From contig QPMI01000027.1 in assembly GCA_004431415.1 (NCBI GenBank), forward strand, positions 1 through 64,000: a DNA stretch of 64,000 nucleotides, in the 5' to 3' direction. The stretch is from Cyanophora paradoxa CCMP329 (Eukaryota > Plantae > Glaucophyta). The translations under genes were made by a program, and so were the position numbers. Under the pieces are notes generated by a model. The model searched no databases and was not told the DNA's origin. It worked only from the letters and a program-made list of their open reading frames with translations. How positions within the stretch are numbered: position 1 is the stretch's first letter; every line of letters begins with the position of its first letter. Below are positions 1 to 64,000 of the stretch, one piece after another.

Positions 1-91
1 CGGCTTTTCGATTTAAATGAATATGGAAGCCTTTTAATTTCCTAATCTTCTATTCGATGTACATGGCCCCACGTTGTTCATTGTAAAATTA

Positions 92-192
92 TGAGCTTCT
101 AGCGACGCCTGCAATTATAAAATTATGATCATGAGCTTCTAGCGAGGCCTGCAATTATTAAAAATAGTGAGCTTCTAGCGAGGCCTGCAATT
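92..192. repeat. Three-copy minisatellite, 25-bp core TGAGCTTCTAGCGA(C/G)GCCTGCAATT
   Basis: Copies at 92-116, 132-156 and 168-192, separated by 15 and 11 nt AT-rich spacers. Confidence 0.9.
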
Positions 193-210
193 GGGTTTTG
201 CCTCGTCTTT

Positions 211-3200
211 TTAAACGTGGCAGGCTGTCGCGTGGCGAGGGGCGCGGCGCGGGCGCACGGGGAAGCGGCTCTGGCGGAAGAGTGCGGTGGCCAACAGCGC
301 GTGGTACTGCGCCCGCATCCCCTGCGGCGCGGGGCGGCGTTGAGGGTGAGGAGGCTAGCGGGGAGCGCTGGGGCCCCGGGTGGCGGGGGCGGGGGCGGGG
401 CGTGCCTTGAGGGAGCGGAAGTCGTCGTCGCCGAACTCGGCGCGGGCGGCGCGCACGAGGGCCTCCGCGCGCCGCCCCTCCCCGCCCCCCGCCAGCACGC
501 ACTCCGCCCGCCCCAGCAGCCTGCCCCCCGCCCCGGACCCCTCACCCCCCGGCCCCGCCCCAGGCCCCCGGCCCGGCGCCCCTCGGCATCTGGCGCACGC
601 CATGGCGGCGAAGACGCAGGTCGCGATCTGGCGGGCGGGGCGGGCCGGGGGGCCGTGAGGGCGGGGCGGGGCGGGTGCGGGGGCGGGGCCGGGGGCGCCT
701 TGCGGGAGAGGGCGGCGGCGGCGGCGTAGGCGGCGTCGGCCTCAGCGAGGCGGCCCCGCAGCAGCGCCACGTGCCTGCCGCCCCCGCCCCCGCCCCCGCC
801 TCACCCCCCGCACACCCAGCCTGCATCGCCCCGCCCGCTCCCGCAGCGGCCCCTCACCCGTAGTTGACGAGCAGGTAGCACTCCGTCCCGGGGCAGCTGC
901 GCCGCGGCCGCGCCTCAGCGAGGCCCCGCCGCGCGCTGGTTTCGACGGGAGGCGGGCTGGGGGCGGGGCGGGGACGCGCCTGCTCTCGCGCATCCAGGCG
1001 AGGCCCTCGCGGGCGACGGCCTCGGCGGCGTCGAGCTCGCCGGCCCCCGTCAGCATGATCGTCTTCGAGATGAAGAGGTACTCCGAGTTGAAGGGCGACG
1101 CCGCCCCCGCCCGCCACGCCCCCTCCGCCTCCGCCAGCCAGGGCGCCGCCTGCCGCCAGAGCCCCAGGATGCGCATGTTGTTGTACCTGGGGGGGCGGGG
1201 CGTGAGGGCGGGATGCCCGGAGGGAGGGGGCGGGGGCGGGGGGCGGGCGGGGCGCGCATGCTGGTGCAGGCGACGACGTAGTGGGCGGCGTCGGGCTCCC
1301 GCAGCACGAGCCGCACGTACCGCAGCGAGTAGTGCATGCTCCCCAGCACCTCCCCCTCGTACAGCTGGCCCCGCCCCCCACCCTCAGCCCTAGCCGCCTT
1401 CGGGGCCTCCGTCGGGAAGGATCGCCTATCGACTTCCGGGGCGTGGCTGGGTGGGGCGGGGGGGCGGGGCGGGCGCGCCAGGAGAATGATGTAGAGGGGC
1501 ACGAGGAGCAGCGTCACCTCCCGCTCCTCCCGCTCCCACTCGGCCGCCCCAGAGGCGCCCCCGCCCCCCGAGGCCGCCCCGGCGGCGGCGGCGAGGCGCT
1601 CGCCGAGGCCGCGAGGAGGGCCCCAGAGGAGGGCCCTAGCGAGGGCGGCCGCCGAGCCGGCGAGCAGCTGCGCCTCCGCTACCGTCGGCCAGCCCAGCAG
1701 CCCCAGGCACTGCTCCGCCGCCTGCCCCGCCCCCTCAGCGCACGGAGCCGCCCCCGCGCAATTCGAAGCGTCAGCAGCCGCCGCCAGCTGGGCGGGCGGG
1801 CAGGAGCTGGGGCTAGAGCACGCGGCATTAATCTCTAGCTTCCTTTCTAGATTTGGTTACAGCGCGCGGAAGCGGGCCCTCGATTGAGCGCACGAAGGGC
1901 AATGACAGTCAACCGCGGTTAAAAGAGGCACCAAGTTCCCACGGTTTTTATCGTTCGCCCCGCCCGTGTCTGTAAACTAAAATGCACAGGAGGGGCGGGT
2001 GAGCTGGGGCGCACGCGGTGCGCCTCGCCGAGGCGGCCGCTCTTGAAGAGGGAGTCGGTGAGGACAAAGAGGCGCCGCGCCGCCCCCGCCCGCCCCGCCG
2101 CCCGCTCCGCAGCGCCGGCCGCGTCGTACACCGCCATCGCCTGCGCGCCGGCTGGGCCTCAGCGCGGCGCGGTGGCAGCGGAGCGGGCGCCGCTGGGGCG
2201 GCCTCCTCGGCGGCTGCGGGTGGAGGGGCGGGCCTGGCGGGCGAGGGCGGCGGCCTCGGCGAAGGCCCCGATGCGGTGCGCCCGCTCCGCCGCCCCGTCC
2301 ACGTGCTCCAGCCCCGCCACCCTCGCCTCCCGCCCCGCAGCCAGTGGTCTGCCCGCGAGCTCGCGCCGCTGCTCGAGGGGGGAGAGGGGGAGGGCGGGGC
2401 GCGCACAGGCGAGGAGGGCGGCGCGGGCGGCGGGGCGGTGGCGGCGGCGGCGGCGTCGCTGGTGAGCCAGGCGACGGCGCGCCGGTGGAGGCGCTGGCGG
2501 TCGCCCTCGCCCAGCATCTGCCCCCGCCGCCTCGGGCGGGCGGCCTCGGGCGGGGTGCGGGGCCGGGCGCACGCGGTAGAGGGCCTCGGCGACGAAGCCC
2601 TGGTAGAAGGCGTAGGCCGGCCCTCGCCCCGGCCCCCGCCCCCTCCACCCGCCCCAGCACCCGCGCCCCCTCCAGCTGCCGCCCCGCCCGGCGCCTCGCT
2701 CGCTGGGGCGGGGCGGGGGCGGCGCGGGAGGCGGCAGCGGGGCGGACGGTGCGGAGGTCCTCGAGGAGGGCGGCCTCCTCGGCGTCCTCCCCCAGCACGT
2801 GCACCGCCAGCGCCACCGCGAACCGCGGCCCGAGCGCCTGCCCGGAGCAGGCGGGCGCCGGTGAGCAGCCGCCCCGCGCGCTGGGGCCCGGCTGCGAGGG
2901 GCGGACGGAGGCGAGCTTGGCGGCGGTGGCGGCGCGGGCGGGAGGGCCTCGACGCGGGCGACGACGAGGCGCTCGAGGGAGTGGGGGACGGGGAGGCGCC
3001 CGTGGGGCCCTCGCCCGCCGCCTCCAGCACGCCGCGGGCGACCTCCAGCGCGGGGCCGGCCCGCACCGCCAGCAGGCCCCGCCGCACCAGGTACCCCGCC
3101 ATCTGCCCCCCCGCCCTCAGCCCGCCCCGCCGCCCCGCCCCCGCCTCGCGCGGCGCGCCTCGCTGATGGCGAACGCGTTGCCGCGGGCCGCCTCACAGAG

Positions 3201-6200
3201 CGCCTCCGCCAGCGCCCGCGGCACCGCCTCCGCCGCCACGCCCAGCTTCCCCGCCTGCGCACCCCGACGCCGGCCCCCGCCCCCCGCTCAGCGCCCGCCC
3301 CTCGCACCCACAGCGAGCAGCTCCCAATCGACCCGACGGGCTCTAGGCCCCAGACGATCCTATGACCCGCTCGGCCTCGGCCCGTCCTGGCCTGGGCGCT
3401 GGGCTGTTGGGGCATGGGACGGGGGCGGTGCGCACGAGGAGCTCTGCGGACTGGTCGGGGGAGAGGGGCGCGAGCTCGAGGGCCCGCGCCCGGCCCCTGC
3501 CCCGCCCCGTCAGCAGCGCAGGGGCGGGGCAGGGGGATGGGGCGGGGGCGGGGGGCACAGGGAGCGGAGGGCGGCGAGGTCGGCGTCGAGGGGCGGCCCG
3601 GGGCGCGCTGTCACCAGCACCGAGACCCCCCTGCGCAGCCGGCGCGGTCAGGGCGGGGTCGGGCGGCGCGGGGGCGCGGGCTGGGGGCGGGGGCGGGGCA
3701 CGGGGCGGCGGCGAGGTTGGCGAGGAGGCGGAGGGAGGCGGAGTCCATCGCGTGCCCGTCCTCCGCGATCAGCACCGCCTGCGCCCGCGCAGGAGGGCGC
3801 GCCTCGGGCGGGGGCGGGGCGGCGGGGCGGGGGCGGGGGCGGGGCGCACGCGGAGGGCTCGGAGGGCAGCGGCGAGGAGGTCGGAGAGGAATGCGAGGGC
3901 GCCCTCCCCCAGCGAGTCCAGCCGCCCCGCTCCCGCCCCCGCCCCCTGCACCCAACCTCAGCAGAGCGCGAGAGAAAGAGAGGGGGGGCCTGCGGGCGGG
4001 GTGCCTGCGAGGAGGGGGCCCGCCCCTCGCCCTCCCCGCCCTCCTCGTCCGACTCGAGCTGCAGCAGCTCCTCCAGCGCCTGCGCGCCCCGCCCCCGAGC
4101 TCACCTCAGCCCGCTTCCCCTCGCGCAAGCCCCGCACGCAAGGCGGCGCCGGCCGGCCCAATTCGCTTGGAGTGGCTCGGGTGAGCTCGGCGCGGCTCGA
4201 GCGCGGGGCGGGGCGGGGCGGGGGCTGCGCGCACGGCGGCGTTGGCGGGGGTGGCGAGGGTCGGGTCGACGGCCCCGATGAAACGTCCCGCCCGCCTGCG
4301 CCCCGGCCCGGCTCGCCGAGGCAGGGCCCGGCCGGGAGCGCGGGCGCGCAAGCGATGCGGCGCCGGCGCACGAGTACTGCGAGGGGACGGGGCGGGCCGC
4401 GACGGGGAGGGACATCACAGCGATCGCATCGCCCGCGGTGCCCGCGCCCCTGCGACCCGCATCGGCCTCGAAGGGGCGGGGCGGGGCCGGCGGGGGGGCG
4501 GACGGGGCGGCGAGGGCCGGGAGAGGTCGGCGGGGGCGCCACGCGGCTGCGCGGCAGGGGGCTCGACGAGGCGCTGCTCTCGCCCTCGCTTGCCGCCTGC
4601 GCCGCCGCCGCCACGTGAGGCCGCGCAGGCGGGCGGGCGGGCGGCAGGGGAGCGCCTCGGAGGCGTAGGAGCCGACCGGCGTCTCCGACTCGCCGTCCGA
4701 CGCGGGGCCCTCGCCGCCGGCGCCGCCCCGCCCCGCGGCCTGCGGCGGGGAGCTGCGGCAGGCGGGCGGGGCGCGGGGCGGGGGCCGGGGCGGGGCGGCG
4801 GACGCTGGGCGGGCGGGGTCGAGGAGGTCGACGAGGTAGCAGAGGAGGCCGCCGAACGCGTGGAACGGCCTGCGCGCCCCGGGGCCCCCGATCAGAGCAG
4901 GTCGCATCGGATGGCGTCGGGTGCGGGCGGGCCGGGACGACTCGAGGGGGTCCCCGCAGGCGGCGAGGTAGGGGATCTCCACCGCGTCGGCCAGCCGCCG
5001 GCACTCCCGCCCCACCGCCGACTTCCCCGCCCCGCCCTCCCCCGTCACCAGCAGCACGCCGCCCCCGTCCGCCTTCCCCCGGCTGCGGCGCGCGCGCCGG
5101 CTTCAGGGCGGCTGGCGGCGGGGCGGGGCGGGGCGGGCACCGGCGGCGAGGAAGGCGACGAGGGCGTCGGCGGCGGCGGGGCGGCCGCGCAGGCGCGAGC
5201 GGCGCGAGGCCGCCTCGGCGCGGAGGCGGGCGGCGAGCTGCGCCGCGAGCGCCGGCGTCGAGCTCGAGCGGCCCAGCCGCCGCTTCAGCGAGCCCGAGCC
5301 CGAGCCGGAGCCGGAGCCCGGGGCGCCCTCCACCGGCAGCACCAGAAGCGACCGCCCCGCCCGCCCGCGCGGCGTCCCCGGCCCCGGCCCGGCCGGCCCG
5401 TCGGGCTTCTCGCCCTCCGCGGCCTTCTCCGTGAACTCGTACCCCTCGCCGGCCCCCGCCTCTGCCTCCCAGTCCGACTCCTCGCCAGTCGCGAGGGGCC
5501 CCAGCGCCGGCCCGGGGATGCTGCGCCGCGCTCGGAGGGGCGGGGCGGGCGGGGCGGGGCGGGGCGTGGCGGGGCGGGGCGGGGCGCCTGCGGATGGCAG
5601 CGGAGTCTGCCCCGCCGCGGCGCACGCTGCCGGTGAGGCGAAAGGCCTCCACGGGGGCCCGCTTGCCCTGCGCCCCCCTCGCACCCCGCCCCGGCGCGAG
5701 GAGGCCGGGCGAGAGGGGCGGCGCCTTGAGGCTGAGGGGCGCGACGGCCTCGCTCTGCACCCGCTCGGGCCCCACCGCCTCCCGCGTCGCCTCGTCCACC
5801 AGTGTTTCTCCGTGCGCCGCCGCCATCAGCCTGGCCCCGCCCTCACACACGATCCCCGGGGCCCTGCAGATGCGCGGGCGCGGGCGCACCGGGCGGCGGT
5901 GTTGACGGCGTCGCCGAGCACCGAGTACTCGCACCTGCGCTCGTCCCCCACGATGCCCGCGAACACGCTGCGAGCGGGGCGGGAGGGCGGTCAGCGATGA
6001 ACGAGGGCGGAGAAGCGCCGGCGGGGCGGGGGCGTCGGGGGCGCGCCGCCCGGTGGCGATGCCGATGGAGGCCGAGGCGGCCCCGAGGCCCCGCCGCCGC
6101 AGCGCCTCCCGCACCCGCACCTGCCGCCCCGCCCGCCTCGCCTCCCCGCCGCGGCGCGCGGGGCCGCCGGCGGGGGCGCACGGCGAAGGCGCAGGCGCGG

Positions 6201-7859
6201 AGGGGGTCGTCCGTGTGCGTGGCAGCGAGCAGGCCGTACGAGACGAGGCCCACGAATCCCTGCCGCCGAGGGGCCGATTCAGCGGGGGGAGAGGGGCGGG
6301 AGATCCGCAAGGGAGGCGCCTTGTCGTCGCAGAAGAAGGAGCGCACGACGCCGCCCGTGCGCGCCGCCGCCTCCTGCGCCCCCGCGCCCCCGCCCTCGTC
6401 ACGCGCGCTCGCGTGGTCGGTCGATCGACCAGCCTTTGCGGCCGCCGGGGCGCCCGTGCGGCGGGGCGGGGGCGGGATGCGGTGCCGGCACTCGCCTGGG
6501 CGGCGGAGACGAAGAGGGCGAGGGCGCGGACGGCGGCCGGCTCGAGGCGCCCGCCGCGCGGCTGCCGGAAGGCGTCGTAGCGCAGGAAGAGGCTCGTGAT
6601 GATCCGCAGCTCCTTGAGGAACCTGCCGGCCGGGGGTTCACGGGGCGCCGGGCGGGCGGGGGGTCGGGGCGGGCCCCGAGCGGGCGAGGACGGCGGCCTC
6701 CACGTCGGGGGCACGAAGGCGGCCAGCGCGGCCTCGTCCTCGGGGGTTCAGGCCCCGGCCCGGGCGGTGCGGGCGGGGCGGGCGCCCCCGCGAGGGCGGC
6801 GAGGAGGCCCGGGCGAGCGGTCGTCCAGAACTCCTCCCCCCGGCCTCGGGCGACCGCGCCGCCGAGTCGATCCCGAGGAGGCGCAGCACCTGCGGCGCGG
6901 CGCCCTCGGGCCGCGCGGCTTGGCGGGGGGCGGGCGGGGGGCGGGCGGGGGCGCACCGCCGCGCTGATGGAGACCTCGCCGGCCTTGGCGCGGGAGAGGC
7001 CTGCGCGAGCCCGGCGCTCGCGGGGGCGCTCGCGGGGCCTGGAGGGGGGCCCCCGCACCGGCCTCGAGCGAGCCCAGGGGCTCGCCCACCACGCACGCCT
7101 CGAACTTGCCGGCGTACCCCCCGAGCCTGAGGGGGAAGAAGCGGCCGCCGGTGACAGCGAGGTGGACGGCGAGGGACCCCGTGCAGGCGGCGAGCAGGGC
7201 GCCGGCCATCTCCGCCGCCGCCCGCGCCGCCCCCGCCGCGCCCCCGGCAGCCTCCGCGTAGACCATCAGGAGCACCGAGTCCCCGAGGAAGCTGCGCGCA
7301 GGGGGCGTGAGGGCGGCGCGAGGGCGGCGCGAGGGCGGCCCCCCCGCGCCCCGAGGCGCCGCACCGCAAGGCATCGGCGCGGTAGCGCCGGCTCACTTCC
7401 AGGACCTCCTGGAAAACGCCCTGCCGGCCGAGGCGCGGTCGATGCGCGATCCGTTCCGGGGCGTAGCTAGCTAAGAGAAAGGGTCGGGGAGAAGCGCGCA
7501 CGTTGATCCTGGCGCTGAGCTCGTCGGCTCCCCGAGCCGGCTGCTGGTCGGCCAGGTCGAAGGGGCCAGGTCTGCTGCTCTCCTGCAGAACCTGAGCGAG
7601 CGCGACGGACCCGCTGATGTCCACGATGCAGCACACGCCCTGACGGATGGCGACGGGCCCGGGTAAGTCCGGCGCCCGGCCCGCGGTCGTTTCGAGGGCG
7701 GGCGGCGCCCGGCCGGCTGCTGCGTACGCGGACCCGCTCGCTCACCTCGAAAGGCTGTAGTTGCGGCTCCGCAGCCTCCGTGGCTTCATCCTTGACCCAT
7801 GGCCATCGGTGGCGAACCAGGTCGGGGACGAACGCCCCGAGGCTTGGTGTGCCCCGCAT
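211..7859 (-). CDS. Multi-exon soluble adenylate cyclase (ADCY10)-like protein: two class III cyclase domains, STAND/AAA NTPase and TPR-like tail
   Basis: ATG at 7859 (GCCATG). Spliced peptides include GVCCIVDISG and R|FLGDSVLL (C1), FFCDDK|GFVGL, SIGIATG and EYSVLGDAVNTAA|RLMAAA (C2), Walker A LLVTGEGGAGKS near 5020-5057, then helical repeats (VALLRGRLAEADAAY). The 3' end is uncertain: TAA at 211-213, or splicing from a GT donor at 258 to beyond the window. Confidence 0.8.
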
Positions 7860-8374
7860 GGCGATGTTTGCGTACGTCTTAGCTTGCCGCGTTTCACGTA
7901 GCTACGGTGCACATCGGGCGAGACCTATACGCGCCCGCCAATTGAAACTAAATACGCGCCGCGGCGAGGGCTGCTGCTGCAGCCTGCAGCACCGTCATAC
8001 GTATACCGGTGGCCGCTCCCGGGGCTCCGTATACGTAGTGCTCTCGTGACTGGAAACGCCGAATTACGGTACCGGTGCCCCCCTCGCCGGTAGCTCAAGC
8101 GCGCGGCGCGCGCTGACGCTCGGACGTACGTCGACGTCGACGATTGCTATATATGTGATCACGGCTCATCATCGCGGCTCGTGCCAAGAGTCCATAGCAT
8201 GCACGCGTACGTTGAGTCAGAGCGACCTCAGGGCCTGCCGCATTCCCGCGATCCCGCGCATGAGCACTAGTACCGCATCGCCCCCGTGATCGGGGGACTT
8301 CGGTGAAGGTCTGTTCGCCGTGGACGAAACGCACACGCGATGCCGAGCGGGGCGGCGGGCGAGGCGGGCGGCGG

Positions 8375-11300
8375 CTATTCCTGCCCCGCAACCTTCTGCT
8401 TCTTCCACTTGTGGGCCATCTCGAGGATCTTGAGGTTCGGGCGCGCCGCCGCCTCTGAAGCGGCGGCGTGAGGCGCGCGCGCAGGACAAAGGCGGCGACC
8501 TTCTCCGCTCGCACCGTCCGGGAAGACGTAGTCGTAGTACTCCTCCCAGCCGCCCGAGCTCTGAGGGTGCGTGTGAGCGCGTGTGGCGCCGGCGGCCGGC
8601 TAAGCAAGCGGGGGGCGGGGGCCGGGGCGGGGCGCACCCCATCGTCGGCGGTGATCTCGCGCCGCTTCTTGATGCGCTTCGGCAGCTTGCTCCGCACCTC
8701 GTCCTGGGGCGGCCGGGTGAGGCGGGGGCGGGGGGGCGGGGGGCTTCGGGGGCGGCCGACCTGGGAGAGCTTGTCGCCCTTGTCGGCCTCGAACTCGGTC
8801 CACTTCTCGAGCAGGAGGACGCGCTGGCGTGCGGGGCCGGTGAGCGGCGCGGCGCGGGGCGGGGGAGCGCTCCAGGGGGCCCTCGCGCGGACCTCCTCCT
8901 TCTGGTCGGGTTGCTTGGCGAGGAAGGCGTCGGCGCGGCGGAAGACCTCCCGCGCCATCTCCGCCTCCTCCGCCGGCCCCGCCTCGAACTGCGCGTACGA
9001 GATCCACACCTGGCCCCGCCCCGCCCTCAGCAGCCGCCCCCCGCCGCCAGCGGCCCGGACGAGAGAGCGGCCACACCTTGACGTGCTTCGTCCGCTCGAG
9101 GAGGCGCTCGTACAGGCGCCGCGTCCGCCCGTGGTCCCGCAGCGCGATCTCGAAGTCTGGGCGCGCGCGCCGCGGGATGAGAGGGGATGGGATGGGAAGC
9201 TCGGGGCGGGGCGGGGGCACCGATGTAGGCCTTCCAAATGACCTCGGGCATGTCGAGGGCCGGCTGCTGGATTGCCAGCTCGAAGATCGCCCGCGCCCGC
9301 TCGTGCTGCCCCCGTTCGCCCGTCGGCCCGGCGCGCGGGGCGCGAGGCGCGGGGCGGGGCGCGGGGCGCGGGGGCGCACCTCCCCGACGGTCTTCTCGAG
9401 GTCGGCGAACTTGGCCCACGCCGCGCAGTTCGAGGGCGCGTACTGGAGCCACTTCTCGTACAGGGCCCGACACCTGCGTGCGCCGCCGGCCCACGCGCTC
9501 GCTCCAGGGGCGCGGGGAAGGTAGAGGAAGGGGCGGGGCGAGCGGGGGGCGCGCCTCTCAATCTCGCCGAGCTGAAGCTCGAGCTGGATGTAGCCGCGGA
9601 AGATCTTCTCCTTGGGGGCCATGCCGACGGCGGCGCCCAGGACCTGGCGTGCCGCCTGCAGGTTCTTCTGCCGCACCTCGAAGTGCGCGTACATCAGCCA
9701 GATCTGCCGCCCCGTCAGATCGGCGCGGGGCGGGGCCGGCGAGGGGCCGAGCGGGGCGGGCCTTGGAGAATGAGAAGGCCTTGTGGGGGATGAGCTTGAT
9801 GCAGGCTTTGTAGACCTCGCGCGTCTTCTCCGCGTCCTGCGGCCGCCGCCCTCGCGTCGGACGGGGCCGGATGCGATGCGGCGCGACGCCGGCGCACGGC
9901 GGCGTCGAGCTCCTCGTAGAGGGCGTAGTTGATCCATATGTAGACGTAGCGGTACCAGAGCCGCTTCTCCGACGCCGGCGGCACGTTCGCGATCGCCCGC
10001 TCGTACACCTGCCGCCCCGCCCCGCCCCCCTCGGTCCGGGGCGAGCGGGCCCAGGGGGGGGCGCTGCCGGCCAGACCTCCTCGATGCGCGCGCGGTCGCC
10101 GTTGGACTCCTCCAGCCGGATGTAGTCGAACCAGACGTCGTAGTTCTTGCTGTTCACCTGCCCCGCCGCTCGGCGGCCCGGCCCGCGGCGGGGCGGGACG
10201 GGACGGGGGCGGACTTTGAGCTCCTCCTCGTACTGGAAGCGGCGCTTGGAGAGGATGATGCCCTCCACGCTCTCCCGCTCCCCGTGCATCTTCTCGAACT
10301 GGATGTACTCCTGCCCGCCCACGCCCCGCCCGCTCGCAGCCGCCTCCCCGCGCGCGGGCGGGTCGCCGGCGCGGACCTTGTACAGGGTGGCGGCCTTGGC
10401 CTTGGGGACCTTGCTCATCGCGTACTTGTAGATCGTCCGCGCACGCTCCACCTGCGCCCCGCCGGCCCCCGCTCGCATACGCCCCGCCGCGCACTCCCGG
10501 GGCGGGGGGAGGCGCACCTCCTTGCACCGCTCCTCGAACTTGGCGAAGGTGATGAAGAGATCCTCGTCCTGAGTGGGCGGCGCCCGTCAGCAAAGGCGCC
10601 CCGCCCCGCCCCGGCTAAAGCACCGCCCCGGCCCGCCCCGCCCCGCCCCGCACCTCGCAGGTCTCGCCCAGCCCTTCGACGGCGCGCTCGAACACTCGCC
10701 GCGCCTGCGGTGGCGCTCGGCGCGGCGCGGCGGAAGCAGGGCCGGCGGGCGCGGGCGTGGCGGGGCGGGGCTAGGGAGGCCGCACCCGGTCGCGCTCCAT
10801 GAGCCGCTCCTCGAACTTGGCGTACTTCAGCCACGCCTTCACCGTGTTGTGGTTGGCGATGTCTGCGCGCCCCCGCCTCAGCGGCAGGCAGCGGGCGGCG
10901 AGGGCGGGGGCGGGGCCGGGGGCGGGGGCGGACATCGCTCCATGATGCGGCGCGCGTGCTCGACCTCGCCGTAGCGGAGCTCCAGCTTCACGTAGCTCGT
11001 CCACGCGTGGTCGTCCGGGTTCCACTGCATCCACCTGCCGCGCGCCCCGCCCCGCCCGCCTCGGCGCGCGCCCCGCGGAGCCAGCCTCAGAGCCGGGCCC
11101 ACCGCTCGAAGATTTGCCGCGATCCCGTGACGTTGCCGAGCATCTCTTCCATGTGCGCGTACTTGTACCACAGCTGGTCAACCTGCGGCGAGCGTGAGGG
11201 CGGGACGCCAGCGCGGCGGCGGCGGCAGTGCGGACCCGCGGCAGGAGCGTGACGGCTCGATCCCAAATGTTTCGCGCGTGGTTGATGAACTTGTTCTTCA

Positions 11301-11879
11301 TTTCCATCTCCGCGTAACGCAGCCAGACGGTCGAGTTGCGGTAGTCAACGTCGATGGCGCGCTCGAAGACCGAGCGTGCGCTGCGGCGGCGGTCAGTGCG
11401 GGCCCCCGCAGGCGCAGCGCGAGCCGCTCACCGGGCGAAGTCCTTCTGGCTTTCCTCCCACGCTGCATACTTCACCCAGTTGGCCATCAGCGTCCTGTTC
11501 TTCCGAATGTTGTCCTCGAAGGTCTTCCGCTTGTTGAGGCTGCAAGGCAGGGCGTGAGCGAGCTTCGCATCATCGATGACGGCGTTCGAACATCCCCGTA
11601 CCGATAGTCGGCCAGCTCCTCCTCATCTGTGATCTTCTGGCGAGGCGGCTTGAAGTCGGGGTCCTGCCTGTCCTTCGCTTCACGCAGAATCTGCTCCGCT
11701 GTGATCTGGACGGGCGCGGGCGTCTTGTTCTTGACCTGCGGCGCGATGGGGTGCTTGTGTGAGCAGTGCAATGGGGGAGCCGACCAGATGGGCGGCACCC
11801 GCGTCGTCTTCGGAAGCTTCTGGGCGAGAACGCCCGTAAGCTGCGATTTCGGCATCCCGACCGGCTGCGACTGCGACAT
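8375..11879 (-). CDS. CRNKL1: Crooked neck / Syf3 / Clf1 HAT-repeat splicing factor (about 23 introns)
   Basis: Spliced N-terminus TTR|[48 protein letters not shown]|[32 protein letters not shown] and C-terminal [15 protein letters not shown], all diagnostic of Crn. TAG at 8375-8377. Confidence 0.95.
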
Positions 11880-12523
11880 TGCTGGGCCGGAGTAGGGACT
11901 CGACCGCAATCGATCTACACCAGTCGCGCTGCGCTGTGTGGTCGCACAATCGACTTTGCTCGTGCGTGCGATGCTAGGCTAGCTGCTGGAGTAGAGAAGG
12001 CGCCTGTACCCTGAGGGTCTGGGGGCGGGACGAAAGCCGTCCGGGTACACCTCTAATGGACGCGCTGTCCGGGGCGCCGCGAAGAGCTCCCGCCGGGGGC
12101 CTCAGAGTAGCAAAAGAGCTACGCAGCACGAATTTAGCACGTTTGAGCTCGCCATACCGCGACGGCGGTTCCGCGCCCGTTACGCATCGCTTCGTCTTCT
12201 TGTGGCCCGCATGGTCCGGTGAACGCGTAAAAGTGTTCGGAAGCAATGGGAGCACTAGCTAGCTCTCGCTCACCGTCGCCGGCCGCACGTGCATCCGACG
12301 TCATTGCAGACCGGGACGTCACCGCTTGAACGGCGTCGGCCGCGTACGCGTACGCGTCACTGCGATTCGCGATTCGCGAATCGACACGACCGTCAACCGG
12401 CCCCGCGCAACATCAGAAACACCGCATTCGCATCTTACGCGCTCGTCTCTTCTCCGGTTCGAGGCTCCATCAGCTAGCGCTCCCCGCTCCGGCCCAGCCG
12501 CAAAGAAGCTTCGGTTCGTCGCC

Positions 12524-13254
12524 ATGGCCGCCCGTGTTTGCAAAGCCTTCATCCGGGACATGAAGAACTACCCCGAGGTTAGCCGCGCTCCGCCCTATGT
12601 GGTCCGGCTGTTGACTGATCCTCTGCTCCTCGGCTAGATCATTCCCCTTCTGGTTCCTGTCACTATCGCGTGCTCCTTGTCGGTTTACGTGACTTTCGGT
12701 CCGTCTGCGTACGCGTACGCGTTCGGATTCGCCCTGACCTCGCCCCCCGCGCGCCCAGCCAAGCTGCTCGCGACTGGCTCGAACGACGTCGCCCTCCGCA
12801 AGGAGAAGATGCAGGGCGACATTTTCGTGACGAGCCAGCAGGTGCGCTGCCTGGGCCGCGACTTTTCTTTGGCGCGCAGCCGCTCACGCCATCGCGCGCC
12901 CCCGCGCAAATGCAGTGGGAGCACGTGTCTCCCCTCAAGGCCTTCACGGGCTATAGCGGCCGCTTCCTCGGCTGGATGAGCGCTATCCCCGAGGCGAGCC
13001 GCCCCGGGCGCCCCTTCGATAAGCCGCCCCGCGCCCCGCTGACTCGGGCATTTCGGGCGCGCCCTGCAGGAGTTCCACGCCGAGCCGATGAAGAAGCTCC
13101 GCGCCGAGGTACGCTCGAGACTTTTCCGAGACCGCCCCGCCCCGCTCGCCCAGCTGACGCGGGCATTGCGCAGGCGAAGCTGAAGTTCGACGCCGAGCAC
13201 GCCCGCATCGCCGCCGAGCAGGCCGCCTGGGAGAAGAACCACCCCCAGCAGTAG
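12524..13254 (+). CDS. NDUFA4/B12D-like small mitochondrial membrane protein
   Basis: Spliced MAARVCKAFIRDMKNYPE|IIPLLVPVTIACSLSVYVTFA|KLLATGSNDVALRK matches the PE-x-x-PL + single TM + DV-x-x-K pattern of this family (recognised from memory). TAG ends at 13254. Confidence 0.65.
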
Positions 13255-13887
13255 ATCTAGACCGCAGGCCCAAGCCAGCGCAGTTTTCCGGGCTCCGAGA
13301 GAGTTCAACATTACGCACATAGTCTTTATCATGGTATTCTTGCCCTTTTTCCTTCTTTGAACTTGGCGAACGGCTGCCCGGCTAGGCAGATGTATTTGTG
13401 CACATGTAAAGTAGGACGGAGGTTTAGGAGCTTCTGCTTGTTCAGATCAGGGTCGGTAGGGTTGTCAGGTCGCATATTCGAATTTGAACCTAATGAATTT
13501 CCTGCCAGCCGCAGGGCCGCGGGCCGCTTTCCGCAGGAGGCTTTGATTCAGTTACAGTGCCGCCGGGCCCCGCTGCAGCTGCCGACCCGAGCTCGCGATC
13601 GAGCTCGAGTTTTGCAGATTGGGATCGAAGGTCCTTGGGCGGGCCACAGCAGGGGCCAGGTCTACCGGGCCCCGGTACCGGTGGGGCTTCACAGTGTTCT
13701 TGAATATTAATGGATGGCATCGATATCCATTTGGCTCTGTGCTCGCGAGAGGGTGCGCGTGGCCCTTCGAAGCAAATGATGTTCGTGCGAACGTGCATGG
13801 GCATCGGGGTGAATTCGAAAGCCGCGATTTTCTTGCAATTTTGGTATTTACAGAGTGCGGTGAGGCGCCCTCAGAGACGCTCGAGAT

Positions 13888-14735
13888 CTAGATGTGTTTG
13901 GGATGCGGGGCCGGGCGAGGCGCCAGCTGCAGGTCACGTGGGCGGGGGCGGGCCGCCGTAGGAGCGGCGCGCCTGCGGGGGCCCGAAGCCCGGCCCGACG
14001 CCGTGGCCGGCGCCGCCGTAGCCCCGCAGGTGGCCAGGCTCCAGCGCCGCGCGGTCTGCCTCCGGGATCTGCATGCGCGCCTTGCTTTCAGCGCGCGCCG
14101 CTCTGGGGCGGGCGGGGCGGGCGGGGCGGTGCGGTGCCCGCCTCCATGGTCCACTCGTCCGTTTCCCAGGGCTCCTTGTCCTCGTAGGCCGCCGGCGGGC
14201 GCCGCTCCGCCGCCCCGGCGCCCCTCTCCGCCCCGACGTGCACCAGCTGCGAGTACCTGAGGAACCGAGGTGCGGGCGCGGGCGCGGGGCGTGCACCGAG
14301 GCGGATCTCTCGCCGAAGAGCAATTCGCGAACGATTCCCGCCGTCACGGCCTGCGGCGCTGGCGTCGAGGGGCGGCAGCTGGTGCGGTGCAAGTGCCCGA
14401 GGGACGCACCGGGTCGCGCATGCGCGCTGCCGCCCGCTCTCTGACGGAGGCGAGCTCGTCCTCGTCCTCGTCGCGGTCTTCGATCGCCTGCGCGAGGGTG
14501 GGGCAGACGTACGCGCGGAGGGGGGGACCGCACGGCGCTGGCGGGCGTGGGCGCAGGGACCATTACGAACTCCTCAGCCGCCACGCCGAGCGCGCCCTGT
14601 GCGATGGCAGCATTCTGTTCTCGCCGGACCGCGCCCTGCGATCGAGAGCTGCAGCGCGCGCTCGAAAGCGCTTGCAGCGCTCACCGGCCTCGCCGTCACG
14701 CGGGCTGTCCAGCCGGTATTCGATGGGTGGGACAT
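13888..14735 (-). CDS. Small spliced hypothetical protein
   Basis: An in-frame model can be built from the ATG at 14735: MSHPSNTGWTARVTARP|GAVRREQ...|AIEDRDEDEDELASVRE...|...EDKEPWETDEWTME|IPEAD...|LAPRPAPHPKHI-TAG. No family recognised. Confidence 0.5.
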
Positions 14736-14941
14736 CGTAATTCGAGCGGGGGGGGGGTATGCTGTAGTAGCCAGGCCGTCGGACCGACTGCTACGTTGTC
14801 AAAAACCTGGCGTCGCGAGTCCTTGTCAGGCCCTCGAGCTTGCTGGCCAGACGCAGCAACCTCCTGTGTTTCTCGCTTCTTGTTCCCGTACTTCTCCGTC
14901 CTGTCTACGGCTACGTCCCGCGCTTCGCCACAACATCTAGC

Positions 14942-16307
14942 ATGCCGGCCCCGACTGTAGTCCGAGAAGCTACGGTAGCTGAGGTGCGCACGTCACATGA
15001 TCGCTCCCGTCGCACCTGACACCTCCCAGGGGAAGCGAATCAAAGTCGAGCTCGGCGACATCACAAACTCGGACGCGGGTGAGCCAACTCGCTGCCTTCG
15101 CTGCATTGAGCGCACTCACGCGTACGCGCAGAGGCGATTGTAAACGCAGCGAACGAGCGGCTCGCGCATGGCGGCGGCGTCGGTGCATCCCTTGGCGTCT
15201 ATCGAGCGCGGCGCTAATGTGACATCCGCCCGCAGCCGGAGCGATCTCTCGCAAGGGCGGGCCGATGGTGCGCTCCGCCCTCGCGAGCGCCGCTCGCTCT
15301 CGGCGCGCCGGCCGACGCCGGGGCGCCGGTGCAGGTCCAGAAGGAGAGCACTGACTACGTGAACGAGCACGGCCTCGTGAGGACGGGGACCGTGGCCGAC
15401 ACGGGGCCAGGGAAGCTGAAGTGCAAGCGTCTGGTACGCGATCCCCGCCGAGCCGCACCAGCGCGCTTCGGGCCGTCGCTGAGGCTGCGAGGCAGATCCA
15501 CGCGGTGGGCCCGATCTGGGAGTCTGGGCGCAGCGACGAGCCGGAGCTGCTCCGCTCGGCCGTGCAGTGCGCTCGCTGCCGCATCCGATCCGGCCGCCCC
15601 CTGACGCCGCCCGCAGCAACAGCCTGCTGCGGGCCTCGCAGCTCAAGCTCAAATCCATATCCCTCCCCGCCATCTCCAGCGGCATCTTCGGGTCCACCCC
15701 CGCCCCCCCAACCCCTCCCCCCCCCCGTTCCGCCCGCGCCCCCTCCTTACGAGCCCGCCCCACCAGCTTCCCGAAGCCTCTCTGCGCCAAGATCATGTTC
15801 CAGGTGGCGCAGGATTACTTCGCCGAGGCCCGCGAGGACTCCCTCGAGGTACCCGCCCCCTTCCGCCGTCCCCGTACCCCTCCATGCGTGGAACCCTCCC
15901 CCCGCAGGAGGTCCGCTTCACGAACTTCGACGATGAAACGGTACCCCGGCATGTGGAGGGGTACGGCGGCGCCTCGCCTGACTTCCTCCGCCCCGCAGGT
16001 CGACATCTTCAAGGCCGAGTTCGACCGGGTACCCCTCCGCCCCCGCCCCCGCCCCCGCCCCCGCCCCCGCCCCCGCCCCCGCCCAGACTTGTACGGGGGC
16101 AGTGCTTCGGGAACCGGAAGGCGGCGGCGGAAGCGACGGCGGAGGCGCGGAAGGCGGCGGCCGAGTTCGAGGAGGAGGAGCTGGAGCGCAGCAAGGCATC
16201 CTGCTTGCCCTCCTGATCCCTCCTTTCCCGGGGGTCACGCGCCCACGCAGGAGAAGCGGCCCCGCAGCGAGGCGAACGAAGAGGACCCGGGGGAGGAGAA
16301 GAAGTGA
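14942..16307 (+). CDS. MacroD-type macrodomain protein (ADP-ribose / O-acetyl-ADP-ribose hydrolase family) with acidic tail
   Basis: Spliced motifs KVELGDIT, EAIVNAANERLAHGGGV, IHAVGPIW and SISLPAISSGIFG|FPK. Confidence 0.9.
16039..16084 (+). repeat. (GCCCCC)7 microsatellite in a macrodomain-gene intron
   Basis: Perfect hexamer run, giving a G-quadruplex-capable minus strand. Confidence 0.9.
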
Positions 16308-17002
16308 AGGGCTCACATGTGTGTACACGACAGGGCGTCGGGAGATCCATCGCCACGCCACGCTGGCGCCAGTGAGATGCAGGCTCCACGTAATGTGTGA
16401 GATTAGCCAAGAATTTCGATAATGCAGATCGTCGGACGAATCTTTGTTTGTTTCGAGAGTCACCGCCAGCGCCGGGCCGTGACCATGATCAACTAACACG
16501 CTGATGCCGTCATTGGACGCTGTGGGCATGTGCGCGCATGCGCAGCGCGCGCTCGTCAGCCGAGCGGACTCCATGATTGAGGGCAAACGCCTGCGGCAGT
16601 GCCATCATGCCAAACGCCTGTATTATGAAGGCCCTGAGGGCCGCCGGGCCTCCAGGCTTCGAATTCAAACTTGAAATCATGATCAAGTTACCAAGTTAGC
16701 TGGGCTGTGAAAGCAAATTAAAGTGAGCTTCAAGGCTTTCGCGAAGACTCGGCTCGGCGAGTTCTGAGGGCTCAGTGGCTCGCAATTGCAGTCGCTTGCA
16801 ATTGTTGATGATCCCTACAGCTATCTAGGCTAGGAGGGTCTGGTGGTAGAAAAACAAATTTCTCGGATAGGTCCGGTCAGGCAGGGAGGGTGTTGCCCCC
16901 CTCCCCACGCGCAGGTGTTTCCAGCGGCTCGGCCGGACCATATAAGAGGGACTGGTGGTAGACCTGCGCTGCCGATTTCGAGCGGCGGCAACGGGTATGT
17001 TT

Positions 17003-18217
17003 CTACTGCGTCTTCTTGCTGCGCTTTTTCGCGCCCGCCGCCGCCTCGCCCTTGCTGCCAGACGACGCCAGGCTCGAGAGCAACACATTGAAAAGAACCT
17101 GGGGTGGCACGGGATTCACGGGGGGGGGGGGGGGCGCGGGGCGGGATACAAAGGGGGTACGGGGTTTCGAACCTGGACAGCGTTGAGGAAAAGGGCCCGT
17201 GCCGCAAACTGGTCGTGGGGCGGTACCCGGGGAGTCGGGGGGAGGAGGCGGTGGGGGGGCGCGGGGCCGGGGGCGGGGCGCACGGGGATGTAGCGGAAGG
17301 AGACGAGGTGGGCGACGGGCCAGATGGTCCAGTTCATGAGCATCGCGCCCCCAAGGTTGCTCCGCACCTGCGCCGAGCGGCGTGCCGGCACGCCTCAAGA
17401 CGGGCGAGCGGGGGGTGCGACGTTGGGGGGCCGCACCGCCTTCAGGGAGTTGCCGGGGGAGAGCTTCGCGAATTCCATAAAGATGAAACTTCGATGCGGA
17501 CGGTGAGGGGAGAACATCAGTTCGGAAGGGGAGGGGTACTCTCACAAGAGGGACGTGAAGACAGGCGCGAAAACGATCTGGTCGCTGCGAGGCGGGACCA
17601 TGAGCGGGGTGCGTGGTCCGGACGGCAAGGGGTACGCTCACAAAGCCGTCTTCACGATGATGGCCTCGGGCGAGGAGGGCGCGTGCGGGTACAGGACCGT
17701 CTCAATGAAGCCGTACCTGCGCGGCACCTCAGTCGAGGAGCGGGAAGCAGAGTCCGTGGAGGGCCGCCGACCAGTAGTGGCAAATCGGACCATGGAGCAG
17801 AGCGCCGAAGAGGACGAAGCGGATCGTCTCGAGCGGGGAGAAGCTGGAGAGCTTGGGGAGCTGCGAGATCAGATTGCCCAGCAGGCAGCCGACGGCGCTC
17901 GTCGCGATCTTGGTCTCGAGAGGCTGCGCGCGGGCGGCAACCAGCGGTCGGCGTCAGCGGTCCCCACTCGGCGTCGCCGTCGCTGGGAGTGAACCAGCGC
18001 GCGCGCGCGCGCAGAGCTTAGCTAGCGCGTAGCTCCCACGCACGAAGTCATTGATGGATTTGATGTACTTCGCGTAATACTCCGCGAAGGCCGGCGGCAG
18101 CGAACCCGCGATGTTCAAGGTTTCCGAGCCGGCAAGGGCCGGGAGGGCCACGAACTCGAACGCCAGTACTGCGAGTACTTCCACCGTTAGGATGGAAAGC
18201 GTCTTCGAGAGCCCCAT
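17003..18217 (-). CDS. Mpv17/PMP22 family membrane protein
   Basis: Spliced Y..|PLETKIATSAVGCLLGNLISQ, DQIVFAPVF and NWTIWPVAHLVSFRYIP..RALFLNAVQ|VLFNVLLS. Confidence 0.85.
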
Positions 18218-18837
18218 GGATTGCGCTGAACAGGGTGTTCTGCTGCGTTGCTATTCTGCTCAGCCACAGGCTATAGCTAGCGGCCGGTTCTTCGCCACAG
18301 CGAGATCGGCGGCGGTTCAGAGAGCAAACTTCGACGAGACGACGTACCCCCCGACCCACAAAGCCGCCGAAGCGGGCGTTCTATGGTTCGTTCGCCGACT
18401 TATTCAACCAGGCCTGCTTGTACTAGCATTAAAGCTAAACTACTCCTTCCCCAGGACGAGGGGCCTTCACGGCGTCAGCAACGCTCGCTCAGAACTGCCG
18501 GGTGCGCGTGTGTGGGCTATAGAAAGCTATTTCGGTGCCTATAGAATGCTATTTCGAACTCGCTAGTGCCGTCCACCGCCGAAGGCTCAAGAATCCCCCG
18601 AACCCCGAGGCCCCCTTTCGCAGCTGCGGCCGGTCTTTTCTAACGCCTGCACAGCAAATCGACAGCTATTCCGGAGACCCTCAAGAGCGTGACTAATATC
18701 CCCAAGGACGAGGACGACGATAGGTGCGTGCCTGGGCGACCGTTTCGAGCCGGTCAGGGCGATCCGCCTGTGGTTTCACGCGGATCATCCCAGCTCGCTC
18801 AGCGCTCTGAGCCGCGCCTGACTGCGCCCGCAGCAAG

Positions 18838-20278
18838 ATGCCGCTGTCAGAGCGTCGCTCCCCGCGCACCGGCACCAAGGCCCCCTCCTCGGCCAACCGG
18901 ACCCGCCGCGTGCGTAGCTGGCTCTTTTAGCCCGCACCGCTCTTGTGCTGAGAGCCTGGCGGCGGGGCGCAGCCGCAGTCGCCGCCGACAGCGGAGCGGA
19001 AGCCGATCGTGGGGAGCAGCGGGCAGCGGAAGGCGGTGACGAGCCCGACGGCGCCGCGGGAGGAGGCGGGCGGGCCGCTCTCGCCGATCGTGCCGCCGCA
19101 GCAGTCCTCCGCCGCCTTCAACGAGAACGTCGCGCTCAACCTCGTCGCCTCCCAGGCGGGCCCTCGCGCCACCCCCCACGAGAGCGCGCGCCCCCCTCAC
19201 CCCTCTCTCCGCTTCGCCGCGCGCAGATGCAGGGGCTCGCGGTGTCGCCCGTGAAGCAGAAGCAGGCGCGCTCGGAGCTCGCCTCGCCGGCGGTCGTCGA
19301 GGCCGCCGCCGCCCTCGTCGGCTCCGAGCAGGAGAACAAGGCCCTCGAGGACATCGGTGGGCGGCGGTCTCTCGCCTCTCGCGGCGGCTCGGGCGGCTCT
19401 GAGCGCGCCGCCCGCCCGCGCAGTCTCGGCGGACAAGTACCGCGAGGTCCTCGAGCTCCTCCGCGAGCAGCAGGTGCGGAGATGGAGGACCCCGGCTCGC
19501 ATCCGGCCGGCGCGCCCCGCTGAGGCGCCCCCGCAGTCCCGCATGGAGGAGCTCCTGAGGGAGCGCAAGAACGTGCAGGAGAAGCTCCAGCAGGCGAGCC
19601 GGGGAGCCGCGCCGCGCGGGCCGGGTCGGGTCAGCTCTGAGCTGGTGCGGGGCCAGGTGGTGGAGCAGGCGGCGATGGTGCGGCAGATGAGCGACACGCG
19701 CGTCGAGCTCATCAAGCGCCAGTTCGAGCAGCAGGCGCGCCCTCCCTGCCGGCCCCCTCGGCCCAGGCCGCCTCTCACCGGGCGGCCGGCAGATCGAGAG
19801 CAAGAACGCGCACATCGAGGAGCTGCGCCAGCGCATGATGAACTTCAAGGTGCGGGGGCGCACCCCGGCCCCTTGGCCGCCCCGCGCCCCCTCAGCGCCC
19901 CCGCCCCGCAGGATGCCCAGCAGGCCCCCGGCGCCTGCTGCGGCGTCCTCGGCTTCAGCGCCATCTCCTGGTACCCCCATCCTCGCCGTGCACCCCGGCG
20001 GGTCCCTGACGGGGGCGCGCACCCCCCGCGGCAGCCTGAAGTTCCTGTTCCGGCCGCTGGACGAGGGGGCGGGCCCGAGCGGGGTGTCGCAGGACTCGGT
20101 GGGGAGCGGGAGCAGCGGCGGGGACGGGGCGTCGCCGTCGGAGCGGGAGCTGCGGGCGGCGGCGATGGAGCAGCACCACTCGAGCCCGGGGTGGCCCTCC
20201 CCCGCCCACCACGCCCCCCTCTCGGCCTCGGCCGTCCACTCCGCCATCCTCGCAGCCGCCGATCGCGACCGCCCCTAG
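18838..20278 (+). CDS. Hypothetical coiled-coil protein (5' end uncertain, may extend upstream to about 18200-18400)
   Basis: Exons KYREVLELLREQQ|SRMEELLRERKNVQEKLQQ|VVEQAAMVRQMSDTRVELIKRQFEQQ|IESKNAHIEELRQRMMNFK joined by GT/GC-AG introns, followed by an S/P-rich tail and TAG ending at 20278. Confidence 0.55.
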
Positions 20279-21315
20279 ACCGCACCACGCCAGGCGAGCC
20301 CCACGTAGCCTTAGCGCAGCGCAGAGGGGGCCCGAGAGGCCCCACCGCCCCCGCGACTTCCCCGCGCGGCGCCCCCGCAACCCCTGTAGCTAGCCTGAGG
20401 CCGCCCGCCGGCTTGCTCCAGCCTCCACCGCGCTTCTGCCCGTTTCAGAGGGCGAGCGCCCTGTAGTCTCCTTGCCAGTGCCGGTACCCGGTGTATGAAT
20501 ATTGCTATCTGACGTTATCTGACGTTGGTATTTGAGTTCGAATCCGCCCAACCGGCATCATGCCATGACGGCATCTCGAGAGAGAGCCGCTGACTCGAGT
20601 GAGCTTCCTGGACATCTGATCATGAGTCTCAAGAATACAGATCGATGCGGAGCGCGTTCGGGATGTGCAAGGGCGGGACGCAATGGAAACTCGCGATTCT
20701 CCGGTTCTCGGGAAAACACTACGTCGGACAAAGCTATCCTAGCTACGCATAAAACCTATATCGATATCAACATTATGGCTAGCGTTACGCAGTAGACGAC
20801 TCCGCGACTCAGCGGGCAATTGCCGGTACCGGATACGGAGTCCGGACCAGAAAATATTCAAGATTAAAGACGCCCTGAAGGCGCCTAATGCAAGCACGAA
20901 CAAACTGGAGACTAAATGTTGCAATCTTCTCGGTAAAGGCACACGAATGACTGAATACCTTGAAACTAATCGGAAGTCTACGCTGAAAAAAGTAAGGCAA
21001 AGCATTAGACACTCGGAGTCTCGAATCTGCACGTCGCGAAACGTGAGCGTGCCAGACACAAAACCACTGACTGAACAGGAGTCTGAACTGAACTGTGAAC
21101 GGCAGAGACAAAAATGTGGCGGCCTTCACGGTGCAGCCGTTCGGGGCGGGAGTGCTCGATCTCGCTCCGCCGGCTGGGCCGCGGAGGCCTGGATCTGATC
21201 TACGGCGCACGCGGCGCGCGCAAGGAGAATGTACACCTGAAAAAACGGGTCGATGACGAATCGAACATGCACGCTGGAGGCTTCGATTGAGGGGGCCTCG
21301 GAGCGGGTGGAGGGC

Positions 21316-22753
21316 TCAGAGGGACAGGAGGAGGGCGGCGGCTGCGACGGCGCCGTCGTCGCGGGCGGCGGCGGCGGCGCAGGAGTCGGGGGATCCCGCG
21401 GATGCGGAGGAGGAGGCGGGGGAGTCGGGCGAGCTCCCCTCCGCCGGCTCCGCCCCCGAGTCCTCCTCCGAGAGCCCCGCCCCCGCCTGCCGGTGCGGCC
21501 GCCGCGCCGCCGGCGGCGAGAGCGCCGTCCGCCGCTTCCCGCGCGTGGAGAGGGGCAGGACGGGCGAGGAGGGCGGCGCGGAGGCGTGCGGGCGGGCGCC
21601 GAGGCTGAGCTGCGAGGCGGCGCGGGCGAGCCCGTGGTCGTCCCGCGAGGAGGGGACCTCGGCGCCCGCGCGGCGCGGGCCCCGGTGCAGCTGCCGCCGG
21701 CCCCGCGCCGCCCCCGCCGCTGCTGCCCCCGGCTCCGACGCCGCGCGCGAGAGGAGGGGCGGGAGCGGCGACATCGGCGGGCCGCTCAGGCCCGACAGGA
21801 GCGGCGAGGACTGCGGGCGGCGATCGGCCGACGGACGGGTGCACGCGACGAGGGGAGCGGGGGGTTGGCGGACCTCGGGCGTGCGCTGGATGGGCGTACC
21901 GCGTCCCGAGAGCGGCGTGCCGGCGCCGGACGAGGCGGGGGTACAGCAGCCGGAGGGCATCCCGCAGTGAGAGGGGGTGGAGGCGGCGCGGGAGAGGGCG
22001 GTGCGGGGGAAGGGCGCGAGGTGGAGCATGGAGAGGCGCTCGAGGGTCGCCTGCTCCAGCGGCATCCGCTGGCGGGAGAAAAGGAGGCCGACCGCGATCA
22101 CGTGCGCCGACTCGAAGGCCTCCCCGGCGCGGACGCCGCGCACCGAGACGGGGAACGCCAGCGCTGCCATCGAATTCGAATTTTTAGATTCGAAATCGCA
22201 TTCGGCGGCGGGCTGGCTCGAGGGCACCCGTCATGAAGCCGGCGTCGGTCGCGGCGGCGCTGCGGAGGAGCGCGTCGGGCGGCGAGCGGCCGATGTCCTG
22301 CGTCCACCGCACGCGCCTGCGAGTTGGGCTGCCTCAGGCGCGACGCGGAAATGAGGCGGCGGGGCGCGCTGACCGGGTCGAGAAGGCGCCGCCGACGAGG
22401 CTCTGGCCGGCGGCGATCTTGATGCCGTCGGCGGCGGCCGCCATGGCCTCGATCACGGCGACCGAGGCGTCGTCGTGCGCGATCCCCCGCTGGAAGAGGA
22501 GCCCGTCCCCGGACTCCGAGCACGGCATCCAAATCTCACCTGGGGTCAGCGAGCCGCCTGGGGTCAGCGAGGCTAGCGCGCAGGCGCTGGCGCCAGCGAA
22601 TTGAAGGCGGAGCGAACCGTAGCTCCACCCTGGCACCGACCCCAGGATCCCATCGAGCAGGGACGTGACGCGATCATGCACGAAGTCGGCCGGGAGTGCG
22701 ATGAAAATAGGCGAGCTGGGCAGCACGAGCTGCGGCGATGAGAGGGGCGCCAT
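21316..22753 (-). CDS. GAF-domain protein with low-complexity S/P-rich C-terminus
   Basis: Two-intron model reads EIWMP...GQSLVGGAFSTR|RVRWTQDI...LLRSAAATDAGFMT|ALAFPV...VIAVGLLFS, the pattern of GAF domains (cyanobacterial GAF_2 / NLP-type). Recognised by motif only. Confidence 0.6.
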
Positions 22754-23895
22754 GCTGTCGAGCTCGAGCAAGCGCTGTCGAAACAAACTGCAGCTGCTGG
22801 GGAGTTGGCTGCGCCGGCAGCTGCTGCAAGCGCTTGTGGGATTGCTGCTTTGTCTAGCCTCTGCTGTCGACGTCTGGCCTAAGCGCGAGCGTTGCCAGGC
22901 TGCTGCAGGTTGCGCGCGCGAGAACCAAATCAAAAATCAGACGTTGTTCTGGACTGATCAGACGAGGTGCGCATGCGCACGCACGCGTTGAGGGGAAAGA
23001 CCAGATCACCACAGCTGCAGCTGCAAGTTCCTGCAACTGCAAGCTGCTGCCGATCGAGCGATGACGCAACAGGGAAAAGACCAGATCAGAAAGTGGTTCG
23101 TTTGCGCTGCACAGCTTCAGGGCGAGCTCGAGGAAGCTTGCAGAGTTGACGTACGTTCTAGATCTCACGTGCACTGCGGCTGTAGATCTAGACGCTGACG
23201 CGTACATGAAGAGATTCTCGCTGGTCTCCAATGCAATTCAGAGGATGGAAAGGAGAACTGGTTTTGGTGCCTCAATCGCGCGCTCCTGTCAAATTAAATG
23301 TGGTGCGCGCGCGCGCCGCGGCGCGCGTGACGCCGACGAGCGTAATTGGTGACAGGACCCCAAGTCGAGGAGGAAGTTACGAAGGCTCCGGATGGATGCG
23401 GCGAGCGGCTGCAGCGCGGCGCGGTACCCGCCCGACCAGGTCTGCGCTGCTGCAGACGGGCCGGCGCTGCGCGGCTCGATGCTTATGCTCATCGCAATCG
23501 TTGGTTGGCGCCGAGAGCGCCGGGAGCCGGAGCGCCGGGAGCGGGCTTGCGGGGGTACAGGCACCAGGAGCTGCTGCCTGTGCCAGCTGGAACACCATTA
23601 GGGGTGCCATTCAAGGGCTGAGGGGCGTCGGAGCTACCGGATTGCACTTTGACCAAGTACGATCGTTGGAGAGCGCTTGCGGGTCAGCAGGTCGTCAGCG
23701 CGTACCGGGAAGCGCCTGCCGCGCCTAGCACAGGCCCGCAGGCGCGTTTCCCTTGAATTGGAGTTCAGCTACGGGCTCACTGTGGCGTGCACCTGCAGCG
23801 CAGGCCGCAGGCGGCGGCGGGAGGAGCGCCAGTCTGTAGAAAGCAGCCATCTAGGCGCTGCCTCATGCGGCTAACGACGGAATCTTAGCTCAGAA

Positions 23896-26800
23896 ATGGG
23901 CTGCAGCTGCAGTCGCGGGGCCGTTGCGCCGTATCCAGGCAAGGCAACTGGTCCCGCGACCGCGCGGACGGCGCGTAGCCGGAAGGGGTCGGCTCAAGGA
24001 GATCTTGCGGAGCTGGAGACGCACAGGCAGGAGGTCGAGCTCAAAGTCTCGAAGACGCGAGGCGCGGCCGGCGCCCACCTCCCCGCCCCGCACCGACGCG
24101 CGCGATCCTCTCTCCCATGCCGACCGCGCCTCGCAGTTGTCCGCGTCTTTGTCTCCAGCACCTTCCGGTTCGCCGCCCCCGCCCCGGCCTCCCGGCCACG
24201 GGCCGCCGGCCTGACCTCGCGAGGCGCAGGGACATGGTGCGCGGGGCGGGGGCGGGGGGGGCGGGGCGAGGTGCGCTGAGCGGGGCGCAGAAGGAGGACC
24301 GGGACGCGCTGAACGCGAAGTGCTTCCCGGCGATGCGGGCGCTGTGCGCCCAGCGCGGCCTGCTCTTCGTCTCCATCGACCTCCGCTGGGGCGTCACCGC
24401 CGCCGTGCCCGCCCCCCGCCCCGCCCCGCCCGCCAGCGCCGCGCGACCCCCGCCGGCCCTCACGCCTCCTCTGCGGGCAGGACACGGAGAACAACCTGAC
24501 CATCCAGATCTGCCTCGACGAGGCGCCCGCCCGCCCCGCCCCGCGCCCGCGCCCCTGAGGGGTGGGGGCGGCCCCGCTCACTGGCGCCCCCACCGCCCCT
24601 CCAGATCGACAAGTGCCGGCCGTACTTCGTCGGGATCCTGGGTGCGCGCGCGCGCCGACGAGCGCCCCCCGCCCGCCTCCCCGAGGCCCGCCCCGCCAGG
24701 CATGCGCTACGGCTGGGCCCAGCAGACCGACGGGTGCGCCGCGTGCCCCCTCGTCCCCCGCCTTCGCTCCCGCCTCCCTCCGCCCCTCGGCGTGCGAGCT
24801 GGGGCGCGGGGGCGCGGGGGCAGGTCGGACGCGCTGCTGGCGGCGACGTTCAAGCACGCGGAGAAGAAGAGCAAGTACAAGTGGCTCAAGAAGTACCGCG
24901 ACCGCTCCGTCACCGAGGTGCCGCCTGCGCGGGCCGGCGCCGCGCCTCGCGGGGGGCCTGAGGGCGGGCGGGGGTACAGCTCGAGATCATCTACGCGGCG
25001 CTGGACCAGCCGAAGAAGGACACGTACGGCACCTTCTTCTACTTCCGCGCCCCCGACTACCGTCCGCCCCGCCTCCTCCCCGCCCTGCGTCCTCCCCCCG
25101 ACCCTCCGCAGGGCCCCCCGGGGCCGAAGGCATGAGCGCGGACGAGCTGGCGGGGTACCGGGACACGGACGCGTGGCGGCTGGAGCGGCTCGCCGCCCTC
25201 AAGCAGCGCATCCGTGACTCCGACTTCCCCGTGCGCGGGCGCGGGCGCGCTCCGGGGCCGGCTGCAGGCGTGCCGAAGAGGCGCTCCGGGGCCAGGTGTA
25301 CGAGCCGTACGGGAGCGTGGGGGAGCTCGCCGAGCGCCTCCGCTCCGACCTCGAGGCGGTGCGGCGCCCCGCCCCCGCCCCAGCCTCGGCCGCCGCCCCC
25401 CCGGCCTCCTGAGAGCACGCGGCGACGCCGGGGACTCCGGGGGCGGGGGGGCAGGTGATCGTGCGGGACTTCCCGGAGGCGACGCAGCCGACGCCCCTCG
25501 AGCGCGAGCGCCAGGCCCACGAGGCAGCCCCCGGCCCCGCCCCGCCCCGCCCCGGCTCCCCTCTGAGAGGCGCCGCAGGCCTTCGCGGAGATGCGGCGGC
25601 GGGTGTACGTCGGGCGCTCCGCCCTCATGGCCCAGCTCGACCGCCTCGTCGAGGGTGCCCCCCCGGCCCCGCCCCTCCCTGCCCCCCGCTCCTCCTCCCG
25701 CCGAGGCGCCGCGCCGCGCCCCGCGCCGCGCAGAGGAGGGCCCGCCGGTGTGCGTGCTGGGCGAGGCCGGCGCCGGCAAGAGCGCCTTCATCGCCAACTG
25801 GGTCCACCGGCGCGCCCGCCCCGGCCCCCTCCCGCCCCGGGGGGCGGGCGAGCGAGCGAGGGTGGCGGGGCGCAGGTACCGCTCGCGGCGCCCGAAGGAC
25901 TTCATCTTCATCCACTTCATCGGTGCGGCCCCGGGCGGGGGCGGGCGGCGGGGGCGGGGCGGGGGCGGCGGAGCGAGGCGGGTGCGGGGCGGGGCGCAGG
26001 CGGCTCGAACGAGAGCGCGTCGCACGTGAAGCTGGCGCGCCGCCTGCTGGCCTCCCTCGAGGACGCCTTCCCCGGCAAGCTCGAGGCGGAGGCCCCCAAG
26101 GACGCCGACGAGGCCGTGCGCGCCCTCCCCGACCTCCTCATCCAGGCCGCCGCCGCCCTGCCCCGCCCCGCACGCATCTGCCTCGTCCTTGGTGCCCCCC
26201 GCCCCCGCCCCGCCGGCGCGGGCGGGGGTGATGCCGGGGCGGGCGGGGGCAGACGCGCTGGACCAGCTGGAGGAGGCGCCGGGGGCCTCGAGCCTCGCCT
26301 GGCTCCCCAAGTCCTTCCCCCGCAACGCCCGCCTCGTCGTCTCGACGCTCCCGGGGCGCGCCCTCGAGGCCACGCGCGAGCGCGGCTTCCGCGAGCTCCG
26401 CGTCGAGCCCCTCGCCGAGCCCGTGCGCCCCGGCCACGCTGCTCCCGCGCTGCTCCCGCCCCGCCCCGAGCCGCGCGGGCCCGCCCTGCTCTGGCGCGCA
26501 GGAGCAGCGGGAGATGATCCGGGAGTACCTCGGCCAGTACGGCAAGGCGCGCCGGCGGCGGCCGCTCGGCCCCGCGCGGCGGCGGCTGAGGCGGGGGGGG
26601 GGCGCAGCGGCTGGAGGAGGGGACGGTGGAGCGGATCGTGGGGGCCCCGCAGGCGCGCAACGCCCTCTACCTCCGCACCCTCCTCGAGGAGATGCGCATC
26701 TTCGGCGACTTCGAGAAGGCCCGCCCCGCCCCGCCCCCCGCCCCGCCGCGGCCCCGCGCCTGTGTGCGCTGACGGGCTCGCGGCAGGTGGCGGAGAAGCT

Positions 26801-29800
26801 GGAGAGCTACCTGGCGGCGGCGACCGTCACCGCCCTCTACGACGCCATCCTCCACCGGTCCGCCCCCGCCGCCCCCGCCCCCCGCCCCCGGCGCGACGCC
26901 CGCCCCGCGGTGGCCGGGGCTGAGGGGCGGGCGGGGCGGGGGCAGCTGGGAGGGCGACTTCAAGGAGCTCCCCGACGTGCGCGCCCCCGCCGGCGCTGCC
27001 CGGCCGCCTGCAGCTGCCCGCAGCGGGGGGCGCTGAGGGGGCGCCGGCGGCAGGTGATGCGCCTCGTCGCCGTCTCCCGCTACGGCCTCACCGAGGAGGA
27101 GCTGATGAGCCTCCTCGCCCTCCCCGCCGCCCGCTGGTGCGCTGGCCGCCCCGAGGGGAGCCGGGCGAGCCGCGGCGGCTGACGGCGGCGCGGGGGCAGG
27201 TCGCCGCTGCACTCGTCGATCGCCGACTCGATGGTCGTCCGCTCCGGCTGCCTCAACTTCTTCCACAAGGCCCCCGCGCCCCGCCCCCGCCCCGCTCGGC
27301 CCCTCTGAGCGCCAGCGCGCAGTTCATCGCGGAGGCGGTGGCGCAGCGCTACCTGCGGGGCGGGCAGCCGGAGCGCCTCCGCGTCCACCGCGTCCGCCCC
27401 CGCCGCCCCGGCCCCCGCACCCCGCCCCCGCCCCCGAGCCCGCCCCGCCCCGCCCCGCAGCTCCTCGCCGACTTCTTCCAGCGCCAGCCGATGAGTGCGC
27501 GCGGCGCCGGCCCGCCGCGGGGCGGCGGGGCGCCGACTGCGGGGCGCGCGGCGCGCAGGCGAGCGGCGGGTGCAGGAGCTGCCGTACCACCTCGCGAGCA
27601 TCCGGGACATGCCGCGCCTGGCCGACTGCCTCTCGTGCGCGGCGGCCTGAGCGAGGAGGAGGGCGGGGGGCGTGCGCCGGGGGCTGAGGGGGCGGGCAGG
27701 GACCTGGAGGTCTTCTCGGCGCTCTACAAGGAGAGCACGGTGTTCGAGCTGTGGGACTACTGGCGCAGGGTCGGCGAGGCGGCGAGCCTGGTCGAGTGCT
27801 ACCGCAGGCGCCTCGACGAGTTCGAGAGGAGGAACGCGGGGGAGCCGCTGGCGCGCCCCCCTCCCTCCTCCCGCCTGCGGGGCGCCTGACGCGGGGGCGG
27901 CGCAGCGGCTGGCGAACCTGCTGGTGAAGGTGGGGCAGTTCATCGACGAGACGGGCAAGTACGACCAGGTCATGGTCCGCCCCGGGGCGGCACCTGCGGC
28001 CCCCGAGCGCCGGCTCACGGGGCGGGGCCCGCAGCCCTTCTACGAGCGCTCCCTCGGCATCCTCCGGAGCGCCCCCGGCGGGGAGGTCGACCGCCAGGCC
28101 CGCCCCGCCCCGCCCCGCTCCCCGCCTTGGCGCTCACCTCTGCGCAGGCGGTGGCGGCGGTGATGTCGGAGATGGCGAAGCTGCAGTGCCGCCTGGGCCG
28201 CACCGCCGACGCCGTGCGCCGCGGCCCGGAAGGCGACCTTGCGCGGGGGGGCGGGGCCCTGAGGTGGCGGGGGCGGGCGGGGGCAGGTGCCGCTCTTCGA
28301 GCAGTCGCTGGCGATGGCGGAGGAGACTTTCGGGGGCGACCACGAGGAGGCGCCCCCGCCGCCCCCGCCCCCCCTCTAGCACGCCCAGCCCGCTCCACAG
28401 AGGCTCCTCACAGGACTTTCTCGCGCTGCCTCGCTCGCGGCCTGAGGCGGGGCGGCCGCGCGCGGCCTCGCAGGTGGCGTTCGTGCTCAACAACCTCGGG
28501 ACGGCGTACCAGGAGCTCCGCGACTACGACCGCGCCATCCCCTTGTCCGCCCCCCGGGTGAGCCGCGGCGGCGGGGCGGGGGCCGAGGGGCGGGCGGGGC
28601 AGGTTCCAGCGGGCGCTGGCGATCTACGAGGGGCGGCGGGGGGCGGAAGACCCGTCGGTGGCCCGCGCCGTGGCCAACCTCGCCCTCGTCTACTCCGACC
28701 AGGCGCCCCCGGCCCCGGCCCCGCCCCGCCGGCGGAGCTGCCCGCACGCGAGCCCCGCTGACGCGCCCCCGCCGCAGTCGCGCTACGAGGAGGCCCTCGC
28801 GAGCTACTCGGTGCGGGCTGGGCCCGAAGGCCCCGCGCCGCAGGGGGCGCCGGGGCGGGGCTGAGGGGGCGGGCGGGGGCAGCGGGCGCTGCGGATCTGG
28901 GAGGAGGCGCTCGGCAAGGAGCACCCTGAGGTCGCCAGGTCCGCCCCGCCCACCGCCCTGCCCTCCCGCGCCCAGGCCCACGCGCCGGCAGCGTGCTGAA
29001 CAACATGGCCCTCATGTACCACTCCGAGAAGAAGTGCGGGAGTGTTCTCCGCTGGGCGGCCGCCGTGCGCGCCGGAGGGCCTGATGCGGGGGCGGGGCGG
29101 CAGGTACGGGGAGGCGGTGCCGCTGTACCTGCGCTCGCTGAGGATCAAGGAGGCGTACCTGGGGCGGGAGCACCCCTCCGTCGGCACCGCCTACAACAAC
29201 CTCGGCCTCGTCTACAAGCCCGCCCCCGGCCCCGCCCCGGCCCCGCCCCTGCCCCCGCCGCTGACGGGGCGGGGCGGGGCGGGCAGGGACCAGGAGCGGT
29301 ACGAGGAGGCGCTGGGGGCGATGCGGCGCGCCCTCGACATCTGGCGCGCCTCCTTCGGCGACGGTCCGCCCGCCCACAGCCGCCCTGCCCGCGCCGCCCC
29401 GCTGAGGGGCCGGGGGCGGGGGCAGAGCACCCCGACGTGGCGCTTGCGTACAAGAACATTGGCAACCTGCACAAGAAGCAGCAGCAGGCCGGCCCCGGCC
29501 CCGGCCCCGCCGCCGCCGCCGCCTCGGGCCTGACGGGGGGCCGGCGCTGGGGCGCGCAGATTGGGGAGGCGCTGGAGGCTTACAAGGCGTCGCTGCGCAT
29601 CCTCCAGAAGCTGCACGGGCCCGAGCACCCTAACGTGCGCCGGCCCCGCCCCGCCCTCGCCGGCCGGCTGGAGCGGGGCGGGGCGGGCAGGTGCGGAAGC
29701 TGGGGGCGACGGTGGCGCTGCTCGTCGGCCTCGTCGACCGCGCGCGCTCCGGCTCCACCCTCTCCTCCTCCGGTGCCCCGCCCCGCCCCCGCCCCCGCCC

Positions 29801-31109
29801 CTCCAGCGCGCCGCCGCCGCGGGGCGGGGCGGGGCTGACGCGTGGCGGCGGGGGCGCAGCGGCCGGCCTCACGCTGAACGCCTCGTCGGCCTCCATCGAC
29901 CCGGGCTCCCCGGGGCCCCTCTCCGCCTCCAGTGCCCCCGCCCCCGCACGCGCCGCCTCCCGCCGCCGGCGGCTGCTCTGACCGGCGCGGCGGGGGCGGC
30001 GGGGGCAGGCAACACGCTCAACACGAGCGTCGCGTCGGACGAGACGGCCCCCAGGAAGCCGCCCGGCGCCTTCAGCGGCCTCCTCGCCACCGCCACCAGC
30101 GGCCCCACCCCCAGGTGCCCGCGCTTGGATGGCGGGGAGGGAGGGGTAGGTGGCCCCCGGGGGCCCGCGATCTGACGCTGTGGGCCGCCCCGCAGCCCCG
30201 CATCGCCGGGGGCCGGGGAGCACGCTGGCGGCCCCCGCGGCGGGCGGCGTGCCGGCCTCGGCGCTCCTCAACAAGCGGGCGTCGGGCACGAGCCTCGCGC
30301 CGCTCTCCGTCTCGGAGCCCTCGCCCCGCGCCGCCCCGGCCCCTCGCCGGCGCAGCAGGCGAGCGGGGCGGCGGGGCGGTGGGGGCCGTGCCCTCCCCGG
30401 GGCCGGCCTCGCGGACGCCCACGTCGCCCGCCTCGGAGAACGTCTTCTTCACCTTCAACAGCGTCCCACCCCCGCCGCCCCGGCGCGCCCCGTCCAGGCC
30501 CGCACCGGCTCCTCCGCCCAGCTGCCGCCCCGGCAGCTGACGCCGGAGCGGGAGCGCGGGGGAGCAGCGAGGCGCCGCGCACGCCGACGAGCGCGCGGCG
30601 GCCGTCGCTCGAGGTCGACGTCGCGGGGGGCCGGCCCTCCGCGGAGCTCCCCCGCCGCTCCTCCCTCGGGGCCACCTCCCCGTCGCCCGCCGGCCCTCCC
30701 TCGGCGGGGGCGGGGCGGGGCCAGGCGGCTGCCGACGCCCACGGGGGCGCCCCGGGGCCATCCAGCCGGCGGGGTCAGCCCCCGCGCGGACCTCGCCCGT
30801 CGCCTCGGCCTCCAAGTCGCTCTCGCCGCCCCGGGCCGCGCCTCGAGCACGCCCGGCAGCGCGCGCCCCTCGAGCAGCGGCGGCGCGGAGAGGGGCGCCC
30901 CGGCGCCGGCGCTGGCGGCCGTGCCGCGCCTCGGGAGCTCGGGGGCGATGACGCCGGGCTCGGAGCGGGCCGCCTCGGAGCGGGGGCCGCCGGGGCGCAG
31001 CAGCAAGCTCAAGGCCGACGCGGTGCGCGCCGGGGGGCCCAAGGCGAGCCCCTTCGCCCCGCGCCGCGGCAGCCTCGTGCCCCTCCCCGCCAAGGGCGCC
31101 AAGCGGTAG
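23896..31109 (+). CDS. DUF4062 + STAND/NACHT-like NTPase + TPR protein (NPHP3/TEP1-like), about 43 introns
   Basis: Spliced VRVFVSSTFR|DM|KEDRD...FVSIDLRWGVT...CLDE|IDKCRPYFVGILG|MRYGW (DUF4062). Walker A LGEAGAGKSAFIA, Walker B LVL|DALDQL, and kinesin-light-chain-type TPRs (EHPSVGTAYNNLGLVY). N-terminus MGCSCS. Confidence 0.88.
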
Positions 31110-32094
31110 CCCCCGCCCCCGGCCGCCAGTCTCTAGCACCTGCCAGCTCGAGGTCTCAACTTTGCGTTCCGCGCCGCGGCGCGGCGTCTGCCCACAGCGA
31201 GTCGTGAGGGGTGCGATGGAATTCGCCGGGGGCGGGGGTACCTCAGTGATCCAGTGACTCTAGGACCCGGGAGGCTCGGGGGAAGCAGCAGCTCTCCCCG
31301 GCGTGCAGCTCCGAATTCTAGATCTCGAAGTTTGCTGGTGCCTCCCAGAGCCTCGGAGTTCGCAGCCTCCTCGGATTGCATGTGCATGCCGCCGCATCGC
31401 GCACGTATACGTAGCTGGCAGGCTGCCAGGCTGTTCGAGTCCTCGTAGGAGAAGTCTCGGGTCAGCTCTCAGAGTCTAGTTCTAAATCTCTCAGACTAAA
31501 TGGGGAGGTGCAGGGGGGCTTGCCCCCCTGTTTGTCATGCCCATGAGAAACTCGAGAGCTCACTGAGTTCGAGTCAGCTGGCAGGGCAGCTCTCGAGCTC
31601 ATGATCAGGGTTTCGAGGTCTCCAGACTTACGTCGACGTCGAATCGAAATTCCCGGAGTCCGATCGCGAGTCCTCGAACTCAACCTTTGTCGGTGCCGCA
31701 GCACCAAGGTGCGCATGCCACGGTCCTCGAATCATGAGGGGGCCCTGAGCGGGAGGCAGGAGTCTGCGCATCACGACACACCTAGTCCTCGGCGGCGCGG
31801 CGAGGCTCGGCGCTCGTAGCTCGGCGGCCCCCGGTTCTATCGCCCTCCCGAGCTCGAGAAGCCGACGCCCCCAGAGTCCCAGGCCCGCTACGCGCTCGAA
31901 TCGAACGAAACTGCCGGTTTGCAAGCGCAACAGTCGAGTACGCGAGCGCTCTCCGCTGCATCGAAGTTTCGAGTGCGCGCGAGCGGGCCAGCATGATCGA
32001 TCGCATCGCAAGGGCGATTCTTGTCCGTGATGATTCTTTGTTGGATTCAACTGCACAAACGGAGGGGATAGATTGCGTCCCCGGCGGCGCCGGC

Positions 32095-35000
32095 TCACTT
32101 TTTGGCGCGCTTCTGCTCGGGGCGGTCAGCTCGGGGGGGGGGCAGAGAGGGGAAAGAAGGGCGACGCACCCCGCCGGCCCCCGCGGCGGCGGCGCCGTCG
32201 GACTCTTTCCGCTTGGCGCCGGTGGCCGAGCCGCCGGACTTGCGGGCGTCGGCGGAGGAGTCGCGGGCGCTGGCGCGCTTGCCCTTGCCCTCCTCCTCGT
32301 CGTCCTCTGCCTCCTTCTCGATCAGCTTCACCAGCTGCTCGAACCGCCGGCTGCGCGCGGGGCGCGGTCCCGCCCACGTCGGGGGGCGCTGGGGCGCTGC
32401 GCTGCGGGCGGGGCGGGGCGGGCGGCACCAGAGCTCGAGGGGCGTGCGGCTCTTCATGTAGTAGTCGAAGCGGAACTGGGGCGCCTTGCGGACCTGCGGG
32501 GCGGGGCGGGGCGGGGCGGGGTGAGAGGGGGCGGGGCGGGGGGCGGGGCCGGGGGCGGGGCGGGGCCCGGGCCTCGTTCTTGATGAGCTCCCACTCGCCG
32601 AAGCCGTGCTGGGCAACCGCCGTGAGGAGGAAGCGGTCCTCGTCCTGCCCCCCACGTCAGCCGCCCGGCCCGGCGCGGGGCGGGGCGGGGCGGGGCGGGG
32701 GCGCCTCGGTGAAGGTCTTGCCGCGGCTGCTCCCGTACGCGATCTTGAGCTCCTGCGAGGGCCCCCCCGCCGGGCTCGGCGCGGGGCGCGGGCAACGGCG
32801 CGGGGCGAAGCAGGCAGGCGGACGTGGAGGGGGTTGCGGTAGCGGGCGACCTTGGCCCGCACGATCTCCATCATCTCGTCCCGCCGCCGCAGCTTCTGCT
32901 CCCCTGCGCCCCCCCGCCCGTGAGACGGGGCGGAGCGAGGCAGGCGGCCTGCGGGCCGACGCGCCCTTCTCGATCTGCTTGATGATCTTCTCGTAGTCGG
33001 CGATCTCCTGGTAGCGCTTCCAGAAGACCTTGTGGTACTCGCGGACCTGCGGGGCGCTCGGGCGGGGCGGGCGGGGGCGGCTGGGGCGGGGCGGGCGGGC
33101 CTCCTCGGGGGTCTTCCCCTCGACCTCCTTGGAGACGTCCTCGATGTCCTTGCGCCCGTACTTCTCGCACGCCCGGATGTACGCTGCGGGGAGCAGCCTC
33201 TTTGAGCGCCCCGCGGGGCGGGGACGGGGGAGGCTAGGGGCCCCGCGCACCCTGGAAGTCGCGCTTCGACCAGTCGCGGAAGCCGTCCTGCATCAGCGCC
33301 TCCCGCTCCGCCCGGTCCTCCTCCGTGAAGGGCGGCGGGGGCGCCCGCTCCGCCCCCTCCGACGGCGTCGGGCTCGCCCGCGCCGCCCCCGCCCCCTTCT
33401 CCTCCTCCTTCGACGCCCGCCCGCCCTTGCGGCCCCCGGCGGCCCCCTTCTTTCCCCCCGCCGGCGCCGCCGAGCTGCGCGCCGCGTCGGCCCCCGCTCG
33501 GCGTGCCCCCCTGCGGCAGGCAGGGGAGGGGGCACCTGGTGCTCGGGGTGGGCGAGGGGGAGGGGCGCGGGCCGTCCGCCGCCTCCTCCGCCTCCTTCTT
33601 CACCTCGGGGGCGCCCTCCTCCTGCGCCCGCCGGGCCCGTTAAAAGGGGCGCCCCGCTGGCCCACGGGGGAGGCGCCCACCCGCTTCACGTCGGGCCCGT
33701 CCTCCTTCTTGGGGGCCCCCTCACCCTCGGGCGCCGGCGTCGAGTTGGAGGCGCGGCCGTCGGCCCCCTCGCCATCCCCCGCCGGCGTGCTCTGCGCCAG
33801 CCGCTTGTTCCACTGCTCCAGCTCGTACTGGTACACCGCCAGCTCCTTCCGGTACAGCTCGTCCAGCCGCTGCCCGCCCCCCGCCGCGTCGGCGGGCGAG
33901 CGGGCGGGCCGGCGGGGCCGGCGGGCGCTGGGGCGCACGGCCTTGTTGAAGAACTGGAAGTCGTAGACGGGCGGCTCGCGCGGCTGCTTGGGCCCCCCCT
34001 TGGGCTTCGACGGGCCCTCCGCTGACCGCTGCCGGTTCTCGGAGTAGGTCCCCACCTTGCGCTCCCGCTTCGGCGGCTCGATCCACAGGTTGCCGCTGCC
34101 CCAGCGGCCCCGCTGCGACCGCCTCGGCCCCCGCATGCGCGGGAGGGACGGGAGGGGCGGCGGGGCCGGCCGGCGCACCCCCGGGCGCGTGTAGTCAACG
34201 CCCTCGAAGGTCTGGAAGCCGGTGCCGCCGTCGGTGGAGAAGGTGAGGAGGCTGTGGGGCGGGAGGAGACTCGGCGGGCGCGGGGCGGGCGGGGAAGCGG
34301 GATGGGAGGGCGGGCACCTGGACTCGCCCATGTTGGCGAACTTGGACTCGAGCTCCGCCGACTTGGTCGTCCCCTTGTTCAGGATCTCGTCGATCCCCTC
34401 CTCTGCCGCCCCGCCCCGCTCAGGCCGGGGGGCGGGGGGAGGGAGGCGGGAGTACCGGAGATGGAGGCGTCGCCGGCGCGGAAGATGGCCTCGGCGCCGT
34501 GGCGCACCATGTCGAGGAGGGCCCCCTTGGTGAGCGCTGCGGGGGCGAGCGTCACGCGGCGCGCCGGCGGGCGCGCAGGCCGGGGGCGCACTCTTCGCCT
34601 GGTCGGGGAGGCGCCCCTGCTGGATGACCACCTGGTCGAGCCGCAGCTGCGCGCGAGGCCCGCCTCGTTCCCTCGCCCCGGGCGCCCCCGAGGCGCCCGC
34701 CCCGCACCTTCATCTCGGCGCGCTCGATGATCTTCTCCTCGATCGTCCCCTCCGTCACCAGCCGGTACACCGTCACCGGCTTCGTCTGCCGGGGGGGGTA
34801 AGGCGCCGGGGGGGGGGCGGGCGGGGCGGAGTCGCGGGGTGCGCGCCTGGCCGATGCGGTGGGCGCGGTCCTGTGCCTGGAGGTCGACCTGGGGGTTCCT
34901 GCGGGGCGGTCGGCCCCCGCCGGCGCCGGCGAGGAGGGGGCGGGAAGAGAGGGCCGGGGGCACCAGTCGGAGTCGTAGAGGACGACGATGTTGGCGGTGG

Positions 35001-37857
35001 CGAGGTTGATGCCGAGGCCGCCGGCGCGCGTCGAGAGCAGGAACAGGAACTTGCTCGAGCTGCCCCGCCCCCGCTCGGCGCCGCTCGACCCGCCGGGGCG
35101 GGGCGGGGCGGGGCGCGGACTCGGGGGCGTTGAACTCGGCCACGGAGCGCTCGCGCACGTCGCCGTCCGTGTCTCCGTCGATGCGGCAGTACTGCCCCCC
35201 GGCGCCGCCCGTCAGAGAGAGCGGCGCGGGGGGCGGTGCGGCGCGGGGGCGGGGACCTCGTAGCCGCGGAACTCGCAGTAGTCCTGCAGGATGTCGAGCT
35301 GGCGGGCGGGCGGGCGGCGTCAGGCGGCGCGCCGGGCGGGCTGGGGAGGGGTGTGCGGGCGGCGCACCATGCGGGTCATCTGGGAGAAGATGAGGACGCG
35401 GTCGCCGGTCTCCCTCAGGCGCTTCAGCAGCTTGTCCAGCAGCACCATCTTGCCTGAGGCAGCCGCCGCCCCCGCCGCGCGTCGGCGGGGGGCGAGGGGG
35501 GCGCGAGGAGGGAGGGGCGGGGCGGGGCACCGCAGTTCTCCACGATGTGCTCGGCGGTGACATAGACGCCGTTGAACTTGGGCTCCACCCCGTCGAAGAG
35601 GTACGGGTGGTTGCAGACCTGCGCGGGCGCTCGAGGGGGCGGGGCGGGGGGCGGGGCAAAAAAGGGCGGGGGGCGGGCCTTGCGGAGCTGCATGAGGATG
35701 TTGAGGAGGCGGACGCGGTCGCTGCCGACGCCGTTGACGGCCTCGAGGTCGCGCTGCAGGATCTTCATGTAGAGGTCCCCTGCCCCCCGCCCCGCCCCCG
35801 TCAGCCCCACACGCCCCGCCCCGCCCCGCCCCGCCCCGCCTGCCCGCGCACGCTGGGCGGCTGTGTAGCCGACGTAGAGCTGCATCACCTTCTTGGGCGG
35901 CAGGCTCTTCTCCACCTCCACCTGCGCCCCGGCGCGTCGCCCGGCAGGCGGGGGGCGGAGGGCGTGCGGGGGGGCGGGCCTTGAGGCGGCGGAGGAGGAA
36001 GGGGCGGAGGACCTTGTGCAGCTGCGCCACGGCCTCCGTCTCGAAGCCCGTGCCGATGTTGAACCTGCGCGGGGGCTCGGACGGTGGCGGGGCGGGGGGG
36101 GGGGGGCGCCCCGGCGGCGAAGAGAGCGGACCACTCGTCGAAGTCCTCTGCGGAGCCGAAGATCTCGGGGAGAAGGAAGTTGAGGAGGGCCCAGAGCTCG
36201 CGCAGGTTGTTTTGCAGCGGCGTCCCCGTCAGCAGCAGCCGGCACTGCGTGTTGAACGTCCGCACGACCCGCGAGAGCACGCTCTTCTCGTTCTTGATCC
36301 GGTGCGCCTCGTCGATGATGATGTACCGCCACGTCCACTGCGCCCCGCCGGCTCAGAGGAGACGAGGGGGCGGGGCGGGGGTACGGGGGCGGCGCGCCCG
36401 CTTGAGGGCGCCCTTCTCCTTGATGGCGACTTCGTAGGTGGTGCAGACGACATCGAACTTGCCGGCGTTGATCTCCTCCCGGATCCCCTCCTGCCCGCCC
36501 CCGCTCGGCCCGGCGGGGCGGGGCGGGGCGGGGCGGGGCGGGGCGGGGCGCACGCGCTCCTCCTGCGTGCCGTGGAACTTGATGACGTTCAGGGACGGGC
36601 ACCAGCGCTTCAGCTCGTTGCACCAGTTGAACAGCGTCGACTTGGGCGTGATCACCTGCGCGCCAGCGAGTCAGCGAGTCCGACCATGCCGCTCGCTGCG
36701 AGCACGGCCGGCGCACGAGATGCGGCCCGCGAACGTTCTTGTAATCCTTGAGGAAAGCCAAGAGCGAGATCGTCTGCAGCGTCTTGCCCAGACCCTGCGA
36801 GGAACGCGGCGGCACGTCGGCGGCGCGAACGAGGAGGGGAAGCCCGGTGAAGGGCGAACCATCTCATCAGCCAGGATCCCGTTGATGCCGTTCTCGTAGA
36901 GGCGAATGAGCCAGTTGAGGCCCTCGAGCTGGTACGCGCGCATCTGACCGGTGATGCCTGCGCCGGCGCCGGCGTCGCGACGGGCGGTCCAGAAGGCGGG
37001 CGGGCGGTCACAGGAGCAGAGCCGCGCACTGGGCGGCTGGGCGGTCAGGCGGGTGTGGTGCTGCGTCGCCGGCTCCTCCTCCTCGAGCACTTCCTTCACA
37101 AGCTCCTCATCCTCCTCCTCTTCCGCGATGCGCCCGCGCTTCCGCTTCTCACCCCTGCATCAAAGAACGCGCGCGCGACGTCAACAGAACCGCGGGGCGG
37201 CGCAGCGGCGCGGGGCGGCCGCGGCGCGGGGGCGTACTTTGCCGGCTGCTCGTTGTGCTTCTTCTTCATGAAGTGCCCGTAGAGCTCTGTCTGGTCCAGC
37301 AAGTACTTGAGACGATTCCGCGCCGTGGAAGCCTGCATTTTGTTTGTGGCGGGTGGGGTGGACATCGGTTTGCGGCGGTATACGCGACGGCGGGGACGAT
37401 CCGACAGCTGAGCGAACCTTATCGGCGTCGACTTCCTTTGCAACCGCTGCCTGTTGCGCGTCCTCCTCCGCCTTCTTAGCTTCTTTCTTCTTCTTCGCCT
37501 CCAGGCGCTTCCGCGCCGCGGCAGACATCTGCGGGGCATCGGTTGCCGGGGTCTGCTTGCCCTGCACGGAAGGAAGCGCTTCAGGGAAGCGGCAGCGAGA
37601 GCGCGCGCCACACTCGAGAACCCACGCGCCTCGCTAGCGCCGTCCTCCCCGCCATCATCGAGCTCCTCGAGCGCCCGCAGCTCCTCCTCGTCCTCGAGCT
37701 CCTCATGCTTTGGCGCGTCGGGCATCTCCGCGTCGCTCGCCTGGTTCGCGGGAAAGCGGTGGTTTGAATGAGGGAGGAAGGGCGGCGTGGGTGAACGCAA
37801 TTCGGGCACGCTCTGCGACATAATGGAGCTCACCGAAGCGGCCGCCGCGTCCGCCAT
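32095..37857 (-). CDS. ISWI: ISWI/SNF2H chromatin-remodelling ATPase (SMARCA5/CHR11-like)
   Basis: [20 protein letters not shown]|[59 protein letters not shown], and HAND-SANT-SLIDE peptides ([18 protein letters not shown]). Confidence 0.96.
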
Positions 37858-38337
37858 CGATTTTCGCCCGCGCAGACCCGGGTACGCACGACGACCGTCG
37901 AAATCTGTACCCCAAGTCTTCCATTCGAAATCGCGAGATCGCGTCGGGAGAAGCCCTGGGACCACGTGCGTGGGCGAAGGCTATCAATTGCAAAGCGAGC
38001 ATTTCAACGCTTCCTCCACCGATGCGACGCCGATCGCGAGACAGTCAGGCATTGATGCGATTGCGTACCCCGGGGAGGTGAGATGCGACCGAACATCGAT
38101 CAAATTTTGTTTTTTTTTAAGGACCGGAACGAACGCGCACGCAACGCTTGTTTGCGCCACGAGCACGCGCGCTGGGCGCTTCAACGGAGAGAGCGCGAAG
38201 CAAATCAAACGTTAGCGTTCCTTGAGCGAAGCAGAGCGCGCGTTCCAGCTAAAGCCCCAGCCTCGAATCCGAGCCCAATTCGAACAGGCGCGCGCGCGAG
38301 CTCGGCCGCGGCACGCGAAAAAGCGGCGGCGCGCGCG

Positions 38338-41300
38338 ATGGGCCGGCATCATGACCTTGACGCTGAGCTGACAGCGATCGGCCCCGAGCCGAAGCATCTG
38401 CCGGGGGCGGTGCCAGATGAGTCGGACGACTCTTCGTCGCGGCCGCTGCACCCCGGAGCGCACGTCGTCGATGTCGGGGTCGCGCTGCCGCCGCCGCACG
38501 CCGATGCGCACCAGGTCGAGCACGAGATCGCCCAGCACCACGACCACCTCAGCATGGTGCGCGCTCCGCCCCGCCCCCACGCGCGGCTGTTCAACTGCTG
38601 GCGCCGGCTGCCGGGGAGAGCGCACGTGCACGTTGCTCCGGATGCTCACGCCCCGCATATCCACGGGGCAGTGTCCTCGGCTCATGTTTAACATCTAAAC
38701 GCGAGCTGCGATCAGATCAAAATTCTCCCCGAATTTGATCCCGCTCGCCCCAGGTCCCTGTGTTCCAGGAGGGGAAAGTCACCGTCGGCGAGGCGCGCGA
38801 GCAGCGGCGGATGTCCTTTGGTGCGTGCACGTGCACCCCCGCAGCACCCCCCGCCTGCAACTGTGACTGATCCCGTATGCATCTTGCCCGCCGGCACAGA
38901 TCAGCCGAAGAAGATCGAGATTGCCGAGAAGAAAGTGCCGACGCAGTTCAAGCACGAGGTGCACCGGCCCTGTTCTCGAGCGCTGCAGCTTTAGGTCTCG
39001 CTCACATGCAAGCCGATCGCGATCGCGACCGGGATCGCAGGTCGACATGGTCCGTAACTTTTTACCCCTTTGCAATTGCCCGCCCGCCAGCTCCGCTTGG
39101 CCTGATGGGGATATGGATGGGGCGGGCAGGACGAGCACCAGGTGGCGGTGGACGAGCTGGCGGCGCGCCTCAAGTCCTCCGTCGCCGCCGGCCTCACCTC
39201 CGCGGTGCACGGCCCTCGCCCCTCCCGCGCGCCCCCCGCCGCTGAGCCGCTGCCGGCGTGCCGGTCGCCAGGCCGCGCAGCAGAAGCTGGCGGAGGTCGG
39301 CCCCAACTCCCTCACGCCCCCGAAGACCACCCCCGAGTGGGTCAAAATCATGAAAGCCTACTTCGAGGGCTTCTTCATCATGCTGTGAGCCGCCGCCCGC
39401 TTTAATTTGATTCTGTTGTTCGAGATCACGTGTTCTCATCTGCATGAATAATATTAATGTTTTCTTGCAGTTGGATCGCCGTCGTCCTGTGTTTCCTTGC
39501 ATACGGCCTCGACCGCCGCGACAACGGCGACGCGGTGAGCTCGAGCCGGCTTGGCTTTTATCATGCTTAATCGTACTCGATTCCGTGCACTGCGCCTCAT
39601 GTTGACGCTGCTCGCTCCCAGGCGGATCTGAGCAATCTCTACCTGGCGGGCGCGCTTCTCATCACCATCATTTCGACGGGCACCTACGGCTACCTCCAGG
39701 TGCGCGATCCACCGGCACAGCCTGGCAGCTAGAGGCAGCTAGAGCTTGAATTCATTCAATTATAATAATTTTGTCTCTTCTGTCGGCTCTGAGTATATTT
39801 TGAACAGGACCGGAGCTCCAACAAGCTTATGGAGGGCTTCCAAAATGTGTTCGAATTCGCTTTTTCAAGTGAACCGGTACCAGTCGATTTCCATGACTGA
39901 CCGCCGGGGTGCCGCGGGGGCCAGCTGCTGCCCTCGCTGGCGACGGTGACCCGCGACGGGAAGAAGTGCGAGATCAACGCCCGCGACCTCGTGCCCGGCG
40001 ACATCGTCCACGTGGTCCGCTGCCCCAAATCAAGGCTCCGTCTGTGTCCTGCAGGCGTGGCTGATCGTGATTGCGGCACGCGTCGTGCTTGCCTTAGGTC
40101 GGCGGAAACAAGATCCCGGCCGACATTCGGGTCGTCGAGTGCAGCCATTTCAAGGCGAGCTGGACACTTCTTGGATTGAACTCTGCCACAATCTCGATCT
40201 TGATTCACTTGACTTCTGCCGTTCAGGTCGACAACAGCAGCCTGACCGGAGAAGCGGAGCCTCAGTCGCGTTCTCCAGAGTGCAGTGCGCCCTGCTCTTG
40301 CAAGGATTTCGATATCGACATAGATTGATCCGACGTCACCCGTGCAGCGGACAACAATCCCTTCGAGACCAAGAATCTCGCTGTGCGCTTGGATCCTCGT
40401 CTAGATCCACTGACCGCCTTGAATTCGTCTCCGGTCCGCCCCGCATCCGACGCTCGCGATCGGCGCAGTTCTTCGGGACGCTCGCCGTCGAGGGGTCGGC
40501 CACCGGCATCGTGGTCCGCCCTAGGCCTCGTCTTCGAGTCGCGGGATTCTGTCCCCTCGATCCTCGTCTGAGCCGTCGCGTCTCCGCGTCAGATTATGAC
40601 TGGAGACAGCTCCATGATCGGGCGCATCGCGTCTCTCGCCTCTAGTGCGGCTAGCGACGCAGCGTCAGTCATTTGTATGTCTTTTCTGACAGCGGTCCAG
40701 ATGTGGGGGACCAGCCGTCGACGCTGGACAAGGAAGTCCACCACTTCATTCGGATCATCATGATCTGCGCCGTGATCGTCGGTGCGGCGCGGCACGGCAC
40801 CCTGAGCACTGCCCTTTCCGGGATCAGCCATTTCTTACAGCGTCCACCGCAGGCGCTGTCTTTTGCGGTATCGGATTCACGGTCTGGAACCCCATCTACA
40901 CGCTGGTCTTCGGGATCGGAATTGGTGCGCTCGCGCTCGTTTTTCGCGTCGGCGAGCACTTCTGCAAGAGCTCTAACTTGGATGGCATCGATTCTAGTCG
41001 TCGCCATGGTCCCTGAGGTGCGCTCTGGTCCTGGCTTCCCTCGGCGGGCATCCTTTTGCGAGTTCTTTGTTGGATATTGATGTTGCGCGTTTTAGGGGAT
41101 GGTCGCGACGGTGCTTGTCTCCCTCTCCGTGGCGGCGAAGCGAATGGCGCAGAAGAACGTCCTCATCAAGAAGCTCCAGTTCGTTGAGTGCGCTAACTTG
41201 TGATTTCGGGAACATAGAAGCGATAGCTAGACCTGATCATGAATATTAGATTGTGTGTTAATGAGCGATGGGCGCACGACGCTCGGGAGCTGCAACGTCA

Positions 41301-44300
41301 TCTGCTCTGACAAGACCGGCACCCTCACTCAGGTGCGACTGGTTGCCGAACCCGACCGACGCGATCGAATGCTGAGATGCGCATGCAACAGAATCGCATG
41401 ACGGTCGTCTCTTTCTACTACGACCGGCGGCACATCTCTGCGCGCAAGGGAAGCCCCGGCGAGCCATTCAAACCCACGGCAAGTCCCTGATCACGAACAC
41501 ATCTGTCTAGATCGGGGCTTCGACATCTAAAACAGAAAAATTGAAAAACATCTTCTGCATGCACAGGACCCGTCGTTCCAGATGGCGTACAAGTGCATGG
41601 CCCTGAACAGCAAGGGTCAGCTCGCGATCGCGATCCCTTGTCGTTGAACTCGTTCGTGCACGTGAGAGTGACATCGGCGGCCGCGCAGCGACCTTCGTCC
41701 CCGACGACATGAACCTCCCCATCGAGGACCGCCGGTTCGTGCACGTGCACGCCGCCGCACATGCCTGTGCGCGCGCTCGTAGCGCTCCGTTGATCTCATC
41801 CCGGCGTTCGCGGCGGCAGGACGCTGGGCGACGCGACGGAGACGGGCCTCATCCGCTTCTGCGAGGCGGTCGAGCCGCTCGACGCCTTCCGGTGCGGCGC
41901 CGGCCCCGCCCCGGTTGAAGCGGCACGGCTCTGACGGGGCGAGGCCGGCAGCGCGCGCTTCTCGAAGGTGTGCGAGGTCCCGTTCAACTCCAAGTACAAG
42001 TACGCGATGAGCATCACCACCGAGAGTGCGCACCGCAATCGTTGGACCCACGAGCTGGCGATTGCCGCACGTGCACGCGCATGCGGACCGTGACTCGTCG
42101 CAGGGACGGACGCGGCGGTCCAGCGTCGGGGCCGGTTCACGCTCTGGATGAAGGGGGCCCCCGAGAAGATCATCGAGCGCTGCGCGACCATCATGCAGGC
42201 GCGCCGCCGCCATCGCCGCGGGGCGGTTTGGCTTCGGCTGGTGGCTCACCATAGCCGCCACAGAACGGCGTGGCGGTCCCGCTGTCGGAGGAGGTCCGCA
42301 AGCAGCTGAACGAGGCCTACGAGGTGCGGCACGCACGCGTCTCGATCCATCGCGATCGTGATCATGAATTGCCCAAACAAAGACACTCATGATCATCTCA
42401 GGAGATCGGCGGACGCGGCGAGCGTGTCATCGGCCTCGCGTACCTGGAGTGAGCTCGAGCTCGCCCCTCCTTGCATCGCCATGGCGGCCGTGCATCTAGA
42501 TCTGACGCAATCGCCCCCGCAGCCTCGACGAGATGGCATACCCGCGGACTACAAGTTCGATACGTGCGCCGCCCCGCCAATGGCGTCAACGCCGCCTCTT
42601 GCCACGTGCACCCATCTGAGGGCCGCGCGCACTGTACAGGGAGCTGCACAATTTTCCCAGCGTGCGGTCCCCTTGCCGTCTGGCGCGGGTATATATACGT
42701 CCCGTCAAGTGCACATTGTGTGATGCTTTCTATTTCACTGGCAGGACGGCCTGACCTTCCTGGGGCTGGCATCGCTCATCGACCCGCCGCGCGACACCGT
42801 CCCGCACGCCATCGAGCGCTGCCACACCGCCGGCATCCGCGTCATCATGGTCACGGGCGGTGCGCCGCCGTCCCGCTGCAAACGCAATCAGACTTCGCAG
42901 CTCGTACGCGCCGATCGATATCGCTGATCTCGTCCCACAGACCACCCGATCACGGCGCGGGCGATCGCGAGGCAGGTGGGCATCATCCGCAGCGAGACCG
43001 TCGAGGACATCGCCAAGCGCCGCGGCATCCCCAAGGAGCAGGTCACGGAGCCCGTGCACGTGCGCCCCGCCCGCTGGCCCAGGCCATGCCAGTCGATCGC
43101 CGCTACGCATGTGCTTGCGCCCACACCGCGGCCGGCGCATGCGCAGGCCGTGGTGGTTCCGGGGTGGGAGATCGGCGCCCTCTCTGACAAGGACTGGGAC
43201 CGCGTCCTCTCCTGCGACCAGATCGTCTTCGCGCGGTGCGGCAGCGCTGCGCATGCTTTAGACCGGCGGCGAGATTTCCGCCGTCTGCCCGTGCTCACTG
43301 CAGCGCCCTTGTAATCGCAGAACGACCCCGCAGCACAAGCTCATTATCGTCGACGAGCTGCAGAAACGGGGCAACGTGGTGGCCATGGTGCCCCCTCGAT
43401 ACCGCCGGCGCCCCCGCGCGCGCCGAATCCGGAGCGACGTCGCTCACGCGCGGCGCAGACGGGGGACGGCGTGAACGACAGCCCGTCGCTCAAGAAGGCC
43501 GACATCGGCGTGGCGATGGGCATCACCGGCTCGGATGTCTCCAAGGAGGCCGCCAAGGTGACGGGCCCGGGACCGCTCCGAATCATTTTGCGAAGCTGCC
43601 ATCTGATCATGACGCCGACGCGCGCGGCGGCGGCGGCAGATGATTCTGCTGGACGACAACTTTGCGTCGATCGTGAACGGCGTCGAGGAGGGCCGCCTCG
43701 TCTTTGACAACCTCAAGAAGTCCATCGCCTACTACTTCAGGTGCGCTGCAGCCACTGCTCATGATCAGTCTCACGCGTTTTCATGTGGCGTTGCCGGGGC
43801 ACTAAAGCGGCGTTCGTGCAGCCACATCCCGGCGGAGGTGGTCATGCTGCTCCTCTTCTTCTCCATCCGCATTCCCGTCCCCATCACCACCATCCTCATT
43901 TTCATGGCCCGCCCGCCCGCGGCCGCTCGCGGCCGACCCTGAAGTTTCAACGCGACAGTTTCAAGTGATTTACGCTTCATCCGCAGATCGATCTCATTTC
44001 CGACGTCTTCCCCGCCCTCGCCCTTGCGTACGAGGTGCGCGCAGTGCTGCCACGCTGCTCTGCTTTGCGCCGAGCCCCCGCCAACGTGTGCCGACGCATG
44101 CCCGCAGGCCCCAGAGGCGGACATCATGACGCGGCCGCCGCGCAACGCGAAGAAGGACCGGCTCGTCGGCAAGTCCCTCTTCTTCTACTCTTACGTCTTC
44201 GTGCGCCCCCCGGGCCCTGCCGCCACCAGCCCGGCCCTTGCGCGCGCACTGCTGTTTAATTCGCTGACGGCGGCTGCGGCCGGCGTCAGTGCGGCGGCCT

Positions 44301-45680
44301 CATCCTTGTGGGGACCATCGTCTCGTACTTCACCGTCGGTCAGGTGAGGATTAAATTTAAAGGTTGTTAATGCAGTCGATCGTGCACGAACATGCACATA
44401 CGTATACACATATATGTATAGAATCATATGCATTTAAAAAATTAGCCACGACTGCTGTCGTCTGGTTATAGAAAAATTGCAAGAGCCAGCTGCGCATGCC
44501 GCGCGTGGCGCACGCGCGCCCGGGCGGGTGTGTGCTATGCTTATGCACGTGCACATACGTATGCTTATACATACACATGCTTATAAAAAATTACCCACGA
44601 CGGCTGTCATGCTCTTATCGCGTACACCGTTCCCGGTATCGATATCGCCGCTAACCATTGATCCTCACACATACATTGCCGCTGAACGCATGCAAGTCCG
44701 AACTGACGGGCGTGAACTTGCGCAGCTCGAGGGGCTCACCCTCAAGCAGCTCCCCGGGTGCGTTGCAGCCGTTGGAGCAACCATGGCCTGCAGCTGCCGT
44801 CAATTCACGCCGTCGCTCACCTGATTGAGCGCCCGTGCAGGATGGCCGCGAACTGGGAGAAGAAGGACGCGGATCTGACGGTGGCGGAGCGCGCCGTCTT
44901 CGTCGACAAGGCGAGCGCGGGCCGGGCGACCTGCCTGAGCCGCTCACCCGCCGCCGGCTGAGCGTGTGCTCGCGCCGCGCAGGACGGCCTCTTCATCGAC
45001 AAGGCGCGGCGCGAGCATATCGGCTCCATGTGCTGCGCCGCCGTCTTCATGGTCCCTGCTTCCATGCATTAATATTGCTATCAGTGGCTTTCGCTGACGC
45101 CGCGGGCAGTCGATCATGATCGGGCAGTACGGCGTCCTCATCACCTCCAAGACCCTCAAGCGCTCCGTCTTCTCCATTAGCCACTGGTGCGCGGGAGACG
45201 TGCGGGGCGTCGCGGCGCGCGCGCGTGCGTTGCCTTGTCGCGCGCTGAAGAGCACGTGCACGATGCCGGCGGGCAGGTACAACAAGGCGATTCTGATCTC
45301 GGTCGCTTTCGAGACGGTCGTCTGGATCCTTATGCTTTACGCCCCGGGCGTCCAGGTGACTGCAGCCTACCGCGCCTTCTCGGTGGGCGATCGCGATGTC
45401 AACCTCTCTCCTTGTTTCCGCATGCGCAGGACGTCTTCAGAATGCCGAAGAACCCGGCCTTCCACTTCCAGTGAGCCCGCTTAAAAATTTCATGCTTTAA
45501 ATTTCTGTACACGTCTCTCTCTGTCCGCCACATGTACACTCATTTACTCTACCTCCTCCTCGTAGGTACCTCCTCCTCTCCGTGCCCTCGACACTCCTCA
45601 TCATAGCGCTCGACGAGGCCCGCAAATGGCACATCCGCACGTACCCCGGCGGCTTCTTCGACCGCTGGACCAGCTTCTGA
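38338..45680 (+). CDS. P-type ATPase, P2C (Na,K/H,K-ATPase alpha-like), copy 1
   Basis: [33 protein letters not shown]|[25 protein letters not shown]|[40 protein letters not shown] and [16 protein letters not shown]. Ends [13 protein letters not shown]. Confidence 0.95.
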
Positions 45681-46334
45681 AAAGCTGTCTGTTTTTGGCT
45701 GGATCTACATAATTATATTACTCCAGCGGTAGCGGCGGACGTGTAGACACCATGACCATGATTACTCGGGCCCATGCAATTAGTGGCCTTGATTATATCG
45801 ATATCATTGATGTTTCACTACAGCTATTCTTTCGATTTATCGCTATCGATTGCGTTATTTCATCCCGCTCCATGTGCATGTCACGTTGGTCTCGGAAATT
45901 CTTTTTCTCTTTTGTAGCAGGTGTGCGGTACCTTAAGCTAGTTTGCTTTTGATCGTAACACATGATATCGATGTTCGCTAGCGGCTTATTGTAACTATTA
46001 CTTGTAGCACATCTGCGGTCTAGATCTACGCCGTATACGCCGGGCGACAATGAGTAGGCTATTGTCGAAGAGATCGACTTTCTCTATCAACTTCTTTTTT
46101 TTACTACGGAGTTAGGCTTAGGGCTTCTCTTTCATTTTTGAAAATTCGCTGTTTTGAACAGAGTCGATGTCTAGATCTACCCCCTCGCGCAATATGCAAA
46201 CATGGGGGCAAATTAAATGAATGTTACCTGTACCCATATCGATGCCATATCCCATGATATCCGATATCCGATGAAATGCTGACTTTATGCATTTGCTACT
46301 AGTATCTCGCACCGGGCCACACGTGCACGCCGTG

Positions 46335-46632
46335 AGTTAATTTTTTTTTGAGAGACTACGGTGGGGCGAACCCCCCCGTAGGTAGTGATATTAAGGACAA
46401 CAAAGCAATCACAAATCAAAGATACAGTAAACTAGCACAAAATACAGAATCAAGAGGGATCACAAGAAGGGACACGTGTACGATCAGAAGAACGCAAAAG
46501 ATAAGGAGAACGAGCACGAGGCGAAGGAGTAGAAGAGCTCAAGGACGTCGACGCAGACTCTGAGAAGTAGTACTGAAGTACTAGTCAGTGTAGTAGTCAC
46601 ACAGACTCACACTAGCCCTAGTAGAACGACGA
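46335..46632 (-). mobile_element. Probable 5'-truncated non-LTR retroelement (3' UTR with poly-A)
   Basis: Flanked by the 9-bp direct repeat CACGCCGTG (46326-46334 and 46633-46641). T9 at 46341-46349 is A9 on the minus strand. A stem-loop at 46356-46381 lies just before it, and the strand purine/pyrimidine asymmetry is strong. Confidence 0.55.
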
Positions 46633-46751
46633 CACGCCGTGTTCTGCATATTCAATTTATATATAGTGCTAAATTGGCCTGCATGCGCAACCTCCTGGTG
46701 CCTGGCGGCCCATGGCCAGTGCTGGCCCAGCTGCCCCAGCAGTGGGCCAGC

Positions 46752-48793
46752 TAGGGTTGCCGTGGTGAAGTTTCACATCGCGTAAACTTCACTACTTCAG
46801 TGAAGTTTCAGTTTCAGTTTCACCAGGCCTGCTGAAACTTCACGTGAACTTCAGGCTCCCATACAAAACTTCTTGCTGGAGCCCCTCGCGCTGAAGGCGG
46901 AAGCGGCAGCGGTTCAAGGTCTTAAACAGTACCTCCAGCCTGTAAACTCATTTTATGCTTATCTGACAGCAGAAAAGGGTCACTCTCGCACTTGGTTGGC
47001 CCACATGTGGGTGTACCCCCAAATGGCAGCAGTACTTCTTGTCGTCCTAATACCCTGCGTTTTTCGAGGGTGGTGGTACCCCCCCTGGGAGCGACCGGGG
47101 GGCGGGTGGGGGCGAGGCGTGCGGGGGTACGGGTGCGGGGAGGCACGGGGACGGGGGGTGATTGTGACGGGGACGCGCGGTATGCGTATATGTATACACC
47201 CTGTGAATGGACATATACCCGAATATATGCCTATTGAGTTGCGATTATTCGGCTATTGAGCGGGGTAGGGGTGCCCTGGACGGGGCGTGAAAAACGGATC
47301 AATGGGGTTGCGCGGCGTGGTGGGGGTACGGCGACGCGGGGAATCGGCCCGGGTGGCCCTGGCTGGGGTGATTCTGGCGGCAGTGCGGGGCTGGGGGGCC
47401 CGGGACGGGCGCACTCTGGCGGCGATGGCGGACGCGGCGAAGACGATCACGAAGACGACGGCGCGGCCGAAGCGGGCGGCGGCGGCCGCGGGCAAGAGCA
47501 AGGGCATTGAGGCGGCGAGGGCTTCGGCGAGGGCGGCGAACCGGCGGAAGTACGTGGAGCGGAAGATCGCGCTGAAGGAGCGGTCGCTGCGGCTGTCGCC
47601 GAAGGAGCTGCGGGCGGCGGCGCTGGTGCGGCAGGAGCAGGCGGAGGCGGGGCTGTCTGCGCAGCTGGGCATCTTCCACACGGGGCCGGTGATGCCGGTG
47701 CTGGACATGGGCGGGCCGGGCAACCTGTACTGGGAGGCGGTGACGCTGGACATCTTCCGCGACCTGGTGCACGGGGCGCTGCGGCGGACGCCGGGCTACG
47801 TGCGGCACGAGGTGTGCGCGGAGGACGCGGCGGAGCTCGGCGCGGAGGTGCCGGAGGGCGCGGACTCGGTGCCCTGGTGCTTCGGCGTGGTGTCGCTGGA
47901 GATGGCGCGCGGCGAGAGCGTGCTGAACGTGCCGGCGATCATGCTCAACGGCACGTACGCGAGCGGGCGCTTCTTATCCTTTCATCTGGTATCAATGGCG
48001 AATCAGGCACTGTGGCTGGGCTCAGGCCTGCTCGTGGGGCTCGGGCTCGCGGGCTTCGGTGCATTTTCGCTGTTCTGGCGAGTCCACAGCGCCTACGGCT
48101 GGCAGGCGTCGGCGCCGGTGCTCGTGCTCATCCTGGCACTGCTGGTCCTGTACCGCCAGCTAATCGCCGTTGCACTAATGGGCGCAGTGGTCGCCATGGG
48201 AGTGAGTCAGCCGAGTCATTATAATTAGTGATTCATGTACATATACCATGCCTCTCGGCACCCTATTGGTGCTTTTTGGCGGTCTGTATCTGCTAAGGCC
48301 ATGGCTTGAATTGACGGTACAATACTACTACAGTACTTACTTCCGAGCGACGACGTCACCATGACGTCATTCCGGACTCGCCGGTTCGCCGCCGGTCCGA
48401 CCACCGCCCGCGTCACGGGTGCCACGGGAGTCACGGGAGTCACGCGTGGCGGTGGCGGGTCGGCGTACCCGTGGCGGGCCACGCCTGGCTCGACCCCCCC
48501 GCACGCCGGTCCCGGGGGGGTACCGCCGACCCATGAAATCCCCAGGGTTCCGAGTTGACAATCTCCCTCCAAATCTCGCATATCTTAGCAGAGCTCACAT
48601 TTACAAAACATCTACAACAGTCCAGGAGGCTTCTACGCACGCTTTTGAGTCGTTTAATTTGGAGGGCAAATCTCGCAAGCGTGTGTAGTGAAACATGCAA
48701 AAATAGTGGAACTTCACGTGAAACGTGTGAAGTTTCACGGTAGTTTCAGTTTCACCCCGGGCTTGTGAAACTTCACGTGAAGCGGCAACCCTA
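46752..48793. mobile_element. Non-autonomous hAT-type DNA transposon (2,042 bp) carrying cargo
   Basis: Termini TAGGGTTGCCG...CGGCAACCCTA. Exact 8-bp TSD GGGCCAGC (46744-46751 and 48794-48801). Clustered subterminal GTGAAGTTTCA/TGAAACTTCAC repeats at both ends. Confidence 0.92.
47302..48228 (+). CDS. Intronless cargo ORF inside the hAT element: basic N-terminus, globular middle, hydrophobic C-terminus
   Basis: Open frame from ATG 47302 (alternative start 47425, MADAAK) to TAG 48228, with strong G-ending codon bias up to about 47970. No transposase motifs recognised. Confidence 0.55.
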   Translation: MGLRGVVGVRRRGESARVALAGVILAAVRGWGARDGRTLAAMADAAKTITKTTARPKRAAAAAGKSKGIEAARASARAANRRKYVERKIALKERSLRLSPKELRAAALVRQEQAEAGLSAQLGIFHTGPVMPVLDMGGPGNLYWEAVTLDIFRDLVHGALRRTPGYVRHEVCAEDAAELGAEVPEGADSVPWCFGVVSLEMARGESVLNVPAIMLNGTYASGRFLSFHLVSMANQALWLGSGLLVGLGLAGFGAFSLFWRVHSAYGWQASAPVLVLILALLVLYRQLIAVALMGAVVAMGVSQPSHYN

Positions 48794-49135
48794 GGGCCAG
48801 CACTGCGGCAGTGGGCCGTGGCGGGCAGTGGCGGCCCTGCCACTGGGTTGCCAGTGGCCCGGGCCCAGTGCCGCAGTGCTGGCCCACTGCTGGGGCAGCT
48901 GGGCCAGTGGCCAGTGGCCACTGGCCACAGTGGCCAGTGGCCACTGCCGGGCCGCATGATGGATATGCATCCGATGATCCGGCCGCCCGGCGGCCGCGCC
49001 GGGCATGGGCCCATGGCCTAGGACGGTGGCATGGCCCATGGGCCGGCGCCATGGCACATCGAGCCTGGCCAGGCTGGCCATGGCCTGGCCGGGCTGGCCC
49101 AGTGGGCCCATGGCCCATGGGCCATGGGCCATGGC

Positions 49136-49516
49136 TAGGGTTGGGCTTACTCCGGTAATACCCCGTCCGGGCCGAGTAAGGGTAAAGTACTGAAAGTATT
49201 ACCCCGAGTATTACCGAGTAAACACCGCTCCTCCCCCCCCGGTCCACTGAGCTCGAGCTGAGGCGGAGGCATGTCCTGCGACGTGAGCCAGCGCAACCCG
49301 GCTGGAAAGCTTCTGAATCGATAGCTGATCAACGCTATATGCGCCAAACTGCGCTCCCCGCGCTGCTAGAGCCTGCCCCTCCCCCCTGACGTGTCTGCAG
49401 CGGTGTACCCCCTCTTATTTACTCGAGTATTACTCGGTCGGGGTCCGAGTAAGGTACGAGTATTACCGAGTAAAGGTAATACCTCGGTTTACCGGTAAAA
49501 GTAAAGCGCAACCCTA
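49136..49516. mobile_element. hAT-type MITE (381 bp)
   Basis: Termini TAGGGTTGGGCTT...AAGCGCAACCCTA. Exact 8-bp TSD GCCATGGC (49128-49135 and 49517-49524). Subterminal CCGAGTA/TACTCGG repeats. Confidence 0.9.
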
Positions 49517-50201
49517 GCCATGGCCCATGAGCCATGGGCCATGGCCAAGTTCCAGGCCAACTTGCAAATCATCAGAGTCCGGGAATCGATCCGATGATCC
49601 ATGATCGGAAAATTGCGATCTTGAATCATTGTTGCTTCATGGTTGATTCGGAAAATTGCGACGGAAATTCGGGCTGAATTTCCGACTCCGAAAGTTCGGA
49701 CCGAAACTTCCCGTTGACGTCCCAATGATTGCTATTTCAGATCAATTTCACATCACATCATGCGCCGATGATGCGCACATCATGCGCCGATGAACGACTT
49801 GCATTTTAATTATCACCGTAATATTCTGATGAAATTCATGATTACGAACCGGTACGTAAATATACGACGTCGACTCCGGATCCGTGTGAGACTGTACGTA
49901 TACCGTAAAAGGTCCGTAATACAGAATATTATTAAAAAGGAATGGGAATTCTATTAAGGTCTGCACTTTATTATGTCATCCCAAATTATGTCGCCTCGGA
50001 CGTGATATAACGACACAATTTGGGGCCGTCATACTATGATAAAACGGCCCGGCGGATATAGTAAGTCGCCCCATAGTAGGGGGCCTACTAGGGGCCAAAC
50101 ATTTTACCACGCGCCGAGTCGTCGCCGACTCTCAGAGTCTACGTACGCAAATTAAAGTACCAGCCTCGGAGCAATTGCAAGCTTACTAGTAAGCGCCGCT
50201 A

Positions 50202-50471
50202 CCGTGTAACACTAAATTAACAGCCCGTTAATTAACAGGTTATAAAATCTGGCCCTCCCGGAGTCCCATAGTCGAAATAACAGAGCCCCAAATTAACAGA
50301 TCATCAAAATTTAGGATTGTATGGGGCGATAATGTCGGGGGGTAGATTGTATGGGACGGCTGAGCAGCAGCGAATTAGCAGAGCCCCAAATTAACAGATT
50401 ATGTCAAGATTTCGGTCTGTTAATTTGGGGCTCTGTTATTTAAGTCAGCCCATTAATTATATGTTACACGG
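50202..50471. mobile_element. Tc1/mariner-type MITE (270 bp)
   Basis: TA|CCGTGTAACA...TGTTACACGG|TA. Internal CAGAGCCCCAAATTAACAGA occurs twice, with a near-exact inverted copy near 50416-50437. Confidence 0.8.
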
Positions 50472-51529
50472 TACTAAGCGGCCGCCGGCCCGCCGGGCAC
50501 TGCTGCGGCAGTACTAGCTAGTAGTGCTACTAGGCTAGCGCTGGCACTGTCACAGTGTGCCACGGTAGTGACGGTACCGGTGCTGCCAGGCTGCGCATGC
50601 GGCACCCGCCGCCCGGTGACCGAGGCGGCACTTGCATCATCATGGCATCATACTTTTTTCCCTGCTGTTAATTTTCAGTGATTTTTCACTACGTAGTGGG
50701 CGACAGCGAATTTTCGGAAATACCGTACCGCCGGTACCGGTAGTACGGCCCCGCACCGTCACGGCGTGGGCCGTGGGCCGTGGGCCCGTGGCCCGTGGGC
50801 CCGTGCACGTGGCATCACTGGCATGCCTAGGACTCCGGGTCCGAGTCCGGGATCCGGAGGCTAGCCTAGTAGGACCGTCGGACGTACTACGGTACACGGT
50901 ATCCGGTGCCGCAGTGCACGCGTACGCCGACAGCAGCGCTAGCTGCAGACGTTGCCAAGTTGAAGCAGTTGTTGCCAAACTTGGCAAAGTTGCATGCAGC
51001 CTGTTCAACGGTTCAACGGTTGCCGCGGCGCGCGCGCGCACTGTGACACACACTGTGACACCCAAACCTGTGCCGTAATAATGCAGCAGCCGTCACACGG
51101 CGTATAAGCCCCGTACGCGTGCCAATTGCAACTTATAATTAAAGCGTGCAACTTCGAATTCGGTGCAAGCGATCATGACCTTGAAGCAGCGCTAGCTTTA
51201 GCAGCAGCTGTGCGAGAAATATATGCTGCACGCGCAGCATGCGCACTAGCACTGCAGCTATAGATACGTATACGCATTACCCAAATCCCGGCCGTACCGT
51301 CGGACTTGAACATGCACATGTGTTCCTGAGCTGCCGCTGAAATTACAATCAGTATAAGATACGTAACAGCTGCAGCCTGCAGGTCGCGTTGGTTGACATT
51401 TATATTCGATCGCGACACCACCCAGCCGCAGCAGCAGAAGTGTGCAATCTAGCCGATCGCGCGCGCACGCACACCCGCTTTAATTTCAGCTGCAGCACCC
51501 CCGCGCACTGCGGCAATTAGATTTATGTT

Positions 51530-59738
<8,209 letters not shown>

Positions 59739-60364
59739 AGAGCTAATCGATATATATCATGCATTTTCAGCTAGGAATCCTAGGATATCGTCGTCGTATC
59801 GATCCGGATCCGGAGTTCGAGGCAGGAAGGGGCCCCGGGGTTGCAATTGGCCCCCTCCCTTCGCGCCGTTGTTTTCAGCGGCTCGGCGGGGCCGGCGCCG
59901 TATACGTGTATATATTATGAACCTAAATTATGCTATTCTATTATAATTATAAGCTTGTATAGATAGATCTGTATAGATTATATGCATAGCGCTAGCGTTA
60001 TAGCTAGCTGTAAATTGCAGAGGGCTGCGTGCGCTCGAGCTCGGCAGATCTCTCGGCAGATCAGCATGCGCAGATCGATATCACTGCCACAGTGTCAGTG
60101 TCATATAGCTAGGATACTAGGCTATTCCTAAATAGCTAGTAGCTAGCCCACCGGCCCTGGAGCTCTCTAGCTGCTCATGATCATCTGGCCATGGACAGCC
60201 GCCGGATTCCGAAGTTCGTTCCGACACTCGAGCTCGAGCTCGGCTCGACACTGCGTCCCCTCCGGATCCCGCGGCCCCCTATAGCTACTTGAGCCGCCGC
60301 CCGACTTCGACTCCCCGGCCGTACGCGACCCCGGCCGACTGCGACTGGTGACCCGGCAGAAAGT

Positions 60365-60366
<2 letters not shown>

Positions 60367-60395
<29 letters not shown>
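60367..60395. repeat. Poly-C tract (about C29); a second C22-T-C7 tract lies at 60901-60930
   Basis: Directly visible homopolymers. Confidence 0.9.
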
Positions 60396-60398
<3 letters not shown>

Positions 60399-61284
60399 TC
60401 CCGCCCCCCGCCCCCGCCTCCTCTTCCGGACGAATTCGAATCCGGGCCCTTGACAGCAGAAAACGCGCGGAAAATTTAAATTAGCCCGGCCCTTAAAGCT
60501 TGCAGAAATGCTCCCCTTCCCCGCCCCCGCCATTTTGCGCCTGGGAACCCCAGCAGGCCTACCCGGGGGGCCCGTCCTCTGCGCCGCCCTAGGCATCAAC
60601 AAAAAACCAGCTAGGTCCGGATCCTCAATTCAGAGAGATCTCGCACTGCTGCGCATGCTCGAGCTCGACCAGCACCTCGACCTCAGAGCAATTTGGAGGG
60701 ACCGCTGTGCCCGTAACCATATGCATGCCTGCAGCTGGCCATATGCCGCAGTGCATGGGATCCCGGAGATCCGACGAGGCATCATATGCATGATCACCGG
60801 TACCGGCGTCGACAGGACTCATTAATATATATATATATATAAGCGTCGATATCGATATATATATATCGATTCCGTAAACGTTAACGCCCAACTTCGAATT
60901 CCCCCCCCCCCCCCCCCCCCCCTCCCCCCCGAATCTAAGCCGAGCCCCCGCCCTCCACCGGGTACCCCCGGCGGTCCCCCGCCTCAACGTTAACGGAGGG
61001 CCAGGTTTGACACCGCGTTAATTTACCGTTCTACGGTAGTACGCCGCAGTAAGTGCCCGACGGTAGCCCCCCGGCCCATGGCCAGGGACTTCGATTAAAA
61101 GAGGAAATTACACCGTTTAATTACACGCGAAAATAAAATTATACACAATCACAGGCATGCATATACATGCATCTGTGCTCAGAAATTTCGCTCAACGGTT
61201 GCCGCGGAAATTTCATTGACAAGTTGCAATCATTGGTATCAGAAATTTCGGCCTGCGCAGTGCGCATCCAGGCTGATCCAGCTA

Positions 61285-61525
61285 CTGTAAAACGAGAAAT
61301 GTCCGGCGTCACTTTATTTCGGCAAAACCCGAAAAATGCGCCGAAATTGTGGTTCGTCGGCATCATATTTTCGGCAACACAGATAGTCCGCCTAGGCGGC
61401 GGGTACGTTGATCCCTCTTCTGCCATACATCTGCACAATTCTGGCAGTTTCAAATATTCGGCGCCGCGAGGCTATGCCGAATAGCGCCGAATATTAAGTT
61501 CTGCCGGACATTTCTCGTTTTACAG
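61285..61525. mobile_element. Tc1/mariner-type MITE (241 bp)
   Basis: Perfect 23-bp TIR CTGTAAAACGAGAAATGTCCGGC / GCCGGACATTTCTCGTTTTACAG, flanked by TA on both sides. Confidence 0.92.
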
Positions 61526-62094
61526 TAGTTAGGCACTACCGACGTCTACCGTTAGTACCGTAGTTACGGCGTAAGTATACGTACTACAGTACGTATACTG
61601 TACTACTACTGTACGGTACTACGGTACTACGGTGCGCCGGCGCCCTGAGCGCCGCCCTCACGGCGGCGCCGCGGCGTTGAGCCTCGGAGCGGCATGCGCA
61701 TGCGCAGGCGCCGCCGCGCCGGCGCCCGGCGCCGGCCGCGCGCCGGCCGCGGCTCGGCGCCGGATCCGGATTCCGGACCGTCGGACCGGCGCGGCGGCCC
61801 GCCGGCGGCCGCGGGCGGCGGCGGCGGCTTTAACTCAGTTACTCAATCGGCCGTGCACGTGCCACGGTGCAATATTAACTTAGTACTATTAGCTGCGCAT
61901 GCAGATCTAGAGCTCCCGGAGTCCGATCATGATCCGATGATCATCGGATGCTCGAGCAATTCGCAAGCCGCTGAGCTGGAACTAACTAAGTTAAGCTTGA
62001 AGGCAGCGCGCAGTGTCCGTATACGTACATACAGTACTAGTATCCGTTCACGTAATCTACATCCGGTTGTGAACAAATATATATATACACGCAT

Positions 62095-63542
62095 ATGGCG
62101 AAGAAGACCGAGGACGGAGGCTGGCCCTCGGAATTCTTTGAGGAGGGCGAAGAGGAAAAGGCGGAGAAGCTGGAATTGGTATGTCCCATCTGCTTGAAAG
62201 TGATGCGAGAACCGGTGTGCACGTGTTTTGCGCTTCGAATTCGATTCTGCTCCGCTTTTAGATCTGCTGATCTGCTACATGTAATGTGTGCACATGTATA
62301 TCGCGCGCAGACAGCAATTCGGTGCACGAACGAGCATGCTCTGTGCCGCTCGTGTGCGCTCCTGCTGGTGCGGGAGACAGGCGATGGCCGCGGCCACCCG
62401 TGCAATTGGCGAGACGTCGACGAGAGCAAGTGCACGAAACGCCGGCTCAAGTGCCCGCTCGACCGCGAGTTCATCGACAGGAATCGCTTCGGGCCCGCCG
62501 CCTACCACAGTCGCCGCATCAACGAGCTTAAAGTGCAGTACGTGCACGTGGTTTGTCATACTCGACGTCGACCGCTTGTTTATATATTTCTGACCATAAG
62601 ATTGATTTCAACGCCCCCGGGGCCATAGTTGCGCTTACAAAACCCGCGGATGCGGCTGGATTGGCGAACTGGGCTCCTTTCTGTCACACGCCAGCAGCTG
62701 TAGCGTTGGGCGCGCCCGCGAACGCGCACGGTGCCCAGGCTGCGCGCAGCTTGTTCTCTCTGTCGATATGCCGGTGCGCCCCCAGGCCCATACATGCGCA
62801 TATGCGTCTGGCCATATGCATCAGGTTATTACTAAGTTAGCTATACAAGATAGTATTAAGCTTAAGGAAGCTAAAGAAATCGCCTTGACGCTCCCGACAA
62901 TTGGGGCCCACGCACAATACACTCGCGCGTGACCGTGGGACCCGACGCGACGCGCAGGCGCACGAGGAAGGTTGCCCCCTTATTCTCCATCCCTGCCCGA
63001 ACGCCAAATATGGTTGCCGCGTCTCAGTACCTCGGGCTGGCCTCGACTTGCACCTTGGTGCGAACGCGGGTCACAGCGCCTCGCGAGAACTTGAATTAAA
63101 TTGATTTTGAAATCGGACTGTGCTGGCGCCGTTTCTTAATGATCATGAAATATCAATATATGAATATTCGAACGTCGCAATTGATCTCCGCACGAACGTG
63201 CATGCAGAAACCTGCGAATGCTTGCAGAATCTCGTCGTCCGCCTGAGCAACCGAAAACGTCCGATCGCGAACCGTCCGGTGGCTCCGTCCGAAGCGTCCG
63301 GTTGACTTTCGTACGCAGGAGAGCTTGAATGCAAACGAGTGGTGCTTGGGGTCCTACTCGTTTTCCTTTACATTTCGCTCTGGAGGTACATTTTCGGAGG
63401 CGTGATTCTCCTCATCGTGCTGCTTGAGAAGGCCATTCTCGCCGCGCTATCGCAGTGGAAATATTACTTTACTTTTATCGCGTCAGTATTAGTCTTGTAC
63501 GTTGCGATCTCCTACATATATGACGAAGACTGCTATCTGTAA
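62095..63542 (+). CDS. RING finger + TRAF-type zinc fingers + C-terminal transmembrane segments (putative E3 ligase)
   Basis: CPICLKVMREP|..C.NEHALCRSC...CPLDR (RING), C....GC.W.G....L..H...C and HEEGCP...CPN..GC....R..L..HL (TRAF Zn fingers), then a hydrophobic tail ending DEDCYL-TAA. Confidence 0.8.
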
Positions 63543-64000
63543 CAGGTATATTGAATATCAGAGCGAACACATACATATGCATGTACATGCATACGTATAC
63601 TACGCAAACGTGACTAATCGGCCTTGCGGAAAGGAGAGGCCCTTAGGTCTGTTGGTATCTTGTCACAAATTTTAGAAAGCGAAATTCGTATATTTGAAGA
63701 CACCTACTACCCCATTTTTGACCCTGGGGAGCACGTTGGTGCGGCCCGTTTTCCTATGAGAGGCCTCTAATGGGCAGTAACAGCACGTCCAAAAGCACAG
63801 AAAAGCATTTTCCCGGAAAAAATAGAAAGCGCAAATCACATTGGCCTTCCAAGTCGAAATTTGAAAATTACTAGTGGCCCGGCCGCGATTTTCGCGCCGG
63901 GGGTGCAAGCGGGGAACCGGGATCTAATGAAAGAGTCCTAGTGGCACGCACATGCGCAGAGTCCTCCCCTCGGGCGTGCTCGGCTGCGGGCAGCGGCGCA

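Follow-up and report, generated by a model that had tools for sequence, protein, structure and literature searches.

Exon-locked G-to-C polarity of synonymous codons in intron-dense genes of Cyanophora paradoxa

Genes and features of the window

The window analysed here is a stretch of 64,000 nucleotides from Cyanophora paradoxa CCMP329 (GenBank assembly GCA_004431415.1, contig QPMI01000027.1, positions 1 to 64,000). It contains intron-rich genes on both strands, which are listed below together with the features referred to in the text.

255-7000, minus strand: nucleotide cyclase / P-loop STAND-like gene, about 45 predicted exons
7834-11881, minus strand: Crooked-neck-like (HAT repeat) gene, about 25 predicted exons
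21316-22227, no strand assigned: long open stretch, putative 'GAF exon', with third-position G/C blocks alternating at roughly 110-165 nt
23896-30114, plus strand: resolved part of a P-loop/TPR gene, 43 exons and 42 introns with a G/C wave
24168-24229 / 24230-24236 / 24237-24290, plus strand: moderately C-rich intron, 7-nt micro-exon and G-rich intron, with one C-to-G cycle over the two introns
24291-24404, plus strand: showcase exon, transcript-confirmed, four-fold sites 9/9 G and then 13/14 C
26608-26718, plus strand: showcase exon, transcript-confirmed, four-fold sites 10/11 G and then 10/10 C
29104-29217, plus strand: showcase exon (TPR, with TPR_12 match), transcript-confirmed, four-fold sites 12/13 G and then 10/10 C
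30115-31109, plus strand: C-terminal tail of the P-loop/TPR gene, low-complexity, with one or a few introns and a TAG stop at 31107-31109 (from frames and stops)
31869-37492, minus strand: ISWI-type SNF2 ATPase gene, about 34 predicted exons
41567-44204, plus strand: P-type ATPase, copy 1
55362-57711, plus strand: P-type ATPase, copy 2, 94% identical to copy 1

Eight anchor exons of the P-loop/TPR gene, and the numbers of exonic bases between these anchors, were obtained from spliced transcript contigs. The exon model of 23896-30114 was built on them with a length-constrained dynamic programme that made no use of skew, and all exon and intron counts for this gene refer to that interval, the tail at 30115-31109 lying outside the model. 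Exons of the minus-strand and ATPase genes were predicted with a codon/splice-site model that had been trained on gene 23896-30114, and some of their micro-exons are dubious. The P-loop/TPR gene appears to have a DUF4062-NACHT-TPR architecture: P-loop and DUF4062-like motifs are visible on direct reading of its translation, and TPR_12 was matched in exon 29105-29215 in a single-exon Pfam search. This was the only match among the exons searched singly, the NACHT and SNF2 exons (too short) giving none, and the stretch 21316-22227 likewise had no Pfam match that would bear out its putative GAF identity. An Rfam search of the whole window returned no match.

Exons and introns of the pre-mRNA share a GC content of about 80-88%, and the intron density is extreme: an intron interrupts the coding sequence about every 76-90 nt. 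The donors have a degenerate consensus (GYSCGC), 14 of the 42 in the transcript-constrained gene being GC donors. The polypyrimidine tract is missing from most introns, with a G-rich tract usually in its place.

Polarity of exons and introns

The exon-locked G-to-C polarity is real and very strong. Over 605 four-fold G/C sites in gene 23896-30114 the G fraction falls through the exon quintiles from 0.77 to 0.65, 0.51, 0.20 and 0.11 (Fisher odds ratio 8.05, p = 1.1e-32), with 31 of 36 exons following the G-then-C direction. The first-pass annotation had drawn attention to the effect in three exons picked by eye. Its counts for them are reproduced exactly, and the effect stands in the unbiased count over the 605 sites (p of 1e-32), as it does when the three showcase exons are omitted (p = 1.3e-24). 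The further statement that the wave dictates synonymous codons was also sound, since third-position skew moves from +0.20 to -0.32 (p = 2e-51) and positions 1 and 2 barely shift. No published description of an exon-locked G-to-C wave was found in the literature.

The polarity is the same on both strands, three minus-strand genes showing G-then-C in their own sense, as had been surmised from a single ISWI exon (34964-35059; 5/6 G, then 14/14 C). The third-position G fraction drops from 0.65 to 0.30 across quintiles in the ISWI-type gene (odds ratio 3.5, p = 1e-12) and from 0.74 to 0.18 in the nucleotide cyclase / STAND-like gene (odds ratio 6.05, p = 8e-28), and the odds ratio for the Crooked-neck-like gene is 4.2 (p = 1.4e-9). 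P-type ATPase copy 1 gives quintiles of 0.68, 0.64, 0.28, 0.17 and 0.33 (odds ratio 4.1, p = 2.6e-6); copy 2 has the same polarity and, being 94% identical, provides no independent test. Copy 1 is of lower GC, and its introns (69% GC) have a weak gradient, from -0.25 to +0.01. As the ATPase exons are polar although their introns lack G/C arms, exons carry the polarity by themselves. Alternating blocks, also described at first pass, are indeed present at third positions of the putative GAF exon. In the tail of the P-loop/TPR gene local G/C segregation is weaker (variance ratio 1.4), and the frame ending at the TAG has third-position blocks of roughly 100-200 nt.

The change of composition within exons is sharp. 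A single G-to-C step per exon fits 85% of four-fold sites, compared with 71% when labels are permuted, and 484 G/C alternations are observed along these sites where 699 ± 23 would be expected if the sites were independent. The flip moves further in as the exon lengthens (slope 0.56, r = 0.70), lying about 35 nt into exons of 60-90 nt, 55 nt into those of 90-130 nt and about 90 nt into longer ones, which on average is slightly before the exon middle (mean s/L 0.44, sd 0.22). Even exons of up to 230 nt have a single flip, and runs in long exons reach 100-126 nt.

Introns run in the opposite direction on average, with G/C skew by quintile of -0.33, -0.32, -0.06, +0.14 and +0.28 (42 introns, Wilcoxon p = 7e-7). 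The earlier description of introns as C-rich and then G-rich thus stands for the mean gradient, but only 11 of the 42 are individually clear cases, seven being C-rich and five G-rich throughout. The swing at intron sites (-0.33 to +0.28) is exceeded by that at four-fold sites (0.77 to 0.11). The proposed phase-lock to splice sites is upheld by the location of the flips: 74 of 103 G-to-C flips are exonic and 77 of 103 C-to-G flips are intronic, the latter mostly in the middle or 3' part of the intron. Composition is continuous across the splice sites: exon starts tend to be G-rich where intron 3' ends are (rho = 0.37), and exon ends C-rich where intron starts are (rho = 0.33). Within an intron, the skew of the 5' half correlates positively with that of the 3' half (rho = 0.39). 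The minority bases are enriched for T in C blocks and, in relative terms, for A in G blocks (odds ratio 1.64, p = 1e-5); the CpG observed/expected ratio stays near 1.2 throughout. Introns of genes in both orientations have a net excess of C and T on the sense strand, which marks a transcript-oriented asymmetry.

Short exons are skipped by the wave. For the micro-exon at 24230-24236 the transcripts demand 38 exonic bases between anchors, and the model restores the conserved ...FRDMKEDRDAL motif. Of its two flanking introns, which the first-pass annotation had called C-rich and wholly G-rich, the downstream one is G-rich as described (G 37, C 11) and the upstream one only moderately C-rich (C 32, G 21). 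The suggestion that two introns here share one wave extends to exons of 45 nt or less in the transcript-constrained gene, which have a C-rich intron upstream and a G-richer one downstream (n = 11, p = 0.005).

Unit length, RNA folding and the origin of the blocks

The wave had been interpreted as a nucleosome-phased code with a period near 165 bp. The exon-plus-intron unit of gene 23896-30114 has a mean of 146 nt (median 138.5, sd 41, range 61-253), and mean units of 146-165 nt (sd about 40) are seen across genes. A positioning or mutational code in phase with nucleosomes, with one nucleosome-scale unit per exon-intron pair and a dyad-symmetric asymmetry at free sites, would account for the unimodal spacing of intron centres near core size (pooled median 145.5 nt, with 40 of 139 units at 140-160 nt), for power in the 100-260 nt band that in four genes is 3-5.5 times the shuffled level, for a pattern that is reverse-complement symmetric and unbroken across splice sites, and for a minimum block length with short exons being skipped. 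A nucleosome-length period is, however, not borne out by the measurements. The flip stretches with the exon (one flip in up to 230 nt, blocks to about 126 nt), about half of the units fall below 147 bp, and in four genes the skew spectrum has its peak at 138, 176, 161 and 169 nt, respectively, so that no fixed repeat length common to genes was found. Neighbouring units do not compensate one another: for four of five genes, sums over 2-4 units have a variance that does not fall below the permutation null, and for the fifth it does not do so significantly. The variance amounts to about 1.0-1.7 × k × the unit variance for k units, unit lengths resembling independent draws. There is no trade-off between exon and intron lengths, the ATPase genes are polar in their exons without overall skew periodicity and the intronic pyrimidine excess on the sense strand violates dyad symmetry. 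We therefore regard such a code as improbable. It is just as doubtful that the G/C runs constitute a self-organising second information layer of the DNA or chromatin, in which domains no smaller than about 40-50 nt and a favoured full cycle of about 145-150 nt, e.g. one histone-bound unit per cycle, would limit intron sites and unit length. If this were true, chromosome mechanics, and not splicing or translation, would set codon choice.

The first-pass alternative was that pre-mRNA hairpins bring splice sites together. In such hairpins C-rich 5' parts would pair with G-rich 3' parts within introns or into exon halves, much as in the AC/GT-repeat introns of fish. Any C block and any G block can pair at about -50 kcal/mol, the length of a C block correlates with that of the next G block (rho = 0.27, p = 0.006; the reverse order is uncorrelated), a G-rich tract occupies the usual place of the pyrimidine tract in most introns and the donor-acceptor structural distance is slightly below that of controls (25.4 versus 27.8 steps, p = 0.08). 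The folding calculations nevertheless speak against hairpins of this kind. Minimum free energies of whole exons and whole introns are no better than those of shuffles (z of about 0 to +0.2, with shuffling of the entire sequence or inside each half), 160-nt units are as stable as their exon-synonymous/intron shuffles with unaltered predicted splice-site accessibility, and duplexes of cognate donor and acceptor blocks (-48.9) have no advantage over non-cognate ones (-50.5). Moreover, the halves of an intron are positively and not negatively correlated in skew, 12 of the 42 introns have one skew sign throughout and the ATPase exons are polar without intron arms. Bridging hairpins are accordingly a rather remote prospect. 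What does change is local structure. At donors, 44-nt folds reach only -12.8 kcal/mol, compared with -15.2 kcal/mol in synonymous/intron-shuffled controls (p = 3e-10); acceptors are likewise less structured than their controls (p = 0.002), but exon centres, the location of the flips, show no such weakening.

Alternatively, the blocks might be self-reinforcing skew domains of mutational origin at the DNA level, in which a local strand asymmetry, arising for instance from R-loop- or G-quadruplex-prone G-rich non-template DNA or from another transcription- or repair-linked bias, would feed back to perpetuate both G runs and C runs; splice-site needs would only pin the domain walls, and a function would be unnecessary. 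Such domains would explain why blocks are sharp and persist over exon-intron borders, why intron halves correlate positively, why short exons are skipped, why blocks occur in long stretches without recognized introns and why strong segregation of skew over all sites is confined to the most GC-rich genes. Four-fold sites of the ATPase duplicate also evolve no slower than its introns: divergence is 4.6% compared with 3.0%, based on only ten four-fold differences, a tiny sample with no trace of strong purifying selection. The model does not say, however, why G-to-C walls should be exonic and C-to-G walls intronic, four-fold exon sites swing beyond the presumably freer intron sites, and the ATPase exons keep a polarity that their introns hardly have. 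The purine- and pyrimidine-like minority bases are unlike the products of cytosine deamination, and the deamination model was rejected on the wrong sign of this A/T partition and the lack of CpG depletion. On balance, a purely mutational origin seems unlikely.

The introns themselves could descend from a transposon-like 'introner' family with C-rich/G-rich terminal inverted repeats, inserted preferentially at pre-existing coding C-to-G nodes. The extreme intron density, recurrent 5' ends (GYCCGCCCC-type strings) and the many 3' ends composed of a CTGAG/CTGAC branch motif, a G tract and CAG are suggestive of a family, and the two intron ends are roughly mutual reverse complements; intron-end strings are also highly repeated in DNA contigs, but they are of low complexity. 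Target-site duplications are absent, however, the common suffix/prefix of cognate ends being no longer than that of non-cognate ends, and no cognate inverted repeat is present (10.8 versus 11.0 of 22 positions). None of the papers searched links introners to Cyanophora, and the polarity of exons in genes without intron arms would be left unexplained, making an introner origin very improbable.

A possible splicing adaptation and comparison with known systems

The pattern fits a description as strand-composition domains that are pinned in the transcript. Free sites, i.e. four-fold positions and intron interiors, form sharp homogeneous runs, either G-rich and purine-leaning or C-rich and pyrimidine-leaning and mostly of at least 40 nt. 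Acceptors tend to sit in G runs and donors in C runs, which places a G-to-C flip in the exon and a C-to-G flip in the intron whatever their lengths, and exons too short for a flip are skipped. As to the cause, we lean tentatively, and with rather less than even confidence, towards an RNA-level adaptation to the splicing of very short introns in pre-mRNA of about 80-88% GC, maintained by selection on splicing and presumably involving factors that read the pattern. Segregation of G and C may remove local G:C self-complementarity near splice sites, and G/purine-rich exon starts, with exon ends being C-rich, may offer an enhancer-like context to acceptors that lack a tract.

An adaptation to splicing agrees with a polarity that is anchored on splice sites, scales with exon length and is fitted by one step per exon, with its persistence in ATPase exons without intron arms and with the larger swing at four-fold than at intron sites. 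It is also consistent with the weaker local folding at donors and acceptors, the weak donors and the transcript-oriented C/T excess of introns, and the correlation between G-rich intron 3' ends and G-rich exon starts fits enhancer-like compensation for tract-less acceptors. Other observations weigh against it. Skew tells true sites from decoys only to a modest degree, with an AUC of 0.70 at donors and 0.57 at acceptors, and was discarded as a stand-alone splice-site classifier. The acceptors of short exons lie in a C-rich context, so that a G context is not obligatory, and local structure is lower at intron centres too, so that the reduction extends beyond splice sites. Folds of whole exons, whole introns and 160-nt units are as stable as shuffles, with splice sites no more accessible, the ATPase divergences given above do not point to constraint within their tiny sample and alternating blocks also occur in long, apparently intron-free stretches. 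We know of no trans-acting reader of such a G/C pattern.

If the pattern is genome-wide, synonymous sites in this organism are far from free, with about 85% of four-fold sites predictable by a splice-tied step function, and evolutionary rates based on dS would be biased. Gene finders would be misled, yet could also be improved by using the pattern; the published Cyanophora annotation has been described as problematic for HMM-based predictors, and many stop-free antisense reading frames have been reported for the genome (PMC6704402), which codon polarity may partly explain. Cyanophora would also offer a tractable system for splice-site recognition at equally extreme GC in exons and introns, with one third GC donors and no polypyrimidine tract. 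The size of the effect is unusual under any cause, whether it lies in a splicing code, in economical RNA folding, in mutational feedback or in chromatin.

Patterns of sequence and methylation on the nucleosome scale have a fixed repeat length and are phase-coherent over several nucleosomes. Huff and Zilberman in 2014 and Huff and coworkers in 2016 reportedly described nucleosome-scale methylation of linker DNA in small algae and transposon-derived introns that insert between nucleosomes. For 6mA, an occurrence in linker DNA has been documented across eukaryotes, including a Cyanophora nanopore data set for 6mA and 5mC (PMC12695648). The unit of about 150 nt and the tie between gene structure and a repeating DNA pattern are shared with these algal systems, but the Cyanophora period tracks the local exon-plus-intron length, has no phase compensation and comprises units of which half are below core size.

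A second parallel is found in introns bridged by structure. Zebrafish introns with (AC)m-(GT)n repeats are spliced without U2AF2, and human structured introns have G triplets in their first 40 nt and C triplets in their last 40 nt (Lin et al. 2016, PMC4691745). A weak or missing polypyrimidine tract is common to these introns and those of Cyanophora. Complementary simple-sequence arms at opposite intron ends have a counterpart in the mean C-to-G gradient of the Cyanophora introns, of which 11 of 42 are clear individual cases. The orientation in Cyanophora is inverted relative to the human case (5' C-rich, 3' G-rich), there is neither an excess of stability over shuffles nor cognate pairing, the skews of intron halves are positively correlated and the core of the pattern is exonic and persists without intron arms.

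Exonic splicing enhancers cause a synonymous codon bias near exon ends in mammals and other eukaryotes, with shifts of a few per cent within tens of nucleotides. General context on splicing-coupled selection is provided by PMC1713244 and PMC3245539. In Cyanophora, as in enhancer bias, codon choice varies with distance from the splice site and leaves the protein untouched. Here, however, the flip shifts with exon length and does not keep to a fixed short distance from exon ends, and the switch is almost digital, with 85% of four-fold sites fitted by one step per exon. In further contrast to enhancer bias, the effect covers the whole exon, stretching to about 100 nt or more from the splice site, is of opposite sign at the start and the end of the exon, runs on into the introns and skips short exons.

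Transcript support and structure of the P-loop/TPR gene

The GC content of the window is patchy, ranging from 53% to 82%, and the stretch of the P-loop/TPR gene that carries the wave of G-rich and C-rich blocks lies at ∼79%. Comparison of the contigs of four public runs with positions 23896–29890 (5,995 letters) gave spliced, RNA-like contigs of 3.1–4.7 kb in three of the four runs. Eight exons are confirmed by the listed contig pieces, and the exonic length separating them follows from the contig coordinates. The remaining exons were placed by a dynamic programme that was constrained to these transcript-derived lengths and scored on codon usage, open frames and GT/GC...AG borders only. The resulting model spans 23896–30114 with 43 exons and 42 introns, and all counts exclude the tail of the gene (30115–31109). 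Among its exons is a very short one:

24230–24236, plus strand: micro-exon of 7 nt, placed where 38 exonic bases are needed between anchors and restoring a conserved motif of the FRDM-KEDRDAL type.

Read from the translation, the protein has an MGCSCS motif at the N-terminus, a P-loop and many TPRs; Pfam confirms TPR_12 alone, on one exon. The first coding exon (23896–24061), in which MGCSCS forms a myristoylation/palmitoylation-type start, is rich in codons ending in T or A and is without the G-to-C polarity of the internal exons. The gene (plus strand) converges with an ISWI gene (minus strand), with the coding ends <0.8 kb apart (31109–31869). A transcript contig continues ∼1.6 kb past 29213 in spliced (contig) coordinates, the genomic end depending on the tail introns, and the 3′ UTRs of the two genes could overlap.

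Polarity of exons and introns

The first-pass annotation described exons that begin with G-ending synonymous codons and switch to C-ending ones, using three examples picked by eye (24291–24404, 26608–26718 and 29104–29217). Their four-fold G/C counts were exact on recount, and an unbiased count over the 605 four-fold G/C sites of the gene found the polarity to be equally strong. The G fraction falls through successive exon quintiles (0.77, 0.65, 0.51, 0.20, 0.11), giving an odds ratio of 8.05 between the first and second exon halves (p = 1e-32, or 1e-24 without the three examples), and 31 of 36 exons run from G to C. A single G-to-C step per exon fits 85% of four-fold sites; the opposite step fits 67%, and permuting the labels gives 71%. 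G/C alternations number 484 against 699 ± 23 for independent sites. With four genes pooled, third-position skew swings from +0.20 to −0.32 along exons (p = 2e-51), whereas codon positions 1 and 2 and amino-acid classes hardly shift; the wave is thus confined to synonymous sites, as originally supposed.

Gene prediction elsewhere in the window, by a splice-aware chain finder with the P-loop/TPR gene as its training set, yielded three predicted genes on the minus strand: an ISWI-type ATPase, a crooked-neck-like gene and a cyclase/STAND-like gene. Each displays the same polarity in its own sense (odds ratios of 3.5–6, p from 1e-9 to 8e-28), bearing out the proposed strand symmetry. The intron density of these three genes (255–12064 and 31869–37492, minus strand) is extreme, at ∼1 per 70–90 nt of coding sequence, and far exceeds the published average of 9.2 introns per gene for the genome.

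The introns of the P-loop/TPR gene were said to run in the opposite direction to the exons. This holds on average, the skew of the 42 introns climbing from −0.33 to +0.28 from 5′ to 3′, but individual introns are heterogeneous: 11 are C-then-G, seven are C-rich throughout and five are G-rich throughout. A net excess of C and T on the intron sense strand, found in genes of both orientations, is a transcript-oriented component. The donor consensus, GYSCGC, is weak, 14 of the 42 donors in the transcript-constrained gene (24062–29905) are GC, and the tract ahead of most acceptors is rich in G instead of pyrimidines. In most introns of this gene a G-rich tract comes after a branch-like CTGAC/CTGAG motif.

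Exon polarity is also present (odds ratio of 4) in two P-type ATPase copies that are 94% identical and lie in a part of the window with 60–65% GC. In these copies the introns, at 69% GC, barely rise from C to G, and no significant periodicity is seen in skew over all sites. Polar exons combined with near-flat introns indicate that the polarity of exons is the central feature, to which G/C arms in introns may or may not be added. Segregation of G and C over all sites is strong only at 1–6, 24–30 and 32–36 kb, the regions of highest GC content (72–82%). The ATPase duplicates (41105–45686 and 54872–59744), ∼14 kb apart and 88–94% identical including introns, look like a recent segmental duplication. 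Four-fold divergence between the copies, based on 10 changes only, is not below intron divergence.

At 21287–22227, overlapping plus- and minus-strand ORFs, neither with a Pfam hit, use the same third codon positions (GC3 of 0.95). Many long stop-free antisense frames have been reported for the Cyanophora genome (PMC6704402), and this pair illustrates how the genome yields them.

Spacing of the flips

Of the flips called by two-state segmentation, 103 in each direction, 74 of those from G to C lie in exons and 77 of those from C to G in introns, in keeping with the claim that the wave is phase-locked to splice sites. The claimed period of ∼165 bp fared less well: units of one exon and one intron in the P-loop/TPR gene have a mean length of 146 nt (median 138.5, s.d. 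41, range 61–253 nt), and intron centres in the four pooled genes are spaced at a median of 145.5 nt (s.d. 43). Power in the 100–260 nt band is 3–5.5 times that of shuffles, with peaks that differ among the four genes (138, 176, 161 and 169 nt). The flip scales with exon length (slope 0.56, r = 0.70), falling at ∼35 nt in exons of 60–90 nt, at 55 nt in those of 90–130 nt and at ∼90 nt in longer ones; exons of up to 230 nt hold one flip only, and runs reach ∼126 nt. Successive units show no compensation in length, exon and intron lengths show no trade-off, and roughly one unit in two falls short of a nucleosome core in length. The scaling of the flip, the uncompensated units and their shortness all speak against a fixed lattice. 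The spacing between flips peaks at 125–175 nt, with a second hump at 225–300 nt, which is expected from skipping one exon–intron unit and needs no lattice. Taken with the gene-specific peaks, these sequence data do not support a nucleosome-phased code with a nucleosome-length period.

Skew state carries across splice sites (rho of 0.33 at donors and 0.37 at acceptors). Exons of ≤45 nt host no flip; in the transcript-constrained gene the intron upstream of them is C-rich overall (−0.30) and the downstream one neutral to G-rich (+0.06; n = 11, p = 0.005), and the 3′ half of the upstream intron differs from that at longer exons (p = 0.001). The remark that two introns share one wave around the micro-exon therefore generalizes to a rule for such exons. 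The pattern is one of stretchable domains no shorter than ∼40–50 nt, with walls pinned inside exons (G to C) and inside introns (C to G).

Candidate causes and precedents

Pre-mRNA hairpins that bring splice sites together had been offered as an alternative to the chromatin explanation, with folding against shuffled controls as a check. Neither the 143 introns nor the 120 exons that were folded are more stable than their shuffles, whether whole sequences or halves were shuffled (z of ∼0 to +0.2). For units of ∼160 nt, minimum free energy and predicted splice-site accessibility equal those of controls with synonymous shuffling of exons, shuffling of introns or both; donor–acceptor structural distance is marginally shorter (25.4 versus 27.8, p = 0.08). 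Pairing of a donor block with the acceptor block of the same intron is no stronger than with acceptor blocks from elsewhere in the intron set, and the skews of the two intron halves are positively correlated (rho = 0.39), where paired arms would predict the opposite. The sole point in favour of hairpins is a weak correlation (rho = 0.27) between the lengths of a C block and the next G block. On these predicted folds the hairpin explanation is not supported, although any C block may pair generically with any G block at a modelled ∼−50 kcal/mol.

The minority bases are purine/pyrimidine-like, with T-rich C blocks and relatively A-rich G blocks (odds ratio 1.64, p = 1e-5), and CpG is not depleted; both argue against a deamination-driven skew, which was rejected. 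A search of introns for the marks of a transposon-derived (introner) family gave neither target-site duplications nor inverted repeats specific to each copy.

Segregation of G and C weakens predicted local 44-nt folding by 2.4 kcal/mol at donors (p = 3e-10) and also weakens it at acceptors (p = 0.002) and intron centres, not at exon centres. The explanation that we favour, held tentatively and at somewhat less than even probability, is that the polarity is an RNA-level adaptation to the splicing of short introns in pre-mRNA of ∼85% GC. Segregated G and C would keep splice-site neighbourhoods clear of local G:C pairing, and the polarity would supply G-rich exon starts and C-rich exon ends. Its main rival, self-reinforcing mutational domains pinned by splice signals, seems to us unlikely.

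The original observation of exon polarity is confirmed and extended. No description of this G-to-C pattern was found in the literature searched; what comes nearest to it in print is splice-proximal codon bias, together with the structure-bridged introns of Lin et al. (2016).
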